DNA from: Verrucomicrobiia bacterium
GTDB taxonomy: Bacteria; Verrucomicrobiota; Verrucomicrobiia; Limisphaerales; UBA11358
Direction of reading: 5' to 3'
Length of the DNA stretch: 64,000 nt
Assembly (NCBI GenBank): GCA_036510395.1
Contig: DATCDZ010000152.1
Location: 4,325 to 68,324 of the forward strand
This document shows positions 1 to 64,000 of the stretch, piece by piece. A model generated the notes under the pieces. That model was not told where the DNA came from, made no database searches, and worked only from the letters and a program-made list of their open reading frames with translations. Both the position numbers and the translations under genes were made by a program. Within the stretch, counting starts at the first letter, position 1; each line of letters begins with the position of its first letter.

Positions 1-2648
1 TCGGCAACATTGGTCAGCATGTTGTTAGGCCCAAATTTGAAAGTGCGCCCCTGACGCTCTTGAAGAACAAACGCGCCATTGGTTTTGGCGAGTGTCATTG
101 TGCAATTTGCGGGTGGCGTGAAGGAACCGTCCGGTTGTTTGGTAAATTGAAGTGTATCGTTTCCAAGATTGACCGACACGGCGTTGTTGATGAGTTGGTC
201 AACGCCCCACTTGGCGATGAGCGCCGTGACCATCCAGTTCTTCGCGTCAAGTGTGCCAGTGTTGGTATAGAGATTGAGGGCTGCATAGGTGGCAACGATC
301 ATCGGGGCCATCTGTTGGACGGTTTCGGTGCCCAAACTGCCTTCGGGATCACTGATAGGCAGGGCATTGCAGTAGTAACTGTTCAACCAGCCCGGTCCCA
401 TGCCCGCCGGATTGGAATTAAGGCGGTCGGATGAATAGGATTGCGTCAGATTCAAGCCTCGCGGCTCCGTTCCGCCCAAAGTCAAGGCGGTGGTCGAGAA
501 TTGCAGACTTCCGTCCACCAAGTTCACCGGGTCGGCTCCAAATTGCGTCGGAATCTGCAACGTGTCGGATTGCGGATTGAAAAATGTCGGCTGGTTGTCG
601 CCGGATTCCTGCACGTAGGGCGGATTGATGGTGGCGTTTGGATTCGAGACATAACCGCCGTGGTAGCCGCCTCCGATAATCATGCCCATTGACCTACCAC
701 CGTTCGCGCTGACTCCCAATTCCACGTAGCCATCTCCCGCCCAACTGCTGGCTCCGGCAACATGGTTGGAGCCATTCTGCGGCAACAACAGGATATAACC
801 ATTGCCGATGAGACCGTCCAAGGTGCTCAATGAGGAGCCATAATTAACGAGACTATTGCGGATGTTTGGCCCGCTTGTCCAGTCGGAACTGCTGGCCAGA
901 TAGACGGGCTGCGAGTTTGAGTTGGCGATGTCGAGCATTTTCACCGTGGACGCGGCTACCAGATTGCTGTCCTGCAATTGCTCGATAATTCCATGTTCCA
1001 TCGCGCTGGCGATGTAGCTGTCCACGTCAAAGACCTGATAGCTTCGCTGAAAGTCGGCGGTGTTCGCGCCGCTGTTTGGCAGCGTGCCGGTCAGTTGTAG
1101 ATAAACGTCCACGTAATAACCGCGACCGGCTTCCTCACCCATGCGTCCAAAACGATGTTGGTTTTCCGGCAATAGTCCCCATTCCTGGCAGAGAAGCTCC
1201 TGCGCTAATTCCGTTTGAACCATCCAGCCCAAGCCCATGACATTGAGCGTCTCGGTGGTGACTTGCCGCGATGTATCCGAGTAGCCTTCGGCCCGGTAAG
1301 CGTCCAATTTCCGCTGCCGTTCTTGCAGCCAATACTGGCTCGGCTCGAACCCATACATGATGGCGTAGGATGAATTTGTGCGTTGATAGGCGTTGGTCGA
1401 ACTTAAATCAAATCCCTTCGATGGTCCGCCATCAATCGGAACTTGCAGTGTGCTGTTCCAACCGCCGCCGTAGGGATGCGTGGCGCTGAAGATGACGTTC
1501 ACTGTGTTTGAAGTTCCTGTGGCTGATGTTTGCAAGACTTCTGAATCGTCCTGCCAAAGCTGCGCCACTCCGTTGTTGGAAAATGTGAGCGAAATTCGGT
1601 CTCCTTCCAGTTGCGGCGTGAACCACGTTTGATTGGTTCCGCCGAACGTCATGGAAAATGTTCCCATGAAATTGGTCGGCTCGTTTTGCCAATTCAGTAG
1701 TGGATAAGTGCTGTTGGTATACATGGGAAATTCCAGAGACGTGCTCAATGGCAATCCGCTTGAGGACACAATCTGCTGCCCGCCGATGAGTTGAGCGTCG
1801 GTGGCATTGGGGATGTTATTGGAGATGTAGCCAAGCAGGTTGCTGTTACACGTCTGCAAATCACTTCGCACGGACGTTTCACTTAATCCGCTGACGGCAT
1901 AGCCGCCCGTATCTGTTCCGCCCGCATCGCTCAAGAGCTTGTTGGTATTGAGCATCATGGCCGAAGCCAAATCAACGCCGCTCACCGGCTCGCTCACCTT
2001 GAAGGCCGGGTCGAGGTAATAGTTGGTGCCGCCCACGCTCAAATTCACCCAGATCCTTTGAAAGGCAATGGTGTTCGTGTCGCTCCCAAAAGTATACCAT
2101 GCCGGATTGCCGCGAGTGCCCATGAGGTAACTGAAAAACAAAGTCGTATTGTCCCAATTCGTATTTTGGAGACTCAATCCGAGCCAATGATGCAGGTCTT
2201 GGTGATTGGCCGGGTTGTCGTAGGGCATTTTCAACATCGCAAATTGATAGCTTGGCGAATAACCCGCCGTCCGCAATAGCGCCACCAGCAGGGCGCATTG
2301 GTCGAAATCGTTGCCGCTGCGCTCCAGCAAGGTCAACGCCGCGCCTTTCTTCGAGCCGAAATAATGCACATACCGGATTTGGTCATGCACATAATTGAAG
2401 ATGCGGGTGGGGTCATCGCCCAAGTTGCTGGCCAGCGCCTGAATATCCGGCGTGACCGCTTCCGCCACCGCCGGTCCGGTTTCATTCAAGGGACTTGCCT
2501 GAGCTTGAAAAAGAGGTTGTGCGCCGCCCGTCTCTTGTGAAGGGGCAAGGGCGTTGGTCGTTTCAGCCCAAGCCGGGTCGGTGCCTTGCGCCCGGCCAAT
2601 GCTGGAAATCGTCAGCAATCCAAAAATCAAATATCGCAATGTTTTCAT
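1..2648 (-). CDS. Secreted transglutaminase-like / RHS-family N-terminal (DUF6531-like) protein, partial (C-terminus beyond left edge)
   Basis: Absent from the ORF track because it runs off the left edge. My minus-strand translation from ATG 2648-2646 stays open to nt 3 (both ends re-checked codon by codon). MKTLRYLIFGLLTISSIGRAQG is a signal peptide. LERSGNDFDQCALLVALLRTAGY is a transglutaminase-core-like Cys motif. GADPVNLVDGSLQFSTTALTLGG...LNLTQSYSS resembles the motif preceding RHS/YD repeats. Confidence 0.7.
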   Translation of the reverse strand, partial: MKTLRYLIFGLLTISSIGRAQGTDPAWAETTNALAPSQETGGAQPLFQAQASPLNETGPAVAEAVTPDIQALASNLGDDPTRIFNYVHDQIRYVHYFGSKKGAALTLLERSGNDFDQCALLVALLRTAGYSPSYQFAMLKMPYDNPANHQDLHHWLGLSLQNTNWDNTTLFFSYLMGTRGNPAWYTFGSDTNTIAFQRIWVNLSVGGTNYYLDPAFKVSEPVSGVDLASAMMLNTNKLLSDAGGTDTGGYAVSGLSETSVRSDLQTCNSNLLGYISNNIPNATDAQLIGGQQIVSSSGLPLSTSLEFPMYTNSTYPLLNWQNEPTNFMGTFSMTFGGTNQTWFTPQLEGDRISLTFSNNGVAQLWQDDSEVLQTSATGTSNTVNVIFSATHPYGGGWNSTLQVPIDGGPSKGFDLSSTNAYQRTNSSYAIMYGFEPSQYWLQERQRKLDAYRAEGYSDTSRQVTTETLNVMGLGWMVQTELAQELLCQEWGLLPENQHRFGRMGEEAGRGYYVDVYLQLTGTLPNSGANTADFQRSYQVFDVDSYIASAMEHGIIEQLQDSNLVAASTVKMLDIANSNSQPVYLASSSDWTSGPNIRNSLVNYGSSLSTLDGLIGNGYILLLPQNGSNHVAGASSWAGDGYVELGVSANGGRSMGMIIGGGYHGGYVSNPNATINPPYVQESGDNQPTFFNPQSDTLQIPTQFGADPVNLVDGSLQFSTTALTLGGTEPRGLNLTQSYSSDRLNSNPAGMGPGWLNSYYCNALPISDPEGSLGTETVQQMAPMIVATYAALNLYTNTGTLDAKNWMVTALIAKWGVDQLINNAVSVNLGNDTLQFTKQPDGSFTPPANCTMTLAKTNGAFVLQERQGRTFKFGPNNMLTNVA

Positions 2649-2666
2649 TTGTTAATTCCTTTCCAA

Positions 2667-4136
2667 TTATTGTGAAACCGACAGCACGTTGCCTTCATTG
2701 TCCAAGTTGATGTTTCCATATCTGACGCCGGTGACCGAATCCAGCCAGTCGGCAAAGGTGTAATCGTAAGTTGAGCGCGTGCTTGGCTGCGCGAATTGGT
2801 TGACAATCGGGCTTAATCCAAGCAAAACATCCCAACCGTCGGACAAACCGTCGCCGCTGGTGTTATAGACGTTCGGATCGGATTTTGAAACCAGCAGTTC
2901 GTAAGCATCTGTCAATCCGTCGCCGTCTGAATCTTTAGGCGTCCCTAGAATCAGGAAACACGCCGTGCTTGGCAGGTTTGTCAGGGTATAGATGTTTCCG
3001 TGGTAGCCCTGTCCCATCCACGCCCAAGGCATTCCGGTTGGGCCGAATGACAGGACTGAATTTGCAAAGACATCATACGGCACGCCGTCGGAGCCTCCCT
3101 GAATTGTGAACGTCATCGCCATTCCGCCGTTGGTAACGCTGGTGGTGACATTTGTAATCCAAATATTGGTGCTGGTGATGGCGGAAACCGAGCCGACAAG
3201 CTGCAAGCCGCCCTGTCCGGTGATGGCGTCATAATAGGTCGGCGAACCGGACGGATTTGAAGGTTCGGAAACGATGTTTTCCATCGCCGTGTTCCAAGGA
3301 TTGATCTCGTAATAGGTGTAATACCAGTCAAAAATGGTTTGAACATCGTTGGAACTCAGCGGGTAATTGTAGGTGGCCACGGTGTTGAACATCCCGTGAG
3401 CCTGATTGGTTCCACTGCTCGAACTGCCAATCCAGAACCCGTTGGCCAGAACATCGGGGCCGGGATAAACCGTCACTCCGGGGCCGTTGGTGGCCAGCAC
3501 GCCGTCCAGATACAAGGCCGTATTCGTCGGCGAATATGTCAGCGCAACAAAATGGAAATAGTTGGTCGTCCATGAAATCGGGGCGGAAAGGTAGGTCGTG
3601 ATGCTGTCAGACAAGTCGTTGGTCTGTGCGGCAAAATAAATGTTGTTTCCGCCTTCATCCACAAAAATACTCCACCAGCCATAGCTGTTATCATCCGTGT
3701 AGCTGCCGACTTCAATCAGGCGTCCGTATTGGCCCAGTCCCGTTCCGCCCGCATTCGTGCTCGACCAGGATGATGGCGCGAACCAAAAAGTAACGGTGCC
3801 TGAATCAACCGTCAGGTTTGTGGTTCCGTCATTTTCATAGACGTTATATTGCAACCAAGCCGGGACATTGGTGTCCACGACGAGGGATGAGCCGTTGCCA
3901 AGATGTGAGTAGTTTAGGTTGGTGAACGAAACCGGCGCGTAGCCGGCGTCGCTTGTCCAGTTGGTACTGTCATAAAATGACCACGAATCCAGCGGCGCGT
4001 TTGTCGGCCCATATCCACCGCCGCCGGATGGCGGCACTTGTGCATGAGCCGTCCCTGCCAGAGAATAGAGCAGCATTGCAGGGATGATCAGCCGGATTAA
4101 CTGATAGTTCAATTTAATGTGATTAACAGTTTTCAT
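2667..4136 (-). CDS. Secreted LamG/ConA-like lectin-domain protein with C-terminal Asp-rich (TSP3-like) repeats
   Basis: 489-aa ORF with an N-terminal hydrophobic signal (LIIPAMLLYSLAGTAHA). LamG-like pattern: GTVTFWFAPSSW...YFHFVALTYSPTNTALYLDGVL...GFWIGS. C-terminal DSDGDGLTDAYE and SGDGLSDGWD repeats. It stops 18 nt upstream of the start of feature 1 on the same strand. Confidence 0.75.
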   Translation of the reverse strand: MKTVNHIKLNYQLIRLIIPAMLLYSLAGTAHAQVPPSGGGGYGPTNAPLDSWSFYDSTNWTSDAGYAPVSFTNLNYSHLGNGSSLVVDTNVPAWLQYNVYENDGTTNLTVDSGTVTFWFAPSSWSSTNAGGTGLGQYGRLIEVGSYTDDNSYGWWSIFVDEGGNNIYFAAQTNDLSDSITTYLSAPISWTTNYFHFVALTYSPTNTALYLDGVLATNGPGVTVYPGPDVLANGFWIGSSSSGTNQAHGMFNTVATYNYPLSSNDVQTIFDWYYTYYEINPWNTAMENIVSEPSNPSGSPTYYDAITGQGGLQLVGSVSAITSTNIWITNVTTSVTNGGMAMTFTIQGGSDGVPYDVFANSVLSFGPTGMPWAWMGQGYHGNIYTLTNLPSTACFLILGTPKDSDGDGLTDAYELLVSKSDPNVYNTSGDGLSDGWDVLLGLSPIVNQFAQPSTRSTYDYTFADWLDSVTGVRYGNINLDNEGNVLSVSQ

Positions 4137-4302
4137 AGATTACCTTTTGGAAGTTGGCTCCCCTTTTGCACCCGCAGCGTGGCTGGATTCGCCAGATTCA
4201 TCTGACCATAAAATCTTGCAACATGAGTCCCCGTTGAGTCCAGAGGTTTTCTGTGACTTTGAGGAAACATTTACCCGACAATTATTATAGCAATGTATCC
4301 CG

Positions 4303-4581
4303 TTGTCAATCATCTTTCCCCATGAGTTCAAAATTCGCGTCTGGCACGCTTCGGGGGTGGCGAAAAAAACACTCCAGTTCAACATCCGCATGTCCGAGGA
4401 ACAGCGCACGGAATTGGAAGCCATGTGCCGCCGCCGCCGCCGTCCGTTGAGCTTCCAAGTGGAACATCTGATTGCCTTGGCTAAACTGCTCATTGAATTT
4501 TGCGATGGCAACGATGATCTGGAAATTGCGCGTGAACGGCTGGCCGCTGCCAAAAAGCGTTTGCCAAAAAAGGGCAGTTGA
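4303..4581 (+). CDS. Ribbon-helix-helix (CopG/MobC-like) DNA-binding protein; probable true start GTG 4357
   Basis: KKTLQFNIRMSEEQRTELEAMCRRRRRPLSFQVEHLIALA fits the strand-helix-helix pattern of RHH proteins. The competing antisense ORF 4140-4658 has no recognisable features. Confidence 0.45.
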   Translation: MSIIFPHEFKIRVWHASGVAKKTLQFNIRMSEEQRTELEAMCRRRRRPLSFQVEHLIALAKLLIEFCDGNDDLEIARERLAAAKKRLPKKGS

Positions 4582-4654
4582 ATCGCAACTGAAACATTTC
4601 GCCCACACCTTTCTAAAAAGTGCGCTTCCCGATTAAATTGTTGGAATAGGTTGG

Positions 4655-5077
4655 TCATGCCGTTGCGGTTTCTTCGACGAGGGAAAGAATGCGGGAAAGG
4701 AAATCCTGCGTGTCAAATGGCTTCTCAATGAAATCCGCTGCACCAAGGTCAAGGCCACGCTGCTGATTTTCAATACTGGCATTTCCGGCCACAAATACAA
4801 TTGGTGTTTCCGCGAGGCGGGGGATTTGCCTCAAACGCGTGAACAGGTCGAACCCACTGCTGCCGGGCATTTCAAGGTCAAGGGTGATTAAATCGAACAC
4901 TTGCGTTTGAGCCAGACGCAAAGCTTTTTCGGCATCCAAAGCTCCTTGTGTTTCGCAACCGGCTCGTGTCAGCAGAAATCGCATCATCGTCACCACGGCC
5001 ATTTGGTCGTCCACCACCAGAATTTTCGCTTTAGCTGTCATAAACCCGTGTCGTGAAGATTTGTTATCAGTTTTCAA
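4655..5077 (-). CDS. Stand-alone CheY-like receiver-domain response regulator
   Basis: KILVVDD...FDLITLDLEMPGSSG...PIVFVAG...ADFIEKPF. The probable start is ATG at 5041 (MTAKAKILVVDD). Confidence 0.85.
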   Translation of the reverse strand: MKTDNKSSRHGFMTAKAKILVVDDQMAVVTMMRFLLTRAGCETQGALDAEKALRLAQTQVFDLITLDLEMPGSSGFDLFTRLRQIPRLAETPIVFVAGNASIENQQRGLDLGAADFIEKPFDTQDFLSRILSLVEETATA

Positions 5078-5143
5078 ATCGAAGTCAACACTGTTCTCTT
5101 AAAAGAACAGAAGTTTCCGGCACTGACCTAGCCTTTAATCTGG

Positions 5144-5449
5144 ATGACTGCTCCGCTCAATCTCGTCGGCCCCCAGGTGCGGCGATTTCGCATCAAGAAA
5201 CATTGCACGCAGGAAGCACTGGCGGCCAAGCTGCAAGTCGAGGGCTGGGATGTCAGCCGCGAATCGCTGGCCAAGCTGGAATCGCAATTCCGCCGGGTGC
5301 CGGATTGCGAATTGCTGTTTCTGGCCAAAGTTCTCGGTGTCGAGGTCATGGATTTATTTCCGGCCAAACCGGATTTGAAAAAACTCGACCCGGCGTTGCG
5401 CCTGAAAGTGTCCACCAAATTTCCCCGCCGCAAGTCCCGCCGTTCGTAG
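5144..5449 (+). CDS. XRE-family helix-turn-helix transcriptional regulator
   Basis: VGPQVRRFRIKKHCTQEALAAKLQVEGWDVSRESLAKLESQFRRVPDCELLFLAKVLGVEVMDLF is a typical HTH_3/Cro-C1 pattern. Confidence 0.8.
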   Translation: MTAPLNLVGPQVRRFRIKKHCTQEALAAKLQVEGWDVSRESLAKLESQFRRVPDCELLFLAKVLGVEVMDLFPAKPDLKKLDPALRLKVSTKFPRRKSRRS

Positions 5450-5519
5450 GCGATGATTTTCTGGGTTCCGATTTCTTCCTGTTTCCCCCCCGCGCTCATT
5501 TGGCTGGCGCGGCTGCGCT

Positions 5520-5543
5520 CCTGAAAACAAGAGTGTTTTCAGG
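5520..5543. terminator. Hairpin between convergent genes (possible bidirectional terminator)
   Basis: Perfect 9-bp stem CCTGAAAAC / GTTTTCAGG with a 6-nt loop, lying between the 5449 stop (+) and the 5580 stop (-). No U-tract. Confidence 0.35.
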
Positions 5544-5579
5544 AACCTTGGATTCGCTTGGGGAAAGGGATGCGGCAAA

Positions 5580-6548
5580 CTATTTTGCCGGGTTGTTGGT
5601 GGCTTGCGCCTGATTTTCACCGTCCGGAAGCAAGTGCCGGATTTGTTTTTGGGAGACGCTGCTGCGAAAGAAAATACAGCCATTATTTTGTCCGTTGACC
5701 TGACGCATATCAGCGGCGTAAGCGCCTTCAATCACCAGCACAAATCCCGGTGGACTGGCAAAGCTGTCATTTTGCGTCGGCAACACTTTGATGGGAATTT
5801 GGGCAACGGCCAGCATGTGAAACGCCACCTGATTGAATTGCATGACCTGCGCCATGTCATCAATTTGGATGGCCATTTTGCGGTCGTAGCGGGCGGCAAG
5901 CTCCAAACTAATCAGGCAGGCAATGAGAAGAGCCGCCCCCATGCTCCAAAAAAAACTGGTGGTCCAAGCGGTTTTCCAAATTCGTTTCGTCCATTCGGAC
6001 TTGGCTTCATCGGCGGCATCCTGAATTTTCTCCAGCGTTGGCATGACCTTCCAAGCCAGATCGTTTGTATGCTGCACGAACGGCGCGATGATTTTCTGGT
6101 TGATGCCGGATTGAATCGAGTTTTGAATCCCCTGCACGATGGCCTTGGTGTCCACCTGTGCGCCAAGATTTTTCATCGTCAATTCAATGGCCGCAATGGT
6201 TTCATCGCATTTTTCTTGGGTTGCGCGGCAAAGCTCGTCGGTCTTTTCGGCGTGATCCGTGATGTTGGCATCGCGGGTTTCAATCGTTTTGGCGAGCAAA
6301 CTAACTTCGTCGCGCAGTTCCTGAAAGGTCGCCAGCGAATCGGCGTTGGCCGAAATCATCCGGGCGGGGATGCGTTCGGCGTAATGGGCATACACGTCCA
6401 GCACGAGAAAAAGCTGGCTAAAAAACTGCGTGCTGTCGCCGTCGGCGAAGCGATAATAAACCGCCCGCGCCAGCTCCCGCTTTTCAGCGGGATAGGCGGC
6501 AAGCATTTCTTCAAACAATTCGGATTCGGGCATAACATCTCCTTTCAA
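5580..6548 (-). CDS. Hypothetical coiled-coil protein with one central TM segment (third gene of the ParA-like operon)
   Basis: 322-aa ORF whose start overlaps the upstream stop by 4 nt. The N-terminal half is helical and acidic; the hydrophobic segment is TTSFFWSMGAALLIACLISL. I recognise no family. Confidence 0.6.
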   Translation of the reverse strand: MKGDVMPESELFEEMLAAYPAEKRELARAVYYRFADGDSTQFFSQLFLVLDVYAHYAERIPARMISANADSLATFQELRDEVSLLAKTIETRDANITDHAEKTDELCRATQEKCDETIAAIELTMKNLGAQVDTKAIVQGIQNSIQSGINQKIIAPFVQHTNDLAWKVMPTLEKIQDAADEAKSEWTKRIWKTAWTTSFFWSMGAALLIACLISLELAARYDRKMAIQIDDMAQVMQFNQVAFHMLAVAQIPIKVLPTQNDSFASPPGFVLVIEGAYAADMRQVNGQNNGCIFFRSSVSQKQIRHLLPDGENQAQATNNPAK

Positions 6549-7372
6549 TTCGTGAGATTCACTTTCGCGCCGCGCTTGGCTGAAAATGGTTCGCCGATGG
6601 GCGGCGCGGTTTTAGGTTTGATGGTGGCCGCTTCAACGGCGGGCAACAGCTTGGCGGCAATCTGGTCGTATTGATTGAACATGGTGGCGAGCCAGTCCTG
6701 CAACACGCCCCGCGCCATGATGTCGAGGCCGAGCGAGTCGTTGCCGATGGCTTCATTGAACGGGATGCCGCGCTGATGGTCGGCCTCTAACTTCGCCAGC
6801 CGAAGCTTCACAAATTCCGACAGCACCGGCACGGTGATGGTCACTGCACCGCAGTCGAGCAATTCCTTTTCCATCGGGCTGTTGTCAAACATTCTGGTTT
6901 TGGATGCCCGCGCCGGATTACGGACAATGACATAATCCACCTGCCTGCCGCAGAACTGGCAGACGGCGGCAAGATTGGTCATCACGTCCAAGTCATCGAA
7001 TGGAAACACCATGAGCGTGATGCCGATGTTCTGCGTGGCGGCGATGTCAAAGAAATGCGTGGCCGATAACGCCTTCATCAGTTGCGCGTCCAGATGCGCC
7101 CGTGGGTCAATCAGGGTGACGGGTTGGGCGGTCGTCTTTCGCAGAATCAAAATGAGTTCGTCCAAGTCTTCGGCCTGGCCGTTTAGCGGTATGAGTTTGA
7201 CCTGGCCGGGGAATAATCGGGACAGAGTGCGGTTGTCGCCGTCCAGATCAAATCCCTGCCACGGGAGGCCACGTTGGTTAAGCCAGCACGCGCGGGCGGT
7301 GGCTTCGATGCTTTTGCCCATGTTACCTTTGGCCTGCATGGGCAGAATCAGGCGATGTTTTATAGTTTTCAT
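6545..7372 (-). CDS. ParA/MinD-superfamily P-loop ATPase (plasmid TraL/MobD-like)
   Basis: Deviant Walker A near the N-terminus (PMQAKGNMGKS), a size of 275 aa, and 4-nt overlaps with both neighbouring genes. Confidence 0.65.
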   Translation of the reverse strand: MKTIKHRLILPMQAKGNMGKSIEATARACWLNQRGLPWQGFDLDGDNRTLSRLFPGQVKLIPLNGQAEDLDELILILRKTTAQPVTLIDPRAHLDAQLMKALSATHFFDIAATQNIGITLMVFPFDDLDVMTNLAAVCQFCGRQVDYVIVRNPARASKTRMFDNSPMEKELLDCGAVTITVPVLSEFVKLRLAKLEADHQRGIPFNEAIGNDSLGLDIMARGVLQDWLATMFNQYDQIAAKLLPAVEAATIKPKTAPPIGEPFSAKRGAKVNLTN

Positions 7373-7716
7373 ATTGGGAGGTTATTGAACTGATATGGAT
7401 TATCTGTTTTGGTTGTTGTTGTTGCTGCCTGCGCCGGCGTCGGTGCCGATGCAGATGGATTCACCGTGTCCGGCTGTGCCGTCACCGCTTCGTTTTCCCA
7501 ATGAGACTGCGCCTGACGTTTCAGGTAGCGCCGGTAGAACTGGTGCAATCCCTGAAACGTGATGACGCAATCCTTTTCGGTGCGCAGCCGGGCGGCGATT
7601 TCCTGCCACGTTCGGCGCTGCTGGCGTTGCTCGCGGATAAACTCCGCGAACGCTTCGAGGCGGCTGCGATAAGCGCGTCCGCCGCCACGCCGTTTAATTT
7701 TGATTTCCGAATCCAT
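7369..7716 (-). CDS. Small basic putative DNA-binding protein (first gene of the operon divergent from the relaxase operon)
   Basis: 115 aa. The Arg-rich N-terminus RRGGGRAYRSRLEAFAEFIREQRQQRRTWQEIAARL is HTH-like. It sits next to the GTTGAA iteron array. Confidence 0.5.
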   Translation of the reverse strand: MDSEIKIKRRGGGRAYRSRLEAFAEFIREQRQQRRTWQEIAARLRTEKDCVITFQGLHQFYRRYLKRQAQSHWENEAVTAQPDTVNPSASAPTPAQAATTTTKTDNPYQFNNLPI

Positions 7717-7750
7717 TCGCCACCAGTTTAGGCCAGCCGATGGCGGTTGC

Positions 7751-7795
7751 GTTAGCGAGTAGTGGGCGGGTTAAGCAGGAAAGTGGGCGAGTTAA
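7751..7795 (-). promoter_or_regulatory. Element-specific conserved box (full copy 7751-7773 plus half copy 7782-7795) upstream of the 7716 operon
   Basis: Read in the gene direction: TTAACTCGCCCACT-n7-TTAACCCGCCCACTACTCGCTAAC, ending 34 nt before the ATG. The 23-nt core is identical to 14060-14082 and near-identical to 9631-9649. Confidence 0.55.
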
Positions 7796-7815
7796 ACGCG
7801 ATAGCGTTTTTACCT

Positions 7816-7916
7816 GTTGAAAGGCGTTGAATCGCCGGGTTGAAACCGGTTGAACGGTGTTGAACCGTGACGTTGAAAGGTGTTGAATCGCGTTGAATTC
7901 ATCAACGCTTTTCAAC
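7816..7916. repeat. Iteron array: 8 direct GTTGAA repeats plus inverted copies
   Basis: GTTGAA starts at 7816, 7826, 7839, 7849, 7859, 7872, 7882 and 7892 (spacing 10/13/10/10/13/10/10 nt). TTCAAC follows at 7911, with a GTTGAT-type inverted variant at 7902-7907. The sub-repeat GTTGAAAGG(C/T)GTTGAATCGC occurs twice. Confidence 0.85.
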
Positions 7917-8230
7917 GCAATTTTTCATGGCGTCCGGCGCGCAACCGAGAACCTACGATTTTTCGTAGGGGTGGGGCGTCCACCTTTTAAGCTGACGAAT
8001 AGGAAGCTAAACAATTGATTAAATACCGGGCGATTAGCGTTGAATCGGAATGTTGCAAATGAATTACCACCATGATGAATTTCAGTCGGATGCAACTGAA
8101 ACGGATGATTTAGGAATCACGTTTGGGAAAGATTGAACCGGCATACGTTTCAAAACCGATGATAATTTCTTAACGGGAATTGGTGATGAAAATTCAACCC
8201 GTATATCAGCATTGATTACCGTCAGCACTG

Positions 8231-8301
8231 AATGGCCGTTTCAGAAACCGGAGCGAAACGAAACGGATGAGCAGAGGAGCGCGGTTTTTGAAACGGCCAT
8301 T
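8231..8301. repeat. 20-bp inverted repeat (19/20 match) with a 31-nt spacer
   Basis: AATGGCCGTTTCAGAAACCG (8231-8250) pairs with CGGTTTTTGAAACGGCCATT (8282-8301). Confidence 0.8.
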
Positions 8302-8332
8302 GAGTGCGTCACCGGATAGGTTTGAATCACGC

Positions 8333-8408
8333 GGCGTTTAGTCTGTCCGGTTTCCGAGAGCCGCAGGAAAGCCGAACAGTCTAAACGCCGTTGCCGCATA
8401 TTGTGGAT
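8333..8408 (+). other. Candidate oriT core: imperfect hairpin followed by a nic-like GCATATTGTGGAT
   Basis: GGCGTTTAGTCTGT (8333-8346) pairs with ACAGTCTAAACGCC (8376-8389) at 13/14 positions. GCATATTGTGGAT lies 6 nt downstream (8396-8408). As I recall, the R388/TrwC nic region is GGTGCGTATTGTCT/AT just 3' of a hairpin. The resemblance is weak. Confidence 0.3.
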
Positions 8409-8464
8409 TGTGTTTCAGAGCGATTCTGAATTCAAAAATTCAGGCAGGCTCGCCGATGGGTTAC

Positions 8465-8943
8465 GGGAAAGGATGGGGCAAGCGGTGACTGAATTCTGCC
8501 GGAAATCCAAGCCAAAAGCCTTTTTCATTTTGTTCCAAAATGGAACGAAGCTGCCCAGGCAATCTGGAAAAATACTGCCAATGGTGACATTCGTTTTTGC
8601 AAAGTTTGCAGGAGCGGAGCCGGTTGTTCCGCGAGAATGTCAGCCGAAAAAATAAACCAACGTGACGCATGAAAAATAAATCCGAAAAATGGCGGCAGAC
8701 TGGCCGATGGTTTTTGGGGAAAGGACGGAGCCATGAACGGCCAAATTCCGCCGGGAATGAATGCCGCAAGTGCTTTTCACTTTGTTTCATTTTGAAACAA
8801 TTACCACTGCCTGTTCTGCCAGAATGGTTCCATGAATTTATATTTCGACCAAGTTGCGGGAAAGGATTGGGTCAGGCGGTCGTTGAATTCCGCCGTGAAT
8901 CCAGACCGGAAAAAAAATTCATTTTGTTCATGGGGTGAACAAA
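8465..8943 (+). repeat. Three dispersed ~85-nt U-repeats (8465-8546, 8717-8800, 8858-8943), each ending in a hairpin
   Basis: Shared skeleton: GGGAAAGGA..GG...AATTC.GCCG.GAAT...TTTCA.TTTGTT-hairpin. The terminal hairpins are GTTCC-aaaat-GGAAC, (TT)GTTTC-atttt-GAAAC(AA) and (TTT)GTTCA-tgggg-TGAAC(AAA). Confidence 0.8.
8608..8710 (+). repeat. V-repeat copy 1 (paralogue of the leader and first codons of the 9183 gene)
   Basis: GCAGGAGCGGAGCCGGTTGTTCCGCGAGAATGTCAGCCGAAAAAATAAACC..GTGACGCATGAAAAATAAA...CTGGCCGATGG aligns with 9117-9222. It contains the hairpin GCGGA-n9-TCCGC followed by a GAGAAT -10-like hexamer. Confidence 0.75.
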
Positions 8944-9116
8944 GCGGCTTCGCCAATCCGATAAGATGCCGCCAAATAACAGCCATGAAAAATGACAGCC
9001 AAAAAAATCATTGTGGCAAAAGTGGTGGCTTCATCCTGTGTGTTTTCCGCACTGGATCGCCCGCAAACTCTGCCAAAGTGGGAGCCGTTGGGAAAATTCG
9101 AGTTGTGCAATGGGCT

Positions 9117-9222
9117 GCACAAGCGGAGCCGGAATTTCCGCTAGAATGTCTGCCGGAAACATAAATAAACCGTAGGTGACGTATGAATAATGAAGCGCCA
9201 AACAACCTCGCTGGCCGGATGG
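9117..9222 (+). repeat. V-repeat copy 2 = probable promoter/leader and 5' end of the 9183 gene
   Basis: GCACAAGCGGAGCCGGAATTTCCGCTAGAATGTCTGCCGGAAACATAAATAAACC..GTGACGTATGAATAATGAA...CTGGCCGGATGG. It has the same GCGGA-n9-TCCGC hairpin and a TAGAAT hexamer. Confidence 0.75.
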
Positions 9223-9605
9223 AAAAAGAGATTCGCGTCAAGCCTGGAAAAAATAAAGAAGCAGCAGAACAGCGAGCCAGTGCCGTTTATGTGCTCAACA
9301 ACGAACTCAAGGCGATCTTGAATCTGAACCGGCCACCGGCGCGTTTGAACACGGCGCAGACCGCCGCCTACCTCGGCTTCAAACCGCATGACATCCCGGT
9401 GCTGGCCGCGCGGGGATTCCTCAAGCCGTTGGGCGACCCGATGCCCAACAGCGATAAATACTATGCGCGGGCAAGGGTGCTGGAACGGTTGGACGATGAG
9501 GAATGGCTGTCACTGGCAACAGCGGCCTTGAGCCAGCATTGGCAGAAGAAAAACGCCAGCAAAACCAAAAAGCGGAATGGTCATGCCCGGCCAGTTAAAA
9601 AATGA
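9183..9605 (+). CDS. Helix-turn-helix (excisionase/MerR-like) protein, putative relaxosome accessory factor
   Basis: LNTAQTAAYLGFKPHDIPVLAARGFLKPLG resembles excisionase-family HTH_17 proteins. It lies immediately upstream of the relaxase on the same strand and has a basic C-terminal tail. Confidence 0.6.
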   Translation: MNNEAPNNLAGRMEKEIRVKPGKNKEAAEQRASAVYVLNNELKAILNLNRPPARLNTAQTAAYLGFKPHDIPVLAARGFLKPLGDPMPNSDKYYARARVLERLDDEEWLSLATAALSQHWQKKNASKTKKRNGHARPVKK

Positions 9606-9630
9606 ACTATTCGGTTTAACCACGACCAAC

Positions 9631-9649
9631 TCGCCCACTACCCGCTAAC
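9631..9649 (+). promoter_or_regulatory. Element-specific conserved box upstream of the relaxase gene
   Basis: TCGCCCACTACCCGCTAAC ends 33 nt before ATG 9683. It has the same orientation relative to its gene as the copies at 7751 and 14060. A degenerate upstream half-site is TTAACCACGACC. Confidence 0.55.
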
Positions 9650-9682
9650 GCGGGAAATGCGTTTTGATTTACGCTGGCGGCC

Positions 9683-12649
9683 ATGCTTGCACCGAAAGCC
9701 CAATACAACCCGGTTGACGCCAAAAAGTATTTCAAGGAACACCTGGCGGTCGGCGATTATTATGCCGAGGGGCAGACCGTTCCCGGCCAATGGATCGGCA
9801 AGGACGCGGAAGATTTGGGCTTGTCCGGCGTAACCACCACCGATGAGTTTGTCCGGCTCTGCGACAATCTCCATCCGCAAACCGGCGAACGGCTGACACT
9901 CCGGCAAAAAACCACGCGGATTGAAAAGGGGATTGATGGCGAAGAACGGCAAGCCGCCAATCGCCGGGTTTTTTACGATTTCACTTTTTCCCCGCCCAAA
10001 TCGGTTTCCATTGCCGCGCTGGTCGGCAACGACGCTCGGATTGTCGAGGCGCATGAGCAGGCCGTGACGGTGGCCATGCACCAGTTGCAAACCTTCGCGG
10101 CAACGCGCGTGCGGAAAAACGATGAATGCACGGACCGGCATACAGGCAACCTCGTGGCCGCGATGTTCCGGCATGACACCTCGCGCGCTTTAGACCCGCA
10201 TCTGCATACGCATTGCATCGTGTTCAACGCCACGTTTGACGCGGTGGAAAAGCAATGGAAGGCATTGCAGAACCATGAAATGTTCGCCGCGCAAAAATTT
10301 GTCGAGAATGTTTATTACCATGAACTCACGCGCGAAATGGTGAAGTGCGGCTATCAGATTGAAAACAAACCGCGCGGCGATTTTGAAATCAAGGGCGTCG
10401 CGTCGGAACTGATTGACAGGTTTTCCAAGCGGCACCGGGAGATTGACCGGAAAACCAGGGAACTGCTGGCGCGTGAACCGGAAAAGGCGGGCGACAACAT
10501 TGCGGCGATTCGGGAGAACATCGCGCACAAGGACCGGCCACGGAAAATCCGGGACATCGGTTTGGAAAAATTGCAAACGCTGTGGGACGGCCAGATGACA
10601 GCGGGCGAAAGGGCTTCGCTGGATGGGCTGACGGTGAAGCCGTCCGTCGCGCCCGTTTCCAGCGAGAAGATTTGCGAGCAGGCCGTGACGTGGGCGGAGC
10701 AACACCTGTTTGAACGTCATTCCATCGTCCATGAGCATGAACTGTGGCGGCACGCGCTGGAACGCGTCAGAGGGCAGGACGTTTTACTGGCGGACATTCA
10801 GGCCGTCACTCAAAAACGCGGCTATCTGCACTTCGACGAGCATCCCGGCAAGGTTTCCACGCGGGAGCATCTTGAACGTGAAATGGAAATTGTCCAGAAG
10901 GCCAAAGAGGGGATTGGCGAATGTCATCCGCTGGTCTGGCAACCGAAGCCCTTCAATCCCATGTTGGATGGGGAACAGCGCGAAGCCCTCGCCGCGCTGG
11001 TTTCCAATCGTAACCGGGTCGCGGTCTTTCGTGGCGGTGCCGGCACGGGCAAAAGTTTCGTGCTGCGCGAGCTGGTCGGGCAAATCCGCGACGGCGGGCG
11101 CGGCGTAGTCGTCCTCGCGCCGCAACGCCAGCAAGTGCTGGACATGGAACGGGACGGCTTTCCGTCGCCGCTGACGGTTGCCAGTTTTCTGCAAAAGAAA
11201 GAACTCCAAGAGGGAACGGTGGTGATCGTGGACGAGGCCGGGCAGATTGGGGGCAAGCCGATGTTGGAACTGCTCCGGCTGGTTTCTGAACGCAATGCGC
11301 GGCTGATTTTGTCGGGGGACACGCGCCAGCATGGGGCGGTTGAGGCGGGGGACGCGCTGCGGGCGATTGAAAAACATTCCGGCGTCTCGCCAGTGGAATT
11401 GACCAACATCCGCCGCCAGAATCCGGCGCTGGCGAAGTCAATCGAGGAGCGCAAGCATATCAAGGAATACCGTCAGGCCGTCGAGGCAGCGCGTGACGGC
11501 AAGTTCGCGGAATCGTTTGCACGGCTGGACAAATTGAAAGCGATTGAGTCCTGCACGCTGGCCGACAAGCATGAAAAGCTGACGGCGCGTTATCTGCAAC
11601 TGGTGAAAGATCATCAGTCCACCGTGGTCGTCTCGCAAAGCTGGAATGAGATTCACCAGGTCAACGACGCGATTCGTGTTGCGCTTAAAAATGAAAAGCT
11701 CGTCGGCGAAGCGGAAACCACGGTCACGGCATTTCAGCCGGTGGATTTGACGGAAGCGCAAAAGCGCGATGTCCGTTCTTATGATGCCAATACGGTGCTG
11801 GTGTTCAATCGTGACGTGCGCGGGTTCAAGGCCGGTGAATCGGCGCGGTTGAAATTGATTACCGACACGCATTTGCTGGTGGAAACGGACACGCGCATCG
11901 TCCCCATTTCCTTCAAGCAGTTGGACAAGCTGACGGCCTGCCAGCGCAAGGAATTGGCTTTGGCCGCTGGCGACAAGCTGCAACTCAAGGCGAATGGCCG
12001 CAGCGTGGAAAACCGCAAGCTGGTCAACGGCGAACTGGTCACGGTCAAGGCGGTCCAGCCTGACGGCCGCATTGCACTGGCGGATGGCAGGGTCTTGGAT
12101 AAAAACTTCCGGCAGTTCGTCCGGGGCTACGCCATCACGTCCTATGCGTCACAAGGCAAGTCGGTGGAACACGTTTTGTTTTCGGATTCGGCGGCGAAGG
12201 CCGCGACGAACCAGCAGCAATGGTATGTCACGATTTCGCGCGGCAAAAAGGGGATTCATATTTTCACCACGGACAAGGAGCAGTTGCGGGAGAACATCAC
12301 GCGCAGCGGGGATCGCCCATCGGTGGTGGATGTGCTGATGGCACATTACCGGAAACATGATTCGTTTTTTCGCATGATTGAACGGAGTTGGGGAACGCGG
12401 CTGGCGCTCACCATGACCAACAGCAAACGCGCCAGAGAATTTCGCGCGCTGCGCCAGCGGCAAAACCAAAGTCAGGCGCAAGCGCAAACTGAAACGATCA
12501 AGCAAACGGTTGAATCCAATGAGCCGCGCCAGCAACCCGTCCAGCCACCGGCGCAAAGCCACATGGCTGAAACCACGGAGCCGAAAATCAAGCCGCACCT
12601 GATTTTCCCGGAAGTCCCGAAAAAACAGTCGCGCGGTTACAGGCCGTGA
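9683..12649 (+). CDS. MobF-family relaxase (TrwC/TraI-like) fused to a RecD-like helicase
   Basis: N-terminus: DAKKYFKEHLAVGDYYAEG...GQWIGKDAEDLGLSG. Histidine triad: HDTSRALDPHLHTHCIVFNATF. Walker A: FRGGAGTGKS, with LILSGDTRQHGAVEAG. C-terminal helicase motif: ITSYASQGKSVEHVL...YVTISRGKKGIHIFT. Confidence 0.9.
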   Translation: MLAPKAQYNPVDAKKYFKEHLAVGDYYAEGQTVPGQWIGKDAEDLGLSGVTTTDEFVRLCDNLHPQTGERLTLRQKTTRIEKGIDGEERQAANRRVFYDFTFSPPKSVSIAALVGNDARIVEAHEQAVTVAMHQLQTFAATRVRKNDECTDRHTGNLVAAMFRHDTSRALDPHLHTHCIVFNATFDAVEKQWKALQNHEMFAAQKFVENVYYHELTREMVKCGYQIENKPRGDFEIKGVASELIDRFSKRHREIDRKTRELLAREPEKAGDNIAAIRENIAHKDRPRKIRDIGLEKLQTLWDGQMTAGERASLDGLTVKPSVAPVSSEKICEQAVTWAEQHLFERHSIVHEHELWRHALERVRGQDVLLADIQAVTQKRGYLHFDEHPGKVSTREHLEREMEIVQKAKEGIGECHPLVWQPKPFNPMLDGEQREALAALVSNRNRVAVFRGGAGTGKSFVLRELVGQIRDGGRGVVVLAPQRQQVLDMERDGFPSPLTVASFLQKKELQEGTVVIVDEAGQIGGKPMLELLRLVSERNARLILSGDTRQHGAVEAGDALRAIEKHSGVSPVELTNIRRQNPALAKSIEERKHIKEYRQAVEAARDGKFAESFARLDKLKAIESCTLADKHEKLTARYLQLVKDHQSTVVVSQSWNEIHQVNDAIRVALKNEKLVGEAETTVTAFQPVDLTEAQKRDVRSYDANTVLVFNRDVRGFKAGESARLKLITDTHLLVETDTRIVPISFKQLDKLTACQRKELALAAGDKLQLKANGRSVENRKLVNGELVTVKAVQPDGRIALADGRVLDKNFRQFVRGYAITSYASQGKSVEHVLFSDSAAKAATNQQQWYVTISRGKKGIHIFTTDKEQLRENITRSGDRPSVVDVLMAHYRKHDSFFRMIERSWGTRLALTMTNSKRAREFRALRQRQNQSQAQAQTETIKQTVESNEPRQQPVQPPAQSHMAETTEPKIKPHLIFPEVPKKQSRGYRP

Positions 12650-12656
12650 ACGGCGG

Positions 12657-12950
12657 TCAGTCCAGCGGGTAATCGTCGTGGTCATAATAGTCCGGCGGTT
12701 CCCACAACGGCGGGGCAAACGGTGGTGGTGGTGGCGTTCCCGGCAATTGAATGAAAATCGCTGGCCGGACGTGGGACATGGGTTTTCCTCTCTTTGGTCG
12801 CAATGCGCCGCATAATACCCACACCAAAAGAGCCAGCAAAAGATAGATGGCTCCGATGAGAAAATAGAGCGCATGGTCGTGAACGAATCCGTCAAGGTGT
12901 TTCAATCCCGACGTTTCCAGTTCGAGTGCCTTAATTTGCCAAGGTTGCAT
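12657..12950 (-). CDS. Small membrane protein with a Pro-rich acidic tail (hypothetical)
   Basis: Preferred start is ATG 12950, preceded by GGAGGA (12955-12960) directly after the integrase stop. TM segment: YFLIGAIYLLLALLVWVLCGAL. Tail: PPPPPFAPPLWEPPDYYDHDDYPLD. The track start at 13007 would overlap the integrase. Confidence 0.5.
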   Translation of the reverse strand: MQPWQIKALELETSGLKHLDGFVHDHALYFLIGAIYLLLALLVWVLCGALRPKRGKPMSHVRPAIFIQLPGTPPPPPFAPPLWEPPDYYDHDDYPLD

Positions 12951-12960
12951 GGTGTCCTCC

Positions 12961-14034
12961 TTATGCGGCAACGGCTTTCGCCGCTGGTTCGGGGTTGTGG
13001 CTTCCAATAATCACCTTCTGTTGCCGCTCGTATTCGCTCAAGGAAGGCATTTCCACCGGCGCTTTGCGGGAATAGGCCCGCGTCATGGCCTTGCTGTTGT
13101 GGCCAAGATTCACCTGGGCATACCGTTCGGGATAGCCCGCCGTTTTTGCCCGTTCTGCCCACGCGTAACGGTAGCTGTGCAGCGAGACGCCTTTGATGCC
13201 AAGTCCATCGCAGCGTTGTTTGAACTCCGTGGCGCGGTCACCAGAGCGCACGGTTCGCATATATGGAAACAAGGGGCCGCTCCCCGGCAAGTCGCGCAGG
13301 ATTTCCGCCATGTCTTCATCAAAACGCATGATGGCAATCGAGCCGGTCTTCTGGCGCGCATAGCTGATGACGTGGTGTTCCCAATCAACGTCCTCGGCGT
13401 TCAAGCCCGCCAGATCGGATTGCGATGCGCCCAAGTGCCACGCCAGTTTGTAGAACGCCTTGCGTTCGGGATTGTTCTCGCGGGCGACGATGGCCAGATG
13501 TTCCGCCAGCGTGATGCCGCGCTTCTCTTTGAACTCGACGGCGGGCCACTGGCGTTTCGGCACCAGCGGCCACGGCAGCCAGTTCATGTCCACGCAGAAA
13601 TTGTGCAACCGCCGGAGATAAACATTCGTCGAGACGGTTCCCATTTGCAGGACTTTCAGAATCGCTTCGCCCTTGCTTTCGATGATGACCTGCGGCAAGA
13701 GCATCGCCAGTGCCTTGTCCTTCGCGGCGGTTTTCCAGCGATGTTGATTCGCTCCCTGCTTGGTGCCAATCAACGACTCAATGGCGTTCTGCCATGTCCG
13801 CGTGGTCAAGCCCGTGTCCGAACCGGCCAGATACGCCTTGGCGATTTGCAGGTTAAGAACGGGCTGGCGTTCGGAGTTGTTCTTGGCCGCGACAACCTGC
13901 TTGGCATCGTCCTCATTGGCCGTGCCGAGACTGGTGCGCTTGCCGGTGCTGGTGTCCACGCAATAAAACTTATTGCCCCGGATACCACGACGAATTAAGC
14001 GATAACGTGTTTTCATAGTATTACGCAATCGCAA
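12961..14034 (-). CDS. int: Tyrosine recombinase / phage-type integrase
   Basis: C-terminal catalytic region: GVSLHSYRYAWAERA...NLGHNSKAMTRAYSR. The likely true start is ATG 14016 (MKTRYRLIRRG), since 14034 is a TTG. It lies 155 nt from the tRNA-Cys 3' end. Confidence 0.9.
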   Translation of the reverse strand: MRLRNTMKTRYRLIRRGIRGNKFYCVDTSTGKRTSLGTANEDDAKQVVAAKNNSERQPVLNLQIAKAYLAGSDTGLTTRTWQNAIESLIGTKQGANQHRWKTAAKDKALAMLLPQVIIESKGEAILKVLQMGTVSTNVYLRRLHNFCVDMNWLPWPLVPKRQWPAVEFKEKRGITLAEHLAIVARENNPERKAFYKLAWHLGASQSDLAGLNAEDVDWEHHVISYARQKTGSIAIMRFDEDMAEILRDLPGSGPLFPYMRTVRSGDRATEFKQRCDGLGIKGVSLHSYRYAWAERAKTAGYPERYAQVNLGHNSKAMTRAYSRKAPVEMPSLSEYERQQKVIIGSHNPEPAAKAVAA

Positions 14035-14059
14035 GAATAACTGAAGCCGGTTCCGCAGA

Positions 14060-14082
14060 GTTAGCGAGTAGTGGGCGGGTTA
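14060..14082 (-). promoter_or_regulatory. Element-specific conserved box upstream of the integrase
   Basis: GTTAGCGAGTAGTGGGCGGGTTA is identical over 23 nt to 7751-7773. In the gene direction it is TAACCCGCCCACTACTCGCTAAC, ending 43 nt before ATG 14016. Confidence 0.55.
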
Positions 14083-14188
14083 GTGCCGGTTACGCTAGAT
14101 TCTAACGGAGTAGATAAACTGGTGTCCGTTCTGGTGTCCTTTGACACCCTCGCACCTCTTAAACCATTGCTGCAATAACAGTTAGGAA

Positions 14189-14263
14189 TGGAGGCGGGAG
14201 TCGGAATCGAACCGACGAATGCAGCTTTTGCAGAGCCGTGCCTTACCACTTGGCTACCCCGCC
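14189..14263 (-). tRNA. tRNA-Cys (anticodon GCA), CCA encoded
   Basis: The reverse complement GGCGGGGTAGCCAAGTGGTAAGGCACGGCTCTGCAAAAGCTGCATTCGTCGGTTCGATTCCGACTCCCGCCTCCA folds by hand into a cloverleaf. It has a 7-bp acceptor stem, anticodon loop CUGCAAA and T-arm GTCGG-TTCGATT-CCGAC. Confidence 0.93.
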
Positions 14264-14328
14264 ACAGGGATTGTGAGTTTAATTTTCTTTCGCGTCCGAA
14301 TCAAGCTAAGTTTCGGCTCGACCACTTC

Positions 14329-15456
14329 TCAACCGCCAGAACCCAGTTCATGCCGCCGCCGCCAAAGTTCCTGCGGCTTGATGATGCCGCACGGCGTAAT
14401 AATTCCGGTGATCAATTCAGCCGGCGTCACGTCGAAACCCGGATTGCACGCCCTGCTCGATGGATTTGCCACACGCACATACCGGCGTAAATTCTGACTT
14501 CGGACTTTGGACTTCGGACTTTCAACAATGCCCCACGCGCCGAGAACTTCGCTTTCGCTTCGCTCTTCAATTGGAATGTCGAAACCCTGTTTTAGATTCC
14601 AGTCAATTGTTGAAAGCGGGATGGCTACATAAAACGGAATTTTGTGCCGCGCGGCCAGAACCGCCTTTGTATAAGTGCCGATTTTGTTGGTGACTTCGCC
14701 GGTGCGGCCGAGCGTGCGGTCGCTGCCGACGATGACCAAGTCAATCTCACCGCGTTGCATCAAATGTCCGGCGGCGTTGTCAGCAATGATTTGATGTGAA
14801 ATTTTTTGCTGCGCGAGTTCCCAAGCCGTCAAAGTTGCGCCTTGCGAACGCGGACGGGTTTCGTCGCAGAAGACATGGAACTTTTTGCCCTGCGCCTGCG
14901 CGGCATACATCGGCGCGATGGCGGTGCCGATGTCCACGAACGCCAGCCAGCCGGCGTTGCAATGCGTGAGAATCTTCATGCCGTTGCGGATCAGCTTCGC
15001 GCCGTGTTTGCCAATTTCTTCGCAATGACGGACATCTTCGTTCGCAAATTCCTCGGCGGCGGCAAGCGCGAGCGATTTCTTTTCTTCAACGGTTTTGCCG
15101 CGCGCCATTTCGCGGCGAACGTCGTTCATTGCGTTCACGGGATCAACCGCCGTCGGCCGTGCGGCTTTCAAAGTTTGAAAAACAATTTCGACGTGCGCTG
15201 AAAATTTCTTCAAATCATTTCCGTGAAAAGCCAGCGCGCCCTGCGCGAGGCCGTAAGCCGCCGTCGCGCCGATCGCACCTGCGCCGCGCACAATCATGTC
15301 GCGGATTGCCGCCGCCGTTTCCTTGAAACTTTTCGCGGGGACAATTTTGAATTCGTGCGGCAGCAATCTTTGTTCGATGAACAAAACGGAATTGCGCGCC
15401 CGGTCAAATGTGACAGTGCGGAAATGCTGCGTGCGTCCGTGGACGGTGATGTTCAT
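14329..15456 (-). CDS. mtnA: S-methyl-5-thioribose-1-phosphate isomerase (eIF-2B alpha/beta/delta family)
   Basis: FIEQRLLPHEF...IRDMIVRGAGAIGATAAYG...VGSDRTLGRTGEVTNKIGTY...NPGFDVTPAELITGIIT. Confidence 0.85.
   Translation of the reverse strand: MNITVHGRTQHFRTVTFDRARNSVLFIEQRLLPHEFKIVPAKSFKETAAAIRDMIVRGAGAIGATAAYGLAQGALAFHGNDLKKFSAHVEIVFQTLKAARPTAVDPVNAMNDVRREMARGKTVEEKKSLALAAAEEFANEDVRHCEEIGKHGAKLIRNGMKILTHCNAGWLAFVDIGTAIAPMYAAQAQGKKFHVFCDETRPRSQGATLTAWELAQQKISHQIIADNAAGHLMQRGEIDLVIVGSDRTLGRTGEVTNKIGTYTKAVLAARHKIPFYVAIPLSTIDWNLKQGFDIPIEERSESEVLGAWGIVESPKSKVRSQNLRRYVRVANPSSRACNPGFDVTPAELITGIITPCGIIKPQELWRRRHELGSGG
14496..14522. repeat. Heptanucleotide tandem array (AGTCCRA type) in frame inside mtnA
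   Basis: GACTTCGGACTTTGGACTTCGGACTTT is translated as ESPKSKVRSQ on the gene strand. The same heptamer family forms the intergenic hairpin at 29542-29629. Confidence 0.7.
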
Positions 15457-15548
15457 TAAAAAATAAAACCGCGAATAGACACTAATTCACACGAATATTC
15501 TTGAGCCGGGGAATTTCCCGTTTGTTTGAGTCCATTCGTGGTTAAAAA

Positions 15549-15965
15549 TCACCGGACAGTGGCTTTCATCCGCCGGATTTTTTCCTTGAGGTTGCCGTAG
15601 GCCGGCTGCTGACGGAATTTTTTCAGGTCCGGATCCCTGGCGAGCCACGCGAAATCGCGGTAGCCGAGGCTCAACGCTTTTTCCAGCGCGAACGCGGCGC
15701 GGTCGAACTGGCCGGTGAGCGAGTAGCTGCACGCGAGGTTGTAAAACACGAGCGGACTTTCGGGTTCGAGCCGCGCGAGGCGTTCGTCCACGTCCAAGCC
15801 CTCGCTGAAGCGCCCGCGTTGCGTGTAGTGGTCGCCGAGCAACTGGAGGGCGTCCACATAATTCGGATCGCGGCGGACGATTCCCTCCATGAATTCAATC
15901 CGCGTGTCGAGGTCGCGCTGGCTGGCGCGGCTTGTGCTTTTTCTGCTGCTGCTTTTTAACGGCAT
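15549..15965 (-). CDS. TPR-repeat protein
   Basis: 138 aa with TPR-like helices: ALQLLGDHYTQRGRFSEG...VFYNLACSYSLTGQFDRAAFALEKAL. Confidence 0.65.
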   Translation of the reverse strand: MPLKSSSRKSTSRASQRDLDTRIEFMEGIVRRDPNYVDALQLLGDHYTQRGRFSEGLDVDERLARLEPESPLVFYNLACSYSLTGQFDRAAFALEKALSLGYRDFAWLARDPDLKKFRQQPAYGNLKEKIRRMKATVR

Positions 15966-16077
15966 ACGACACGGCGAAATTGGAGAACCCGCGCCGCCAA
16001 GTCAAGCGGCGGAATGTGAAAAACTTTTTGTGGCGTTGCGCGGCGCGTTGTGCAAAATGAAAACAGCTTCATTCAGC

Positions 16078-17097
16078 ATGAATAATATGAAATGTTTTGT
16101 TACCGGCGCTTCCGGCTTCATCGGCTCGAATCTCGTCCACGAACTTGTCGCGCACGGGCACAGCGTGAAGGCGCTGGTGCGCGCGGGAAGCAATCTGAGC
16201 GGACTCGACGGCACGCACGCCCAACTCGTCACGGGCGACGTGCTGGACCGCAAACTGCTAGAACGCGAGGTTGACGGCTGCGACTGGTGCTTTCACACGG
16301 CGGCGATTTATCAATTGTGGATGCCAGATTACGCACCGATGTATGAGGCCAACGTCGAGGGCACGCGCAACGTCCTCGAAGCCGCCGGCAAAGCCGGTTG
16401 CATCCGCACTGTTTATACCAGCACCGTCGGCTGCATCGGCTTGCCGAAGGAAAAAGACGGAAAAATCGTTCCGGCCAACGAAGGCGAAAAGGTTTCCGAA
16501 GGGGACATGACGAACGATTACAAACGCTCGAAATTCCGCGCGGAAGGCGTGGCGATTGATTTGTTCCGGAAAAGAGGTTTGCCCATCGTCATCGTCAATC
16601 CGTCCGCGCCCGTCGGCCCGCGCGACGCGAAACCGACGCCGACCGGCCAGATCATCGTGGATTATTTGAACCGGAAACTGCCGGCGTATCTGGAGACCGG
16701 GCTGAATTGGGTTCACGTCCGCGACGTTGCCGCCGGGCACATTCTTGCGGCTGAAAAAGGCGTCATCGGCGAGCGCTATATCCTGGGCAATATGCAGGGC
16801 AATTGGACGATGGAAGAAACGCTCGCCGCGCTGCAAGAGATCACCGGCATCGCCGCGCCGAAGACAAAAATTCCGCACTGGGTCGCGCTCGTCGCCGCAC
16901 ACGTCAACGAGGGCACTTCCTTCTTCACGAAAAATCCGCCCAAGGCGCCGCTCGCGGGCGTCCGCATGGCGAAGGAAAAAATGTGGTTCAATCCCGCAAA
17001 GGCCGTCCGCGAACTCGGCCTGCCGCAAACGCCCCCCAAACAGGCCTTCGCCGACGCCGTCGAATGGTTTCGCAAGAACGGGTATGCGAATAAATAA
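16078..17097 (+). CDS. NAD-dependent epimerase/dehydratase (HpnA / dihydroflavonol-reductase-like)
   Basis: Start chosen at MNNMKCFVTGASGFIGSNLV (Rossmann GxxGxxG). The track start 15889 overlaps the convergent TPR gene. Confidence 0.8.
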   Translation: MNNMKCFVTGASGFIGSNLVHELVAHGHSVKALVRAGSNLSGLDGTHAQLVTGDVLDRKLLEREVDGCDWCFHTAAIYQLWMPDYAPMYEANVEGTRNVLEAAGKAGCIRTVYTSTVGCIGLPKEKDGKIVPANEGEKVSEGDMTNDYKRSKFRAEGVAIDLFRKRGLPIVIVNPSAPVGPRDAKPTPTGQIIVDYLNRKLPAYLETGLNWVHVRDVAAGHILAAEKGVIGERYILGNMQGNWTMEETLAALQEITGIAAPKTKIPHWVALVAAHVNEGTSFFTKNPPKAPLAGVRMAKEKMWFNPAKAVRELGLPQTPPKQAFADAVEWFRKNGYANK

Positions 17098-17129
17098 AAG
17101 GCGTAATTTTCATCCGTGGCTGAATAAAC

Positions 17130-17192
17130 TCATCGCTCATCGCCCGCCAGTTTCCGCGCCGCCAGGATTTTTTGCGACGGCTTGCAAATCCA
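17130..17192 (-). pseudogene. Displaced duplicate of the last ~20 codons of tgt
   Basis: The minus-strand reading WICKPSQKILAARKLAGDER* compares with the tgt C-terminus NYKPSQKILAARKAASNER*. The DNA core GCCGCCAGGATTTTTTGCGA(C/A)GGCTTG is shared with 17788-17850. Confidence 0.7.
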
Positions 17193-17222
17193 GCCAATCC
17201 GGTGCATGATTCAAACAGCCGA

Positions 17223-17465
17223 ATGAAAGCGATTGCAAATCAAAAAAGTGTGTTGAGCGGACACATCGTGGCCGACCGGGAAATTCTCGGCGGCGAACCG
17301 GTGTTTCGCGGGACGCGCGTGCCAGTCGCGTCGCTGTTCGAGCATCTGGAAAGCGATTGTTTGCTGGACGAATTTCTTGAAAACTTTCCGACCGTCAGCC
17401 GCGCCGCAGCGGTGGCCGTGCTCATGGGCGCGCAGGAATTGACGCTCGAAAGGGCGCGTCGGTGA
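17223..17465 (+). CDS. DUF433-type antitoxin-like protein
   Basis: HIVADREILGGEPVFRGTRVPVASLFEHLESDCLLDEFLENFPTVS is the typical DUF433 pattern. Its stop overlaps the GTG of the next ORF (GTGA). Confidence 0.75.
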   Translation: MKAIANQKSVLSGHIVADREILGGEPVFRGTRVPVASLFEHLESDCLLDEFLENFPTVSRAAAVAVLMGAQELTLERARR

Positions 17466-17784
17466 AAGTGCTGGTGGACGAGTGCGTGCCGTTGAAACTG
17501 GTGCGTCTGCTCACCAGCCACAATTTCAGCACGCGCAGCAAAAAGGCTGGGATGGTTTCAGCAATGGAAAACTTCTCGCGCAAGCCGAGCCGGAATTTGA
17601 TCTGTTCCTGACCAGTGACCGCAACTTGCAGTATCAGCAAAATCTCAAAGGCCGGAAAATTGCGATCCTGCTTTTGTCCACAAATCACTGGCCGACTTTG
17701 AAAAAACACGTTGAATTGGTCCAAGCTGCGCTGGACAAAATTTCTTCGGGCGAATTTGCGCGCGTAGAAATTCCGAAGAATTAA
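17462..17784 (+). pseudogene. DUF5615 (PIN-like) toxin-like gene with a -1 frame break at an A5 run
   Basis: Frame A from GTG 17462 reads VKVLVDECVPLKLVRLLTSHNFSTRSKK. Frame B continues GWDGFSNGKLLAQAEPEFDLFLTSDRNLQYQQNLKGRKIAILLL. The join lies at AAAAA 17540-17544, and one extra A would restore a single ORF. Confidence 0.7.
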
Positions 17785-17787
17785 ATT

Positions 17788-18933
17788 TCATCGTTCATTA
17801 CTCGCCGCTTTCCTTGCCGCCAGGATTTTTTGCGAAGGCTTGTAGTTGGCGATGAAGTTGCGGTGGTAATCCGCGAACGTCCCCGCCGCGATCGCCGCGC
17901 GCACTTCGGTCATCACTTTCAGATACAGGTGCGAGTTGTGGACGCTCACCATGCGCAGGCCGAGGATTTCATTCGCGCGCAGCAGATGGCGCAGATACGC
18001 GCGCGTGAACGTGCGGCACGCATAACATTCGCAGCCTTCCTCGATCGGGCCGAAATCCGTCTTGTAACTCGCGCCCTTGAGACCGAACGCGCCAGTGTGC
18101 GTGACCGCCGTGCCGGTGCGCGCGATGCGCGTGGGCAGCACGCAGTCGAACATGTCCACGCCGCGCGCGATCAGCTCGACCATCTGCGCGGGCGTGCCGA
18201 GACCCATCGCGTAACGCGCTTTTTTTTCCGGCAAAAATGGGACGGCCAGTTCAATCGCCTTGAACATTTCCGGTTCCGGTTCGCCGACGCTCACGCCGCC
18301 GATGGCGTAACCGTCAAATTCCATTTCCACGAGCGCCTTGGCGCATTGCTCGCGCAACGCGGCGTCGCTGCCGCCCTGGACGATGCCGAAAACTTTCTGG
18401 CCGTCGGCGCGCGGCTGCTCGCGACATTCGCGCGCCCAGCGGATGGTGCGTTCGACGGCGAGGCGCTGCTCCTTCGCGGGCGCGTCGTGCGGCGGACATT
18501 CGTCGAACACCATCGCGATGTCCGAGCCGAGCACGCGCTGGATTTCCATGGATTCCTTCGGCCCGATAAATAAAAGCGAGCCGTCAAGGTGGGAACGGAA
18601 TTCCACGCCGTGTTCTTTTACTTTGCGAATTTTTGCAAGGCTGAAAACCTGGAAGCCGCCGCTGTCGGTGAGAATCGGCTTTTCCCAATTCATGAATTTG
18701 TGCAGGCCGCCGGCGGCGCGAATGATGTCGAGTCCGGGACGGAGGTTCAGATGGTAAGTGTTGCCGAGAATGATCTGCGTGCCCATCTCGTGAAGTTCAC
18801 GCGGGTCGAGCGCCTTGACGCTGGCCTGCGTGCCGACGGGCATGAACACGGGCGTCTCGATGACACCGCGCGTCGTGGTCAATCTGCCGAGGCGCGCTTT
18901 GGTATGCGAGTCGGTTTTGAGGAGTTCAAACAT
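17788..18933 (-). CDS. tgt: tRNA-guanine transglycosylase (queuine tRNA-ribosyltransferase)
   Basis: ARLGRLTTTRGVIETPVFMPVGTQASVKAL...ILGNTYHL...LTDSGGFQVFSL...CECYACRTFTRAYLRHL. Confidence 0.93.
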   Translation of the reverse strand: MFELLKTDSHTKARLGRLTTTRGVIETPVFMPVGTQASVKALDPRELHEMGTQIILGNTYHLNLRPGLDIIRAAGGLHKFMNWEKPILTDSGGFQVFSLAKIRKVKEHGVEFRSHLDGSLLFIGPKESMEIQRVLGSDIAMVFDECPPHDAPAKEQRLAVERTIRWARECREQPRADGQKVFGIVQGGSDAALREQCAKALVEMEFDGYAIGGVSVGEPEPEMFKAIELAVPFLPEKKARYAMGLGTPAQMVELIARGVDMFDCVLPTRIARTGTAVTHTGAFGLKGASYKTDFGPIEEGCECYACRTFTRAYLRHLLRANEILGLRMVSVHNSHLYLKVMTEVRAAIAAGTFADYHRNFIANYKPSQKILAARKAASNER

Positions 18934-18934
18934 T

Positions 18935-19327
18935 TCAGTAATTCAAAACCGGCACGCCGCCCCAGCGAATGATTTTTTTATCGCGCGTGACCAGCGTGAG
19001 CCGGTGAACAATCGCCGCAGCAACGATCAATTGATCGGCAGGATCAGTCGTGGTCAAACCGGCGGCGGCAAGTTTGCAGGATTCGTCGGCGATTTCAGGT
19101 GTGATTGCCAAAATGATTAGATTTTCCGAAAGCGAATCGTGCATCCATTGCAACGGTGAACGGTCAAGAGGCAATTTTTGATATTCAACAGCCTTGCAGA
19201 TTTCCCAAAACGAAATATCTAATAGAAACAAAGGTGTTTCAGGTTCCATTAAAAATTTATGACGCAAAGAAATTTTGTCAGCGGATGAAATAGTTTTCTA
19301 TGCATTGGCATCAAGCAGATGGCTCAT
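18935..19327 (-). pseudogene. VapC-like PIN-domain toxin with an in-frame TAG at codon 10
   Basis: ATG 19327 overlaps the antitoxin stop (ATGA). The reading is MSHLLDANA-TAG(19300-19298)-KTISSADKISLRHKFLMEPETPLFLLDISFWEI...DPADQLIVAAAIVHRLTLVTRDKKI in a single frame. Confidence 0.7.
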
Positions 19328-19581
19328 TGCGTGGCTTTCCATTTCACATCCGGCCTGCCCAAATCTTTCAAAATGGAGCCGCGCGTCGCGCCATAAAGCG
19401 CGCCGGTTTGATTTTTTTTGGAAAGGATGTATTCCGATTTGCCGCGACGAATCGTGACTTTCTCGCCACGGTCGGCGGCGGAAAAAACCCGTTCTGGCGA
19501 ACGATAAAGAGCTGTCGCGGTTGCAGTCATCAGATAAACAGTATGATTGAACTGTTGCCGTGTCAATTGCAAGTCCGGCAA
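19324..19581 (-). CDS. Phd/YefM-like antitoxin
   Basis: TATALYRSPERVFSAADRGEKVTIRRGKSEYILS. The probable start is the internal ATG 19530 (MTATATAL). Confidence 0.6.
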   Translation of the reverse strand: MPDLQLTRQQFNHTVYLMTATATALYRSPERVFSAADRGEKVTIRRGKSEYILSKKNQTGALYGATRGSILKDLGRPDVKWKATQ

Positions 19582-19622
19582 AACGAAACATCCACGAACA
19601 GATCGGCGGCGATTTTTTCAAA

Positions 19623-20027
19623 TTACGGCTGGCTCGTGATTTTCTGCCAGTTGATTCCCTGCGTTCCGGCGAAAATCGCGAACGCCTTTTCATTCTGGAT
19701 CAGTACGGCGCGCACGACGCTCGAATCGTCCGCCCGGCCAAATTCAAGCTGGCTCTCGGGCAGGATGCTCGTTTTCTTGTGCGCGTAAAGCAGCGCGAAC
19801 ACCGCCTGCGCGACCGCCGCGTAAGGCAGCTCCTTGTAGTCGCCGCCGACGGCGTCTTCTACCGCGTCGGCGAGAAATTCAAGCTGGTCCACAAGGTGCG
19901 GAAATTTCGGCGCGCTGATCTGGGTGAATTCCAGTTTCCATTGCGGCAGTTGGCGCAGGACTTTTTCGGCGATGGACGGCGTGATGCCGGTTGAGCCGTT
20001 GTTGACGAACTTTGCGATTTCGGACAT
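19623..20027 (-). CDS. Hypothetical protein
   Basis: 134-aa ORF with protein-like composition. I recognise no family. Confidence 0.45.
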   Translation of the reverse strand: MSEIAKFVNNGSTGITPSIAEKVLRQLPQWKLEFTQISAPKFPHLVDQLEFLADAVEDAVGGDYKELPYAAVAQAVFALLYAHKKTSILPESQLEFGRADDSSVVRAVLIQNEKAFAIFAGTQGINWQKITSQP

Positions 20028-20121
20028 GGCGGCAATGTAGGGAAAGTCCCGGGCCGGCGAAAGTCAAATCGCCGGAGGAATCACGCTTCCATTCGACGCG
20101 AATTTCTTTTACGAATAGCGC

Positions 20122-21003
20122 GTGCAAGATTTGATCGCCAAAGCCGGAACGCTCCTCGAAGCGCTGCCGTATATCCAAAAGTTCAGCGGCGCGACCTTCG
20201 TCGTCAAATACGGCGGCAGTTTCATGGACTCGCCCGACGCCGAAATCCGCAACGGCGTCGCGCGCGACATCGTGTTTCTCGAAGCCGTCGAAATCAATCC
20301 CGTCATCGTCCACGGCGGCGGCAAGGCGATCACGCGCGCGATGGAACAGGCCGGTTTAATCGCGAATTTTATTCAAGGCCAGCGCGTCACCGACGAAGCC
20401 ACGGCAAAAATAGTGGACGACGTTTTGTCGCGCGAAATCAATCCAGACATCGTCGCAACAATCAATTCACTCGGCGGCGCGGCCGTCGGATTTTCCGGCG
20501 CGGACATTTTCAAATGCAAAAAATTGCTGCTTCACGACAGGGATAATCCCAGCAAAAAAATTGACATCGGCTACGTAGGCGAAGTCATCGAAGTCAACGT
20601 CGCGCCGCTCAAGGAATCCATCTGGTGCGGCCACACGCCCGTCATCAGCCCGACCGCGCGCGGCGAGGACGGAAAGATTTACAACTGCAACGCCGACATC
20701 GCCGCCGCGATGTGCGCGATCGCGCTCAACGCGAAACGGCTCGTTTTCTTGAGCGACGTTCCAGGACTGATGCGCGACCCGAAAAATGCTTCCACCGTCA
20801 TCGCGCATTTGCAAACAAATGAAGTGGACGGTCTGAAAAAATCCGGCGTGATTGACAAGGGCATGATTCCGAAAGTGGACAGCGCCGTCGCCGCCATCAA
20901 ATCCGGCGTGGAAAAAGTTTCCTTCGTAGACGGTTGCGTGCCGCATTCCGTCCTGCTGGAGATTTTCACGGACAAGGGAAACGGGACGGAAATTGTTTTG
21001 TGA
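20122..21003 (+). CDS. argB: Acetylglutamate kinase
   Basis: LPYIQKFSGATFVVKYGGSFM...VIVHGGGKAI...YNCNADIAAA. Confidence 0.9.
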   Translation: MQDLIAKAGTLLEALPYIQKFSGATFVVKYGGSFMDSPDAEIRNGVARDIVFLEAVEINPVIVHGGGKAITRAMEQAGLIANFIQGQRVTDEATAKIVDDVLSREINPDIVATINSLGGAAVGFSGADIFKCKKLLLHDRDNPSKKIDIGYVGEVIEVNVAPLKESIWCGHTPVISPTARGEDGKIYNCNADIAAAMCAIALNAKRLVFLSDVPGLMRDPKNASTVIAHLQTNEVDGLKKSGVIDKGMIPKVDSAVAAIKSGVEKVSFVDGCVPHSVLLEIFTDKGNGTEIVL

Positions 21004-21024
21004 TTTGCGATTTACGATTTACGA
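21004..21024. repeat. Heptanucleotide tandem array TTTRCGA x3 (argB-argD spacer)
   Basis: TTTGCGA TTTACGA TTTACGA. Confidence 0.7.
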
Positions 21025-21040
21025 TTCACCCGAATTGCAG

Positions 21041-22387
21041 ATGAAAGAAATTTTTCCAACACCGCCGCCGCTCGTGCAAAACCAGTTCGAGTCCGTGCGC
21101 GAATTGTTTTCCAAAAACGTCGTGCCCAGCTACGGCCGTTTTGATTTGGCGTTGAGCCACGGCAACGGCAGTTACGTCTTTGATGTCGCGGGCAAACGTT
21201 ATCTCGACCTCGGCGGCGGCATCGCCGTGAATTGTCTCGGCCACGCGCATCCGGCGATTTTGGAAGCGCTGAACGACCAAGCCAAAAAACTCATTCACGT
21301 TTCCAATTTGTATTACACCCAGCCGCAGGGAAAACTCGCGGCGGAAATCGTAAAACGCATCGGCGCGGGCAAAGTTTTTTTCTGCAACAGCGGCGCGGAG
21401 GCGAACGAAGGGCTTTTCAAAGCCGCGCGCAAATTCGGCCACGACGAGGGACGGTTTGAAATCCTGACCGCGACAAATTCTTTTCACGGACGGACGCTCG
21501 GCGGCATCGCCGCGACCGGCCAGGACAAGGTCAAAAAAGGTTTTGAGCCGATGACGCCGGGTTTCCGACATATTCCGTTCAACGATCTGGCAGCGGCGCG
21601 CAACGCGATTTCGCCCGCGACGGTTGCGATCATGATCGAAGGCGTGCAGGGCGAGGGCGGCGTCACGCCCGCGGCGCCGGAGTATTTGCTCGGCCTGCGC
21701 GCATTGTGCGACGAGAAAAAACTGCTGCTGTTCATGGACGCTGTGCAAGACGGACATTATCGCACTGGAAAATTTCAGAGCTTCCAGCGGATTTTGGAAA
21801 ATGTAGGACAGGCGTCGCGCCTGTCTCAAACTTCAAATAAAGAAAACGGAGACAGGCGCGACGCCTGTCCTACGGAATTTCTGCCAGACGGCCTTTCGAT
21901 GGCCAAGTCGCTCGGCGGCGGATTTCCGATGGGCGCGTTCTGGATGCGTGAACCGTTTCAAGATTTGCTCGGCGCGGGAACGCATGGCACGACTTACGGC
22001 GGCACGCCGCTCGCCTGCGCTGTTGCGCTGAAAATTCTTTCGGTCATCGAATCGGAAAAACTCGATGAACAGGCGCGCCAGCTCGGCGAGTGGATTTTGA
22101 GCGAATTGAAGCGGTTCGCGGAAATTTATCCGACCGTCGTCAAAAACGCGCGCGGCGTGGGCTTAATGCTCGGACTTGAACTGCAAGAAAAAGAAAAAAT
22201 TCCCAAATTTACCGCCAGCGAAAAATCGGCGGCCATCCAATTTACGAACCGTTTGCACGCGCTCGGCGTCATGGTGATTCCCGCAGGCAATCAAACGATC
22301 CGTTTGCTGCCGCCGCTGAATTTGAAGCCGCAGGAAGCGGGCGAAGGCATTTCCAAAATCGAGGAAGTCGTCAAATCGCTCGCGTGA
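21041..22387 (+). CDS. argD: Acetylornithine aminotransferase (class-III PLP enzyme) carrying an in-frame palindromic insert
   Basis: YGRFDLALSHGNGSYVFDVAGKRYLDLGGGIAVNCLGHAHP...FFCNSGAEANE...FHGRTLGG...DAVQ...AKSLGGGFPMGA. Start chosen at MKEIF. Confidence 0.88.
   Translation: MKEIFPTPPPLVQNQFESVRELFSKNVVPSYGRFDLALSHGNGSYVFDVAGKRYLDLGGGIAVNCLGHAHPAILEALNDQAKKLIHVSNLYYTQPQGKLAAEIVKRIGAGKVFFCNSGAEANEGLFKAARKFGHDEGRFEILTATNSFHGRTLGGIAATGQDKVKKGFEPMTPGFRHIPFNDLAAARNAISPATVAIMIEGVQGEGGVTPAAPEYLLGLRALCDEKKLLLFMDAVQDGHYRTGKFQSFQRILENVGQASRLSQTSNKENGDRRDACPTEFLPDGLSMAKSLGGGFPMGAFWMREPFQDLLGAGTHGTTYGGTPLACAVALKILSVIESEKLDEQARQLGEWILSELKRFAEIYPTVVKNARGVGLMLGLELQEKEKIPKFTASEKSAAIQFTNRLHALGVMVIPAGNQTIRLLPPLNLKPQEAGEGISKIEEVVKSLA
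21803..21873. repeat. Nested palindromic element (GTAGGA...TCCTAC family) inside argD
   Basis: Perfect 25-nt arms GTAGGACAGGCGTCGCGCCTGTCTC / GAGACAGGCGCGACGCCTGTCCTAC around a 21-nt loop. Each arm is itself a hairpin, GACAGGCG-TCG-CGCCTGTC. Confidence 0.9.
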
Positions 22388-22397
22388 TTCTGATTTT

Positions 22398-23027
22398 ATG
22401 ACTCCCGCCGCGCACAAACATTTGTCGAAACGCGATCCGGTGATGCGCCGGCTCATCCGCGAGCACGGCCAATGCGATCTCGCGCCGGAAAAACGCCCTC
22501 CATTTCAATCGCTCGTGATGGCCGTCGCGCACCAACAGCTCAACGGCATGGCGGCGAATACGATTCTGACGCGGTTCAAAAAGCTGTTTCCCGGCAGAAA
22601 GTTTCCGCGCCCGGAAGATTTGGCAAATGTGACGGACGAACAAATCCGCGCGTGCGGATTTTCCTTCGCAAAAATAAAATCCATCCGCGACATTGCAGAA
22701 AAAGCCCTGTCCGGCGTGATTCCAAGTTCACGTCAGATTGTGGAATTGCCTGACGACGAAATCGTGGCGCGGCTGATGGAAGTCCGCGGCGTCGGTCGCT
22801 GGACGGTCGAGATGCTTTTGATTTTTCAACTCGAGCGCGCAGACGTTTTGCCGGCCGACGATTTCGGAGTCCGCAGCGGATTTCGCATTGCCTACAAACA
22901 GCGCGAAATGCCGACGGTGAAAGAACTGCTCGCGTTCGGCGAAAAATGGAAGCCGCACCGCACGACGGCGGCGTGGTTTCTCTGGTGCGCGGCGGACGCG
23001 GCGAAAACAACGAAGAAAAAGAAGTGA
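22398..23027 (+). CDS. HhH-GPD DNA glycosylase (AlkA / 3-methyladenine glycosylase II-like)
   Basis: LMEVRGVGRWTVEMLLIFQLERADVLPADDFGVRSG. Confidence 0.75.
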   Translation: MTPAAHKHLSKRDPVMRRLIREHGQCDLAPEKRPPFQSLVMAVAHQQLNGMAANTILTRFKKLFPGRKFPRPEDLANVTDEQIRACGFSFAKIKSIRDIAEKALSGVIPSSRQIVELPDDEIVARLMEVRGVGRWTVEMLLIFQLERADVLPADDFGVRSGFRIAYKQREMPTVKELLAFGEKWKPHRTTAAWFLWCAADAAKTTKKKK

Positions 23028-23087
23028 CGCCACGACGGTCTTGCGTTAATAAATTCCTTTGGGCGGAATTCCCGAAATTTTTGAAAC

Positions 23088-23987
23088 GTGAAAAATCTGT
23101 TGTCATTGGAAAAATTGCCGGGCGCGGACATGGAGAAAATCCTGCGCGACGCCGCGATTTTCAAGCGGGAGCGGGCGCGGCTGGATCGCAAGCCGCTGGC
23201 CGGGCAGACATGGGCATTGATTTTCAGCAAATCCTCGACGCGCACACGGGTTTCGTTCGAGGTCGGCATCCGCGAACTCGGCGGGCAGGCGATGTTTCTC
23301 AACGCGAACGACATCCAGCTTGGACGGGGCGAGCCGATCAAGGACACCGCGCGAGTTTTGGGCCGCATGATCCACGGCGCGGTCATCCGCACGTTCGCGC
23401 AAACCGACGTCGAGGTGTTCGCGGAATTTTCAAAACTTCCGACCATCAACGCGCTGACCGACGACGAGCATCCGTGCCAGATTCTCGCGGACATTTTCAC
23501 GTTCAAGGAATTGCGCGGGCCGATTTCCGGCAAGGTCGTGACGTTCGTCGGCGACGGCGCGTGCAACGTGCCGGTGTCGTGGATTTTTGCCGCCGCGAAA
23601 CTCGGATTTGAATTAAGAATTGCCGCGCCGAAACAATTTCAGCCGTCCGCTGAAATTCTGGAACGCGCGGGCGGAAAAATCATTTGCACCGAGGATTTGA
23701 AAGCCGCCGTGAAGGGCGCAGATTTGCTTTACACGGACGTTTGGGTTTCGATGGGCAAGGAAAGCGAGTCAGCCGAGCGCTTAAAAATCTTGGCCGGCTA
23801 TCAAATCAATCGAAAGCTCGTGAAGCTCGCAAAGGCCGACGCGCTGGTGATGCACTGCCTGCCCGCGTATCGCGGCAAGGAAATTGACGGGGAAACTTTT
23901 GAGGCGAACGCGGACACGATTTTCACGCAGGCCGAAAACCGGCTTCACGTGCAGAAGGCGATTTTGAACTGGGCGGTTTCAACTTGA
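23088..23987 (+). CDS. argF: Ornithine carbamoyltransferase
   Basis: FSKSSTRTRVSFEVG...DDEHPCQILAD...HCLPAYRGKEI. Confidence 0.92.
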   Translation: MKNLLSLEKLPGADMEKILRDAAIFKRERARLDRKPLAGQTWALIFSKSSTRTRVSFEVGIRELGGQAMFLNANDIQLGRGEPIKDTARVLGRMIHGAVIRTFAQTDVEVFAEFSKLPTINALTDDEHPCQILADIFTFKELRGPISGKVVTFVGDGACNVPVSWIFAAAKLGFELRIAAPKQFQPSAEILERAGGKIICTEDLKAAVKGADLLYTDVWVSMGKESESAERLKILAGYQINRKLVKLAKADALVMHCLPAYRGKEIDGETFEANADTIFTQAENRLHVQKAILNWAVST

Positions 23988-23997
23988 AGCAAAGATT

Positions 23998-24321
23998 ATG
24001 AGCGCGCAAAGCAACATCTACCGTCATGTTGTGTTCTTCAAATTTCATGACCGGACCGGCAAGGAAACGGTGGACGCAATCGTGGAAGCCTTCCGCGTGC
24101 TGTGCGCCGGACTTCCATTTGTAAAAAGTTTTGAATGGGGGCGAAATTCCAGCCCGGAAAACCTTGACGAAGGCTTCACCCATTGTTTCATCGTGACCTT
24201 CGGGAGCGCAAAAGACCGTGACGCTTACCTGCCGCATCCTGCGCATCAGTCCTTCTGTAAAACTCATCTTGATCCAAATCTGGAAAAAGTTTGCGTGATT
24301 GATTACACACCGAACGACTGA
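23998..24321 (+). CDS. Dabb (stress-responsive A/B barrel) family protein
   Basis: YRHVVFFKFHD...FEWGRNSSPENLDEGFTHCFIVTFGSAKDRDAYLPHPAH. Confidence 0.75.
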   Translation: MSAQSNIYRHVVFFKFHDRTGKETVDAIVEAFRVLCAGLPFVKSFEWGRNSSPENLDEGFTHCFIVTFGSAKDRDAYLPHPAHQSFCKTHLDPNLEKVCVIDYTPND

Positions 24322-24348
24322 CCGCTTGAAATTCCGGCCGTCAGGTGC

Positions 24349-25152
24349 CTATGAAAATTGCCGCAGATATTTCAACGCGACTTTCAAATCTTTCGGCCAT
24401 TCGCTTTTGATGGTCACGGTTTCGTTCGTGACGGGATGCGAGAACTGCAATTCTTCCGAGTGCAGCGCGACGCGGGAAATCAGCGGGCGCTCTTCGCGGC
24501 CGGGTTTCAGCCGGTAATCTTTTTTCAGCCGCGAGAGCCACAGGAATTTTCCGCCGTAAAGTTCGTCGCCGACGATCTTCAAATTGACGTGGCTGGCGTG
24601 GACGCGGATTTGGTGCGTGCGGTTCAGAAGCGGCTCGCATTTCAGCAGGGCGTAGCCGTGGCGCGGGAAATTCTCCAGCACTTCAAACTTCGTCTGCGAC
24701 TGCTTGCCATTCGTTGAATCAACGCGCATCAGGCCGGGCGTGACGGGATGCGGCGCGATTTTGGCGTCCACTTCAAATTGGGTTTCCAGCGGTTCGCCGC
24801 GAACGAGCGCGATGTATTTTTCCGACACTTTTTGCGAGCTGAACAGATTGGCGAGCGCGACGAACGCCGGTTTGCTTTTGGCGAGCAGCATCACGCCGCT
24901 GGTTTCGGCGTCGAGGCTGTGCGCGTGGTCCAAATAATCGAGATTGCGTTCGCGCGCCCACGGCTTTTTGTCCGCGATTCCGGCGTGAAGCAGCTTCATC
25001 AAATCCGGACGGTCCGGGCTGGCGATTTCGGGCGAAACCAAAAGTCCGGCGGGTTTGTCGAGCGCGAGGAGAAATTCATCTTCAAACAGGACCGGAATTT
25101 CCCAGAACTCGCGCGTGGCTGGCGAAGAAAGTTTGATGGCCGTGTTCGACAC
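24349..25152 (-). CDS. RluA-family pseudouridine synthase
   Basis: LALDKPAGLLV...HSLDAETSGVMLLAK...RTHQIRVH. Confidence 0.8.
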   Translation of the reverse strand: MSNTAIKLSSPATREFWEIPVLFEDEFLLALDKPAGLLVSPEIASPDRPDLMKLLHAGIADKKPWARERNLDYLDHAHSLDAETSGVMLLAKSKPAFVALANLFSSQKVSEKYIALVRGEPLETQFEVDAKIAPHPVTPGLMRVDSTNGKQSQTKFEVLENFPRHGYALLKCEPLLNRTHQIRVHASHVNLKIVGDELYGGKFLWLSRLKKDYRLKPGREERPLISRVALHSEELQFSHPVTNETVTIKSEWPKDLKVALKYLRQFS

Positions 25153-25154
25153 GG

Positions 25155-26822
25155 CTATTGGGCGGGCGCGGCGCCGCTGGCGGCCTCCTGCTTATAGACC
25201 GGCGTGTCGCGCAATTGGCGGTTGGCCTCGGTCTGCAGCCAGATGTCAAAGCCTTCGTTTTCGCGCTGGCTTTGGAGTTTGGCGGTGAATTTCGGAAGGT
25301 CGGATTTCATGGCCGGCTGGTCAATGGGCAGATGCGACTGCACATAAATGACAAAGCCGCCGTCGTCCGTCTCCTCAAACCTGCTTGTGTGTCCGACCGG
25401 CGTGGAAAATGCCGCCTGCTTGAGCTGCGTCAGGTCGTTGGTGTGGTCGCCGAGTTCGGGCAGTTTCTCCGTGTCGAGCGAGAATGGCGGCAGCGGCAGC
25501 GGCTGCAAACCGGCGGCTTTGCATTCTGTGGCGAAACTTTTTCCGAGCGCACTTCCGACCGCCAGCTTGATGACAAAATTTGTCCCGGCGCTTTGCGCAA
25601 GCAGGGTGGCTTCGTGAATCTGGAAATCATCCGTGACGCGGGCGCGGATTTCTTCGAGCGGCGGAATTGTGGTTGGCAGTTGCCGTGTGAGCGCGATGAC
25701 ATAGACGGCGTTAAGGCCGGCGATCGGCCCGGCGAACGGCTCGTCGGGCGTCAGCGCAAACGCGTCCTTGGTGAAGCCTTCGGGCGCGACGAACTCGTCC
25801 GGGCCGAATTGGCCGCCGAACGGCGCGGTGTTGCGGACGGTCAACCCCTTCTGTTTGGCAACGGTGGCGAGATCCGCAGGTTTGGGCTTGTCCGGATTGA
25901 GTCCGAATACGGCGGTGGCGAATTCATTCGCCTGCACGCGTGCGTCCGCCAGTGCGCGTTGATGGACGCCCTCCTCGCGAATTTTGGATTTTGCCTCGTC
26001 AGGCGTTTTGGCATCTGGAAAGGCCTCGGCACCGTGTTCGCGGTAAAAATTGTCAACGATTTCATCCAGGTTGGTAAGCTCCGTTTTTGCTTTTGCGAGA
26101 TAGTTCGTCACTTCAAACGTGACGTAGCTGACCTGCACGCGGTCGGGCAGGCGGTAGGCGGCGAGGTAGTTCGTGTAGAATTGCGCGACGGCTGCCGGCG
26201 TGGTCTTGACCTGCGACAGGTAATTTGAAGCGGAAAAGAAGACGATTTGCGCGGAGTTTTCCCGGTGTTCGCGCTCGTAATCCAGCGTGGCCTCCTGCGG
26301 CGTGACGAGCGTGGCGGACAATCCCAATGTCTGGATGAGCTGCTGGATGGTAAGGTCGTCCCGGACAAAATTTTCAAAATCGGCGGCTGTCAAACCTTTC
26401 GGCGTCAGGACTTCTTTGACAAAGTCGCTTTCCGGCATGGCCTGGCCGTTGCGCCCGAGCGAACGGAGCATTTCAATCGCCGCGCTTTCCGCCGCCTTAT
26501 CGCCGATGTATATGCCGAGGTCCTCCGCCTTTTGCGCGAGCATCATGCGCACATAAATCTCGCGGTCAATATCCGCCGGCTTCATTTTGTCCGGCCATTC
26601 GCCGTAGTGGAAATAATAGAACAGATAAAATTCGCGCTTGGATTCGGCATAATCGTCCCGCGTGATTTTCTTTCCGTAAATTGAGCCGAAGTTTTCATTG
26701 CCGGCCGCGCCGCCATTGCCCATGCGCTGGCTGGGCGAGAAGAAAAAGAGGAATGATGCGATTGTGGCGACGATGATGATGAACCACAGCCATTTCGAAT
26801 GTTTGCGAATCGTTCCGATCAT
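25155..26822 (-). CDS. PpiD/SurA-like periplasmic chaperone (membrane anchored)
   Basis: N-terminal anchor KWLWFIIIVATIASFLFFF followed by a long SurA-N-like helical region. Confidence 0.6.
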   Translation of the reverse strand: MIGTIRKHSKWLWFIIIVATIASFLFFFSPSQRMGNGGAAGNENFGSIYGKKITRDDYAESKREFYLFYYFHYGEWPDKMKPADIDREIYVRMMLAQKAEDLGIYIGDKAAESAAIEMLRSLGRNGQAMPESDFVKEVLTPKGLTAADFENFVRDDLTIQQLIQTLGLSATLVTPQEATLDYEREHRENSAQIVFFSASNYLSQVKTTPAAVAQFYTNYLAAYRLPDRVQVSYVTFEVTNYLAKAKTELTNLDEIVDNFYREHGAEAFPDAKTPDEAKSKIREEGVHQRALADARVQANEFATAVFGLNPDKPKPADLATVAKQKGLTVRNTAPFGGQFGPDEFVAPEGFTKDAFALTPDEPFAGPIAGLNAVYVIALTRQLPTTIPPLEEIRARVTDDFQIHEATLLAQSAGTNFVIKLAVGSALGKSFATECKAAGLQPLPLPPFSLDTEKLPELGDHTNDLTQLKQAAFSTPVGHTSRFEETDDGGFVIYVQSHLPIDQPAMKSDLPKFTAKLQSQRENEGFDIWLQTEANRQLRDTPVYKQEAASGAAPAQ

Positions 26823-26890
26823 ATTGGCGATATAGGAATTGTCAGCTTAACCGGCAGAAGCAACCTCGGTCAAACTAAAAGCGCGGAACT

Positions 26891-27883
26891 TCAGCCCGCC
26901 TTGAGCCACTCCGCCGCGTCCACCGCCGCGTAAGTGATGAGGATGTCCGCACCCGCCCGCCGCATCGCCAGCAGGCTTTCCAAAGTCACCGCGCGCTCGT
27001 CAATCCACCCTTTTTGCGCTGCCGCTTTAATCATCGAAAATTCCGCGCTCACGGAATACGCCGCCGTCGGATAACCGAATTCCGTTTTCACGCGATAAAT
27101 CAAATCCAGATACGCCAGCGCCGGCTTGACCATCACGATGTCCGCGCCTTCCTGGATGTCCAGCGCCACCTCGCGCAACGCCTCGCGCGCGTTCGCCGCG
27201 TCCATCTGGTAGCTGCGCCGGTCGCCGAATTGCGGCGCGGACTCGGCGGCTTCGCGAAAGGGCCCGTAAAACGCCGACGCGAACTTTGCCGCGTAGCTCA
27301 TGATCGGCATGTCGGAAAAATTATTTTTATCCAGTGCGGCGCGGATTGCCGCAACGCGCCCGTCCATCATGTCGCTCGGCGCGACGATGTCCGCGCCCGA
27401 CTCGGCGTGGCTCAAAGCCGTTTGCGCGAGAACTTTCAACGTCGGGTCGTTCAGGATTTTTCCGCGCGACACGATTCCGCAATGTCCGTGCTCCATGTAT
27501 TCACACAGGCACACGTCCGTGATGACGAGCAGCGACGGCAGTTCCTTCTTCAGCAGCCGCACCGTTTGCTGGACGATTCCATTTTTTGCGAACGCGCCGG
27601 AAGCCTTCGCATCTTTTTTATCGGGAATGCCGAAAAGCAAGACCGCCGGGACGCCGAGCTTATGGGCGCGCGCGGCCTCGCGCAGCAGTTCGTCGGGCGA
27701 AAGCTGGAAAACGCCCGGCATGGAGGCGATGGGATGGCGCAGCTTGCGCCCGGCGCGGACGAACAACGGCAGAATCAGTTGCTCCACGCCCAGCCGCGTT
27801 TCGCGGACGAGATTCCTCAACGCCGCTGACGAGCGCAAACGGCGCGGGCGGTAATTTGGAAATTGTCCGGCGTTCAAATTCAC
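26891..27883 (-). CDS. hemB: Porphobilinogen synthase (delta-aminolevulinate dehydratase)
   Basis: YRPRRLRSSAALRNLVRETRL...DVCLCEYMEHGHCG...APSDMMDGRV...MVKPALAYLD. Confidence 0.92.
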   Translation of the reverse strand: MNLNAGQFPNYRPRRLRSSAALRNLVRETRLGVEQLILPLFVRAGRKLRHPIASMPGVFQLSPDELLREAARAHKLGVPAVLLFGIPDKKDAKASGAFAKNGIVQQTVRLLKKELPSLLVITDVCLCEYMEHGHCGIVSRGKILNDPTLKVLAQTALSHAESGADIVAPSDMMDGRVAAIRAALDKNNFSDMPIMSYAAKFASAFYGPFREAAESAPQFGDRRSYQMDAANAREALREVALDIQEGADIVMVKPALAYLDLIYRVKTEFGYPTAAYSVSAEFSMIKAAAQKGWIDERAVTLESLLAMRRAGADILITYAAVDAAEWLKAG

Positions 27884-27988
27884 AAACCCATTCTAGTTTC
27901 AAATCGCGAAGTGCAAAGCCGAAAGTGCGAACGGGTTTTTAGCCACAGATTGAACACGGATGAAATACGGAATTCAAGGCGGGGATTT

Positions 27989-28939
27989 TCAACCTTTCAC
28001 CCGCAACAATTTCAACGCCGCCAGAAAATCCTCCGGCAGCGGCGCTTCAAACGTCATCAATTTTTTCCGGCGCGGATGAAAGAACGACAGTTCGCGCGCG
28101 TGCAGCATCACGCGCGGCGCGGCGTAATTCGTCAGTTCCTTCAGCCGCGCATTTTGCCGCGCGCCGTAGGTGTCGTCGCCCACGAGCGGATGGCCGATGA
28201 ACTGGAAATGCACGCGGACTTGATGCGTGCGCCCGGTGTGTATCTGCGCCTCCATCAACGTCGCCGCGTAAAGCCGTTCGAGAATCCTGTAGCTCGTGTG
28301 CGCGGCGCGGCCGGTGCTGTCGCCGCTCACGGCCATGCGTTTGCGGTGCGTGGGATGCCGCGCGATGGCGGCGTGAATTTCGGCGGTGGCGCGGCCCGGT
28401 TCGCCGCAGACGAGCGCGTGGTAAATCTTTTTTACTTCGCGCGCCGCGAATTGTTCCGAGAGCGCGAGGTGCGTCTCGTCGTTCTTGGCGACGACGAGGC
28501 AGCCGCTGGTTTCCTTGTCGAGCCGGTGGACGATGCCGGGCCGCGCCACGCCGCCGATGCCGCTCAACGAGCCTTTGCAATGATGCAGCAGCGCGTTGAC
28601 GAGCGTGTGTTCCTCGTGCCCGGCGGCGGGATGCACGACGAGTCCGGCGGGTTTGTTGACGACGAGCAGCGTTTTGTCCTCGAACAGAATGTCGAGCGGA
28701 ATTTTTTCCGGCTGCGCCTGGGCGGGCTTGGCTTCCGGCCAATGGACTTCAATTTTTTCGCTCGCGTGCGGATGATGCGTAGGCTTGACGATTTCGCCGT
28801 TGACGCGGATGTGGCCTTCTTCAATCAGCCGGTGCAGCGCGCCGCGCGAGGCGGTGGGAAATTTCTCGCAAAGGAATTTGTCGAGCCGCTCTTTCGGAAG
28901 CGATTTTTCGACGGTAAAATTTTCAGTTCGATTTTTCAT
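27989..28939 (-). CDS. rluD: 23S rRNA pseudouridine synthase RluD-type (S4 domain + RluA core)
   Basis: RLDKFL...NKPAGLVVHP...HRLDKETSGCLVVAK...GRTHQVRVH. Confidence 0.85.
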   Translation of the reverse strand: MKNRTENFTVEKSLPKERLDKFLCEKFPTASRGALHRLIEEGHIRVNGEIVKPTHHPHASEKIEVHWPEAKPAQAQPEKIPLDILFEDKTLLVVNKPAGLVVHPAAGHEEHTLVNALLHHCKGSLSGIGGVARPGIVHRLDKETSGCLVVAKNDETHLALSEQFAAREVKKIYHALVCGEPGRATAEIHAAIARHPTHRKRMAVSGDSTGRAAHTSYRILERLYAATLMEAQIHTGRTHQVRVHFQFIGHPLVGDDTYGARQNARLKELTNYAAPRVMLHARELSFFHPRRKKLMTFEAPLPEDFLAALKLLRVKG

Positions 28940-29023
28940 CCGCAGATTACACAGATTTTCGCAGATTAAATTTATGACTTGTTTTTAATCTGCGTTCATC
29001 GACGAAATCTGCGGAAAAAGTTT

Positions 29024-29539
29024 TCATTTGGATTCTGCGGATTTCGGCGCGTGTTCATTTTTCCAGGTGATGAGGAAAATCAATCCGACGCCGGTGCAAA
29101 TGGCGCTGTCGGCGATGTTGAACGCGGGGAATCCGATTTCACCGCCGCCGCGCCGGTGCATATAAAAATAAATGAAATCCACGACGGCATGGCGTCCGGG
29201 CAAAAGCCGGTCGGTGAGATTTCCAGCGATGCCGCCGAAGATGAGTCCGAACGCGATCTGCCCCGACAGCGTGTGCGAATCGAAATGGCGCCGCGTGAGA
29301 AACAGCGCGACGAGCGCGAACAGGGCGACGAGCGCGAGCGCGCCGTTGTTGCCCCGAAACAGGCTCCACGCCGCGCCGGTGTTGCCCCAGTGGACGAATT
29401 TGAAGAACCCTGGAATGATGATTTTTTCCTGAAATTCGGGCAGCGTTTCCAGAACGAGCCATTTGGTGAACTGGTCGAGCGCGAGTATGAACAGCGCGAG
29501 CACGGCGATGCGGCGGTTTGATTTCGGGAAAACAGTCAT
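29024..29539 (-). CDS. lspA: Lipoprotein signal peptidase II
   Basis: Start chosen at MTVFPKSNRRIAVLALFILALDQFTKWLV. Motifs include NTGAAWS and FNIADSAI. The longer track ORF (to 29764) reads through the heptamer hairpin. Confidence 0.85.
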   Translation of the reverse strand: MTVFPKSNRRIAVLALFILALDQFTKWLVLETLPEFQEKIIIPGFFKFVHWGNTGAAWSLFRGNNGALALVALFALVALFLTRRHFDSHTLSGQIAFGLIFGGIAGNLTDRLLPGRHAVVDFIYFYMHRRGGGEIGFPAFNIADSAICTGVGLIFLITWKNEHAPKSAESK

Positions 29540-29541
29540 TG

Positions 29542-29629
29542 AGTCCAAAGTCCGAAGTCCGAAGTCCAAAGTCAAGCCAGCCGCGCCGTTGAATTTAGGC
29601 TTTGGACTTTGGGCCTTGGACTTTAGACT
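29542..29629. repeat. Long hairpin built of heptanucleotide arrays (AGTCCRA x5 facing its complement)
   Basis: AGTCCAA AGTCCGA AGTCCGA AGTCCAA AGTCAAG ... loop ... GGCTTTGGACTTTGGGCCTTGGACTTTAGACT, between the divergent lspA and NYN genes. Confidence 0.8.
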
Positions 29630-29635
29630 GCGTTC

Positions 29636-30106
29636 ATGGCGCTCGTGCGAATCCTTGTTGACGGCTACAGCCTGTTGCACAACTGGCCGGAACTGGCGGA
29701 AGGTGCGCCGCGCCACTCCGCGCTCGCGCGGGACGAACTGGTGCAAATCCTGACGCAATATCACGATGCGACGGGCGAACCGGTCACAATTTTTTTCGAC
29801 GGTTCGGGCGCGCCGCCCAACACGCCGAAAAGCGAATCGAGCCGCGACGTGGAGGTTTTATTTTCGCGCGCGGGACAAACGGCGGACGACATGATCGAGC
29901 GCGCGGCGCATCGTTTTCAAAGTTACGGCGAAGTCCTCGTCGTGACGGACGACCATGCGGAGCGCGACATGGTAAGCGGGTTTGGCGGGTCGGTGGCGAG
30001 CTGCGCGAATTTCATCTGCATGATCGGCGGGGCGCTGGCGGAACTGAAGGACGAGTTGAAGAACCACAACCGCGCGGAGCGGAACCGTTTTAACCGGTCG
30101 CGCTGA
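29636..30106 (+). CDS. YacP/Rae1-like NYN-domain ribonuclease
   Basis: ILVDGYSLLHNWPEL...VTIFFDG...VEVLFSRAGQTADDMIE...VLVVTDDHAE parallels B. subtilis YacP. Confidence 0.8.
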   Translation: MALVRILVDGYSLLHNWPELAEGAPRHSALARDELVQILTQYHDATGEPVTIFFDGSGAPPNTPKSESSRDVEVLFSRAGQTADDMIERAAHRFQSYGEVLVVTDDHAERDMVSGFGGSVASCANFICMIGGALAELKDELKNHNRAERNRFNRSR

Positions 30107-30116
30107 AGCAACGCCA

Positions 30117-31226
30117 ATGGAAAAACAGAAACATCCCGGCCATTCATTTTTGCGCGGGCGGATTTTCGCCGCGCTGCTTGCGGGAATTTTTTTAATTCCG
30201 GCGGCGCGCGCCCAGACGGACGAGCGGCGGCCGGTCGAAAATCGTTTCCTGCTCATTTTCGACACTTCGGCGGACATGAAAAAGCGCGTGACGGCGGAGC
30301 AGAAAACGCTGGACAATCTTTTCCTGACGAGCTTTATCGGGCAGTTGCAGTCGGGCGACAGCATCGGCGTGTGGGCGTTCGACAAGGATTTGCGGACGGA
30401 TCAGTTCCCGTTGCAATACTGGTTGCCATCCGAGGCGGCGACGATCGCGGCAGACATCAATTCATTCGTTGAAAAACAGCATTATGCCAATGACACCAGC
30501 TTTGGCTCCTTGCAGCCGTGGCTGAACGAAGTCGTAACGAATTCGGAACGGCTGACGGTGCTGATTTTTTTTGACGGCGAAACCGCGGTCAGCGGGACGC
30601 CGTATGACGACAAGATCAATCCCATTCTCCAGCGGCGGCAGGCTGAACAAAAAAAGGCGCGCCAGCCGTTTGTCATCGTGCTCCGCGCGCAATTGGGGCA
30701 ATACATCGGATGCACGCTGGATTTCCCCCCCACGCCGTTGAGTTTTCCCGATTTCCCGCCGCTGCCGCCGCCGCCCGCGCCGCCCGCGCCGCCCATTCAA
30801 CCGCCGCCCGCGCCTCCGAAGCGAGTTGTCATGCAGTCAATCATCATGATCAACACAAACTCGGAGGCAAAGCCGCCGCCTGCGCCGCCCGCGCCGAAAT
30901 TGGAGATGACCAATTCGCCATTGCCCGTCGCGCTGACAAATCCGGTTCCAGAAACCAACGCCGTCTCCGCCCCGGAAATAATTTCAACGGCAGAAACAAA
31001 TTTGGCTGCGGAAACCAGCGCCGTCTTTGCCCCGGATAAAATCCCGGCGGCAGAAACCAATGCATCGGCGTTGCCGCCGGAAAAATCCGGGCTGGGCGGC
31101 GGCGGCGCGCTGGCAATTGGCGTCGCGCTTTTGGTCGCGGCGGGTGGATTGACAGCATTTATTCTGCGCCGTTCGCGCCAATCCGGCCACGCCAGCCTCA
31201 TCACGCGCTCGATGAGGAAAAAATAA
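30117..31226 (+). CDS. Secreted VWA-like protein with a Pro-rich linker and C-terminal TM anchor
   Basis: Signal peptide (AALLAGIFLIPAARA). FLLIFDTSADM is MIDAS-like. Linker: PPLPPPPAPPAPPIQPPPAPP. C-terminus: GGALAIGVALLVAAGGLTAFIL. Confidence 0.55.
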   Translation: MEKQKHPGHSFLRGRIFAALLAGIFLIPAARAQTDERRPVENRFLLIFDTSADMKKRVTAEQKTLDNLFLTSFIGQLQSGDSIGVWAFDKDLRTDQFPLQYWLPSEAATIAADINSFVEKQHYANDTSFGSLQPWLNEVVTNSERLTVLIFFDGETAVSGTPYDDKINPILQRRQAEQKKARQPFVIVLRAQLGQYIGCTLDFPPTPLSFPDFPPLPPPPAPPAPPIQPPPAPPKRVVMQSIIMINTNSEAKPPPAPPAPKLEMTNSPLPVALTNPVPETNAVSAPEIISTAETNLAAETSAVFAPDKIPAAETNASALPPEKSGLGGGGALAIGVALLVAAGGLTAFILRRSRQSGHASLITRSMRKK

Positions 31227-31270
31227 TTTACGGCGTGACTTTTTGCCGCGCGCGTGGAAAAATCCGCGCC

Positions 31271-31981
31271 ATGAAAGCAATGATTTTTGTCTGCGCCCTT
31301 GGAATCGCCGCGAGTTTCGCGCTGGTTTCATGCACCCAAACCGACCAGACTGCAACCAATAATCCGCCGCAGGACAAAACGCCGGCGTCCGTCGCGGCAG
31401 GATTTGATGATCCCGCCAAGCTCACCGAGAAGGCGCCGGAAACTTTCAAGGCGCAGTTCGACACGACCAAGGGCAAGTTCACCGTTGAAGTCGCCCGCTC
31501 GCTCGCGCCCAACGGCGCGGACCGTTTTTACAATTTGGTCAAGTCCGGCTATTTCACGGACATCGCCTTCTTTCGCGTGATTCCCGGCTTCATGGTTCAA
31601 TTCGGAATTCATGGCGATCCCGCAGTTTCCGCAAAATGGCGTGACGCAAACATCACCGACGATCCGGTCAAGGGCAGCAACACACGCGGCACAATCACCT
31701 TCGCCACCGCAGGCCCCAACACGCGCACCACACAGTTGTTCATCAACTTCGGAAACAACACCGGCCTCGACGGGCAGGGCTTCGCACCTTTCGGCAATGT
31801 GATTGAAGGCATGGACGTGGTGGCCAAAATCAATAGCGAATATGGCGAAGGTTCTCCGAACGGTCGCGGGCCAGATCAGCAGCGCATCCAAATGGAAGGC
31901 AATGCTTACTTGAAAAAAGATTTTCCGAACCTCGATTACATCAAGTCCGCAACCATCCTTCCCGCCGATTCCGTAAAATAA
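31271..31981 (+). CDS. Cyclophilin-type peptidyl-prolyl isomerase, lipoprotein
   Basis: MKAMIFVCALGIAASFALVSC is a lipobox. Cyclophilin core: FFRVIPGFMVQFG...GTITFATAGPNTRTTQLFIN. Confidence 0.85.
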   Translation: MKAMIFVCALGIAASFALVSCTQTDQTATNNPPQDKTPASVAAGFDDPAKLTEKAPETFKAQFDTTKGKFTVEVARSLAPNGADRFYNLVKSGYFTDIAFFRVIPGFMVQFGIHGDPAVSAKWRDANITDDPVKGSNTRGTITFATAGPNTRTTQLFINFGNNTGLDGQGFAPFGNVIEGMDVVAKINSEYGEGSPNGRGPDQQRIQMEGNAYLKKDFPNLDYIKSATILPADSVK

Positions 31982-32000
31982 TTTCCAAATCAAATCATTT

Positions 32001-32579
32001 ATGAGCGAACTCGCAGTCATCAGCACCACCGAAGGCGACATGGTCGTCGAATTCTGGCCGGACGTCGCGCCCGGCCACGTCGAGAATTTCAAGAAACTCG
32101 CGCAAACTGGATTTTACGACGGCACGGCATTTCATCGCGTCATCAAAGGCTTCATGATCCAAGGTGGCGACCCGCTGACGAAGGACGCAGGCAAGGAACA
32201 CGCCTGGGGCACCGGCGGCTCCGGCCACACGATCAAGGCCGAGTTCAACGACAAGGCCCACGTTCGCGGCGTCCTCTCGATGGCGCGCTCCAACGATCCC
32301 AATTCCGCCGGCTCGCAATTTTTCATCTGCCACGGCGACCCGCGTTTTCTCGACCGCCAATACACCGCATTCGGCAGGCTCATCAAAGGCGACGACGTTC
32401 TCGAAAAAATCGCCACCACGCCAACGCATTCCGGCGACCGGCCCGTCAAACGCGTGGGCGTCACCAGCGTAAAAATTGTTCCGGCGCATAGCTCGCGCTC
32501 ATCCGCTTCGGATTGCTCAACAAATCCTGTGTGCCGATGCAAACGAGACAATCGTGCGCGTGCGAATCGCTTTTGTTGA
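32001..32579 (+). CDS. ppiB: Cytoplasmic cyclophilin PPIase with an abnormal ~35-aa C-terminal read-through
   Basis: FHRVIKGFMIQGGDP...SMARSNDPNSAGSQFFI. Homology ends near ...VTSVKIV (~32480). The ORF continues to 32579, antisense to the dnaE fragment. Confidence 0.8.
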   Translation: MSELAVISTTEGDMVVEFWPDVAPGHVENFKKLAQTGFYDGTAFHRVIKGFMIQGGDPLTKDAGKEHAWGTGGSGHTIKAEFNDKAHVRGVLSMARSNDPNSAGSQFFICHGDPRFLDRQYTAFGRLIKGDDVLEKIATTPTHSGDRPVKRVGVTSVKIVPAHSSRSSASDCSTNPVCRCKRDNRARANRFC

Positions 32580-33231
32580 TGTAATGAACGTCGTTCGTCG
32601 CGACGAGCTTCAGGCCAAATTCCTTCGACCATTTGATCAAAAAATTGTTGACCTTCGCCTGTTCGGGAATGCCGTGGTTTTGCAGTTCGAGGAAAAAATT
32701 TTCCGCGCCGAGCGTCTGCTTGAAAAAGTCCACGGCGTCGCGCGCCTTGTCCAGCTGGTCTTTCATGATCCAGTCAGGAATCTCACTGGCGAGGCAGCCG
32801 GACATCGCGATCAACCCTTCGCTGTGCGCGGCGAGGATTTCCTTGTCAATGCGCGGCTTGTAATAATAGCCCTCCAGATGCGCGGCGGTCGTGAGCTTGA
32901 TGAGATTTTTGTAGCCGGCTTCGTCCTTCGCGAGCAAACCGAGATGATGATAAACATCGCGTGTGCCGCCGCCGCCGCCACCGCCGGATTTTTTTTCCAA
33001 TCGCGAGCCGGGCGCGACGTAAACTTCGCAGCCGATGATGGGTTTGATGCCCTTCGCACGCGCGGTCTGGTAAAATTCAATCGCGCCATGCATCGCGCCG
33101 TGGTCGGTGATGGCGAGCGAGGAAAATTTCAGTTCGTGCGCCTTGTCCACGAGCCGGTCAAGACGGCATGCGCCATCGAGCAATGAATACTCGGTGTGCA
33201 GATGAAGATGAACAAAATCGGCGTGCGACAT
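32461..33231 (-). pseudogene. dnaE: DNA polymerase III alpha (DnaE) N-terminal PHP-domain fragment (256 aa of an expected ~1150)
   Basis: FVHLHLHTEYSLLDGACRLDRLVDKA...LAITDHGAMHGAIEFY...GIKPIIGCE...FLELQNHG...VATNDVHYINKSDSHAHDCLVCI...NPKRMSASYAPEQFLRW*. No DnaE-like sequence follows in any frame. Confidence 0.7.
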
Positions 33232-33318
33232 GAAAATAATTTAACTTCTAATCGCCGGGAGACCAAGCTTCAGAAGTAAAATTTTTATGAACTGGCGGAT
33301 TTCCGGCGAATTTGAAGC

Positions 33319-34338
33319 TCACGTCGTCGCTAAAATATTTTCCAGCGCGGCAAAGACTTGTTCCGGTGAAATTCCGGCCATGCAATGGCGCGGGCTGGTG
33401 CAAAAATGGGAGGCGTCGTCGCAGGTGCATTTTGGTCTCTGGATGACGCGGTGTTGCGCGCCGACTGGACGCCAGCGTGTCGGCGACGTGGATCCGAACA
33501 GCCCGATGGTCGGCACGCCCAGCCCGGCGGCGAAATGCATCGGGCCGGTGTCGTTGGAAATGCAGGCGCTGGCGCGCTTGATTACAGCCAGCAGCGTGGC
33601 GAGATTCGTGGGCGGCAGCGCGATGATTTCAGGAACAAGATTTTTCAACTCCTGCAACAGCGCCATTTCGCGCGGATTGGCGCCCATGGTGAAAATTAAT
33701 TTGAAGCCGGCGGTTGTGGCCATCCGATGAAACGCCGCCCAGTGGCCGGACGGCCATTCTTTTTTCGCCATATTTGAACCGATGTGGCAAATGACGGCTC
33801 CATCCGGCAAATTTTTTCCCGCCGCCGCCGCATCCCATTCGGAACTGGTGTGCAATCGGATGTTGATGTCCGATTCAGGCGGCGGCTGGATGCCCCAAGG
33901 CGACAAGAAATCCAGCAGACGCGTAGTTTCATGGCAATCCTGGCGGGTGAGCGGCGGGACATATTGAGTGCAACAAAAACGGCGGCCAACAAAACCTTTT
34001 TCGTAAAGCGGAGCAAGCCTTTCGCGCGCGCCGCACAGGAGGCTCATGATCGCCCCGCGATCGTTGCCGCCAAAATCAACCGAACGGTCAAACCGTTCCG
34101 CCCGCAACGCGCGGATGACCGGCCAGCTCTGTTTGAAAAGTGCGCGTCCGCGAACGCGTGGGATCAGCCAAAGCCGTGTGATGGAGGGTTCGTTTTGCAA
34201 AAGCGGCCCGACCGATTCCGGCGCGAGGACGTGCAGCGCGCAACCGGGATAATGCCGCCGGATCGCCTGAAGCGCGGGAATCATCATCACCGCATCGCCC
34301 AAGGATTTGAACTGGATGGCGAGGATTTTTTCGGGCAT
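33319..34338 (-). CDS. Glycosyltransferase family 9 (heptosyltransferase-like)
   Basis: ILAIQFKSLGDAVMMIPALQAIRRHYP...NDTGPMHFAAGLGVPTIGLFG. Confidence 0.85.
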   Translation of the reverse strand: MPEKILAIQFKSLGDAVMMIPALQAIRRHYPGCALHVLAPESVGPLLQNEPSITRLWLIPRVRGRALFKQSWPVIRALRAERFDRSVDFGGNDRGAIMSLLCGARERLAPLYEKGFVGRRFCCTQYVPPLTRQDCHETTRLLDFLSPWGIQPPPESDINIRLHTSSEWDAAAAGKNLPDGAVICHIGSNMAKKEWPSGHWAAFHRMATTAGFKLIFTMGANPREMALLQELKNLVPEIIALPPTNLATLLAVIKRASACISNDTGPMHFAAGLGVPTIGLFGSTSPTRWRPVGAQHRVIQRPKCTCDDASHFCTSPRHCMAGISPEQVFAALENILATT

Positions 34339-34414
34339 TTGGAAAATGAATTTAAATTATTGCCCAAGACGAAAAAAACAGCCGGTCGAAACCCGGCTGG
34401 TGATTCCAAAAAAG

Positions 34415-35878
34415 CTATTTCTTTTTTTTGAAGTCTTTGCCAAGACGCGCAGCCAGTTTTTTATGCGGCTTGAAACGCGCGTCAATCACCGGACCCAAAA
34501 TGGATGCAAACTTGCGCCGCGACGCGTTCAATTCCCAAAGCAAAGACGGACGGATGAACCCGATCTCGACCGCGTCCTGCACTTCTTTCCATGTGACATA
34601 GCCGGAGTCCAGCGCCTCGCGCAAATGGCCGGCCCAAAGCGCGCCGTTGCGGTTCTTCCGGCTTACCCACGGCTGCGTGTGCATGTCCGTGTAATGGATC
34701 AAATTTGTTTTGCCGGGCGCATATTCTTCCAGTGAATTCCATTCCGGCGGCAACGCGGCGCGGACGGTGTCTGCCGGTTCCAGGCAAACTTCCTTCATCA
34801 ATTGATCGTAATTATAGCGGCCTTCGTCCAGCCCGCGCACGATTTCGTTCAAGTCCCATTTCAAGCGCGAACAATCCAGCAAAAGCACGGCGAATTGTTT
34901 CGGGCGTTTCGGATCGGACGTGGCGCAATGCAGCACGGTCGCGCCGTTAAAAGGCCGGTCCCATAAATCCTGGAAATTCCGCAGCACGAGCATGTCTGCA
35001 TCCAGATAAACCGCGCGTCCGCGATAGCCAGCCAGTTTTGGAATGGCAAAACGACTGAATGAAAAACCTGTTCGCGGCTGGTTTTTCGGATCTTTGGGCA
35101 TCGGAGTTTTCACATGAAGCATATGGTCGAACACGACCGGCAGCGCGCAATGTTTCAAAACGGAAAATTCCAGCACGTGCGCGCCGAGCAACTGGCTTTC
35201 GTCCGTGCCGATGAAAATGCGCACGGGCGTTTCGCTCGTGAGCGGCGCAAAATCAATCCCGTGCCGCCGCACCGTCGAGATCATTCCGTCAAACTGGAGG
35301 TCGAAAGTATTGTGGCCGTTGGCGAGGCGCGTTTTGTCGTCGAGGTCTTTGAATTGCGGCGCGTAGGCGCTGCCGCCGTCCACGCCGAGCGTGCGGATGG
35401 ATTTCGCGCCGGCCGCCGCCAGCAGGCTGATCATCACTTCCGCGCTGAAATAGCCATTTGGAATTTTTGGCGAACCGGTCTCCTGCTGTTCCGAGGAGGC
35501 AAAGTTATACCACACAAGCCGGTTCTCGCGGTCGAGCTTTTTGAGAATTGGAAATTCGTCGAAAAAAGTTTCGAGCGGACGTTTTGCCGCCTCGTGCTTG
35601 ACGTGCGGATAGCGAGGCATCAAAAGAAATCTGGCGTTGCGGTCAATCGCCTCCGCGCAATCGCCCACGACATCAATGTCAATGACGCTGGCCACTTCAA
35701 CGGGCATTTCGCGGACGACGTGGTTGAGCGATAATTTGCGAAACGCGCCCAAGTCAAATTCATTCCTGCGATCCAGTGACAGGCCTTTGCCCAAGACAAG
35801 CCATGAGCCTTTGCCACCGTTGATTTCCGACCACCACTGTTTTAATTCTTTCATAATTGGTTTGCCGCTCAAATTCAA
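34415..35878 (-). CDS. Two-domain protein: unknown N-terminal domain + GT8-like glycosyltransferase
   Basis: The C-terminal half has RIFIGTDESQ...AVYLDADMLV (DxD)...NLIHYTDMHTQPW. I recognise no family for the N-terminal ~215 aa. Confidence 0.65.
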   Translation of the reverse strand: MNLSGKPIMKELKQWWSEINGGKGSWLVLGKGLSLDRRNEFDLGAFRKLSLNHVVREMPVEVASVIDIDVVGDCAEAIDRNARFLLMPRYPHVKHEAAKRPLETFFDEFPILKKLDRENRLVWYNFASSEQQETGSPKIPNGYFSAEVMISLLAAAGAKSIRTLGVDGGSAYAPQFKDLDDKTRLANGHNTFDLQFDGMISTVRRHGIDFAPLTSETPVRIFIGTDESQLLGAHVLEFSVLKHCALPVVFDHMLHVKTPMPKDPKNQPRTGFSFSRFAIPKLAGYRGRAVYLDADMLVLRNFQDLWDRPFNGATVLHCATSDPKRPKQFAVLLLDCSRLKWDLNEIVRGLDEGRYNYDQLMKEVCLEPADTVRAALPPEWNSLEEYAPGKTNLIHYTDMHTQPWVSRKNRNGALWAGHLREALDSGYVTWKEVQDAVEIGFIRPSLLWELNASRRKFASILGPVIDARFKPHKKLAARLGKDFKKKK

Positions 35879-35993
35879 GCTGCTGCCTGCTGCCGCGCAA
35901 TGACATTTGATCTACCCCTGAAAATTCTGCAATTCTTGCCCGACGGATCACGGCGCTTAATGCCAACTCCGGCCAAATTAGGCAAGGCGATAA

Positions 35994-37067
35994 ATGATTG
36001 CGCTTCGCCGGCTGCCTTTGATTTTTTGCTCGACTTGTTTCCTTCAAGCATCCAAAAGTGGCGTTTTAATTGTGATCGGTTGGAAGCCATTTTCGTGGGA
36101 TTCAAATACTGCCAGCGCGCGCCTGCGCTGCTTCGTGCCATGCGCGCAGCTCAAGCAGGCCGGCTGGCCTTGCGAGCTTTTTGAAATTTCTCGTTTGAAC
36201 GATTACAAGTTGGTTGTCTTCCAAAAAGCCTACACAACGGAAGACATAGGGCTGGCCCGGCAACTCAAGGCGCGCAAGGCAAAAATCGTCTTCGACCTGT
36301 GCGACAATCATTTTTATCGAATGACCCACCAGCCTAATCGCGCCGAAGAACTCCACCGCCTTGAACAGATGGTTGAACTGGCCGACATGGTTTCGGTTTC
36401 GACATCCGAACTGGCGAAACTGATCCCTCAAAAAACGACGGCCGTGATTGACGACGCCATGGAAGATTTTTCCGAAAACGGATTGCGAAATTTTTTCATC
36501 CGTAAATTCGGCCTTTGGCATCATCGTTTTTCCAAGTGCGTGCGGCTGGTCTGGTTTGGAACCGCAGGATCCGAAGATCCGCCGTTCGGTTTAATAAACC
36601 TTGCGGCGATCGTCTCGGAACTGAACGAGTTGAATGTTTCAATGCCCGTTTCCTTGACAGTCCTGAGCAATTCCAAAGACAAATTTGAGAAGCAGATTCG
36701 CGATGTAAAATTTCCGGTGCGCTTTTACAAATGGAACAGGGATTCCTTCCGCGCCATTTTTCAACAGCATGACGTTTGCCTGCTGCCGATTTCCAAAAAT
36801 CCTTTCACTGTTTGCAAAACCAACAATCGTTTGTTGCTGTCGCTGCGCTTGGGCATTCCGGTCGTGGCGGATAAAATCCCAAGCTACGAAGAATTTTCCG
36901 GTTTTGTTCCCTTCGGTGACTGGCAAAAGAATATCCGCGCTTACATTGAAAATCCTGAATCAGGCCGCGCGTCTGTCAAAAATGCCCAGGCTTATATCCA
37001 AAACAAGTATCACGATAAGCGCACGGTCCAACAATGGTCTGATCTGCTCGGTTCAATGCTGTATTGA
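35994..37067 (+). CDS. Putative glycosyltransferase (GT1/GT4-like C-terminal half)
   Basis: The only + strand gene of the cluster. ...HDVCLLPISKNPFTVCKTNNRLLLSLRLGIPVVADKIPSYEEF. The start is uncertain. Confidence 0.5.
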   Translation: MIALRRLPLIFCSTCFLQASKSGVLIVIGWKPFSWDSNTASARLRCFVPCAQLKQAGWPCELFEISRLNDYKLVVFQKAYTTEDIGLARQLKARKAKIVFDLCDNHFYRMTHQPNRAEELHRLEQMVELADMVSVSTSELAKLIPQKTTAVIDDAMEDFSENGLRNFFIRKFGLWHHRFSKCVRLVWFGTAGSEDPPFGLINLAAIVSELNELNVSMPVSLTVLSNSKDKFEKQIRDVKFPVRFYKWNRDSFRAIFQQHDVCLLPISKNPFTVCKTNNRLLLSLRLGIPVVADKIPSYEEFSGFVPFGDWQKNIRAYIENPESGRASVKNAQAYIQNKYHDKRTVQQWSDLLGSMLY

Positions 37068-37077
37068 TCGTCACTGG

Positions 37078-37872
37078 TCAGATCGGGCTTTTTTGTGAAG
37101 GCCGGTCCAGTCCCATTTTTCTCGAAATGTCGCCGTTATCAATGAAATCGGGCTGGTTCAATTGCCTGCACAAACCGGCGAATTCTTCCGCGCAGTCGCC
37201 GATGCGCAGAAACGGCGTCGCGCTCAACAAATTGATTTTGCGTTCGCGCAACGCCTCCCGGATTTCGCGCAAGCCTTCGTAATATTCACGGTAGCGCACA
37301 TTCGGATCGTTGCCGGCCCATAAAGTGTGCTGTGCGTGCGCGTGATGATTGTCCGCCAGCGGGGCATTGTCGCAACCGACGAGGATGATGTTTTTCGCGC
37401 CCATGTTCGTCGCCAGATTCACCGCCGACTGCGAAATCGAACTCCAAAGATAAAGATAATTTTCAACCGGTCTGCGAAGCCAGTCCAGATTGCGCCCGGC
37501 CACGCTGGCCTGCCCTTGGATCAGGCTCTCCTTGTTCTCGGGCCGCACAAAATCAAAATAGTAGAATCGCGCTGCGTGGGTTTCGGCAAATTTTCTTTGT
37601 TTGGGCGTGGTGAACTTGATGTATTTTGTGATCCACACGATTTCTTCGCGTGATTCGCCCGTCAGAAATTCAGGGATGTTCAGTTCGGGGCGAATCGTGA
37701 TGCCGTATTTGACGGGCAACATTTGCCACGCCTGGTTCAGCCCGATGGTTATTTTGTCCTCCAGAAACGAAAGCGGGAAGACGCGCAAACTCGTGCCTGT
37801 GCCGACCACATATATGTCCGCGCCCTTGTGCGCACCGTAGAGTTGGCTGACGTAATTCATGGCACGAATCAA
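37078..37872 (-). CDS. DUF115/MptE-like (motility-accessory-factor-like) putative glycosyltransferase
   Basis: GADIYVVGTGTSL...AKNIILVGCD. Confidence 0.5.
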   Translation of the reverse strand: MIRAMNYVSQLYGAHKGADIYVVGTGTSLRVFPLSFLEDKITIGLNQAWQMLPVKYGITIRPELNIPEFLTGESREEIVWITKYIKFTTPKQRKFAETHAARFYYFDFVRPENKESLIQGQASVAGRNLDWLRRPVENYLYLWSSISQSAVNLATNMGAKNIILVGCDNAPLADNHHAHAQHTLWAGNDPNVRYREYYEGLREIREALRERKINLLSATPFLRIGDCAEEFAGLCRQLNQPDFIDNGDISRKMGLDRPSQKSPI

Positions 37873-38750
37873 CTTTTCTGCAAAAGATCAAGCACATCAG
37901 GCCGCACATGTTGTTTTTGCATTTCGTCCTTCAAGAAATCCTCCGTGAAAACTTTGTTGTCCAGACATTCCTTCATCAGATTGATGCAAAAACGCTCCTG
38001 ATTTGAATCGGGATGCTTGAGGTATTTTTCTTCCGTCTGCACCGGCGCTTTTTTGGCGGGCGAAAGCCAGCTCCAAAAGCCGCGCCTGGCCGGTGCGGTG
38101 CGGTAATTCATGTTGTAATCCACAGGCAAACCGGTTTTCCACGGCTGCGTCGAGCGCTCTGTGTTGTGCAGCAATTTGGTTTTTTCGTTGAGCGTGTCGA
38201 AATGGTTCCATTCCTCTTCCAATTCCAAAATGGTGTTCGGGTCTTCGTCGCGCAAAAAAATCCAGTCGCCGTAATCCAGCTTGTGCGCGAACAACCGGTC
38301 AATTTTTTTGTTCCAGTCCCAATGCGGCAGTTGCCCGCAATCCAGCAGCATGGCGCTGGTCGCGTAATAAGGTTTTCCATTGTCCGATTTGATGAGGCGG
38401 CAGACGATTTTTTTTCCGCCCATGTCGCGGTTCAGCAATTCCCAAACGTCAGCCACGGCGAAAATGTCCGGGTCGAGCACCAGTGCGCGTCCTTGAAAAC
38501 CCATTTCCTGCGGCGGCAGAAAACGGATCAGGCTGAACGATTGCAGGTCGCGGTTGTTCCAGGTCACGACGGCGCCTTTGCGGATGTAAGTCTCGCTCTG
38601 ACGTTTGGTCAGGTGCGGATAATCTACCAGATTCAGGATACGCACGTCAAACTTCTCGTTGTTCCGCGAGGCTTTGCGAAGCGAATACTCCGACATTTTC
38701 GCGCCGATCATTTGAACGGGATTCGTATGAATGAACACGGTCGGTTTCAT
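37869..38750 (-). CDS. Nucleotide-diphospho-sugar transferase (GT8-like)
   Basis: RALVLDPDIF...LLHNTERSTQPW parallels the GT8-like domain of 34415-35878. Confidence 0.55.
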   Translation of the reverse strand: MKPTVFIHTNPVQMIGAKMSEYSLRKASRNNEKFDVRILNLVDYPHLTKRQSETYIRKGAVVTWNNRDLQSFSLIRFLPPQEMGFQGRALVLDPDIFAVADVWELLNRDMGGKKIVCRLIKSDNGKPYYATSAMLLDCGQLPHWDWNKKIDRLFAHKLDYGDWIFLRDEDPNTILELEEEWNHFDTLNEKTKLLHNTERSTQPWKTGLPVDYNMNYRTAPARRGFWSWLSPAKKAPVQTEEKYLKHPDSNQERFCINLMKECLDNKVFTEDFLKDEMQKQHVRPDVLDLLQKS

Positions 38751-38782
38751 GGATTGACTTTATTCGGCGTCTTCCGCCGCCG

Positions 38783-38842
38783 TCAATGCTTTTGCGCGAT
38801 GACGTAAGAAAATTTATTTTGGCGGCGATGAAGCAACGCCAG
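38783..38842 (-). pseudogene. Duplicated, internally deleted copy of the 3' end of methyltransferase gene 39547-40515
   Basis: TCAATGCTTTTGCGCGATGACGTAAGAAAATTTATTTTGGCGGCGATGAAGCAACGCCAG aligns with 39547-39621 except for indels. Confidence 0.7.
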
Positions 38843-38843
38843 A

Positions 38844-39533
38844 TCAAGCGGTCTTGGGCTTTTTGGTGCCGACGAGGTTGATCATGCTGGGCACCAGCAA
38901 ATATGGGGCGCGAGTGAACATTCGTGGCGGCGGCCCTATCGGCGAGACTGACGGCGGCGGACGGACTTTCGATTCCTCAGACGTTATAGATCCGCGATAG
39001 ACAACGAATTGATTTGGATCTTCATCAAAACCGGCACTTTCTCCGAAGGCATTGGAGGTGATGCTGTTCAATTCTTTTGCAAAATCAAAATCCGGGAAAA
39101 GGTATTTGAGTCCGGCCGGCGTGAACCGCCAGAAATCATTCGGATATCCATGAAACCGCCATGTAAAAGGCGCGGAAAGAAAGAGCGTGCCGCCCGGTTT
39201 GGTGATACGCGTCAGATTCTGCGCGAACTTGAATATGTTGTCCACATGCTCAATGACGCTGCAACAGATGATCGCCCCGAACTCCCGCCCCAGCTTCTCA
39301 CGAACAACTGAAAAATCCGCCGTGAAATCAACCACCATGTCCACATTGTTCCCCTCCGACATATCCACGCCAACATATTCCAAGCCGTCGAACAGGCTTC
39401 GATAACCAATCGCCGATTTGGTGGCGTAATGGCGCGAACCGATTTCGAGGATTGGAGGATTTGCCAGGTGTCGGTTGGTTCGCACCCATTCGAGTTGGTT
39501 TTTATCGCCCATCGCGCTGTTTGTTTTCCACAA
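38844..39533 (-). CDS. Class I SAM-dependent methyltransferase
   Basis: ILEIGSRHY...VGVDM...FGAIICCSVIEHV...PGGTLFLSAP. Confidence 0.75.
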   Translation of the reverse strand: MWKTNSAMGDKNQLEWVRTNRHLANPPILEIGSRHYATKSAIGYRSLFDGLEYVGVDMSEGNNVDMVVDFTADFSVVREKLGREFGAIICCSVIEHVDNIFKFAQNLTRITKPGGTLFLSAPFTWRFHGYPNDFWRFTPAGLKYLFPDFDFAKELNSITSNAFGESAGFDEDPNQFVVYRGSITSEESKVRPPPSVSPIGPPPRMFTRAPYLLVPSMINLVGTKKPKTA

Positions 39534-39546
39534 CCCTGCATCCGTG

Positions 39547-40515
39547 TCAACACTTTTGCGCGATGACGTGATAACGGTCGCATAAATTTATTTTGGCGGC
39601 GATGAAGCATGGCAGCGCCAGCACGGCGACGCCAAGCGGCGCGTCAACGAGACTGGGGATTTTTTCGTGCTTCATCCAGCCCATATCTGCGAGCAAAAAT
39701 CCCGCGCTGCGAGCGACGTCCTTCGTGACGAATTCCGGAAAAATTTCAACGGATTGAAAACCGGCCTTCTTCAGGCAATCCGCGACGAGCTGCGGCGAAA
39801 ATAAAATGATGTGCCGCGGACAATCCAAGCCCAGCCAGCGGCTGCCGAAAAGCCGGCTGCCCAAACCTGCGGGGTTAGGCGTGGCCAGATGCAACCTGCC
39901 GCCGGGCTTCAATTTACGGAATAAATGTTGCAGCACGTCGGCCGGATCGTAAAGGTGTTCGATGACATGATTCATCCGCACCAGCGTCAGCGATTCGTCA
40001 GGAATTTCCCGCCACAATTTTTCGCCGGCGATTAAACCGCCATGCCCGGCAGCCTTGACTTTTTCGACAACGGATTCGGAAAAATCCACGCCGATGGTCC
40101 GCCAGCCTTTGTGTTTTGCTGTGCCAAGAAATTTTTCCGAGCCGCAGCCATAGTCGAGAAAAACGGAATATCCACGCGGCGGTTGATAAAGCGCTTTCAG
40201 GCGATGCCGCAGCTTGCGCGTTCCGGAGTTCAACAATTTGCCAGTCGCCTTGCGAAAAAATCCCGGCGTGGCCGTTTGTTTCCATTTTTGATATGGCCCG
40301 TAGTCGGACGGATAAAATTTTGAGATCTCCGCCGGGGCTGGCGGCGCGGCCTGGAAACACGCGCCGCACGCGCCGCAGCGCAAATAAATAAATTCATCAT
40401 CGGTGATGCGCAGCAGGCGGTCGCGACCGCGCGTCCAGAAAGAACAGTCGCAGGCGTGGCATACCGGGCAGCAGGATTGAGAAGAAAACGGCAGTTTATT
40501 CATAGATGGATTCAT
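39547..40515 (-). CDS. SAM-dependent methyltransferase with N-terminal Cys4 zinc ribbon
   Basis: CPVCHACDC...CGACGACF; FLDYGCGSEKF...VGVDFS...RMNHVIEHLYDP...PGGRLHLATPN. Confidence 0.75.
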   Translation of the reverse strand: MNPSMNKLPFSSQSCCPVCHACDCSFWTRGRDRLLRITDDEFIYLRCGACGACFQAAPPAPAEISKFYPSDYGPYQKWKQTATPGFFRKATGKLLNSGTRKLRHRLKALYQPPRGYSVFLDYGCGSEKFLGTAKHKGWRTIGVDFSESVVEKVKAAGHGGLIAGEKLWREIPDESLTLVRMNHVIEHLYDPADVLQHLFRKLKPGGRLHLATPNPAGLGSRLFGSRWLGLDCPRHIILFSPQLVADCLKKAGFQSVEIFPEFVTKDVARSAGFLLADMGWMKHEKIPSLVDAPLGVAVLALPCFIAAKINLCDRYHVIAQKC

Positions 40516-41508
40516 CCGCTTGCGCGCATTTATTCAAAGGGACAGTTTGTGGGCGCGACATATTTCCTGAGGAACTCCACAATTTTTTACATCGGTTAAT
40601 TTTGTGCTTGATCCAGAAGATGGCATGCCAGCCTGAACCCAGCATCTGCTTCATTTCCGCAAGGGTGGCGCTCGTTTTCGCGGCGGGCAATCTTCGGAGC
40701 GCATGGATTTGGGCAAAGAGCATCTGTCGTGTGGTCATTTTCCGCAGCCATGGTTTGGCGAAATATTCTTCCAGCAATTGTAAGCTCTCGTTTTTCGTGT
40801 GGCCTCTTTTTTGATTGAATCTGGTCTGCTGCATTGCGTGCTGGCGGAACGCGCAGAGCGTCTCGGCGAGATAGCCGAATTTTCCGTTCTCCAGCAGATG
40901 AAACCACATCTCCATATCCACAAACTGGCTGTAACGCGAGTCATATCCGCGCGCGTCCTGCGGATTTCGGAACATCACGAGCGTCGGTTCACCAATCAAA
41001 TTTGCAGGACGCTCCAGGCAGCGCACGATGATTTTTTTTCCGTCCCACACTCCATCTTGAAAATAGTTCCGAGTCTCAATCACCCGCGAGTGCGCATCAA
41101 TCACTTCCGAAGCGGACGCGACCAGTGAGATGGCAGGATCGCTTTCCATCAGGCCGGCCATTTGGCTGATGGCCGAAGATGAGAGCAGTTTGTCATCGCC
41201 GAAAATAAATTTAACGTATTCTCCGCGCGCCTGTGACAGGCACCAGTTCCAGTTTTGCACCATGCCGAGATTCGCCGGATGAACGTGAAAGCGAATGCGG
41301 TTGTCCTTGGCGGCGTAGCGGGCAATTACCTCGGCGGAATTGTCCGTCGAACAGTCATCGCTGATGAGCAATTCGAAATCCTGATAATCCTGTCCGAGGA
41401 TGGATTCAATCGCCTCCGGCAAATACCGCGCATAATTATATGTCGGAATCAGGACGCTGGCTTTTGGGGCTATCATAGGACGTTTCTCGTTGGACAAATG
41501 CGCGTTCG

Positions 41509-41512
<4 letters not shown>
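40496..41512 (-). CDS. Glycosyltransferase family 2
   Basis: ASVLIPTYNYARYLPEAIESILGQDYQDFELLISDDCSTDNS. Confidence 0.85.
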
Positions 41513-43332
<1,820 letters not shown>

Positions 43333-43386
43333 GGTTTCGGCAATTATGCGCGCACACGCCGAGCAAGGCGAGCAGTTTGTCGGCCT

Positions 43387-44268
43387 TCAGCGGACAAGGC
43401 GGTAATGTTTTTTGTTGAACCGCAGCCCGAACCATTGCTCGAGTCTCAACATGACGCGGTGTTTTTTTTCGCGCGAAGTCAGCTTGTGATCCGGGTCGGC
43501 CTGAAAAATCCCGTCCGCCTTTGGCAGCCATTTCTGCACGGCTTTTGGATGCGTGCCTTCAAATAATTTGAGCGTGGCCGGATCAATTTGCGCGTAGTCA
43601 ACGGACGCCGAAGGCTTCAAATTTTTCTCCCAGTATTTTCCGATGGCGGAAACTTTCAGGTTCATCTGTGCCTCGCTCCGCGCCCAGCCGTAATGATAAA
43701 CCGTCGCGCCCGTGTGCGCCGCGCGCGGATGGCGCGATTTTTTGTGTCCGGCAAGCACGTTGAAAAAAAGCGCCTCGGACGACCACGCGGGAATCGTATT
43801 GCGGATGATCCGCACCTCGCTGCGATACCAGCGCGGCGACCACGCGAAGGTGTTCACGTTGCCGTAAAAATGCAGGTAGTCGAACGCCAGCGCCTCGACA
43901 CGTCCGTCATCCAGATATTTTTCCATCGCCGCGCGGATTTTCGGCAGGTCATTTTCGTGGATGACCTCGTCGGCTTCGAGGTAAAACGCCCAGTCGCCAG
44001 TGCAATTGAACAGCGCGATGGATTTTTGCTGGCCATAGACAAAACCGCCCACGCTGTAATCGCCGCGCAGCCGTTCGTTCCATTGCGTCGGAATAATGCG
44101 GATTTTCGGATCGCCAATTTCCAGCAGCAATTTTTCCGTGTCATCGTCACACGGGCCGAGCGCGACGACAAATTCATCCACCAGCGGCAAAATGGAGCGG
44201 ATGGATTCGGCGAACGGATAGCCGAGCTTCCGCCCGTTCCGCAAAAATGTGAAGCCGCTGATTTTCAT
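43387..44268 (-). CDS. Glycosyltransferase family 2-like
   Basis: ISGFTFLRNGRKLGYPFAESIRSILPLVDEFVVALGPCDDDT...YLEADEV. Confidence 0.65.
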   Translation of the reverse strand: MKISGFTFLRNGRKLGYPFAESIRSILPLVDEFVVALGPCDDDTEKLLLEIGDPKIRIIPTQWNERLRGDYSVGGFVYGQQKSIALFNCTGDWAFYLEADEVIHENDLPKIRAAMEKYLDDGRVEALAFDYLHFYGNVNTFAWSPRWYRSEVRIIRNTIPAWSSEALFFNVLAGHKKSRHPRAAHTGATVYHYGWARSEAQMNLKVSAIGKYWEKNLKPSASVDYAQIDPATLKLFEGTHPKAVQKWLPKADGIFQADPDHKLTSREKKHRVMLRLEQWFGLRFNKKHYRLVR

Positions 44269-44293
44269 TCGCAGGTTTTTTTCATCGCGCGGT

Positions 44294-45109
44294 TCAATGG
44301 TAGTAATAACGGATTTTCCCCGCCACGCGCAATTCCAGCAGCGTGTGTCCGTGCCACAGCCGCTCGAAAATTTTTCGCCAGTTGCCGGCCGTTTTCCGGC
44401 GGATCCGGTTCCAGCGCCGCTGCGCCCAGTTGATTTTCCATTTCCTGCGAAAATATCCGACCGTTTCCGCGCGCGTCGAGCCGCGCGCAGTTTTGAGAGC
44501 CTTCTGCGTCACGCTGCCAAAATGATGGATGTAGGTGCAGCCGCTGACGGCCATCTTGATGCCCGCTTTTTGCGCCCGCCAGAAAAAATCCGTGTCCTCG
44601 TTCCCGCCCTTGTTGAAATTCTCGTCAAAATTCCCAATCACCTCGAACACACTTCGCGCGACCATGAAGCAAACGCCAGAGGCGGTTCCGCGCCGTTGCA
44701 CGGCCTTCATGCTGGCGACATATTCGTGGGCGTAAAGGGACAGGTCATAATCCAGATCGCCCTCGCCCATGCCCGGACTTGCGATGTCCACGCCGTTTTT
44801 TTCCGCGAAATTCAAGAGGCTTTCCAGCCAGCCGGCCGGCACGACCGTGTCATTGTTGAGAAAAACCGTCCACTTCGTTTTGCCGGCCTCAAAACCCTGG
44901 TTCCACGCGGCTGAACACGCACGGTTTTCAGGATTGTGAATCACGCACAACTTCGGTCGCGTCGCCAGAAATTCCGCCGTCCCGTCCGTCGAGGCGTTGT
45001 TGATGACGACAATCATCGAATCGTTGCAGCCCGCCGCGTTGAGGCTTTCAAGGCACTGCCGCGTGAAATGCAGTTGGTTAAAGACAGGAATGACGATGGT
45101 GACGTCCAT
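44294..45109 (-). CDS. Glycosyltransferase family 2
   Basis: VTIVIPVFNQLHFTRQCLESL...VINNASTDGT...FLNNDTVV. Confidence 0.8.
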   Translation of the reverse strand: MDVTIVIPVFNQLHFTRQCLESLNAAGCNDSMIVVINNASTDGTAEFLATRPKLCVIHNPENRACSAAWNQGFEAGKTKWTVFLNNDTVVPAGWLESLLNFAEKNGVDIASPGMGEGDLDYDLSLYAHEYVASMKAVQRRGTASGVCFMVARSVFEVIGNFDENFNKGGNEDTDFFWRAQKAGIKMAVSGCTYIHHFGSVTQKALKTARGSTRAETVGYFRRKWKINWAQRRWNRIRRKTAGNWRKIFERLWHGHTLLELRVAGKIRYYYH

Positions 45110-45126
45110 GATTTTTCAGTGGGGGC

Positions 45127-45429
45127 TTAATCGCCCAGCAATTTTTTCAAATGCTCGCGCGCAGCGGTCTCGCGTTTGTTCGTCTCCGATTTTGGCGGCC
45201 AGTTGCGGCGGATGAAATCAAAATACTCGCAGAAATTTCCAGCGGCCTTTTCCAGAACCGGCTCCGCGCGACGCTCGCGGCATTGCTGCGCGATGCGCGG
45301 ATCGTAATGCGTGCAATTCAGGCAGACGCGCAGATCCGCGCGGCATTTCATGCACGTCTCGCCGCGCCCCGGCTGGCCGCCCAGCGTCCAGGGTTCGCCG
45401 CAATTGTGGCAATGACGGGTCATTTGCAT
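45127..45429 (-). CDS. Small Cys-rich zinc-ribbon protein
   Basis: CHNCGEPW...CMKCRADLRVCLNCTHY...QCRE...FCEYF. Confidence 0.55.
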   Translation of the reverse strand: MQMTRHCHNCGEPWTLGGQPGRGETCMKCRADLRVCLNCTHYDPRIAQQCRERRAEPVLEKAAGNFCEYFDFIRRNWPPKSETNKRETAAREHLKKLLGD

Positions 45430-45456
45430 TTACGATTTGTGATTTACGATTTACGA
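45423..45456. repeat. Heptanucleotide tandem array TTTRYGA (about 5 units)
   Basis: TTTGCA TTTACGA TTTGTGA TTTACGA TTTACGA. It overlaps the start codon region of 45127-45429. Confidence 0.7.
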
Positions 45457-45492
45457 TTGTGCCTGGAAAAGCAATCTCATCGTGCATTAAGA

Positions 45493-46065
45493 ATGAAGAT
45501 CGGATTATTTGGCGGCACGTTCGACCCGGTTCACATCGGCCATCTGCTCGTCGCGCAGGCGGCGGTGGAAGAACTCGGGTTGGACAGATTGTTTTTTGTT
45601 CCCGCCGCTCAATCGCCGTTCAAATCTGAAAATCAAATTGCGCCGGCGCAAATCCGTCTGCAACTGCTCCGGCTCGCGCTCGTCGGAAAAGTAAATTGCG
45701 AAATTGACGGGCAGGAAATCCGGCGCGGTGGAATTTCCTATTCAATTGAAACCTTGCGCGACTACGCAAAGCGATTTCCGGCGGCAAAACTTTTTTATCT
45801 CATCGGCGCGGACAACATTTCGAAATTGAACGAATGGCGTGAAGTGGATGAACTGGCAACGCTCGCGGAATTTGTGGCCGTTCCGCGACCGGGAGAATCA
45901 CAGGCGCCATTTCCGAAACCATTTCGCGGGAAAATTTTGATAGGTTTTCCAATTGAAATTTCCTCGTCGCAAATCCGCGCCCGCGTCAAAGCCAATCTGC
46001 CGATTGAAAATCTCGTGCCGCCGTTCGTGGCCGGCGCAATTTATTCGGCCAAACTTTACATTTGA
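45493..46065 (+). CDS. nadD: Nicotinate-nucleotide adenylyltransferase
   Basis: MKIGLFGGTFDPVHIGHL...ISYSIETL...YLIGADN. The track start at 45151 is an upstream extension. Confidence 0.88.
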   Translation: MKIGLFGGTFDPVHIGHLLVAQAAVEELGLDRLFFVPAAQSPFKSENQIAPAQIRLQLLRLALVGKVNCEIDGQEIRRGGISYSIETLRDYAKRFPAAKLFYLIGADNISKLNEWREVDELATLAEFVAVPRPGESQAPFPKPFRGKILIGFPIEISSSQIRARVKANLPIENLVPPFVAGAIYSAKLYI

Positions 46066-46117
46066 ATTTTATCCGTGTTCATCCGTGCCCATCTGTGGTT
46101 AAATTCTTCAGGTAACT

Positions 46118-46531
46118 ATGGATTCAAAAAAACTGGCGCAGCTTTGCCGCGATTTCGCGGAGAACAAAAAAGCGGAGAACATCGTCATACTCGACGTGCG
46201 CGATCTGTCGTCCGTGACGGATTATTTTGTGATCGCGTCCGGCACGAGCGAACCGCATTTGCGCGCCATCGTGGACGAGATCACCGACCGGCTGCGCGAC
46301 GAGCATGATCTGCGCCCGCTGCGCAAGGACGGCTCGATGCAGGGCGCGTGGGTGATCCTGGATTTTTTCGACGTGATTGTCCACGTCATGCGCTCGGACG
46401 CGCGCGAGCGTTACGACATGGAAGGACTTTGGGGCGACGCGGCGCGGGTGAAGTCGAAGAGCAAACCGGCCAAAATAAAATTAAACAACCGTCAAGCTTC
46501 GAAGAAGCGAATTAGGAAACCCGGAAAATAG
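46118..46531 (+). CDS. rsfS: Ribosome silencing factor RsfS (iojap)
   Basis: KKAENIVILDVRDLSSVTDYFVIASGTSEPHLRAI...WVILDFFDVIVHVM. Confidence 0.88.
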   Translation: MDSKKLAQLCRDFAENKKAENIVILDVRDLSSVTDYFVIASGTSEPHLRAIVDEITDRLRDEHDLRPLRKDGSMQGAWVILDFFDVIVHVMRSDARERYDMEGLWGDAARVKSKSKPAKIKLNNRQASKKRIRKPGK

Positions 46532-46562
46532 GAATCAGAAATCCGAGTTGGTTTCAGATTCT

Positions 46563-46913
46563 TTATTTTACTCTCAACCAAATACTCAGAAACAACAAAA
46601 CGCTGGCAACGACGATCAAATACGAAAGCCAATAAAATTTGCGATTTAAGTTTGGAAGTTCGCGCGGGCCAAAAGTCCAAAAGCGGTGTTGCCGGTAAAG
46701 CGGTAATCGCGCAAAGAAAAGCAGAAAAATTCCCAAAGAGCCTATTCCTAACGCGACATAGAATAAAATAAGTGCGCTTTCAGTTTTGAGAAAGTTCAAC
46801 AATAAGAGTAAGCAAGTCGCCCCAACCGCAATTATTGGAAGAATGAGATCAAACTTGAACAATGCAGCCAAGTCTGCTGGAAAATTCCAATCTGATTTTT
46901 TCTGTTTATTCAC
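46563..46913 (-). CDS. Hypothetical 3-TM membrane protein (AT-rich orphan)
   Basis: 116 aa with three hydrophobic segments. The DNA is visibly more AT-rich than the flanks. Confidence 0.45.
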   Translation of the reverse strand: MNKQKKSDWNFPADLAALFKFDLILPIIAVGATCLLLLLNFLKTESALILFYVALGIGSLGIFLLFFARLPLYRQHRFWTFGPRELPNLNRKFYWLSYLIVVASVLLFLSIWLRVK

Positions 46914-46921
46914 GATCTTTT

Positions 46922-47227
46922 CTATTGAGCCTTTTGCGGGATTTCATTTGACGCCTTCACCATTTCATTCACGAGCTTTTTGAAATCTTCCAGACCAGTT
47001 GAAGGAATAATAATCGTGTCGCGCCGTCCGCCGACGTCCTCGGTGATGCGCAAAAATCGTCCGCGCGGGTTTTCCTTGAGCGTGAGGACGAAAGTTTTGC
47101 GCTCAATCTGAATCGTCTCGGATTTCAGCGTGTCCTCCAGCACCTGCGGCTTGGGCTGGCCGTAACCTTGACTCTGGCCTTGATAAGGCCGCCGTCCGAA
47201 TGGTGATGGTCGTTCGTTTGAGATCAT
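46922..47227 (-). CDS. PUR-alpha-like nucleic-acid-binding protein (DUF3276-type)
   Basis: LKSETIQIERKTFVLTLKENPRGRFLRITEDVGGRRDTIIIP matches the PUR repeat pattern (compare eukaryotic ...[23 protein letters not shown]). Confidence 0.7.
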   Translation of the reverse strand: MISNERPSPFGRRPYQGQSQGYGQPKPQVLEDTLKSETIQIERKTFVLTLKENPRGRFLRITEDVGGRRDTIIIPSTGLEDFKKLVNEMVKASNEIPQKAQ

Positions 47228-47295
47228 GGTCTGCTGCGAGTTTCCCAGCTAAACCGAAAATCCGTCGGCAACGGCAATTTGTCAACTGGCAAAAT

Positions 47296-48654
47296 TCATA
47301 AAATATTCGCAGCAAGTTCCGCCAGTTCCGAGCGCTCGCCTTTCTGCAATTCGATGTGCGCGGCGATGGCCTGGTCGCGGAAACGGCTGACGATGTAATT
47401 GAATCCGTTCGACGACGAGTCCACATACGGATTGTCAATCTGATACGGATCGCCGGTGAAAATGATTTTCGTCCCGTTGCCGACGCGAGTGATGATGGTC
47501 TTGGCCTCGAGCGGCGTCAGGTTTTGCGCCTCGTCAATGACCATGAACTGGTTGGCGATGCTGCGACCGCGGATGTAACTCAACGCCTCGACGACAATCG
47601 CGCCGCTTCGCATGAGGTCGCCACTGCGGCGATGGTCGTGGCCCATGTTGAGGTCGCTCAACATTTCGAGCGCGTCATGGATCGGCTGCATCCACGGCGC
47701 GAGTTTTTCCTCAAGCGAACCCGGAAGAAAGCCAAGTTCCTTGCCCATGGAAATGGTCGGGCGCGCGACGACGAGCCGGCGGAATTCGCGGTCGAGCACG
47801 GTGCGTTTCAATCCGGCGGCCATCGCCATCAAAGTTTTTCCCGTGCCGGCCTTGCCCATGAGCGTGACGAGCTTGACGCGGTCGTCGAGCAGCGCGTCGA
47901 AGGCGTAATGCTGCTCGCGGTTGCGCGGCTTGATTCCCCAGACGCCTTCGCGGCAGTCAATGATCGGAATCAATTTCGTTCCCGTCGCGTCAACTTTCGT
48001 GAGCGCGGCTTTTTTGGGATTCGTTTCGTCGGTGAGCGTGCAGAATTCGTTCGGAAAATATTTTTTGCCGCCGGGAATTTCCAGTTCGCCGTTGGCGCGG
48101 AACGCGGCGATTTTTTCCGTGCTGACGGACATCTCAATCATGCCGGTGTAAAGGTCCTGGATGTGGACGCGGTCGTTCTCATAATCCTCGGCCTGCAAAC
48201 CGAGCGCATCGGCCTTGATTCGCAAATTGATGTCCTTTGAAACTAGAATCGCCGGATTTTTAGGCTGAGTTTTTTGGATTCCGGAGGCGAGCGCGAGAAT
48301 GCGGTTGTCCACGCTGTTGCCGTTCAAGATGTGGCTGTCGCCGTTGCCGTTTCCATTCTTTTGAAACGCGACTTTCAGCTTTCCGCCGTTCGGCAGGTTC
48401 ACGCCTTCGCTCAAGCTGCCTTCGCCGCGAAAGCCGTCGAGCATCCGCGAAACCTGCCGCGCATTCTGTCCAAGTTCGCTGGACTCGCGCTTGAAGCGGT
48501 CAATCTCCTCGATGACTTCGATGGGAATCACGACGTGATTGTCCGCGAAATTGAGGAGCGAGTTGGGGTCGTGAAGAAGGACGTTGGTGTCGAGTATGTA
48601 ATTTTTCACTTGGGCAGTTGATCGAATTTGATTGTCGCCATGCGGCGATGCCAT
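47296..48654 (-). CDS. PIN-PhoH2 (YlaK-like) ATPase
   Basis: YILDTNVLLHDPNSL...VIPIEVIEEID (PIN); GKAGTGKTLMA...VIDEAQN (PhoH). A likelier start is GTG 48609, overlapping the upstream stop (GTGA). Confidence 0.85.
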   Translation of the reverse strand: MASPHGDNQIRSTAQVKNYILDTNVLLHDPNSLLNFADNHVVIPIEVIEEIDRFKRESSELGQNARQVSRMLDGFRGEGSLSEGVNLPNGGKLKVAFQKNGNGNGDSHILNGNSVDNRILALASGIQKTQPKNPAILVSKDINLRIKADALGLQAEDYENDRVHIQDLYTGMIEMSVSTEKIAAFRANGELEIPGGKKYFPNEFCTLTDETNPKKAALTKVDATGTKLIPIIDCREGVWGIKPRNREQHYAFDALLDDRVKLVTLMGKAGTGKTLMAMAAGLKRTVLDREFRRLVVARPTISMGKELGFLPGSLEEKLAPWMQPIHDALEMLSDLNMGHDHRRSGDLMRSGAIVVEALSYIRGRSIANQFMVIDEAQNLTPLEAKTIITRVGNGTKIIFTGDPYQIDNPYVDSSSNGFNYIVSRFRDQAIAAHIELQKGERSELAELAANIL

Positions 48655-49274
48655 TTCTGGATTTGTTTGTGGCGCGCGGGCAGTTTGTAATGGCCGGAGT
48701 AGAGAAAATTTCCGAGCATCCCGAACAAATCAAAATCCACAAAATGAGGCCGGTCATCGAGCAGATAATCTTGGTGCGTCAAAATGATTTCAAACGGAAT
48801 CAGCAATTCTTCCAGCCGCTTGAGCCAGGTTTTTTGATCCTTGCGCCATTGCTCGATGCAGCCGCGCCCGAATTTCCGTTCCTTGAACCGCAAGAATTGC
48901 AACTGCTCCGCCGCCGGGACATTTTCCTTCCAATAAATGTCGTTGAGCCGGAACGTCGCTCCTTCAATCTCGCTTTCGATGAAACGCCAGAGGACGGATT
49001 GCACGCCGCGCCATTGCTTCGGAAAAAGGCCAAGTTCCAATTCTTCATCAAGATATTTGGCGATGACCTGCGAATCGTCGGCGACTTCAAAAATCACATT
49101 TTTACCATCGCGAATGATCGGCACGCCATAATAACGCTGCTTCGTGAGTTTCCAGATCAGCGAGCGATCCTGATTCGGGATGTTTGTGATTTTGAAGGGC
49201 GCTCCGGAAAATTCAAGGATGCGCCGCTGGACAATGCAGAACGGACTCCACGGAAATTGAATCAATTCAATCAT
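48606..49274 (-). CDS. Glutathione S-transferase / glutaredoxin-fold protein
   Basis: IELIQFPWSPFCIVQRRILEF...YYGVPIIRDG is a thioredoxin-fold N-domain, followed by a helical C-domain. Confidence 0.6.
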   Translation of the reverse strand: MIELIQFPWSPFCIVQRRILEFSGAPFKITNIPNQDRSLIWKLTKQRYYGVPIIRDGKNVIFEVADDSQVIAKYLDEELELGLFPKQWRGVQSVLWRFIESEIEGATFRLNDIYWKENVPAAEQLQFLRFKERKFGRGCIEQWRKDQKTWLKRLEELLIPFEIILTHQDYLLDDRPHFVDFDLFGMLGNFLYSGHYKLPARHKQIQKWHRRMATIKFDQLPK

Positions 49275-49381
49275 TTCAAAAAATCGTCGCCGACCGATGC
49301 GTGCAATTTAAGACCCGTCCGCGGACGTGACAAGTGCAAACACCGCTTTACACAAAATTGTAACAGCGTTAGATTCGCCAC

Positions 49382-50050
49382 ATGGCTGAATACGACGCGA
49401 CCGAGTTTATTGACACCGATTTTCAAGCGCACAAGTCGCCGTCACCTTTTGCGCCGACCAACGACCCGCTCCGCGCGCCCACGCGCGAGGACGTGGACCG
49501 CAAAGTTGTCGAGGCGCAGCAAAAACTCGCCGAGCTGAAGCGCGCGCAGGAAGATTTGGAACGCGAACGCGCCTCGCTCGAGGAATTGCGCCGCCGCCAA
49601 TTGGAATTTCAAAACGGCCGCCAGGAAATGGTTCACAACCTCACGCGCGGACTCGGTTTGCTCGAAGAAGCCGAATTCAATGCGCGCCGCGATTCCGAGC
49701 AAATGATTAAAACGCTCGCCGATTTCCGTGGTGCGCTTGAAAAAATCCAAAATGTCCGCGACGAAACGTGGACGAAGGAAAATTTCCAGATGGAATTGAC
49801 CCGCGCGCTGACTGTTGTTGAAAACGCGCGCATGGAATGGAATTCCGCGCGCCTGAAACTGCCCGCGCTCGCCGGCGAAACCGCGCAGAAAAAATCCGAG
49901 GCCGAATCCGCGCCGCAGCCGGCCGTTTCACCGTTCGCCAATTTAAGTTTCGGCGAACTCTGCAAAATCGGCCTTGCAATGACATGGCCGCTCTTAATCG
50001 TGGCGTTGGTTGCTCTCGGCATATTTATCGCAATCCTGTTACGCCGGTGA
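49382..50050 (+). CDS. Hypothetical coiled-coil protein with C-terminal TM anchor
   Basis: QQKLAELKRAQEDLERERASLEELRRRQ...; C-terminus IGLAMTWPLLIVALVALGIFIAILL. Confidence 0.55.
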   Translation: MAEYDATEFIDTDFQAHKSPSPFAPTNDPLRAPTREDVDRKVVEAQQKLAELKRAQEDLERERASLEELRRRQLEFQNGRQEMVHNLTRGLGLLEEAEFNARRDSEQMIKTLADFRGALEKIQNVRDETWTKENFQMELTRALTVVENARMEWNSARLKLPALAGETAQKKSEAESAPQPAVSPFANLSFGELCKIGLAMTWPLLIVALVALGIFIAILLRR

Positions 50051-50052
50051 AA

Positions 50053-50154
50053 TTTTTGATTTACAATTTATGATTTATGATTTGGCAAAAGTCGCCCGCG
50101 CTTGGAAAAAATCATCAATCGTAAATCATCAATCGTAAATCATCAATCGTAAAT
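50053..50154. repeat. Long hairpin of heptamer arrays (TTTNNRA x5 facing 3 perfect 14-nt units AATCATCAATCGTA)
   Basis: Left arm TTTTTGA TTTACAA TTTATGA TTTATGA TTTGGCA. The right arm is 50110-50151, three exact 14-mers that read TTTACGA/TTGATGA on the other strand. Confidence 0.85.
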
Positions 50155-50164
50155 TGTTTGTCGT

Positions 50165-50716
50165 ATGGCGTTCGCGAAAAAAAAGGTGAATCCGGCTGAC
50201 TTGATTTCCGCCCGCGCCCGCGCGCTCAACGACCAGATTTCCTCGCTCGAATCCGAGATCAAAAAACTAGACGGCCAGTTGCAAGGCTCGTCCGCGAAAC
50301 CAAAACTGCGCTCGACGACAATTCCCCACGGCCCGACCGTTTCGCGAAAAATTGAAAATCCGCCGTCGGTGGGGCGAGCGTCCTCGCGAGCCGAGAAACC
50401 AATTTCTCACGAGCCGGTTTTTGAAGAGGTGAACGCAAAATCATTCCAGCCTGAAACTGACCCGCGCGACCGCTACAACCATCTCGGCGTTCGCAAATAT
50501 GACCTGCCCGCGCTGTGGCATCGCCTGTGCAATTATTTCCGCGGCCCGACAACGAGCAACCCGCGCCTCGTGAGTTATCTCGCCGCCGGCGGAGTCCACG
50601 GCCTGCGCCCGATGCGCTACGAAAAACGGATTGCGCGCAGGCGGTTCATTGTTCTTGCAGCCGCATTGTTTCTGCTGTTGCTTGGCACGCTGTTGGTCTG
50701 GCTTCACGGCCATTGA
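50165..50716 (+). CDS. Hypothetical protein with N-terminal coiled coil and C-terminal TM anchor
   Basis: LNDQISSLESEIKKLDGQLQ...; RRFIVLAAALFLLLLGTLLVWL. Confidence 0.5.
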   Translation: MAFAKKKVNPADLISARARALNDQISSLESEIKKLDGQLQGSSAKPKLRSTTIPHGPTVSRKIENPPSVGRASSRAEKPISHEPVFEEVNAKSFQPETDPRDRYNHLGVRKYDLPALWHRLCNYFRGPTTSNPRLVSYLAAGGVHGLRPMRYEKRIARRRFIVLAAALFLLLLGTLLVWLHGH

Positions 50717-50729
50717 ATCGTTGAATCAC

Positions 50730-51263
50730 ATGAAAAATAAACTTGTCGAACTGCCGATCTCCACGCCAGACGGAATTTTCCTCGCGCACTATTCCGAAAA
50801 AGGTCTGGTCGAAATTGATTGGCCAAACACGAATCGTAGGAGACGAAGTAACGAGTCTCGAATTTCTTCAGCTTCCAGCGAATTAGTTAGAGACTCCTCA
50901 CGTCGTCTCCTACAAATTAAAAAGTGGCATCGCGCGACTGAAACGGCGTTGAAAAAAATTCTTGCCGGGAAAAAATCGAAGCTGCCCCCGCTCGACTGGA
51001 AGGGCAAAACGGATTTTCAAAAATCCGTCTGGCGGCAGATGCTGAAAATTCCCGCCGGCAGGACGAAAAGCTACGGCGAAATCGCAACGGCAATTGGCAA
51101 TCCCAAGGCCGTCCGCGCGGTGGGTGGCGCGTGCGGGGCGAATCCGGTTCCGGTTTTGGTTCCGTGCCATCGCGTTCTGGCCGCGAACAAAAAACTCGGC
51201 GGCTTCGGCGGCGGATTGGATTGGAAACGCAGTTTGCTCAAGCGCGAAGGAATAAAAATGTAA
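50730..51263 (+). CDS. ogt: Methylated-DNA-protein-cysteine methyltransferase carrying an in-frame palindromic insert
   Basis: TDFQKSVWRQMLKIPAGRTKSYGEIA...VLVPCHRVL...GGFGGGLDWK. Start chosen at MKNKLVEL. Confidence 0.85.
   Translation: MKNKLVELPISTPDGIFLAHYSEKGLVEIDWPNTNRRRRSNESRISSASSELVRDSSRRLLQIKKWHRATETALKKILAGKKSKLPPLDWKGKTDFQKSVWRQMLKIPAGRTKSYGEIATAIGNPKAVRAVGGACGANPVPVLVPCHRVLAANKKLGGFGGGLDWKRSLLKREGIKM
50836..50913. repeat. Palindromic element (GTAGGA...TCCTAC family) inside ogt, 78 nt
   Basis: GTAGGAGACGAAGTAACGAGTCTC - 30-nt loop - GAGACTCCTCACGTCGTCTCCTAC, with arms 21/24 complementary. It shares the GTAGGA / GTCTC / GAGAC / TCCTAC landmarks with the argD element. Confidence 0.85.
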
Positions 51264-51283
51264 CGTCAGATTGTTAGTCCACT

Positions 51284-51763
51284 ATGTTTGTCATTCGCCA
51301 TATTTTAGCCTTTGCGTTGCTGCTCATATTGGGTTTAGTCCTTGCTTTGTTGGTTATATCGGCGGGTCGGTTTCACTATGAGAGCGTGACATTGACTTTC
51401 CAGAAACCCGTTGATGTTTCTCCAAATTTGCCAGCGTCACTTACCAATGCCGTTCTTTTTGTAAAAGTTTTTGAACCGAGCGACCCTCTAGCTACAAATT
51501 ACGCAAGTTGGCGTGGCAGTCGCAGTTTGAATTTTCCTGGCGGTTCTTCCGGTTCATCTGTCATTGGAACAAATGAGAAATGGGATGAAGATCGATTGAT
51601 TGCCATCAACGCCGAAGGATTTGAAATGCTTTTCACCAAAAGATGGAGATGGGCTGGTCTGGGTCAAAAAATACACAACGAGACAAATGTCATTCTGTTT
51701 CGTTATGGACAAATTACCGAAACAAACACTTTAGGACGAAGGATTGTTGGAAAATTCAAGTGA
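51284..51763 (+). CDS. Hypothetical membrane-anchored protein (AT-rich orphan)
   Basis: N-terminal TM segment ILAFALLLILGLVLALLVI. No family recognised. AT-rich relative to the flanks. Confidence 0.45.
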   Translation: MFVIRHILAFALLLILGLVLALLVISAGRFHYESVTLTFQKPVDVSPNLPASLTNAVLFVKVFEPSDPLATNYASWRGSRSLNFPGGSSGSSVIGTNEKWDEDRLIAINAEGFEMLFTKRWRWAGLGQKIHNETNVILFRYGQITETNTLGRRIVGKFK

Positions 51764-51789
51764 CTTAATTCTGTTTTAGAACATAAAAA

Positions 51790-52421
51790 TTATTCCGCCG
51801 TCAGCCGGATGATTTCGCGCAGCGGCGTCTGCGGTTTGAATTTCACGAGGCGTTCCAGTTTTGTTTTGGGGAGCGCAACCGTCCCGGTTGCCGTTCGGTG
51901 CGTCCCGCGTCGAACACGCACGTGATGGCGCATACAAATTGAAATCAGTTCGCCGTCGAAGATGCCAGTGGCGGGACGCCGTTGGCTGCGACCGGACGGT
52001 CGCGCTCCCCATTTCAATTTGTTTCCGCCGTTACTTTGATAATTTCGCGAAGCATTGTGCGTGGATGGAATTGAACAAACCGTTCCAGTCTTTTCACGAG
52101 CGGCTTGTGCGGCATATCGTCAAGGGCCGCCGGAACACGACGCGAACTGTCAACGGAAAAGCCGAGTCGCTGGTTTTTCCGACGAACGCCTTCGTTCATT
52201 CCGTTCACGCCAGTCTCAACTGCGTGGATTCCCACACGGATGTCAAAGACCTTGTTCACGATCCGCTCGGTCCGCCGGATTGCATGGCGACGCGCCTGGC
52301 GCATTAGTCCCAGCCTATGAATTTGATTTTTGAATCGGCGGATCCTGCGGCTCATTTTTTTATTGCGCGCCTTGCGACAAAGATTTAACTTGGAATTAAC
52401 GAATATGTCGAACGCTGCCAA
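51790..52421 (-). other. Two tandem Arg-rich ORFs (51790-52017, 52014-52421) sharing a conserved C-terminal ~24 aa; nature unclear
   Basis: ...KLERLVKFKPQTPLREIIRLTAE* versus ...KRLERFVQFHPRTMLREIIKVTAETN*. The upstream parts are unrelated and no family is recognised. Confidence 0.3.
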
Positions 52422-52623
52422 AGAATCGTCATCGGCGAACGATTTGCTGAAGAATTCCTCGCTCTACCGCGAGTTTCAGGCCGAGCGCGAGGAAATCCTC
52501 CGGCACAAGTGGATCGAGTCGGAAAAGGCCGGTCGCGACATCGGCTTCGAGCAGGCGCTGACGGATTGGATCATCAGGCACCGCTCAAGCTGGCGCAAAA
52601 ACCGCCAGTCCACGGCGAGTTGA
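52405..52623 (+). CDS. Small conserved hypothetical protein
   Basis: YREFQAEREEILRHKWIESEKAGRDIGFEQALTDWIIRHRSSWR. I recognise the KW.ESEKAG.DIG motif as recurrent in small bacterial proteins but cannot name the family. Confidence 0.5.
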   Translation: MSNAAKESSSANDLLKNSSLYREFQAEREEILRHKWIESEKAGRDIGFEQALTDWIIRHRSSWRKNRQSTAS

Positions 52624-52762
52624 ACTAAAAATTTGTTCCTTTAACGCCGCCCTGCGAGGTGGCAAAGGAAAATATGAACGCGAAATTGCCAAAGACGAAC
52701 TGTCTCGTGAGAGTAGTTTGTCTTTATTTTTTCCACCCGCCCGTGCCGGCGACGACGAAAAC

Positions 52763-52880
52763 CTCCAAGCTCCAACCTCCAAGCTCCAGAGAATCATCAA
52801 ATTCCAATCACCAACAATTGAAGGTTGATGCTTGGAGCTTCTCTGGATGTTGGGTGTTGGATGTTGGAGCTTCTTATTTT
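52763..52880 (+). promoter_or_regulatory. Structured pyrR leader: heptamer arrays with alternative pairings, a UCCAGAGA motif and a U-tract (candidate PyrR attenuator)
   Basis: CTCCAAG CTCCAAC CTCCAAG CTCCAGA GAAUC... faces ...CTTGGAGCTTCTCTGG and GGATGTT GGGTGTT GGATGTT GGAGCTT CTTATTTTT, 5 nt before ATG 52885. Confidence 0.35.
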
Positions 52881-52884
52881 TCCC

Positions 52885-53409
52885 ATGTCTGAAGCCACCG
52901 TCATCCTCGACGCGAATGCGATTGGCCGCGCGCTCACGCGCACCGCGCATGAGATCGCCGAGCGGAATGAAAATTCCGTTGAGGTCGTGCTGATCGGAAT
53001 TCCCGAAGGCGGCGTGCCGCTCGCGCAACGGCTGGGGAAAATTCTTTCGGAAATTTGGAAAATTTCCGTGCCGATTGGCAGTCTCGACGTTTCCATGCAC
53101 CGCGATGATCTGGACCAGCGTGCCGCGCCAAAAATTCATCCGACGAAAATTCCTTTCGACGTGAACGGAAAAATCGTCGTGCTGGTGGACGATGTTTTGT
53201 TCAGCGGCCGCACGATTCGCGCCGCGCTGGACGCGCTGAATGATTTTGGCCGACCAATGAAAATTCAACTGGCGGTGTTGATTGACCGCGGCCATCGCGA
53301 CTTGCCGATTAAGGCGGATTTCGTCGGGAAAAACGTGCCGACCGCTGCGAATGAAAAAGTCCACGTCCGCATCGGCGAAAAAGACGAAGTGATTTTAGAA
53401 CGAAAATGA
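52885..53409 (+). CDS. pyrR: Bifunctional pyr operon regulator / uracil phosphoribosyltransferase
   Basis: [13 protein letters not shown]...[19 protein letters not shown]...[23 protein letters not shown]. Confidence 0.9.
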
Positions 53410-54347
53410 GTTGGAACAAAAAACATCTGCTCGACATCGAATCGCTCACGGCGGACGAAATCGTCACCGTGCTCGACACTGCGCGCGCGTTCAAGGCCGT
53501 CGGTGAACGTGCGATCAAAAAAGTTCCGGCACTGCGCGGAAAAACGGTCGTGAACCTGTTCATCGAGCCGTCCACGCGCACGCGCATCAGCTTTGAACTG
53601 GCGGCACAACGGTTGACCGCCGACATCGTGAATTTTTCCGCCGACGCATCGTCGTTCAAAAAAGGCGAAACTTTGAAGGACACGGCAAAAAATCTCGAGG
53701 CGCTTAATGCCGATTTCATCATCATCCGCCACAGCGCGAGCGGTGCGCCGCATTTTCTGTCGCGCGTCGTGAACGCCAGCATCATCAACGCCGGCGACGG
53801 CGCACACGAGCATCCGACGCAGGCGCTGCTCGACGCGTTCACCATCCGCGAGCACAAGAAAAAAATCGTCGGATTGAACGTCACGATCCTCGGCGACATC
53901 CTTTACAGCCGCGTCGCCCGCTCGAACATCTGGGCGCTGACGAAACTTGGCGCCAAGGTTACGTTGTGCGGCCCGTCCACGCTCGTGCCGAAAACTTTCG
54001 AGCAGATGGGCTGCCGCGTGACGCACGAAGTTGACGAGGCGATTCGCGACGCCGACATCATTCATTTGCTCCGCATCCAGCATGAGCGCCAGCGCAAGAC
54101 GATGTTCCCGAGCATCGGCGAATACACGACGCTTTTTGGCTTGAACAAAGCGCGACTCGCGAAAACAAAATCCGACGCGCTCATCATGCATCCCGGCCCG
54201 ATCAACCGTGGCGTGGAAATTGACAGTGAAATCGCGGATTGCAGTCGCTCGTTGATTTTGGAACAAGTGACGAACGGCCTCGCCGTGCGCATGGCGGTAT
54301 TATTTTTGCTGAACGGCGGCAAAGGCCCGCAGGAAGTGGCGACTTGA
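53406..54347 (+). CDS. pyrB: Aspartate carbamoyltransferase catalytic subunit
   Basis: [17 protein letters not shown]...[10 protein letters not shown]...[13 protein letters not shown]. Confidence 0.92.
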
Positions 54348-54356
54348 AATGAAAAT

Positions 54357-54770
54357 ATGGAAATACTAAACATATGTCCGTTTGATCCGACAATTAAAGC
54401 AAATCGTCAGGTGTTTAACTACATTAAGAACCTCCACGCTCATTCAGATTTTTCGCAAGCGTTGATTAAATCGTTAAAGCCATGCGGGGATGTCCAAATT
54501 TTCTCGCCTGACCATCGTGCTTGTCGCTACCTGACCGTTTCGACCCAAGGCATAATTTTTGGTTTAGCTCTTGGAATGGATACCATTGCTTTTAGGTTGA
54601 ACAAGCAAATGAAAGAAATAGCCCTTGAAACCGGAGCAAAGGCATTTCCGCAATGTGGGGAAGACTGGGTTAATCTGTGGCCGTCTCGATGCGATTGGCC
54701 AAAAGTTGATTACGAATTTTGGGCACTGAAAGCCTACCTCAACATTCGCGAGTCGGTGGGATTGGCCTGA
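54357..54770 (+). CDS. Hypothetical protein (AT-rich orphan directly after pyrB)
   Basis: 137-aa ORF. No family recognised. The composition differs from the flanks. Confidence 0.4.
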   Translation: MEILNICPFDPTIKANRQVFNYIKNLHAHSDFSQALIKSLKPCGDVQIFSPDHRACRYLTVSTQGIIFGLALGMDTIAFRLNKQMKEIALETGAKAFPQCGEDWVNLWPSRCDWPKVDYEFWALKAYLNIRESVGLA

Positions 54771-54838
54771 TTCAATTTTTTCTTAAATCAAATCCCAATC
54801 GGATGCCATGCGGTTTTGAATTCCACCGTGTCGAGAAT

Positions 54839-55654
54839 CTAATACGGGTCTTCCACTTTCGCAGAGAACCAATCGGCTGCGGCGTGGTTTGAATAACGCT
54901 TGAGATTTGTCGCGACGCCAGCTTGCAACTTCGCGCTGATTTCAAAATCACCCGTGCCGTCCACAATCGCGTTCACGTCCATGTGCGTGGCGATGTGCGG
55001 GACGAGTTCGGCGCGCTTGCCGATCAAAATATTTATTACGCCGCCGGGCAAATCACTCGTCGCCAGAATTTCGGCGAACGTCGCGGCGGGGAGCGGAAAT
55101 TTTTCTGACGCGACGACAATCGCCGTGTTCCCGCTCAAAACCACCGGCGCGACCAGTGAAACAAGCGCGAGCAATGATGGTTCGTCCGGCGCTAGCACCA
55201 CGACCAAGCCCGTCGCTTCCGCCGTGGTGAAATTAAAATGCGGCGACGCGACCGGATTCACGCTGCCGAACACTTGCGGGTATTTGTCTGTCCAGCCCGC
55301 GAAATAAACAAGCCGGTCAATCGTGAGCGTCACTTCGCGTTTCGCTTTCGCCGCGCTGACGCCGGTTGAACGCGCAATCTCATTGACTAATTCGTTCGCG
55401 CGGTTTTGCAGCATTTCGGCGGCGCGATATAAAATTTGTCCGCGATTGTAAGCGCTCGCTTTATTCCAGCCTTCAAATGCCGCGCGCGCGGCGACAACGG
55501 CATCGCGAAAATCTTTGCGCGAGGCGTGCGCATAATTATCAAGCTGCGCGCCCTTCGCGGATTTCGCGGGCAGGCAGCGTCCGCTCTCGCTGCGCGGAAA
55601 TTTTCCTCCGATGTAAAGCTTGTAGGTTTTTTTTACGTCGAGTCGCGCGCTCAT
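54839..55654 (-). CDS. Aldehyde-dehydrogenase-family protein, N-terminal/NAD-binding portion only (271 aa)
   Basis: KTYKLYIGGKFPRSESGR...AFEGWNK...RGQILYRAAEML. No catalytic Cys/Glu region follows, so it is possibly truncated. Confidence 0.55.
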   Translation of the reverse strand: MSARLDVKKTYKLYIGGKFPRSESGRCLPAKSAKGAQLDNYAHASRKDFRDAVVAARAAFEGWNKASAYNRGQILYRAAEMLQNRANELVNEIARSTGVSAAKAKREVTLTIDRLVYFAGWTDKYPQVFGSVNPVASPHFNFTTAEATGLVVVLAPDEPSLLALVSLVAPVVLSGNTAIVVASEKFPLPAATFAEILATSDLPGGVINILIGKRAELVPHIATHMDVNAIVDGTGDFEISAKLQAGVATNLKRYSNHAAADWFSAKVEDPY

Positions 55655-55658
55655 AAAA

Positions 55659-55865
55659 TCATTTCTTTTTCCACGGCCAGATGATCTGGACCGCGCCGTA
55701 GAGCGCGAGCGCGATGCCGCCGATGTAAAAATACATCGCCCGGTTTGTCGGCGTGCCTGTGAAAATGTTTTTGACCTGCGAGTCGAGTGATTGCGCCATG
55801 TTGTGTCCCCACACGAGAAGCATGATGCCGATGGCCAGCGCGATGATTCCGATGATTCGTTGCAT
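55659..55865 (-). CDS. DUF3185-like small membrane protein
   Basis: MQRIIGIIALAIGIMLLVWGHNMAQSL...FTGTPTNRAMYFYIGGIALALYGAVQII. Confidence 0.6.
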   Translation of the reverse strand: MQRIIGIIALAIGIMLLVWGHNMAQSLDSQVKNIFTGTPTNRAMYFYIGGIALALYGAVQIIWPWKKK

Positions 55866-55988
55866 GGTGAACCAGCCTATCCGCCGCCATGAATTTCGCA
55901 AAGGCAAAATTATTTTCCGGCCGGAACGAATTTCCTGATCCTTTTTCCCCGCGTTTTACGCACTGTTGAATGAAAGGAAAAAACATTT

Positions 55989-56768
55989 ATGAAAAACACA
56001 AAAACAATGGTGGCCGGCCTCGCAATCCTTGCAGCGGTTACGGTGGCGATAATCGTCAAACAACAATTCCCGACGGTCAAAGATTCGTATTTCAAGCCGG
56101 ACTTCGACAATTTGCGGCGCGTGCCGTCGGGAATCGTGGCCGTCCGTCCGACGCATTCCACAGAATCCATCGGCGACCCGGTCCGAAATATGTTCGAGCA
56201 AGGTTCTCTGGCGCGCACGGTGGGACGCAACGTGACGCTGCGCGACCTCATTGCCGAAGCTTACGATTGCGAACCGAGATTGGTCGTGCTGCCGCCGAAT
56301 GCCTCGAAAAGCGGCTTCGATTTTCTGGTCACGGTGCCGGCAGATGTGCAACAACATTTGCAATCGGCCATCGCGAAAAAACTTGGCTATGTGGTGCGGC
56401 AGGAATCGCGGGACATGGAAGTCCTGAAGTTGAAGATCACGGACGCGAGCCTGCCCGGCCTCACGGCCAGCCCCGAAGGCGAAAGCGAAAGCATCCAATA
56501 CAAGGACGGCAAATTATATTTCACGCACAAGACATTGAAAATGCTGGTGGACGGATTGCAGGACGGGCTTGCGCAGCCGGTGCTGGACGAGACCGGGCTC
56601 ACGGGACGCTACAATTTCTCGATGGCCTGGAGCGGAGCCGCCCAGGAAAAAATGCGTGGCGGCGGATTCGATCTGGACGGCGTGCAAAAAGTCCTCAACG
56701 GCCTGGGACTCGAATTGGAACCGGGCACAGAGCAGATGAACGTCTTCGTTGTCGGGAAAACGCGCTGA
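55989..56768 (+). CDS. TIGR03435-family (DUF3738-like) protein, N-terminally anchored
   Basis: VLDETGLTGRYNFSMAW...LGLELEP...MNVFVVGK. Confidence 0.6.
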   Translation: MKNTKTMVAGLAILAAVTVAIIVKQQFPTVKDSYFKPDFDNLRRVPSGIVAVRPTHSTESIGDPVRNMFEQGSLARTVGRNVTLRDLIAEAYDCEPRLVVLPPNASKSGFDFLVTVPADVQQHLQSAIAKKLGYVVRQESRDMEVLKLKITDASLPGLTASPEGESESIQYKDGKLYFTHKTLKMLVDGLQDGLAQPVLDETGLTGRYNFSMAWSGAAQEKMRGGGFDLDGVQKVLNGLGLELEPGTEQMNVFVVGKTR

Positions 56769-56829
56769 CCCAAATGTTGCAAAGGCCGCATGATTTCCAC
56801 ATCATCCGGCCAATCAACGAAAGGATTTT

Positions 56830-57078
56830 ATGAACGAATTCAAATTTTCCTGCCCGCAATGCCAGCAGCATTTGCAATGCGACGAGCAATTCTCCGGCCG
56901 CGAAATCCAATGCCCTGGCTGCCATCATTTGATCCGCATTCCGACGATTCCCGGCAGAACGGTGGAATACAAACCGGAATCGGGAAAAACGTGGGCGACA
57001 TTTGTGCCGCCGGGAAATGCCGCGCCGCCAAAAAACCTTTCCGTCAAAAAAGACAATCCAGAACCGCCGTCCAAATGA
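56830..57078 (+). CDS. Small zinc-ribbon protein
   Basis: FSCPQCQQHLQCDEQFSGREIQCPGCHHLIRIP. Its stop overlaps the kinase ATG (ATGA). Confidence 0.6.
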   Translation: MNEFKFSCPQCQQHLQCDEQFSGREIQCPGCHHLIRIPTIPGRTVEYKPESGKTWATFVPPGNAAPPKNLSVKKDNPEPPSK

Positions 57079-59197
57079 ACGAACCGTCCAATCGCGAGGA
57101 AGTGATTTTTGAAGCGGCGTTGAAATTGCCGGTCGAACAGCGCGCGGATTATTTGCAAAAAACGTGCGGCGACGACGCGGCGTTGCGCGTGCGAATCGAA
57201 GGATTGCTGAAAGCGTATCAGGACGCGGGCGGTTTTATGGAAGAACCGGCGGCGCGCAAAACAATTATGCTTTCGCTTTCGCCGTCACCGGACGAAAAAC
57301 CCGGCGACAGAATTGGCCGCTATAAATTGCTCCAGCAAATCGGCGAAGGCGGCTGCGGCGTGGTTTATATGCCGAGCAGGAAGAACCGGTCAGCCGTCGC
57401 GTCGCGCTCAAGGTCATCAAGCTGGGCATGGACACGAAAAGCGTCATCGCGCGATTCGAGGCGGAACGTCAGGCGCTGGCGATGATGGATCATCCGAACA
57501 TCGCAAAAGTTTTGGACGCGGGAGCGACGGAAACGGGCCGTCCGTTTTTCGTGATGGAACTGGTGCGCGGAATCAAAATCACGGATTACTGCGACCAAAA
57601 TAAATTGTCCACGCGCGAGCGGCTCGGATTGTTCATCCAGGTTTGCAACGCCATCCAGCACGCGCATCAAAAAGGAATCATTCATCGCGACATCAAGCCG
57701 TCGAACATTCTCGCGACGGCGCACGACGGTTTGCCGGTTCCGAAGGTCATTGATTTCGGGATTGCGAAGGCGACGCAAGGACGCCTGACCGACCAGACGC
57801 TGTTCACCGCGTTCGAGCAATTCATCGGCACGCCCGCTTACATGAGTCCCGAACAGGCGGAAATGAGCGGCCTCGACATTGATACGCGCAGCGACATTTA
57901 CGCGCTCGGCGTCTTGCTTTACGAATTGCTCACGGGGCGCACGCCGTTCGATGCGAAGGAACTATTGCAATCGGGAATTGACGAAATGCGCCGGACGATC
58001 CGCGAGAAAGAACCGGCGCGGCCTTCGACGCGGTTGAGCACGATGCTCGATGCCGATTTGATCGCCGTCGCGCAACGCCGCCAGTCGGAAGCGCCGAAAT
58101 TGATCCACATGATGAGCGGCGACCTGGATTGGATCGTGATGAAGGCGCTGGAAAAAGACCGCACCCGCCGTTACGAAACCGCGAACGGCCTCGCGGCGGA
58201 CGTTCAGCGTCATTTGAGCAACGAGCCGGTCATGGCGCGTCCGCCGAGCACGATTTATCGTTTTCAAAAATTGGTGCGCCGGAACAAAACAATTTTCGCC
58301 ACGGCAAGCGTGGGCGTGGCGGCGCTGGTCATCGGTTTGATTCTTTCGTTGTATTTGTTTGTGCAGGAAAAATCCGCGCTGAAACGTGTAATAGCCGCCG
58401 AGCAGGCGGAAAAGCAACTGCGCGAACAGGCGGAACAAAGCGCGGCGTGGAGCCAGGAAGTCGCCCGCGCCGGATTGCTGTTGATGAACGGACAATACGG
58501 CAAATCAGAGATGATTCTGCGCGACATCCCACCGCACGCGACGATAGTTCCGTTTTACAACGTCTTCGGCAGCATTCACGCGCGGCGCGGGGAATGGCCG
58601 CAGGCGTTGACGAACTGGAACCTCGTCGTCCGATACGCTCCTGACGATCACGTCGGCTATATGTATCTCGCGCCGCTGTTCTTGCAACTCGACGACGTGG
58701 CGGGCTACAAAAATTGCCGCGCGCAAATGCTCCAGCATTTCGGCAACACGTCCGACCCGCGCATTGCCGAACGGACGGTCAAAGCCAGTTTGATTCTTCC
58801 GGCGACACCGGATGAAATGACTGTCATTGCGAGGTTGGCCGACGTCGCCGCGAGCGTTGAAACCAACGCCGACGGATGGGACTTCAATTTGTTTGCGAAA
58901 GGTTTTGCCGAATATCGCCAGGGCAATCCTGCCAAGGCGGCGGAACTTTTGAAGCAAGTCATAACGCTCGATCCGGGGTCATCCTGTCGCGCCGAGACGT
59001 TCCTCGTTTTGGCCATGACGCAGGCCCGGCTCGGCCAGTCCGCAGACAGCCGCGAATCCATGGCCAAGGCAATGGACGTTGTTGACAATTCCTTGCGCAA
59101 AGAAGGTCACCTCGAGGACGATTGGAACGATTGGATTATCATCCACGTTTTGTTGCGCGAGGCGACGGCATTGATCCCGGACGCCGGAAAAATTTAA
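57075..59197 (+). pseudogene. Ser/Thr protein kinase (TM + C-terminal TPR-like domain) interrupted by a 1-nt frameshift between the Gly-loop and the catalytic Lys
   Basis: Frame 0 reads ...[21 protein letters not shown] (ending at 57371). Frame -1 continues [17 protein letters not shown]...[10 protein letters not shown]...DFGIAK...[17 protein letters not shown] would need to be ATGGCCGAG. Confidence 0.75.
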
Positions 59198-59215
59198 TCG
59201 CGAACAATCCGGCAA

Positions 59216-59791
59216 ATGAGCGACGTCACACGCATTCTTCAATCCATGGAAACCGGCGATGCCAAAGCCGCCGATGAATTGCTTCCGTTGGTTTATGCGG
59301 AATTGCGCAAGCTCGCCGCCGCAAAGATGGCGAACGAATCGCCGAACCAGACTTTGCAGCCGACCGCGCTGGTGCATGAGGCGTGGCTGCGCCTCACCGG
59401 AAATGAAAACGTGCAATGGAACGGGCGCGCGCATTTTTTTGGCGCGGCTGCCGAGGCGATGCGGCGAATTCTCATTGACAACGCCCGGCGCAAACGCGCA
59501 TTGCGTCACGGCGGCGGCCAGCAACGGCTCGATGTTGACGAGATTGAAATCGCTGCGCCCGAAAAGGAGGACGAACTGCTCGCCATGAACGAAGCGCTGG
59601 AAAAATTTGCGGCCGTTGACAGACAAAAAGCGGAACTGGTGAAGCTGCGTTATTTCACCGGCCTGACGATTGAAGAAGCCGCCGGAATTCTCTGCATTTC
59701 CGTCCCGACCGCCAAGCGCTGGTGGACTTTCGCGCGCGCGTGGCTTTATCAACAAATCCAAAACGGCAGTGCCGCGCATGGCCGTGATTGA
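59216..59791 (+). CDS. ECF-type RNA polymerase sigma factor (TIGR02999-like, kinase-associated group)
   Basis: LLPLVYAELRKLAAAKMANESPNQTLQPTALVHEAWLRL...LRYFTGLTIEEAAGILCISVPTAKRWW. Confidence 0.85.
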   Translation: MSDVTRILQSMETGDAKAADELLPLVYAELRKLAAAKMANESPNQTLQPTALVHEAWLRLTGNENVQWNGRAHFFGAAAEAMRRILIDNARRKRALRHGGGQQRLDVDEIEIAAPEKEDELLAMNEALEKFAAVDRQKAELVKLRYFTGLTIEEAAGILCISVPTAKRWWTFARAWLYQQIQNGSAAHGRD

Positions 59792-60105
59792 AATTCAATC
59801 CAGCCTGCAATACGCCGCCAGGCTGAATTGTTTGCGAGCTTTTTCGTGGAGAACGCTTGCGGGCACGGCTTCGAGCAGGTCAAGGTAGTCGTTTAATCTT
59901 CCATTTCCTCGCGCAGGGAACCGGTTTGTTTGAGCACGGTTTTGAGCCAGCGCGCCCGCAAGGAGAACTTGAGCATATAAATTATGGTGGAATCCACGGA
60001 ATGATCGGAGAGTGTCTTTATCGTATCTGCCAAGTGGTTTTTGTTGGGTTTTGGTGAAATGAAGTCCGGCCAAATGCGCGAACTTCACGCGCGACGCGTG
60101 AAATT

Positions 60106-61677
60106 TTAATGCCCCGCCGCCATCGGCTTTTTGGCGTATTGCACGCGTTTGAACAGGAAAATGAGGGGAATGCCGCACAGCGCGAGCAGGCCGAACAAAT
60201 AAAAATTATCCACGAACGCCCACAGGTGCGCCTGCTGGTCCAGCAGCGAATAAACGGCGTTGTAAGCCTGCCGCATCGCGGTCACGGGATCGGTCTGATG
60301 CCCAAGCACGCTTTTGGCGACGACGATCTGGCGCGCGAACACCGGGTCGGTCGCCGTCAAATGCCCGACCATCAGCGCCTGGTGTGTCTGCGCGCCGCGG
60401 GCGAGCATCGTGGTGACGAACGCGATGCCGATGCTGCCGCCGAGGTTGCGCATGAGGTTGTAAAGGCCGCTGGCATTCCCGATTTGCGCCTGTCCGAGCT
60501 GGCTCATCGTCGTCGTCGTCAGCGGCACAAAAATAAAACTGATGGCCATGCCGTTGATGACGCTCGGCCAGACGACGCTTCTCATTCCCACTTGCAGGTT
60601 GATGTCGCTCAACATGAACGACGAGAGCGCGAGCATTGAGAAGCCGAAGCAGAGCATCCAGCGCATCCGGAGTTTTCCGACCAGCCGGCCGACAATGAAG
60701 GTCGTGAAGAACGCCGCCACGCCGCGCGGCGCGAGTGCGTAACCGGCTTGCAGGGCCGGATAGCCCATCAGCGTTTGCAGGAACAGCGGCAATTGCGCGG
60801 TTGTGCCGTAAAGAATCGCGGCCAGCGACGTCATCAAAACCAGGCCGATGGTGAAATTCCGGTTCTTGAAAACGCGCAAATCCACGAGCGGATGATCGCT
60901 TTGAAATTCCCACCAGATGAAGGTGAAAAAAGCCATGACTGAAGCCACCGTGAACCAGCGCACCCATTCCGCGCCGAACCAGTCGGCTTCCTGTCCCTTG
61001 TCCAGGACGATCTGCATCGTCGCCAGCCACACGGCCAGCAGGCCAAACCCGATGTAATCAATCGTCGCTTGGACGTCGCGCTTGATGTAAGGCGGATCCT
61101 CGACGACCCACTTCGCCATCAGCACGGCAAAAATTCCCACCGGCACGTTGATGTAGAAAATCCAGCGCCACGAATAGCTGTCGGTGATCCAGCCGCCGAT
61201 CACCGGCCCCAGGACTGGCGCGACGACCACGCCCTGCGCAAACGCCGCCATCGCCACGCCGCGTTTCTGCGGCGGGAAACTTTCCAGCATGATCGCCTGC
61301 GCGATCGGCACCATCGCGCCGCCGCCGATGCCCTGAAAAATCCGCGCCAGAATCAGAGTCGGCAGGCTCCACGCCAGTCCGCACAGCACGGACGCGAACG
61401 TGAACAGCATGATGCAGGTGAGCAGGACGCGTTTGCGGCCGAAATAATTTCCCAGCCAGCCGGTCATCGGCAGCACGATGGCGTTGGCGACCAGGTAGCT
61501 TGTCAGCACCCATGTCGCCTCCTCCGGCGTCGCCGACAAACTGCCCGCGATGTGCGGCAGCGCGATGTTGGCGATGGACGTGTCCAGCACTTCCATGAAC
61601 ACCGCCATCATCACGGTGAGCGTGATGAGCCACGGATTGTGGCGCGGATGCCAGATTTGTTGCGGTGCTTCGGCCAT
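60106..61677 (-). CDS. MFS transporter, DHA2 (EmrB/QacA, 14-TMS) family
   Basis: FMEVLDTSIANIALPHIAGSL...GWLGNYFGRKRVLL...RIFQGIGGGAM. Confidence 0.88.
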   Translation of the reverse strand: MAEAPQQIWHPRHNPWLITLTVMMAVFMEVLDTSIANIALPHIAGSLSATPEEATWVLTSYLVANAIVLPMTGWLGNYFGRKRVLLTCIMLFTFASVLCGLAWSLPTLILARIFQGIGGGAMVPIAQAIMLESFPPQKRGVAMAAFAQGVVVAPVLGPVIGGWITDSYSWRWIFYINVPVGIFAVLMAKWVVEDPPYIKRDVQATIDYIGFGLLAVWLATMQIVLDKGQEADWFGAEWVRWFTVASVMAFFTFIWWEFQSDHPLVDLRVFKNRNFTIGLVLMTSLAAILYGTTAQLPLFLQTLMGYPALQAGYALAPRGVAAFFTTFIVGRLVGKLRMRWMLCFGFSMLALSSFMLSDINLQVGMRSVVWPSVINGMAISFIFVPLTTTTMSQLGQAQIGNASGLYNLMRNLGGSIGIAFVTTMLARGAQTHQALMVGHLTATDPVFARQIVVAKSVLGHQTDPVTAMRQAYNAVYSLLDQQAHLWAFVDNFYLFGLLALCGIPLIFLFKRVQYAKKPMAAGH

Positions 61678-61777
61678 AAAAACCGGCGGAACAATACTTC
61701 ATTCCGGCGCTGCTGCAAAATTTGATTTTTGGCCGCCGGCATTTGCGAAGATTCCGCCGATGGGTTACGCTCCCGCC

Positions 61778-62425
61778 ATGAGAACCAAGCTGATGTCCGT
61801 CTCATCGGGAATTATTATCCTGTCCGCCGCCGGGTTGTGGCTGCGAGCCGACGAGGTGGAAATGCAAAACGGCGACCGCTATTTCGGCAAGGTGCTGTCC
61901 GTCTCCGCCGATTCTGTGACGCTGGACAGCGAAGTGCTGGGCAAAATAAACTTGCCGCGCAAAAATGTGGCGGGCCTCGCTTTCGGCACGAACGCCTCCG
62001 CGCCGAAAGCGGCCAGTGTCGCGACTGTTTCCGCGCCGACGAATCTTCCAACCGCCGCGTCACCGTCTGCCGTGGCGGGGACCAACGCGGATTTGTCCGC
62101 CGCAATCCGCAGTCTGGTCGCGGACACGAATTTAACCGGGAACATCCGCGATCAAATGCTCGCCGGCAGTCCCGAGGCGACGGCCAAATACGGGGCGATG
62201 GTCAGCGGCCTGTTGAGCGGGAGCATGAGCATGGACGACCTGCGGCGCGAAGCGCAGTCGGACGCCGACCAGTTGCGGGCGCTCAAGCGCGACCTCGGCC
62301 CCGATGCCGGCGATTCGCTGGACGGTTATCTGGACGTGCTGGACGATTTTCTCCAGGAATCAGACCCCGCTGTCGATCCGACGAACTCCAACGCCGCGAC
62401 TAAAATTAAAGTTCAAAACCATTGA
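61778..62425 (+). CDS. Secreted hypothetical protein
   Basis: Start chosen at MRTKLMSVSSGIIILSAAGLWLRA (signal peptide). Ala/Ser-rich middle region. Confidence 0.5.
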   Translation: MRTKLMSVSSGIIILSAAGLWLRADEVEMQNGDRYFGKVLSVSADSVTLDSEVLGKINLPRKNVAGLAFGTNASAPKAASVATVSAPTNLPTAASPSAVAGTNADLSAAIRSLVADTNLTGNIRDQMLAGSPEATAKYGAMVSGLLSGSMSMDDLRREAQSDADQLRALKRDLGPDAGDSLDGYLDVLDDFLQESDPAVDPTNSNAATKIKVQNH

Positions 62426-62508
62426 TCCGCGCCCGGCTGCAAGATTCCGGCTTTTCCGGCGCTGCATTCTTCGGGAAAACCTTGACGCGCGCCCGTCGTC
62501 GCGTTGAA

Positions 62509-63240
62509 ATGCAGCCGAACTCCAACCCTCAACCAAATAAAATTATGGCCGTCCCCACCCAACTGACCACCAGCGTGCAAAATGAAACCTTCGGCGGCGT
62601 CACCTATCACATCGAAGGTGAACTGGTGCCGGCGTTGCACCTGGAATTAAGCAACACCGGCGTTTATTTCGAGCATCACATTTTGCTCTGGAAAGACCCG
62701 GCGGTGCAGGTCGCGCTGCACCCGATGAAGGGCGCGTTCAAGCGGATGCTCGCCGGAATGCCGTTCCTGCTGACCGGCGCGAACGGTCCGGGGCGCATCG
62801 CGTTCAGCCGCGACGGCGCGGGCCACGTTTTCGGGCTGCATTTGAAGCCCGGCGACAGCGTGGACGTGCGCGAACATCAATGGCTCGCGGCGACCAACAA
62901 CGTGGAATACAACTTCACGCGCGTGCGCGGCGCGGCGAACATGCTGCTCGGCGGCACGGGATTTTTCATTGACACATTTTCGTGCCCGGCGCGCGAAGGC
63001 ATTTTGTGGCTGCACGGCTTTGGAAATGTTTTTGAAGTGACGCTCGCGCCGGGCGAGGCGATTGACGTCGAGCCGGGCGGCTGGATTTACAAGGAGCGCA
63101 CCGTGCAGATGCAGACGATGTTCCAGAAACTTTCGACCGGCCTGTTCGCCAGCGGGGGACAAATCGTCTGGAACCGGTTCACCGGGCCGGGAAAGATCGC
63201 GCTGCAAACGATGTATTGCCACATGGAAGGCGGCGAGTAG
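62509..63240 (+). CDS. AIM24/TIGR00266-family protein
   Basis: YHIEGELVPALHLEL...GEAIDVEPGGWIYKERTVQMQT... has the typical length and beta-rich pattern. Confidence 0.6.
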   Translation: MQPNSNPQPNKIMAVPTQLTTSVQNETFGGVTYHIEGELVPALHLELSNTGVYFEHHILLWKDPAVQVALHPMKGAFKRMLAGMPFLLTGANGPGRIAFSRDGAGHVFGLHLKPGDSVDVREHQWLAATNNVEYNFTRVRGAANMLLGGTGFFIDTFSCPAREGILWLHGFGNVFEVTLAPGEAIDVEPGGWIYKERTVQMQTMFQKLSTGLFASGGQIVWNRFTGPGKIALQTMYCHMEGGE

Positions 63241-63287
63241 ATCCGTGGCCAGCGGTTCAAAACCGGGTTAGCTGGTCTTAAATCTCC

Positions 63288-63349
63288 GTAAGAGACGGCG
63301 TAAGTAGTCTCATTCTAAAATTTGTGAGCCTCGTCACCTCGACTCCTGC
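63288..63349. repeat. Decayed intergenic copy of the GTAGGA...TCCTAC element family
   Basis: The left arm GTAAGAGACGGCGTAAGTAGTCTC matches the ogt left arm at 19/24. The right arm GAGCCTCGTCACCTCGACTCCTGC matches the ogt right arm at 19/24. The two arms are only ~14/24 complementary to each other. Confidence 0.6.
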
Positions 63350-63361
63350 GACTCGGACAAT

Positions 63362-63430
63362 TTATTTTGGTTTCAATTGCGGGAACAAAATCACATTGCG
63401 GATGCTTTCCTGGCCGAGGAGCATCATGCA
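63362..63430 (-). pseudogene. Isolated 3'-terminal remnant of a class-IIb aminoacyl-tRNA synthetase gene (LysRS-like)
   Basis: CMMLLGQESIRNVILFPQLKPK* resembles LysRS C-termini (...DRL.MLLT...IRDVILFP..R). The upstream sequence in that frame is not synthetase-like. Confidence 0.5.
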
Positions 63431-63533
63431 TACCTTCGGCGTGCGTCGGTGAAATGACCAGCGCGGACTTGCCAGCCTTTGGCTTTTCCAAGTCGGCAAG
63501 GGAATCAACACGATGATAAACACAATGTGTTCA

Positions 63534-63983
63534 TCATTTCCGGCGCAAGGCTTCGTCCAATTTATCCACGATGGATTTCAGCAGCGCCAGGATGACGGGC
63601 TGGGCGTCCATAGTGGGGCGAATTTTTTTTGGCGCGGTGTTGGCGGCTTTCAGAAACCCTCCCAGCAGCGCCAGCATCATGCCGGGCTGCGGGCTGCCCT
63701 GCAAAAATGACTGCAGCTTTTCCTGAGTTCCAACCATGACGCAGGACTCGATCTGGCGCAGGTTGGCCACGAAGGTTTGATCGAGTTCGGAAAAGTTGAT
63801 CTCCGGCGCGCGGCAACCGCAGGGCACCAGCGCAAACCAGGTTTGCAGCAGAAACGGAATGGCAAAGCAAAAATCACTTTCCGTCAGGCCGTCCAGCGTC
63901 AGTTTCCCGGCATCCTGCAAAAGCGTGGCGCCGCTGGCGACAAGTTCATTTTCCGCCGCCGCCGCCGTATCAAACAAATCCAT
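63534..63983 (-). CDS. Hypothetical protein
   Basis: 149-aa ORF. No family recognised. Confidence 0.4.
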   Translation of the reverse strand: MDLFDTAAAAENELVASGATLLQDAGKLTLDGLTESDFCFAIPFLLQTWFALVPCGCRAPEINFSELDQTFVANLRQIESCVMVGTQEKLQSFLQGSPQPGMMLALLGGFLKAANTAPKKIRPTMDAQPVILALLKSIVDKLDEALRRK

Positions 63984-64000
63984 AGCCGCTTGTAGCCGGT

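Follow-up and report, generated by a model that had tools for sequence, protein, structure and literature searches.

Next to an intact tRNA-Cys(GCA) gene, the window (the whole 64,000-nt stretch of DNA that was analysed) contains genes coding for a tyrosine integrase, a MobF relaxase-helicase and a divergent three-gene operon, and, further to the left, regulator genes and a toxin operon that runs off the window (Table 1). The host is an uncultured Verrucomicrobiota bacterium from peat or soil.

Table 1. Features of the element and its integration site, in window positions
Feature	Position	Strand	Evidence and remarks
Transglutaminase-RHS polymorphic toxin	1..2648	-	N-terminal 882 of 1960 aa; remainder off-window
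Secreted LamG/TSP3 protein	2667..4136	-	First gene of toxin cargo operon; Pfam Laminin_G_3 3.1e-13
Small basic ORF	4303..4581	+	RHH-like by eye only; favoured over opposite-strand 172-aa public call
Stand-alone receiver (REC) domain protein	4655..5077	-	Pfam Response_reg 1.5e-26; position conserved in family
XRE-type HTH regulator	5144..5449	+	Pfam HTH_3 3.8e-5; position conserved in family
317-aa orphan (322 aa alternative)	5580..6533	-	Third leader-operon gene, StbC/TraM position
275-aa ParA/MinD-like P-loop ATPase	6545..7372	-	Walker A KGNMGKS; positional analog of StbB/TraL/MobD
115-aa basic protein	7369..7716	-	pI 10.1; positional analog of StbA/TraK
23-nt box, copy 2	7751..7773	-	34 nt upstream of 115-aa gene
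Iteron array	7812..7920	.	GTTGAA, 8 direct and 2 inverted, spacing 10-13 bp; upstream of 115-aa gene
oriT candidate	8225..8413	+	Two long hairpins; inverted repeats, ssDNA fold, conservation
Three degenerate ~250-nt repeats	8434..9182	+	Each like promoter and leader of 140-aa gene
140-aa basic protein	9183..9605	+	pI 10.1; upstream of relaxase, in place of relaxosome accessory factor such as TrwA
23-nt box, copy 3	9627..9649	+	3 mismatches; 33 nt upstream of relaxase ATG
MobF (TrwC-type) relaxase and SF1B helicase, 988 aa	9683..12649	+	Pfam, NCBIfam
Small membrane protein, 97-116 aa	12657..12950	-	Gene calls in L002, L005-L012
Tyrosine integrase, 351 aa	12961..14016	-	ATG start, as in public assemblies; Pfam Phage_integrase 1e-9
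23-nt box, copy 1 (sense TAACCCGCCCACTACTCGCTAAC)	14060..14082	-	Upstream of integrase gene
Integrase-proximal arm-type repeats	14119..14149	-	GGACACC, 2 direct and 1 inverted; read from sequence
tRNA-end att core CGATTCCGACTCCCGCCTCCA	14189..14209	-	Final 21 nt of tRNA-Cys; right end of element
tRNA-Cys(GCA), intact	14189..14263	-	Integration target; ARAGORN; Rfam RF00005 62.7 bits
Partner att core CGATTCCGACCCTCGCCTCCA	about -5442 to -5462		Off-window; L017 19579-19599, on twin contig k141_436363

An alternative TTG start at 14034 would extend the integrase gene to 12961-14034 (357 aa); the distance of 155 nt to the tRNA 3' end given in the first-pass annotation applies to this start, and 173 nt to the ATG. 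Alignment with XerA (4A8E) indicated that the HxxR and LGH...Y motifs are kept and that a serine occupies the Arg-I position. IntDOT of Bacteroides likewise lacks Arg-I and has a serine in its place. The identical integrase protein occurs on two ENA contigs. The small membrane protein, which has no Pfam match, is always encoded next after the integrase in this element family, and its tblastn matches adjoin integrases in many loci.

Profile searches bear out the assignment of the 988-aa protein as a MobF relaxase-helicase. It passes the NCBIfam MobF model (237.7 bits, cutoff 100), matches Pfam TrwC (2.8e-85) and AAA_30 (2.8e-38), and aligns over 954 aa with TrwC of plasmid R388 (29 % identity, E 1e-80). 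It retains the HxDx..HxH histidine motif, and its Y16 and Y26 lie opposite the two tyrosine positions close to the N-terminus of TrwC. The earlier "HTH" call for the 140-aa protein was not sustained by Pfam, NCBIfam, PHROGs or PDB profiles, all of which gave no match; a paralog, d114, is encoded beside the distal att site (38 % identity, E 3e-24; L017 19093-19437).

The divergent operon was found as first described, with genes for proteins of 115, 275 and 317 (or 322) aa. The N-terminal 75 residues of the 115-aa protein have a pI of 10.8; the protein shows no significant similarity to StbA of R388 and no match to a curated family in Pfam or NCBIfam. The description of the second protein as a ParA/TraL-like ATPase holds for its Walker A motif, while the match to Pfam CbiA is sub-threshold (E 0.0026); the protein encoded at the corresponding position of the distant element L049 does reach the CbiA threshold (7e-9). 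The only tblastn matches of the 275-aa protein, with identities of 24-27 % and E values down to 2e-7, are cyanobacterial plasmid proteins; they carry the annotation ParA-like or "similar to MobD" and are encoded at the equivalent operon position beside relaxase genes. Significant similarity to StbB was not found, and the protein, like the 115-aa protein, fails the NCBIfam models, that for StbB included. The 317-aa protein is taken to be a membrane coiled-coil protein: long helices are predicted, the C-terminal region is conserved, and a single transmembrane or hydrophobic segment lies at about residues 192-213. In agreement with the earlier remark that no family could be named for it, no match was obtained in Pfam, NCBIfam, PHROGs or PDB profiles. 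Its 548 homologs, all annotated as hypothetical, are all from Verrucomicrobiota. In a set of 1.84 billion representatives, the protein accounts for only 106 clusters (50 % identity). The AF2 model of this protein (pLDDT 45) was unusable, as was the second AF2 model of the analysis.

The relaxase side and the divergent operon are separated by 1466 nt of non-coding DNA (7717-9182), previously estimated at about 1.45 kb. The oriT candidate in this region comprises a hairpin with 26-nt arms (8225-8250/8282-8307) and a second one with 22-nt arms (8332-8353/8369-8390), and its single-stranded fold has a predicted energy of -51.8 kcal/mol (z = -7.3). Hairpin 2 is followed by TTGCCGCATATTGTGG/ATTG (8391-8410), which resembles the nic region of R388, GCGTATTGTCT/ATAG, as checked in IncW plasmids; by this resemblance, nic would be located at the slash. 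The hairpin and the sequence YATTGTGGAT are kept in the related loci L007, L010 and L061. The candidate motif reads toward the relaxase operon, opposite to the orientation in R388. A look-alike motif in L049 turned out to be an iteron. The degenerate repeats adjoining the 140-aa gene have a mean column identity of 69 %, and 55-nt blocks within them (8607-8661 and 9116-9170) are 80 % identical.

Copies 1 and 2 of the 23-nt box are exact repeats of each other, and a half-copy (7782-7802) lies beside copy 2. Copy 1 is conserved at the same position in L005-L012, and all three boxes are conserved in relatives. The distance from each box to the start codon downstream of it is 25-45 nt, and all of them have the same orientation with respect to the gene that follows. 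This common box suggests that one regulator switches the integrase, relaxase and leader promoters.

The first-pass annotation had listed an XRE regulator, an RHH protein and an orphan receiver as cargo. The XRE and receiver domains were confirmed; for the ORF at 4303-4581, which has no Pfam or PHROGs match, the RHH fold found no support in HMM or profile searches. This ORF is nevertheless the better-conserved frame, because its amino-acid identity in L013-L016 is 96 %, as compared to 82 % for the opposite-strand call. Since the three genes are conserved across the whole family, they are more likely to be the element's own regulators than cargo. The RHS toxin gene is complete on L017 (11489-17371; RHS_repeat 3.1e-46, Transglut_core 5.5e-6), where it is followed by genes of small transmembrane proteins, by d70b, d202 and d114, and by the distal att site.

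Within the window, no repeat of the tRNA region of 12 nt or more occurs elsewhere, as had been noted before. The partner core was located outside it, on the near-identical contig k141_436363 of another sample, which over 15.9 kb is 99.987 % identical to the window. This copy differs from the proximal core, 19,651 bp away, at 2 of its 21 nt; no such match occurred in 100 shuffles. The left end lies outside the window, about 5.45 kb to the left of its start, which makes the LamG/RHS toxin operon internal cargo, an extension which the first-pass annotation had considered; the span 4303-14263 flagged there covers only about half of the element. Copies in other contexts start at the same core: L005 and L007 are 99.7 % identical over 19 kb with homology starting at the core and differing left flanks, and the pair L011 and L010 behaves likewise. 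In at least 12 metagenome contigs with the arrangement d70b-d202-d114-arms-core, homology ends just past the core, and these distal ends run into at least six different right flanks. The idea of a constant 19.65-kb block with identical flanks everywhere is contradicted by these differences. The integrase arm repeat CGGACACCA is restricted to the two ends of the element, with one integrase-proximal copy and three in the distal arm (4 copies in 21.5 kb, about 0.2 expected by chance). A second related element, whose integrase gene is frameshifted, follows in tandem, consistent with the site-specific accretion reviewed for integrative mobilizable elements (IMEs; PMC5704250). Neither a clean empty tRNA-Cys site in close relatives nor an excised-circle junction was found. 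Taken together, the locus most likely represents an IME of 19,651 bp that has inserted into tRNA-Cys at its 3' end and extends beyond the window.

The family is widespread in Limisphaerales. A family integrase follows mtnA-tRNA-Cys in 38 of 80 species-representative genomes, with variable, non-syntenic content downstream, and the gene order around the 548 homologs of the 317-aa protein is conserved in every locus examined.

Genes of a type IV secretion system (T4SS) or coupling protein (T4CP) were not detectable in any ORF of the element, and neither the large ORFs elsewhere in the window nor related loci totalling 1.89 Mb yielded any, which agrees with the initial failure to recognise VirB4, VirD4 or pilus genes. 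A helper T4SS was not identified in these bacteria either. Given the lack of coupling protein and mating-pair-formation genes, we infer that the T4SS and T4CP would be borrowed from a co-resident conjugative element. The integrase presumably recombines the 21-bp core, whose sequence is that of the tRNA 3' end, probably assisted by the arm-type sites at both ends, and excision to a circle is probably directed by a small factor encoded at the distal att site, d114 and/or d70b. The MobF protein, probably together with the 140-aa accessory protein, would nick oriT in the 1.47-kb region, either on the circle or in situ, the candidate site being the conserved 22-bp-arm hairpin (8332-8390) and YATTGTGG/AT. 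The leader operon may work like StbABC of R388 or TraKLM of RP4, with the 115-aa protein binding the GTTGAA iterons and the ParA-like ATPase positioning or delivering the relaxosome. The XRE protein and the stand-alone receiver are candidate inputs to the shared control via the 23-nt box, and the small membrane proteins encoded downstream of the RHS toxin are presumed immunity factors.

The missing T4SS and T4CP, the lack of an empty tRNA-Cys site, the frameshifted integrase of the tandem neighbour and the absence of Arg-I would also fit an ICE or integrated plasmid that has lost its T4SS, has decayed to an immobile remnant and is inherited vertically beside tRNA-Cys. We consider such decay improbable, because none of the backbone genes is disrupted and their conservation across hundreds of contigs is 74-95 %, near-identical copies in differing flanks begin exactly at the core, distal ends are joined to at least six different sequences, and the arm repeats and both cores are preserved. 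Moreover, relatives, including the distant L049 and L027, contain no T4SS remnants. Equally unlikely is a role of the ParA-like operon and the iterons mainly in partition or maintenance of an excised rolling-circle episome, with spread of the element independent of a borrowed T4SS. About ten phased iterons do look centromere-like, the relaxase has a helicase domain, no helper is known in the lineage, and StbA and the stbDRs of R388 act in segregation (PMC3098194). However, a Rep gene is not present, the element is integrated in every long contig, the same type of operon adjoins relaxase and T4CP genes in mobilizable plasmids, and StbB of R388 is required for conjugation and not for stability (PMC3098194).

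The exact direct 23-nt repeats at 7751 and 14060 (distance 6309 bp; chance expectation 0) might be taken for the att sites of a 6.3-kb element comprising integrase, relaxase and non-coding region, in which case the leader operon and all DNA to the left of it would be chromosomal. This is very improbable in view of the third, inverted copy upstream of the relaxase and the conserved placement of all three boxes before start codons; a function as att sites is contradicted by the cross-context homology, which spans both repeats and extends from the tRNA core to past the RHS gene.

Read as a 19,651-bp IME, the element compares best with R388 (IncW, MOBF11). The first-pass annotation had likened its transfer module to that of RP4; the synteny holds, whereas at the sequence level no homology was detectable for the 115- and 275-aa proteins, and R388, being MOBF as well, is the better comparison. 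In R388, trwC-trwB-trwA and stbA-stbB-stbC flank oriT. Both systems have on one side a small accessory gene and a TrwC-type relaxase with the catalytic motifs kept, and on the other side a divergent operon coding for a small DNA-binding-type protein, a deviant-Walker-A ATPase and an orphan. The oriT region lies between the two sides, with phased direct repeats near the promoter of the small gene (the iterons being comparable to the stbDRs); a hairpin with a (T/C)ATTGT-type motif after it resembles the IR2-nic region of R388. Unlike the plasmid R388, the element is integrative, with integrase and att sites, and lacks a coupling protein (trwB) and a T4SS; its 140-aa protein is not recognisably TrwA-like, and its intergenic region measures 1.47 kb as compared to 0.45 kb. 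Guynet et al. (2011; PMC3098194) described traK-L-M of RP4, stbABC of R388 and the mob genes of pTF-FC2 as syntenic three-gene operons adjacent to oriT, with TraL of RP4 and MobD of pTF-FC2 among the StbB-like proteins and TraK of RP4 as a StbA homolog. The Tra1 core of RP4 (IncP; traJ-traI and traK-traL-traM on either side of oriT) and the IncQ-like mob region of pTF-FC2 share the "leader" operon beside oriT, and KGNMGKS fits the KGGxxGK[ST]-type group of TraL and MobD; the plasmid match annotated "similar to MobD" is encoded in a comparable operon, next to which a MOBP relaxase and a T4CP are also encoded. In contrast to the element, RP4 and pTF-FC2 have MOBP relaxases; the similarity of the 275-aa protein is weak and confined to the cyanobacterial plasmid proteins, and similarity to TraK or TraM was not found in the element. 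The resemblance to R388 and RP4 is one of gene order and motifs.

Known relaxase-bearing IMEs in tRNA genes (iMOB/IMEs), such as NBU1 of Bacteroides, and tandem IME/CIME accretions share the tyrosine integrase, insertion at the 3' end of a tRNA gene, marked by a short direct repeat, an own relaxase and oriT without a T4SS, and a decayed element accreted in tandem (PMC5704250; bioRxiv 10.64898/2026.01.13.699239). The present element differs from them in its host phylum, Verrucomicrobiota (Limisphaerales), in the Stb-like operon and the RHS polymorphic toxin cargo, and in its MobF relaxase with helicase, a type not among the relaxase families that the 2017 review (PMC5704250) lists in a footnote to its table of characterised IMEs. 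It is an ordinary type of element, in a phylum that has been little studied.

The element inserted at tRNA-Cys is, with good confidence, a well-bounded integrative mobilizable element (IME) of about 19.7 kb, carrying a MobF relaxase, a Stb/TraKLM-like leader operon and an RHS-toxin cargo, and accompanied by a decaying tandem relative. It combines a site-specific recombinase at one end, target-derived direct repeats with homology breakpoints at both cores, its own relaxase with a candidate oriT, and the absence of a complete mating-pair-formation system within the scope of our Pfam and tblastn searches, in agreement with the IME reading of the first-pass annotation. Concerning the extent, that annotation was right in suspecting that the element includes the RHS/LamG operon and runs off the window, but the span it gave (4303–14263) is only about half of the element.

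The tRNA-Cys(GCA) gene and the adjoining tyrosine integrase, which are separated by 155–173 nt, were both recovered as first annotated (see the table), and an Rfam scan of 1–16 kb returned nothing besides the tRNA. The earlier failure to find a leftward repeat of the tRNA 3' segment was reproduced, as no repeat of the tRNA region of ≥12 nt occurs within the window; its partner lies outside. The related locus L005 carries the same element as L007, and L011 the same as L010, but in L005 and L011 neither mtnA nor the tRNA gene is present next to the integrase end. Their homology starts precisely with the final 21 nt of tRNA-Cys, CGATTCCGAC..CGCCTCCA; this 21-mer is therefore the att core. Look-ups of exact proteins identified two ENA contigs that carry this DNA (100 % and 99.987 % identical). 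From the latter, twin contig k141_436363 (locus L017), the look-up of the LamG protein provided a further 7.3 kb beyond the left edge of the window. The distal core on this contig is in tRNA orientation and has two mismatches; no shuffle of the L017 locus gave such a match. The distance between the two cores, both of which lie on this one contig, is 19,651 bp. The RHS gene is followed by genes of two small TM proteins, d70b (70 aa), d202 (202 aa) and d114 (114 aa), then by three CGGACACCA repeats and the distal core. In 21.5 kb, CGGACACCA occurs four times, three times at the distal core and once at the proximal core, where a second AGGACACCA and an inverted one are also present; this is the classic pattern of putative integrase arm sites at matched ends.

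When metagenomes were scanned with d202, 39 loci were obtained, at least 12 of which reach the distal junction. These share a common distal arm up to ...GGGGATAAATGG, followed by the core and then by at least six unrelated continuations. Four kinds of these are other integrase elements, all having arm repeats of their own, and one is a TPR-protein flank without integrase. Both boundaries are thus fixed within a few bases, and the LamG/RHS operon is internal cargo. The attP junction of the excised circle would read ...GCGGGGATAAATGG-CGATTCCGAC(N)CGCCTCCA-TTCCTAACTGTTATTGCAGC.

Features of the tRNA-Cys element and its surroundings (window coordinates; negative values lie to the left of the window)
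Feature	Position	Strand	Evidence or remark
Distal core, 21 nt	-5442 to -5462 (L017 19579-19599)		outside the window
Public gene call, 172 aa	4140-4658	-	public assemblies
Open reading frame, 92 aa	4303-4581	+	overlaps the 172-aa call
115-aa protein, pI 10.1	leader operon gene 1	-	no family
275-aa protein	leader operon gene 2	-	Walker A KGNMGKS; Pfam CbiA E 0.0026, below cutoff
317/322-aa protein	leader operon gene 3	-	one TM segment; no family
23-nt box	7751-7773		upstream of 115-aa gene
GTTGAA repeats	7812-7920		just upstream of 115-aa gene
Two long hairpins (as ssDNA)	8215-8420		-51.8 kcal/mol, z = -7.3
Second hairpin	8332-8390		22-nt arms
Three degenerate tandem copies	8434-9182		about 250 nt each
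140-aa basic protein	precedes relaxase	+	gene order
23-nt box	9627-9649		upstream of relaxase gene
MobF relaxase-helicase, 988 aa	9683-12649	+ (relaxase operon)	Pfam TrwC 2.8e-85, 286.8 bits
Tyrosine integrase	12961-14034 or 12961-14016	-	Pfam Phage_integrase 1e-9; directly downstream of tRNA, same strand
23-nt box	14060-14082		upstream of integrase gene
Proximal CGGACACCA	about 14120-14128		with second AGGACACCA and inverted copy
tRNA-Cys(GCA)	14189-14263	-	ARAGORN (sole tRNA in window); Rfam agrees

Comparison of the distal core with the tRNA-Cys genes of loci L013, L027, L044, L090 and L091 showed that, owing to its two mismatches (CCCT for TCCC), it is identical to the 3' end of tRNA-Cys in other species of Limisphaerales. 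At distal ends, three core variants were observed, each of them equal to a tRNA-Cys 3' end among the related loci, as could be the case if elements retain sequence from an earlier host. In four other loci (L115, L116, L117 and L119), the same distal arm is fused about 200 nt past the d114 gene to another tRNA-like 3' end (TTCGAGCCCTTCCTCTGGAGCCA) instead of the tRNA-Cys core; past this junction, L119 contains a truncated integrase N-terminus and genes of an ECF sigma and anti-sigma factor. This suggests that a second tRNA att site may be used by, or has recombined with, this arm type.

Alignment of the integrase to XerA revealed the HxxR motif and the catalytic tyrosine, but a serine opposite the box I arginine (Arg-I) of XerA (GASQSDL, residues ~195–205). 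The GASQSD motif is likewise found in the integrase paralog of the tandem second element. A serine at this position is reminiscent of the IntDOT-type integrases of Bacteroides, which function without Arg-I.

A second element of the same family begins past the distal core on the twin contig (L017 19761–21125, off-window to the left of the element). Its integrase gene is frameshifted just before the codon of the catalytic tyrosine and is followed by the same small TM gene, and its arm repeats differ (GTGCCAGC). Tandem accretion has been reviewed for IMEs (PMC5704250), and the element and its decaying neighbor are an instance of it. The left flank of L005 carries GTGCCAGC arm repeats like those of the second element type, and L005 is therefore most simply regarded as a downstream member of such an array.

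The element family is widespread in Limisphaerales. For the 317-aa protein, 548 clusters of homologs were obtained, all from Verrucomicrobiota/Limisphaerales, and the related loci retrieved with them share the gene order of the element, from the integrase via a LamG gene to a giant RHS/SpvB-TcdB toxin gene. Among 80 species-representative genomes, retrieved through mtnA and with 10 kb in view, an integrase of the family directly follows tRNA-Cys in 38, and a MobF relaxase gene is present within the 10 kb in 11. Since integrases recur and the content downstream of tRNA-Cys is never syntenic in the 80 representatives, this tRNA gene is a hotspot. Relatives with an empty tRNA-Cys site, which the first-pass annotation had suggested for comparison, were sought in the same set. 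In five of the 80 loci, tRNA-Cys is present without an integrase, but as their downstream genes show neither mutual nor any other synteny, none of them is usable as a clean empty site; a second core was not found within 10 kb in these mtnA loci either. Several MAG records from 'binchicken' co-assemblies titled 'Bifidobacteriaceae' or 'Bifidobacterium' contain mtnA-tRNA-Cys loci 80–87 % identical to the window (e.g. L023, L026, L036, L041, L044), as do single records titled 'Akkermansia muciniphila' and 'Methylacidimicrobium fagopyrum'; the organism labels look unreliable.

The identification of the 988-aa protein as a MobF relaxase-helicase was corroborated by the NCBIfam model NF041492 (MobF; 237.7 bits, cutoff 100) and by alignment to TrwC of plasmid R388 (29 % identity over 954 residues, E 1e-80). 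In the N-terminal HUH domain, FRHDTSRALDPHLHTH aligns to the three-histidine motif of TrwC, and Y16 and Y26 occupy the positions of the two N-terminal TrwC tyrosines. The C-terminal part, which matches AAA_30 (2.8e-38), AAA_19 and Viral_helicase1, aligns to the helicase region of TrwC, as expected of an SF1B (RecD-like) helicase. In line with the first annotation, no VirB4, VirD4 or pilus family was detected by Pfam in any ORF of the 19.65-kb element; large ORFs elsewhere in the window are housekeeping genes. Searching 142 loci (1.89 Mb) by tblastn with R388 TrwB and a cyanobacterial coupling protein (T4CP) likewise gave no T4CP. As genes of a conjugation channel were not found, dependence on a helper is the default inference, and helper-dependent transfer is plausible. 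Excision and helper-dependent transfer are putative activities, indicated indirectly by the several insertion contexts and the tandem arrays.

The cargo toxin is a transglutaminase-RHS protein of 1960 aa with a Sec signal, whose gene is preceded by that of a secreted LamG/TSP3 protein. It shows the organization typical of RHS proteins, with a repeat shell (RHS_repeat 3.1e-46, nine stretches), a variable C-terminus and small downstream genes, which code for TM proteins; elements that are otherwise identical differ solely in the C-terminal end of the toxin and the region behind it. The RHS protein is a putative polymorphic toxin, and the small TM proteins are its putative immunity proteins. In relatives, this slot is occupied by SpvB/TcdB-RHS fusions of 2119–2168 aa. 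A homolog search with the in-window RHS N-terminus did not return the exact protein. P0127, an RHS relative of the toxin, has a precomputed match to Pfam PF12696, the TraG/TraD C-terminal domain of coupling proteins, an odd combination. Closely related LamG and transglutaminase-RHS operons were also observed in ordinary chromosomal neighborhoods, next to mfd and rpoD-like genes (loci L104 and L105), and L104 in addition has a transposase-RHS fusion and a primase/integrase island nearby. The occurrence of LamG-RHS operons in chromosomal contexts as well implies that the module was captured, not invented, by the element.

A 23-nt box with the sense sequence TAACCCGCCCACTACTCGCTAAC (GTTAGCGAGTAGTGGGCGGGTTA or complement) occurs exactly three times in the window, compared to zero occurrences expected by chance. 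The copies were considered as att sites, but this reading was rejected: they are located 25–45 nt upstream of three genes, in the same orientation relative to each gene, and at the same three places in L005–L012, as would be expected of an operator or promoter element common to these genes. The box is probably such an element, and shared regulation of the three transcription units via the box is plausible. Pfam confirmed the XRE regulator and the receiver domain of the first-pass annotation; its 'RHH' label for the 92-aa frame and its 'HTH' label for the 140-aa protein found no support from HMMs or profiles. The annotation had counted the XRE, RHH and receiver genes as cargo. However, the genes of the XRE regulator, the receiver and the small basic protein (RHH-like or XRE) hold their positions across the element family and are better read as a predicted regulatory module of the element. 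In public assemblies, a 172-aa gene is annotated on the opposite strand of the 92-aa frame. In L013–L016, the latter shows 96 % amino acid identity versus 82 % for the 172-aa product, suggesting that the public call is probably wrong. A far-reaching 'one-switch' scheme, in which the box would be a common operator, the XRE regulator and a receiver phosphorylated by a host kinase would trigger joint excision and transfer, and the element would borrow an undescribed Limisphaerales conjugation machine, appears improbable; according to its bolder variant, these genomes may contain no T4SS helper and the element may spread otherwise.

As annotated previously, a divergent three-gene operon faces the relaxase genes across a non-coding region, which comprises 1466 nt without a convincing gene. 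Scanning this region for sigma-70 promoters and terminators gave nothing above chance. The GTTGAA array consists of eight direct and two inverted repeats with 10–13 bp spacing, which are predicted binding repeats comparable to the phased repeats bound by StbA of R388. The second hairpin is followed by TTGCCGCATATTGTGG/ATTG (the slash marking the predicted nic), resembling the IR2-nic sequence GCGTATTGTCT/ATAG of R388, which was verified to be 100 % present in the trwA–stbA interval of IncW plasmids. The hairpin and (T/C)ATTGTGGAT are kept in L007, L010 and L061, and the sequence just 3' of them diverges. The motif reads toward the relaxase operon, which is the reverse of R388. The nic assignment at this candidate oriT is tentative, being somewhat more doubtful than probable. 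A similar motif in L049, a more distant tRNA-Cys element, was discarded as independent support, because it is merely one of the GTCCAC iterons of that element. The collinearity of L011 with the window ends at ~8405, only a few bases from the predicted nic, where L011 continues with roughly 1 kb of other DNA that contains a 301-aa gene. Relaxase-mediated recombination at oriT may have produced this break, or it may be a coincidence. Each of the three degenerate tandem copies at 8434–9182 resembles the promoter-leader segment of the 140-aa gene and ends in an ATGAA(A/T)AAT start-like motif; only the last copy enters a gene.

We found no paper describing an IME in Verrucomicrobiota in the literature searched, and mobile elements of this phylum, which is abundant in peat and soil, are almost undescribed. 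The element family provides a precisely bounded, widespread example. It overturns no concept and indicates that a MOBF plus Stb-type module of proteobacterial plasmids exists in a distant phylum on integrative elements, without a coupling protein, and that elements of this type move large RHS/Tc-like toxin operons between species. The cis-elements (att core, arm sites, iterons, hairpins and 23-nt box) are usable for genetic tools or conjugation assays.

The stbABC operon of R388 and the operons of RP4 and pTF-FC2, with the StbB-like proteins TraL and MobD, are syntenic three-gene operons of the leading region by oriT (Guynet et al. 2011, PMC3098194), in which an ATPase with a deviant Walker A motif is encoded by the middle gene and an orphan protein by the third; StbA of R388 binds phased 9-bp repeats, arranged as two sets of five, at its own promoter (PMC3098194). 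The leader operon of the element, with genes for 115-, 275- and 317-aa proteins on the minus strand, divergent from those of the 140-aa protein and the relaxase on the plus strand, is syntenic with these operons, as proposed in the RP4-type comparison of the first-pass annotation; however, the 115-aa and 275-aa proteins showed no significant similarity to R388 StbA and StbB (BLASTP for the latter), respectively, and the 115-aa protein matched no family or PDB entry. Even between the systems already known, conservation of StbA is poor (PMC3098194). The 275-aa protein is a candidate ATPase of the ParA/Soj/MinD type by its Walker A motif and its sub-cutoff CbiA match, and matched no NCBIfam model. 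Its plasmid matches in tblastn were only weak ones to cyanobacterial proteins (24–27 % identity), annotated as ParA or 'similar to MobD'. The match on a Tolypothrix MOBP plasmid lies in an operon of genes for a small protein, an ATPase and DUF6753, divergent from mobC-relaxase-T4CP, so that the leader-type gene order is shared with this plasmid as well as with R388; the 317-aa protein is not similar to the DUF6753 protein. Searches of Pfam, NCBIfam, PHROGs and PDB with the 115-, 140-, 275- and 317-aa proteins, d70b, d202 and d114, performed with single sequences and, for two families, with profiles, gave nothing meaningful except the weak CbiA match, and AlphaFold models were too poor (pLDDT 45 for the 317-aa protein, 25-sequence alignment; pLDDT 40 for the 275-aa protein, single sequence). 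L049 has the same layout, with a relaxase 55 % identical, an ATPase that passes the Pfam CbiA cutoff (7e-9), and no T4CP. Because the StbA and StbB comparisons were non-significant and NCBIfam models were missed, the leader operon is better said to work like Stb than to be a member of this family. In R388, the order is trwC-trwB-trwA, oriT, stbA-stbB-stbC; the element has the same order minus trwB.

Follow-up and report, generated by a model that had tools for sequence, protein, structure and literature searches.

One near-invariant box of 22 bp was found ahead of the integrase gene, the MobF relaxase gene and the first gene of a ParA-like operon in an integrative mobilisable element (~19.7 kb, inserted at tRNA-Cys), and nowhere else in the 64 kb of DNA analysed here as a whole (the window). 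Given its recurrence in hundreds of related elements, one putative regulator very probably docks at this box and would switch on excision and transfer genes together. As judged from alignments, it would represent the upstream half of a presumptive promoter that lacks a -35 element and is built from tandem direct repeats of 10-11 bp. According to our preferred reading, to which we assign a probability of about one half, an oligomerising winged-helix protein would bind the repeat array and activate the three promoters, the family of the element's protein p140 being the likeliest source of this reader. The features concerned are compiled in Table 1.

Table 1. Genes, box copies, repeat units, hexamers and attachment features of the element (positions in the window)
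Feature	Positions	Strand	Basis
Operon of p115 (HTH, 7369-7716), ParA-like ATPase (6545-7372) and p322 (5580-6548)	5580..7716	-	ORFs, Pfam
-10-type hexamer TAAACT, 20 nt after p115 box, 8 nt before ATG	7725..7730	-	
Box copy, promoter of p115/ParA-like operon	7751..7773	-	motif search, identical 23-mer
Second full distal unit TTAACTCGCCCACT, p115 promoter, two helical turns (21 nt) upstream of the matching box unit	7782..7795	-	
p140, winged-helix protein with Xis/BldC/RdfS-like core; ends 22 nt before relaxase box	9183..9605	+	AlphaFold2, Foldseek
Degenerate upstream unit TTAACCACGACC, relaxase promoter	9616..9627	+	relatives' consensus cAATTCGg..TAACC
Box copy, relaxase promoter: AACTCGCCCACTACCCGCTAAC	9628..9649	+	motif search
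-10-type hexamer TACGCT, 20 nt after relaxase box, 7 nt before ATG	9670..9675	+	
MobF/TrwC relaxase-helicase gene, 988 aa	9683..12649	+	Pfam TrwC (E = 2.8e-85), AAA_30; homologues found
Tyrosine integrase gene, 351 aa	12961..14016	-	Pfam Phage_integrase (E = 1e-9)
-10-type hexamer TATTCT, 20 nt after integrase box, 17 nt before ATG	14034..14039	-	
Box copy, integrase promoter: TAACCCGCCCACTACTCGCTAAC, two promoter-proximal repeat units	14060..14082	-	position conserved before 92 integrase genes
Additional degenerate units (three, of 10-11 bp) preceding the integrase box: TACTCCGTTAG, AATCTAGCG, TAACCGGCAC	14083..14113	-	direct reading
Two tandem 12-nt repeats ACGGACACCA and AAGGACACCA, located between att core and box; putative arm-type sites of the integrase	14120..14141	-	
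tRNA-Cys gene; 3' end = att core, 107 nt from integrase box	14189..14263	-	

Box copies in the window

A search for CGCCCACTACYCGCTAAC with at most three mismatches returned exactly three matches in 64 kb (7751-7768 and 14060-14077 on the minus strand, 9632-9649 on the plus strand). Shuffling gave an expectation of 0.06 matches, and three copies were reached in none out of 100 shuffles. The ~50 kb of host DNA in the window contained no box. The copies at p115 and at the integrase were identical over 23 bp, and the boxes ended 33, 34 and 43 nt before the start codons of the relaxase (ATG at 9683), p115 (ATG at 7716) and the integrase (ATG at 14016), respectively. An earlier note on this DNA had reported these coordinates, sequences and distances, all of which were verified, and had proposed a degenerate half-site upstream of each copy; all three half-sites are present (TTAACTCGCCCACT, TTAACCACGACC and, at 14083-14092 on the minus strand, TAACCGGCAC). 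With up to two mismatches, the 13-mer TAACYCGCCCACT was matched at the half-site places and at one chance-level site in the other ~50 kb. The stretches between box and downstream hexamer differed in all three copies (GCGGGAAATGCGTTTTGATT, GCAACCGCCATCGGCTGGCC and TCTGCGGAACCGGCTTCAGT), so the copies are not a duplicated segment.

The ORFs scanned in the element included the relaxase gene and neither mating-pore genes nor a sigma factor gene. The sole response regulator (4655-5077) displayed only a receiver domain in Pfam, and an XRE-type HTH gene was located at 5144-5449. The tRNA was the only match in an Rfam scan, which returned no other RNA element.

Repeat array and promoter geometry

Alignments of 155 distinct promoter sequences identified the box as the promoter-proximal pair in a tandem array of 10-11-bp units (wACTCGC), which number from two to five. 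The five-unit layout of the integrase promoter was also seen in relatives, and the distal full unit was conserved in their p115-type promoters.

A hexamer of the form [T/C]AnnnT was found exactly 20 nt downstream of the box in 153 out of 167 distinct copies, with no other offset exceeding 18, while the sequence between box and hexamer was not conserved among relatives. In none of the 167 distinct copies was the hexamer preceded by TTGnnn at a distance of 16-18 nt, whereas TTGnnn-N16-18-TAnnnT was present in 40 out of 82 upstream regions of host tRNAs. A simple sigma-70 scan likewise detected a consensus promoter at none of the three sites of the window. A single base separates the repeat unit AACTCGC from AACTTGC, the extended -35 seen at host tRNA promoters.

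Distances from the hexamer to the start codon were five to eight nt at the relaxase (38 out of 41 distinct copies), seven to nine nt at p115 (20 out of 28) and 13-23 nt in most integrase copies. The short gaps at relaxase and p115 predict that the mRNAs of both would be leaderless. The box itself lies upstream of the predicted transcript start.

Occurrence in related elements

The same box was found in 80 related genome loci and in at least 120 metagenome matches. Together, 200 loci and the window contained 178 copies, of which 92 preceded an integrase gene, 44 a relaxase gene, 32 p115 and one a p140 paralogue; nine were unclassified, at least three of these being next to recognisable integrase genes. 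All of the at least 120 exact metagenome matches lay within elements, and in this unbiased set the box preceded no host or mating-pore gene. Similarly, it was found before no host gene in ~0.7 Mb of flanking host DNA searched with up to four mismatches. An exact match was absent from viral contigs, and a literature search for the motif yielded unrelated primer sequences only. The family of box elements is very large and occurs in peat and soil Verrucomicrobiae. Several genomes harbored multiple elements, and tandem arrays of elements occur.

Across elements, the box kept to zero to two changes while integrases were 37-98% and relaxases 56-95% identical, a conservation far exceeding that of any element protein. 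Integrase arm sites and iterons had diverged across elements that share the conserved box. The earlier note had seen in it a common promoter or operator which would co-regulate integration and transfer genes, and comparison strongly supports this suggestion, the same gene classes and the fixed 20-nt spacing being found in relatives. Neither of the two findings that it had named as speaking against its proposal applies: the motif was neither scattered over the genome nor missing from homologous elements.

An oriT or nic region of the MobF relaxase was considered as an identity of the box and rejected: each element carries three copies, not a single one, and L157, a 5.4-kb element without a relaxase-sized ORF, displays the box at its integrase.

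The integrase copy and the att site

At the integrase, the box doubles as a component of the att arm and is helically phased with the core. The interval from the integrase-side box to the tRNA 3' end was 95-97, 104-108, 116-120 or 129 nt in 50 out of 51 cases, which involved five different tRNAs. An inverted partial box adjoins the arm repeats at the far att end of L157, L050, L013, the L187 remnant and L201, as counted only in elements with the far att end available. The window held no att repeat inside its limits; the far end lies outside and was located only through L201, in which an imperfect direct repeat of the tRNA-Cys 3' end occupies 19579-19599. The far arm of this element again contains three copies of GGACACC. 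Next to this arm in L201 are encoded a 114-aa paralogue of p140 (19093-19437) and a 68-aa protein (HTH_17-like by eye, no Pfam match).

The type of 12-nt arm repeat co-varied with the N-terminal domain of the integrase (75% identity within a type, 43% between types), whereas the box did not differ between integrase groups that share 43% identity over their N-terminal 60 residues. The 12-nt repeats thus track the integrase N-domain and the iterons track the p115/ParA operon, which leaves the invariant box for another protein.

Candidate readers

XRE, RHH and HTH proteins of the element had been proposed as ligands in the earlier note, and none of them was retained. The XRE protein was rejected, as its gene was found in 13 out of 47 box-positive and seven out of 30 box-negative loci, i.e. 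without association with the box; no RHH protein was present among the scanned ORFs. The HTH protein p115 was rejected as best reader, being equally present in box-negative loci (20/47 versus 18/30), and the adjacent iterons, not the box, vary with it. In box-less subfamilies, the p115 gene faces the palindrome TTGCGC-N9-GCGCAA. The winged-helix protein p140 is favoured instead, its family being the leading candidate for the reader of the box.

The AlphaFold2 model of p140, for which Pfam gave no match, displayed a strand, two helices and a wing (core pLDDT 81-91). In Foldseek, this core matched BldC (6ama; probability 1.0, TM 0.79) and also RdfS (8dgl), P2 Cox (4lhf) and Pukovnik Xis, with weak E-values (0.06-0.5) and a good alignment over the 52-residue core only. 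The p140 family was present in 34 out of 47 box-positive and five out of 30 box-negative loci (Fisher p = 2e-6), an association that is partly phylogenetic; together with the integrase cluster (34/47 versus 3/30), it showed the best association with the box among all ORF clusters. In 13 of the 47 box-positive loci (e.g. L020, L033 and L035) it was not detected in the 10 kb around the relaxase, but these cases weigh little because elements can reach past the fetched flanks, as the present one does. Other excisionase-like small ORFs, noticed in L036, were rejected since they are missing from the remaining p140-less loci. No single element protein was common to all box-positive loci. Between element groups with an identical box, the winged-helix region of p140 was ~57% identical, and variants of the box displayed no clear pattern with variants of the recognition helix.

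A model of joint control and its precedents

Under the preferred reading, the array would take the place of the -35 element at the promoters of the integrase, the MobF relaxase and the p115/ParA-like partition operon. A small winged-helix protein would line up along the repeats in head-to-tail fashion, with one monomer for each turn of the helix, and from a fixed position (box end at -33, hexamer from -12 to -7) would recruit the host RNA polymerase, by which genes for excision, DNA processing and maintenance would be switched on jointly. At the integrase, the array is situated in the att arm beside the arm-type sites and in phase with the core, so the reader would there also act in architecture or directionality. 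It would likely stem from the element's own p140 family, with one copy upstream of the relaxase and the 114-aa paralogue at the far att arm outside the window.

RdfS of ICEMlSymR7A (Mesorhizobium) is an oligomeric winged-helix recombination directionality factor and also a transcription regulator; it binds the attP region overlapping PintS and activates intS, and its gene lies ahead of oriT and of the gene for the relaxase (PMC11963761). Like p140, it is a small winged-helix protein encoded just upstream of a relaxase gene, and its binding region in the att arm overlaps the integrase promoter, the same location as the array described here. It further binds other element promoters and oligomerises along DNA, a role similar to the one proposed for the present reader. 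However, RdfS sites display no consensus motif, in contrast to the near-invariant 22-bp box, and here three promoters without a -35, one of them that of a partition operon, keep the array at a constant 20 nt from the hexamer. Host phylum and protein family are different as well.

P2 Cox, 186 Apl, P4 Vis and BldC are all winged-helix proteins acting on variable counts of direct repeats one helical turn apart. Cox and Apl, discussed in part in PMC11963761, serve both excision and promoter control, but they mainly repress early promoters, and their boxes are shorter and less conserved. To our knowledge, none of Cox, Apl, Vis and BldC controls a relaxase or a partition operon. BldC is a cooperative transcription factor that binds direct repeats head to tail (PMC5859096).

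In the AcaCD, SetCD and SgaCD systems of IncC plasmids, SXT elements and SGI1, one box precedes several excision and transfer operons, is common to many related and unrelated elements, and allows their genes to be switched on together (PMC8373056). A comparable trait was encountered here, with the same box at three operons in the window and before the same three gene classes in relatives. Those boxes are, however, read by FlhDC-type heteromers (the scanned ORFs of the element gave no Pfam match to FlhC or FlhD) and are unrelated in sequence and repeat structure. Pho boxes and OmpR sites consist of tandem 10-11-bp direct repeats, variable in unit number, that replace or abut the -35 of activator-dependent promoters. 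The present case differs in that the element encodes no DNA-binding response regulator, no host regulon with the box was seen, and the array stops at -33 without fully overlapping the -35 position.

Alternative readings

A reader that does not come from this element is possible, if somewhat unlikely: a conserved host regulator, or one that a helper or a co-resident element provides in trans, would activate the promoters, an example being a winged-helix response regulator of the OmpR/PhoB type on 10-11-bp direct repeats at -35-less promoters. Many elements would then answer one signal, like the AcaCD/SetCD boxes on mobilisable islands, and SGI1 with AcaCD offers a precedent (PMC8373056). The near-constant box amid diverged integrases, relaxases, arm sites and iterons argues in this direction, as do the want of one protein shared by every box-positive locus, the multiple and tandem elements of single genomes, and a relaxase unaccompanied by mating-pore genes among the scanned ORFs, which would require a helper anyway. 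That the conservation of the box far surpasses that of every protein of the element agrees at least equally well with a reader supplied by the host or shared in trans. Against it stand the absence of the box from host and mating-pore genes in the metagenome matches, from host genes in the flanking DNA and from the host part of the window, as well as the receiver-only nature of the element's single response regulator. In a bolder form, which we regard as speculative and unlikely, the box would be a family-wide "common address" for one conserved reader, host-encoded or trans-shared among co-resident and tandem Verrucomicrobiae elements, that takes the place of sigma region 4 at leaderless promoters without a -35 and also shapes the intasome. 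This would explain both the conservation of the box above any element protein and the one-base mimicry of the host extended -35 by its unit.

The array might otherwise be the operator of a repressor, an element protein occluding RNA polymerase in the integrated state until induction lifts it. Integrative elements commonly have shared operators before their int and tra genes, proteins of the Cox/Apl type repress through tandem repeats, RdfS represses PrdfS (PMC11963761), and the element has an XRE-type gene; yet repression does not require the invariant hexamer distance, promoters without a -35 would be weak unaided while host promoters possess one, the array lies upstream of -33 and covers neither the -10 hexamer nor the start site, and the XRE gene is not associated with the box. 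We infer activation over repression, the latter being improbable. Very improbable is the reading of the boxes as integrase arm-type sites that would serve the intasome and regulate both the integrase gene and the other two operons. Integrases are the most frequent neighbours of the box (92/178) and its best-associated cluster, and the box lies helically phased in the att arm, with a partial inverted copy in the opposite one; however, the separate 12-nt repeat pair of both arms, which co-varies with the integrase N-domain, is the better arm-site candidate, the box does not change between integrase groups of differing N-terminal domain, L055 displays a similar integrase N-terminus without a box, and the relaxase and p115 copies are 4-6 kb away from att and in promoter register. 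We consider it most improbable that the CGCTAAC end of the box is an unusual -35 read by an alternative sigma factor without any activator. Strictly fixed spacing and the one-base difference from the host extended -35 would suit such a factor, and -35 elements containing AAC are characteristic of ECF sigma factors. The downstream TAnnnT is nevertheless of housekeeping type and not an ECF-type -10, the 20-nt gap exceeds the -35/-10 spacing of the sigma-70 family, neither the tandem units upstream nor the inverted copy of the far att arm, which has no promoter, would be accounted for, and the scanned ORFs of the element included no gene for a sigma factor.

Significance

The searched literature contained nothing on the regulation of mobile elements of Verrucomicrobia. 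The box offers a sharply defined and easily testable cis-element, with a length of 22 bp, a spacing fixed at 20 nt and three operons as targets, and it predicts a single switch that would couple the expression of integrase, relaxase and partition genes. Transcription control would be tied to att architecture as in the RdfS model, with the addition of an explicit motif that is absent in RdfS. Metagenomes may also be searched for such elements with the box as a query. If it is indeed a common address, dozens of diverged elements would be induced, excised and mobilised in unison.

Box copies and the element carrying them

A search of the 64-kb window for CGCCCACTACYCGCTAAC with up to three mismatches returned exactly three matches, against 0.06 expected by chance from shuffles. 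They preceded the genes of a tyrosine integrase, a MobF/TrwC relaxase and p115, a 115-aa HTH protein encoded by the first gene of a ParA-like operon. Re-reading of the window found the sequences and coordinates of the earlier note correct: the 23-mers at 7751-7773 and 14060-14082 showed no differences, the boxes ended 34 (p115), 33 (relaxase) and 43 nt (integrase) before the start codons, and the upstream half-sites were present. The DNA between box and gene was dissimilar among the three copies, which ruled out a duplicated segment as their common source.

Features of the window and their coordinates
Feature	Position	Strand
Response regulator (receiver-only) gene	4655-5077	minus
XRE protein (HTH_3) gene	5144-5449	plus
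Hexamer TAAACT, p115 promoter	7725-7730	minus
Box match, p115	7751-7768	minus
GTTGAA iterons	7816-7915	
Inverted repeat, 26-nt arms, 92% complementary	8225-8307	
Inverted repeat, 22-nt arms, 86% complementary	8332-8390	
Three degenerate 110-130-nt repeats	8436-8995	
55-nt repeat, first copy	8607-8661	
55-nt repeat, second copy	9116-9170	
p140 (winged-helix protein) gene	9183-9605	
Box match, relaxase	9632-9649	plus
Hexamer TACGCT, relaxase promoter	9670-9675	
Hexamer TATTCT, integrase promoter	14034-14039	minus
Box match, integrase	14060-14077	minus
tRNA-Cys	14189-14263	minus

The integrase gene abutted tRNA-Cys, next to which came a host gene. The element was also present in a second assembly (locus L201), which was 100% identical to window 1-14136 and revealed that the element extends beyond the left end of the window; in the far arm of att, the integration site at the tRNA 3' end, GGACACC occurred three times and the tRNA 3' end recurred as an imperfect copy. 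The element is thus ~19.7 kb long, its right-hand 14.2 kb lying inside the window. Since a relaxase was present and no mating-pore genes were found among the element ORFs scanned, it is an integrative mobilisable element. Its cargo (window 1-4136; L201 10001-17371) comprised a Laminin_G_3 protein (Laminin_G) and an RHS/YD-repeat protein of 1960 aa whose core is transglutaminase-like. The gene of the latter crosses the left end of the window and is followed by several small ORFs, possibly including immunity genes. The response regulator and XRE genes were located between partition operon and cargo, and this pair was also found in relatives, box-positive and box-negative alike.

Conservation in related elements

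The sources of relaxase homologues label them Verrucomicrobiae or Limisphaerales. Relatives were represented by 80 loci from GTDB genomes with relaxase homologues (56-95% identity). Many displayed the box at the matching position before relaxase, integrase and p115 genes, and a metagenome scan gave at least 120 exact matches to AACYCGCCCRCTRCYCGCTAAC. Among the 178 copies with a flank long enough to classify, the gene behind the box encoded an integrase in 92, a relaxase in 44, p115 in 32 and a p140 paralogue in one; nine were unclassified, of which at least three preceded recognisable integrase genes, and host genes were found behind none. Integrases with an identical box upstream were 37-98% identical to that of the window. 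The motif was therefore neither scattered over genomes irrespective of gene starts nor absent from homologous elements, and the proposal of a common operator or promoter for integration and transfer genes holds, the box being kept before these gene classes.

Repeat structure and promoter anatomy

The box was composed of two 11-bp units, AACTCGCCCAC and TACTCGCTAAC, and forms the conserved promoter-side end of an array of direct repeats. Up to three further units of 10-11 bp were found upstream (e.g. TACTCGCCAG-AACTAGCCAG-AACTAGCTGA or TACTCCGTAAG-AACTCAGCG-TAACCGGGCTT), and the p115 promoter displayed a second full distal unit 21 nt upstream. A head-to-tail arrangement with one unit per helical turn suggests a box-binding protein (reader) that would oligomerise along one DNA face.

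A [T/C]AnnnT hexamer was located exactly 20 nt past the box in 153 of 167 distinct copies, any other offset occurring in 18 at most, and the 20 intervening bases were without conservation. No TTGnnn was found 16-18 nt from the hexamer in any of the 167 copies; canonical host tRNA promoters (TTGCnn or TTGACn, N16-18, TAnnnT) were encountered in 40 of 82 cases in the same loci, and that of the window tRNA-Cys was TTGATT-N17-TAAACT. The fixed hexamer and missing TTGnnn would place the box at about -54 to -33 of promoters with a housekeeping-type -10 and no -35, a layout typical of activator-dependent promoters. The repeat unit AACTCGC is one base off AACTTGC, the extended -35 found at host tRNA promoters, but its distance to the hexamer is 22 nt instead of 17 nt. 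In most copies the hexamer preceded the start codon by 5-8 nt for relaxase and p115 and by 13-23 nt for integrase; if transcription starts ~7 nt past the hexamer, relaxase and p115 mRNAs would be leaderless. We consider the box a promoter-linked protein-binding array with a probability of about 0.85; that it mediates activation is held with less assurance, as the somewhat favoured outcome.

Link to the attachment site

In 50 of 51 cases at integrase genes, the box and the tRNA 3' end were 95-97, 104-108, 116-120 or 129 nt apart, i.e. spaced in steps of about 11 bp, regardless of which tRNA served as target (Cys, Thr, Asn, Phe or Leu). Two tandem 12-nt repeats between box and att core varied by element group (ACGGACACCA, TGTCAGTGAAA, TTCAGTG, GTGCCAGCA or AGCTCCAGCAAA). 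Among elements with the far att end in sequence, to which this comparison was limited, they recurred in the far arm beside an inverted partial box unit (L157, L050, L013, the L187 remnant and L201). They tracked the N-terminal domain of the integrase (identity 75% within and 43% between repeat types) and are likely arm-type sites. For the invariant box a different reader is needed, one that acts on promoters and on the two att arms alike.

Related elements were also found in tandem at one tRNA gene (L201 19579-19800; L187 2640-4060). Beyond its far att repeat, the window's element was followed by a second one, in which the arm repeats were of another type (GTGCCAGC) and the box had decayed (AACTCCCACCTGCTCCCTACC-N20-TAACCT). 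An integrase gene between two inverted tRNA-Cys genes (L020 11326-11400 and 12728-12802; also L171) suggests an inversion or nested integration event.

Candidate readers

Two ligands proposed in the earlier note gained no support. The XRE protein showed no association with the box among the loci compared, and p115 was equally frequent in box-positive and box-negative loci. The TTCAAC/GTTGAA iterons just upstream of the p115 promoter vary by element while the box does not, so that these iterons, rather than the box, are the likely p115 target.

Unbiased clustering of every ORF from 77 long loci (47 box-positive, 30 box-negative) singled out two real protein families as most strongly associated with the box, the integrase (34/47 versus 3/30) and p140 (34/47 versus 5/30). 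The p140 gene ends 22 nt upstream of the relaxase box. A Pfam search with p140 gave no match; its AlphaFold2 model displayed a confident core (pLDDT 81-91) ordered strand, helix, helix, wing, and after it a long helix at the C-terminus. Foldseek aligned this core to BldC (probability 1.0, TM 0.79, rmsd 1.9 Å) and also to mycobacteriophage Pukovnik Xis, RdfS and P2 Cox, all with weak E-values. A 114-aa paralogue directly adjoins the far att arm (L201 19093-19437), which is the classical place of a directionality factor. In 13 of the 47 box-positive long loci no p140-family gene occurred within 10 kb of the relaxase, though these elements may outrun the fetched flanks, as the window's element did. 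Box conservation was far above that of any element protein, the p140 winged-helix region sharing only ~57% identity between groups with an identical box. Such a disparity would be surprising if the reader were private, and leaves room for one that is host-encoded or shared in trans; however, no box was seen before host or mating-pore genes. A p140-family protein as reader is a tentative assignment, slightly short of even odds.

Neighbouring repeats and box-less relatives

Eight direct GTTGAA iterons and then two inverted ones directly preceded the p115/ParA box promoter. Relatives displayed four to eight iterons at this position (0.2 expected), GTCAAC or TTGCCGC replacing GTTGAA in some; the GTTGAA iterons look as if they served the partition operon as centromere or operator. 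The two strong inverted repeats are candidates for the relaxase oriT. The 110-130-nt repeats, inside a 1.4-kb non-coding stretch, shared GGGAAAGGA, GAATTCyGCCGG.AAT and TTCAyTTTGTT and had no match in Rfam. Both copies of the 55-nt repeat (80% identity) contained an inverted repeat, GCGGAGCCGG..TTCCGC, abutting (G/T)AGAAT and stopped just short of an ATG (8669, and 9183 of p140); this may be a second shared promoter or operator type, controlling p140.

In box-less relaxase subfamilies (L041-L074 and similar loci), ~130 nt ahead of the relaxase gene, the short divergent region separating it from the p115-like gene held a palindrome, TTGCGC-N9-GCGCAA, and a CAAGGAGAAnAGCGTCC motif, with TAnnnT again 6 nt before the ATG. 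A different regulator appears to act at the equivalent promoter position.

Comparison with known systems

RdfS binds PrdfS as well as the attP region overlapping PintS, and it activates intS; its gene precedes oriT and the relaxase gene (PMC11963761). BldC binds head-to-tail on direct repeats (PMC5859096). The box would function much as the RdfS, Cox/Apl and BldC systems do and is similar in logic to AcaCD/SetCD boxes, but differs from all of these in its sharply defined, nearly invariant sequence, its fixed phasing to the -10 hexamer, its predicted leaderless targets and its occurrence in another phylum. The array most probably has two roles, as the site of an activator at the three -35-less promoters of integrase, relaxase and partition operon and, at the integrase, as an architectural site of the att arm.

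Follow-up and report, generated by a model that had tools for sequence, protein, structure and literature searches.

A Conserved GTTGA Repeat Array, Probably Part of an oriT-Adjacent Stb/TraKLM-Like Module, in an Integrase-Bearing Element of Verrucomicrobia

Introduction

The closest described counterpart of the locus studied here is stbABC. In R388 (IncW) and R46 (IncN) this operon adjoins the oriT of a MobF plasmid, and its first product, StbA, binds two sets of five 9-bp repeats with a 2-nt spacing (PMC3098194). StbB is ParA-like, as are TraL and MobD, and StbC is an orphan; RP4 TraK/TraL/TraM and pTF-FC2 MobC/MobD belong to the same class as stbABC (PMC3098194). StbA is required for stability and holds conjugation in check; in its presence, conjugation in turn requires StbB; and the published Stb systems are all found 3' of nic, on its leading side (PMC3098194). 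The DNA-binding domain of StbA is a three-helix HTH, followed by a C-terminal domain that is not conserved, and the protein represses promoters via its repeats (bioRxiv 10.1101/2022.04.29.490116). ParA-like pairs are also found in Agrobacterium (VirC1/VirC2 with overdrive) and in gonococci (ParA/ParB with TraI); these pairs are described as acting at a nick-side sequence and as promoting relaxosome assembly and substrate delivery (PMC8716806, citing Atmakuri 2007), so that a direct action of ParA-like pairs on relaxosomes has precedent.

In R46, the sequence of which we read directly, repeat arrays with an 11-bp period lie upstream of stbA, and the stb genes are 3' of nic. The opposite, 5' side of nic holds TraM sites in F and TrwA sites in R388. 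The F sites, sbmA-C, are repeated sites between nic and the traM gene itself, on the trailing side, and function in autoregulation as well as in relaxosome signalling; no ParA-like partner of TraM is known, and its fold differs from that of the small protein described below. Direct-repeat arrays at about 11 bp are likewise typical of type Ib and type II centromeres. In this study, we analysed such an array in a 64-kb stretch of verrucomicrobial DNA (the window), together with the operon, the hairpin, and the relaxase gene that accompany it, and we compared the locus with its relatives and with the systems above.

Results

The array consists of eight direct GTTGAA copies on the plus strand (7816-7897), with starts at 7816, 7826, 7839, 7849, 7859, 7872, 7882, and 7892, capped by two inverted cores on the minus strand, ATCAAC (7901-7906) and TTCAAC (7911-7916), 10 nt apart. 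The spacings between direct copies (10, 13, 10, 10, 13, 10, and 10 nt; mean 10.86) form a 10/13/10 lattice of 33-nt triplets built on a core, GTTGA, that is family-wide. A repeat search likewise returned a 33-nt super-unit containing three GTTGAA sites, and Tandem Repeats Finder reported only a weak 10-nt period on the array. An earlier, sequence-only reading of the window had listed the same eight hexamers at 10-13 nt spacing (mean about 10.9) and the same inverted copies, and renewed reading together with an exact-match scan confirmed them. It had also noted a longer sub-repeat occurring twice, which corresponds to the 20-nt GTTGAAAGG(C/T)GTTGAATCGC at 7816-7835 and 7872-7891, and had placed the array about 100 nt upstream of the first gene of the operon; the measured distance, from the start of the gene-nearest hexamer to the ATG of the 115-aa ORF (7716, minus strand), is 100 nt. 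The array comprises 8 copies in 101 nt, and no other hexamer in the 64-kb window clusters as densely on one strand; across 200 dinucleotide-preserving shuffles of the window, the maximum for any hexamer was 3-5 copies per 101 nt.

The spacing had further been taken to set the sites on one face of the helix. The regular phasing at about 11 bp holds, but the sites share one face only roughly. The best-fitting period of the array is 10.97 bp (R = 0.90); at 10.5 bp/turn the GTTGAA sites cover about 140 degrees, with a phase coherence (R = 0.72) that is reached by 13% of random 8-14-nt spacings (P ~0.13). The sites therefore lie on an 11-bp lattice and not strictly on one B-DNA face. Where direct copies meet inverted ones they form a junction palindrome, GCGTTGA-ATTCA-TCAACGC (7890-7908), which is a possible nucleation site for a dimer. 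A further, isolated GTTGAA occurs within TAGCGTTGAATC (8039-8044, plus strand), on the far side of the nick predicted below, and is found at the same offset, about 147 nt past the last direct copy, in most close relatives.

Related loci were collected with two queries. With the ATPase of the operon as query we obtained 37 loci in Verrucomicrobia (Limisphaerales) genomes, which had been assembled from metagenomes of peat and soil, and with the small protein 80 metagenome loci. Several genomes gave more than one ATPase-retrieved locus. The array is present in every locus whose small protein is of the window type (62-100% identical), and the hexamer periodicity, which the earlier reading had proposed to look for in related elements, is kept in 56/56 distinct upstream regions: each carries between 5 and 10 direct GTTGA cores, arranged on a 10/10/13 lattice with 11.0 bp to the site, and has two inverted TCAAC cores in 35 arrays, three in 20, and one in a single array. 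Spacings are 10 nt in 221 cases and 13 nt in 84, and 20, 23, or 33 nt where a core has decayed. Within the close group, entropy is lower in the core than in the spacers (0.16 and 0.36, respectively; P = 6e-4). Distant arrays have different spacers, a different sixth base, and a shifted phase of the 10/10/13 pattern, and whole 10-nt units have been gained among the arrays (e.g., GTTGAACTGC, of which L084 has three). Distant arrays retain the GCGTTGA-N5-TCAACGC junction in the form GCGTTGAAATCATCAACGC, with the same 7-nt arms and 5-nt spacer. The GTTGAA array is real and conserved.

Being direct, in tandem, intergenic, and part of a mobile element, the repeats might also be iterons at which a Rep initiator starts vegetative replication. 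We regard this as very improbable. Iterons of oriV are typically 17-22 bp long, and the units here are 10-13 nt with a 5-bp core; six element ORFs and two neighbours gave no Rep match in Pfam and NCBIfam; the elements reside within chromosomes, on contigs that measure 0.3-1.5 Mb; and the motif tracks the small HTH protein, as described next. On account of the missing Rep match, the short units, and the integrated state of the elements, replication-origin iterons were rejected.

Three minus-strand genes (115, 275, and 322 aa) form the operon. The first encodes the presumptive ligand of the array (7369-7716, minus strand), a protein which is basic over its whole length (pI 10.1) and over residues 1-76 (pI 10.6). 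In the AlphaFold (AF2) model it comprises helices 13-32, 37-48, and 54-76, a predicted three-helix HTH (residues 13-76), followed by a disordered tail (77-115) ending in NPYQFNNLPI; block mean pLDDT is 85-93 over residues 21-70. A Pfam search returned MADF/Myb-SANT at 21.8 bits, just under the 22-bit cutoff, and there was no match in NCBIfam, nor in the PDB by sequence, profile, or Foldseek. Helix 3 (residues 52-66) shows almost no variation among 46 window-type homologues. The small proteins of all loci form one family (28-68% identity) with a shared framework, and a C-terminal tail, (Y/H)(R/Q)FN..I, is conserved across it.

Within this family, helix 3 and the repeat motif switch together. 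Helix 3 GLHQFYRRY is paired with GTTGA repeats, APYRFYRRK (L005) with GCGGCAA (five direct and two inverted copies), SVYRFCER with TTTGCGCAA, and SV(H/Q)R(F/Y)C(Q/E)R with TTCGCGCGAA; the non-GTTGA repeats of the sister elements occupy a position equivalent to that of the window array. The pairing has no exception in 32/34 sister elements, the other two being uninformative (in L035 the helix was unparsed, and in L022 the top 7-mer is a spacer word, with TTGCGCAA repeats visible there). The relaxase, the ATPase, and the third protein are encoded by genes that are all linked to the array too, and any of them could be its ligand; yet the same GTTGA array is paired with two relaxase classes only 44% identical, ATPases that are 93-94% identical stand beside different repeat motifs (the ParA-like protein is 76-98% identical across sister elements and does not follow the motif), and the third proteins, at 44-92% identity, show no correspondence with the motif either. 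Binding by one of these three is thus exceedingly improbable. By sequence comparison, variation that parallels the DNA occurs in the small protein and in no other linked component, which is strong, if indirect, evidence that this protein is the ligand. Because the motif switches with helix 3 of this protein and not with the other linked proteins, we infer, in line with the earlier reading, which had named the 115-aa basic protein the likeliest ligand, that it very probably binds the GTTGA cores.

A hairpin, CCTACGA-TTTT-TCGTAGG (7952-7969, plus strand), begins 35 nt past the last inverted core of the array and is a candidate relaxase-recognition inverted repeat (IR2-like). It is found at the equivalent place in all sister elements, in 27 distinct versions, in which 170/189 stem cells are paired; four of the seven stem pairs take at least two different Watson-Crick forms, and pair 7-18 is A:T in 17 versions, T:A in 10, and unpaired in none. 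The hairpin is followed by a conserved motif, GGTGGGGCGTCC (7970-7981, plus strand), the sole copy in the window, which is predicted to be single-stranded and to carry the nick at or just after its GTC. The form of this 3' motif depends on the accompanying relaxase: GGGGT(G/A)(G/A)GGCGTC with relA (the class of the window), GGGGATGGTGTC with the 44%-identical class, and GGGAAGATGTC with relB, the third class. Homology between otherwise similar elements stops directly after the GTC. At the nick site of R388, TrwC meets an IR2 hairpin, then 9 nt read specifically as a single strand, then the position of cutting (PMC4176350). The hairpin and the relaxase-class-specific 3' motif appear to fit this MobF-type nick-region anatomy; since the anatomy matches the R388 site, we read 7952-7981 as a likely nick region of oriT, of which the array would hence be a part. 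The earlier reading had compared the array with plasmid centromeres and with oriT regions wrapped by accessory proteins such as RP4 TraK, and had the ligand act with the ParA-like ATPase. The comparison with oriT regions gains support here, from a covarying hairpin and a relaxase-class motif 35 nt away and from the published Stb/TraKLM class, in which gene order and 11-bp repeat arrays are alike.

Both the strand of the nick (plus) and its exact position are predictions. On the plus strand, the hairpin has the conserved motif on its 3' side, so that the array and the operon would be 5' of the nick. A nick on the other strand was considered and rejected: the minus-strand flank 3' of the hairpin has, by eye, no similarity between classes. 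In the relB class, a large inverted repeat places GTCTGACGG on both strands, and the strand call is to that extent not airtight. A second, small hairpin that follows the main one, GGTGG-GGCGT-CCACC, was also rejected as a conserved structure, since GGTAGGGCGTCCACC and GGATGGTGTCTAAC break its pairing and the motif persists.

The surrounding element resembles an integrative mobilisable element. A MobF (TrwC-type) relaxase-helicase (9683-12649, plus strand; TrwC 2.8e-85, AAA_30; NF041492 2.1e-70) would be expected to nick at 7970-7981; a 140-aa ORF is on the plus strand, like the relaxase gene. A tyrosine integrase (12961-14034, minus strand) lies alongside a tRNA-Cys (14189-14263). The intergenic distance between operon and relaxase is 1.97 kb here and about 320 nt in relB-class sister elements. 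In the subset of element ORFs that was examined between the window start and tRNA-Cys, none could be recognised as a T4SS or coupling-protein gene; transfer would therefore depend on an unseen helper. As to the ends of the element, no direct repeat of the tRNA-Cys end of at least 13 nt occurs within the window. An Rfam E-value scan of 1-16000 returned tRNA-Cys and no other structured RNA, and a sigma-70 promoter/terminator scan of 7600-9750 gave no signal close to the array that exceeded the level expected from shuffles.

Between the array and the start codon lies an element-specific box, TAACYCGCCCACTACYCGCTAAC, with a degenerate tandem copy (7749-7793, minus strand), a candidate promoter or operator. 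The 23-nt box recurs upstream of the relaxase (9628-9651) and integrase (14061-14083) genes; at these two genes and at the small gene it precedes the start codon by 27-34 nt, and it occurs nowhere else in the 64 kb. This bears on the proposal that the array is an operator and nothing more, through which the small protein autorepresses its own operon with no role in transfer or segregation. The array does lie upstream of the first gene of the operon, the repeats of other-class sister elements are only about 45-100 nt from the start codon, and StbA likewise represses promoters via repeats (bioRxiv 10.1101/2022.04.29.490116). However, ten sites in 100 bp far exceed what a simple operator needs, the array invariably separates the gene from the nick hairpin, whatever the class, and is always linked to a ParA-like ATPase, and the element-wide box, separate from the array and nearer to the start codon, is the better promoter or operator candidate. 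An operator-only array is thus unlikely.

The second gene (6545-7372, minus strand) encodes a 275-aa ATPase, and its start overlaps the stop of the small gene by 4 nt. Pfam gives a weak CbiA match, and profile matches to MipZ (6.5e-5), Soj, and MinD cover the P-loop region only. The AlphaFold model (pLDDT 94.6) matches the fold of HypB, ParF/TP228 ParA, FleN, MinD, and Get3. A deviant Walker A, KGNMGKS, occupies residues 15-21, and G16, G19, K20, D42, D44, and D89 are invariant or nearly so among 63 homologues. With its signature-lysine Walker A, its Walker A' and Walker B aspartates, and the SIMIBI fold of its model, the protein is assigned to the ParA/MinD (deviant Walker A) superfamily. Its own family is small (318 clusters at 50% identity in 1.8 billion representatives). 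Nostocales plasmids carry distant relatives (24-27% identity); the annotation of one reads "similar to mobilization protein MobD," and on a Tolypothrix plasmid the relative is encoded by the second gene of a three-gene operon, which diverges from mobC-relaxase-T4CP. No phased array was found in the cyanobacterial plasmid relative searched for one (L120, 4030-4400). A partnership between the ATPase and the 115-aa protein is proposed solely from operon linkage and the conserved C-terminal tail. The third gene (5580-6548, minus strand; 322 aa) has no family assignment and is present in every related locus. By eye, its translation looks coiled-coil, with a hydrophobic segment.

A ParA-like ATPase beside an array raises the further possibility of a canonical partition centromere, in which the small protein would be the binder, the ATPase would drive segregation of the excised or plasmid form, and conjugation would not be involved. 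Type Ib and type II centromeres, such as the 11-bp iterons of R1 parC, share with the locus short direct repeats at about 11 bp, an NTPase partner, and cooperative coating, if the array is coated as we suggest below. Repeats of this period are what such centromeres typically show (for background, bioRxiv 10.1101/2022.04.29.490116), and the ATPase model is closest to ParF/TP228 ParA, HypB, and MinD. The agreement is confined to the array and the ParA-type fold. In type Ib and II systems the NTPase gene comes first, the binders are ribbon-helix-helix dimers, as is usual for direct-repeat centromeres, and the site lies away from a nick site; here the small gene precedes the ATPase gene, the binder is modelled as an all-helical HTH, and the array adjoins the relaxase hairpin. 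Moreover, the element is chromosomally integrated by tRNA-Cys and has its own integrase, and some genomes hold two or three elements of the same specificity (L001 and L007; L027, L028, and L034), which is unexpected under strong incompatibility. Strict mutual exclusion of same-specificity elements within a genome was not observed. We judge a canonical centromere to be quite unlikely.

Discussion

The locus resembles stbABC at several levels. In the window as in Stb plasmids, a three-gene operon lies by a known or, here, putative oriT and is divergent from a MobF relaxase gene; direct repeats with a period of about 11 bp (10.97 bp in the window) lie upstream of the first gene; that gene encodes a small protein with a three-helix HTH (about 65 residues in the model) and a disordered tail, a likeness of general architecture only; the second gene product is a ParA-like ATPase whose Walker A is deviant, and the third gene is an orphan; and isolated extra sites occur elsewhere in R388/R46 and in the window alike. 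At the level of sequence, hhalign of a 46-sequence small-protein profile against R46 StbA detected no homology (probability 0.2%), and for the ATPase against R46 StbB it gave a marginal match (probability 21%, E = 1e-3) that covers the P-loop to Walker B only; BLASTP of the ATPase against R46 StbB found nothing, and NCBIfam gave no match to the ATPase. Other features set the two apart. The window has a 5-bp core, a 10/10/13 lattice, and an inverted cap, whereas Stb has 9-bp repeats spaced by 2 nt; its Walker A is of the KGxxGKS type and that of Stb is SGxxGK[T/S]; and its host is a Verrucomicrobia integrative element and not a proteobacterial plasmid. The operon of the window is apparently 5' (trailing) of the predicted nick and that of Stb is 3', so the position relative to nic is probably mirrored with respect to published Stb systems.

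Two other groups are likened here by description. RP4 (IncP-1) also has a small basic oriT-binding protein, then a protein with a P-loop of the classical KGGXXK[T/S] type, then a third protein, and its binding region lies between nic and the first gene (both as summarised in PMC3098194). The MobD-like annotation of a distant ATPase relative adds a link, MobD being grouped with TraL (PMC3098194); yet the RP4 relaxase is MOBP, and the RP4 operon is on the leading side. VirC1/VirC2 similarly joins a ParA/MinD-like ATPase to a small DNA-binding partner beside the nick, but overdrive is a single short element and not a phased array, and in VirC the ATPase comes first. The kind of system is thus known, and the window holds a diverged version of it, in a new phylum and type of element and with a different repeat grammar.

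Taken together, the array, the switching of its motif with helix 3, the hairpin with its relaxase-specific motif, and the MobF neighbour lead us to consider it probable that the array is the site of the 115-aa HTH protein within an oriT-adjacent control module of the StbABC/TraKLM type that includes the ATPase. The earlier reading was in essence correct. In such a module, monomers or dimers of the 115-aa protein would bind GTTGA cores cooperatively, one per 11 bp, with binding possibly nucleated at the GCGTTGA-N5-TCAACGC palindrome, and would coat about 100 bp of DNA ending 35 nt from the hairpin and nick motif. The protein-coated array beside nic would repress its own operon, as in the Stb type, and might, via the ATPase, decide between positioning of the excised element for inheritance and its transfer to the conjugation machinery of a helper. 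That the coated array does both, repressing the operon and governing positioning and hand-over, is drawn by analogy with Stb, and we hold the chances of it to be evenly balanced.

A bolder proposal, which we offer as tentative and hold to be doubtful, is that array, small protein, and ATPase act as a specificity-swappable "address tag" on the trailing side of nic, for a VirC1/VirC2-like delivery of the excised oriT to the secretion machinery of a helper; helix and motif would then co-diversify in a manner that keeps sibling elements within one cell from cross-talk. If true, this would mean a lineage of relaxosome-targeting modules that evolved independently of Stb/TraKLM, and a natural series of HTH proteins each matched to its site.

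Under the Stb/TraKLM-type reading that we prefer, the locus extends a well-defined theme. ParA-like modules adjacent to oriT (Stb, TraKLM, VirC) link plasmid inheritance with conjugation and have been studied almost only in proteobacterial plasmids; the same logic would now be seen in Verrucomicrobia of peat soil, on a small integrase-bearing element with no recognised secretion system of its own and with locus proteins too diverged for family models to recognise. At least four natural helix/motif pairs on a nearly constant ATPase background amount to a ready test system, which may serve to address how a three-helix HTH reads 5-9-bp repeats on an 11-bp lattice, whether cross-talk between co-resident elements is prevented by the switching of specificity, and whether it makes a difference on which side of nic the module sits. 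For uncultured lineages, the locus also suggests a rule for finding oriT, which leads from a repeat array to a covarying hairpin and from there to a relaxase-specific motif.

Results and Discussion

One upstream signal recurs in the element: a 23-nt box, TAACYCGCCCACTACYCGCTAAC, which precedes the small-protein operon (7749-7793, two tandem copies), the relaxase gene (9628-9651), and the integrase gene (14061-14083). In each case the box precedes the start codon by 27-34 nt and has the same orientation relative to the gene, and no further copies occur in the 64 kb window beyond these gene-upstream sites. It is probably a promoter or operator serving the whole element. In sister elements of the relB relaxase class, the box occurs once, in the interval that separates the nick motif from the relaxase gene. 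These compact loci (e.g. L004 and L008) also carry an 18-nt inverted repeat, CCAATAATTCCGTCAGAC...GTCTGACGGAATTATTGG, in the region approximately 40-150 nt ahead of the small gene, and its arms enclose the nick hairpin, a hairpin rich in GC, and the three repeats of the array; because of this enclosing repeat, nick-like GTCTGAC is present on both strands.

Just upstream of the relaxase gene lies a 140-aa ORF (9183-9605) that has no family match but, judged by eye, resembles an excisionase or an AlpA-type HTH protein. In relB-class elements, by contrast, the homologue of this ORF sits downstream of the operon's third gene. The integrase itself is a tyrosine integrase whose gene is directly alongside tRNA-Cys (integrase and tRNA together, 12961-14263; tRNA-Cys, 14189-14263), and the element was therefore probably inserted at this tRNA gene; a direct repeat matching the tRNA-Cys end, which would mark the other end of the element, was not found within the window.

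Past the predicted nick, the segment 8215-8400 contains a pair of hairpins, both long and imperfect (8225-8307 and 8332-8390), which yield -47.6 kcal/mol (z = -5.9) when folded as single-stranded DNA. This segment is approximately 76% identical in the distant elements L017 and L026, despite their differing flanks. If the nick is correctly assigned, it would fall in the leading region, and it could function in single-strand initiation or as a single-strand promoter. About 1 kb of further non-coding DNA (8434-9170) is composed of degenerate repeats of roughly 250 nt each, and GC falls there to 0.46; this stretch has no Rfam match and is only partially conserved among close relatives.

Distant relatives of the ParA-like ATPase are carried by cyanobacterial plasmids, namely L119, on Calothrix plasmid AP025019.1, where the relative is annotated as MobD-like, and L120, on Tolypothrix plasmid NZ_CP050444.1 (2363-6451). 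In L120 the gene for the ATPase relative stands second of three in an operon that is transcribed divergently from mobC-relaxase(MOBP)-T4CP, and the intergenic region there showed no phased repeat array. Among the related Verrucomicrobia loci (L001-L037), some single metagenome-assembled genomes harbour two to four elements, for example CAVWJH01 (L006, L008, L010, and L015) and DASYYL01 (L004, L005, L032, and L033). Identical specificity is shared by co-resident elements in some genomes (L001 with L007; L027 with L028 and L034); often, the small-protein and repeat specificities of elements residing together are different.
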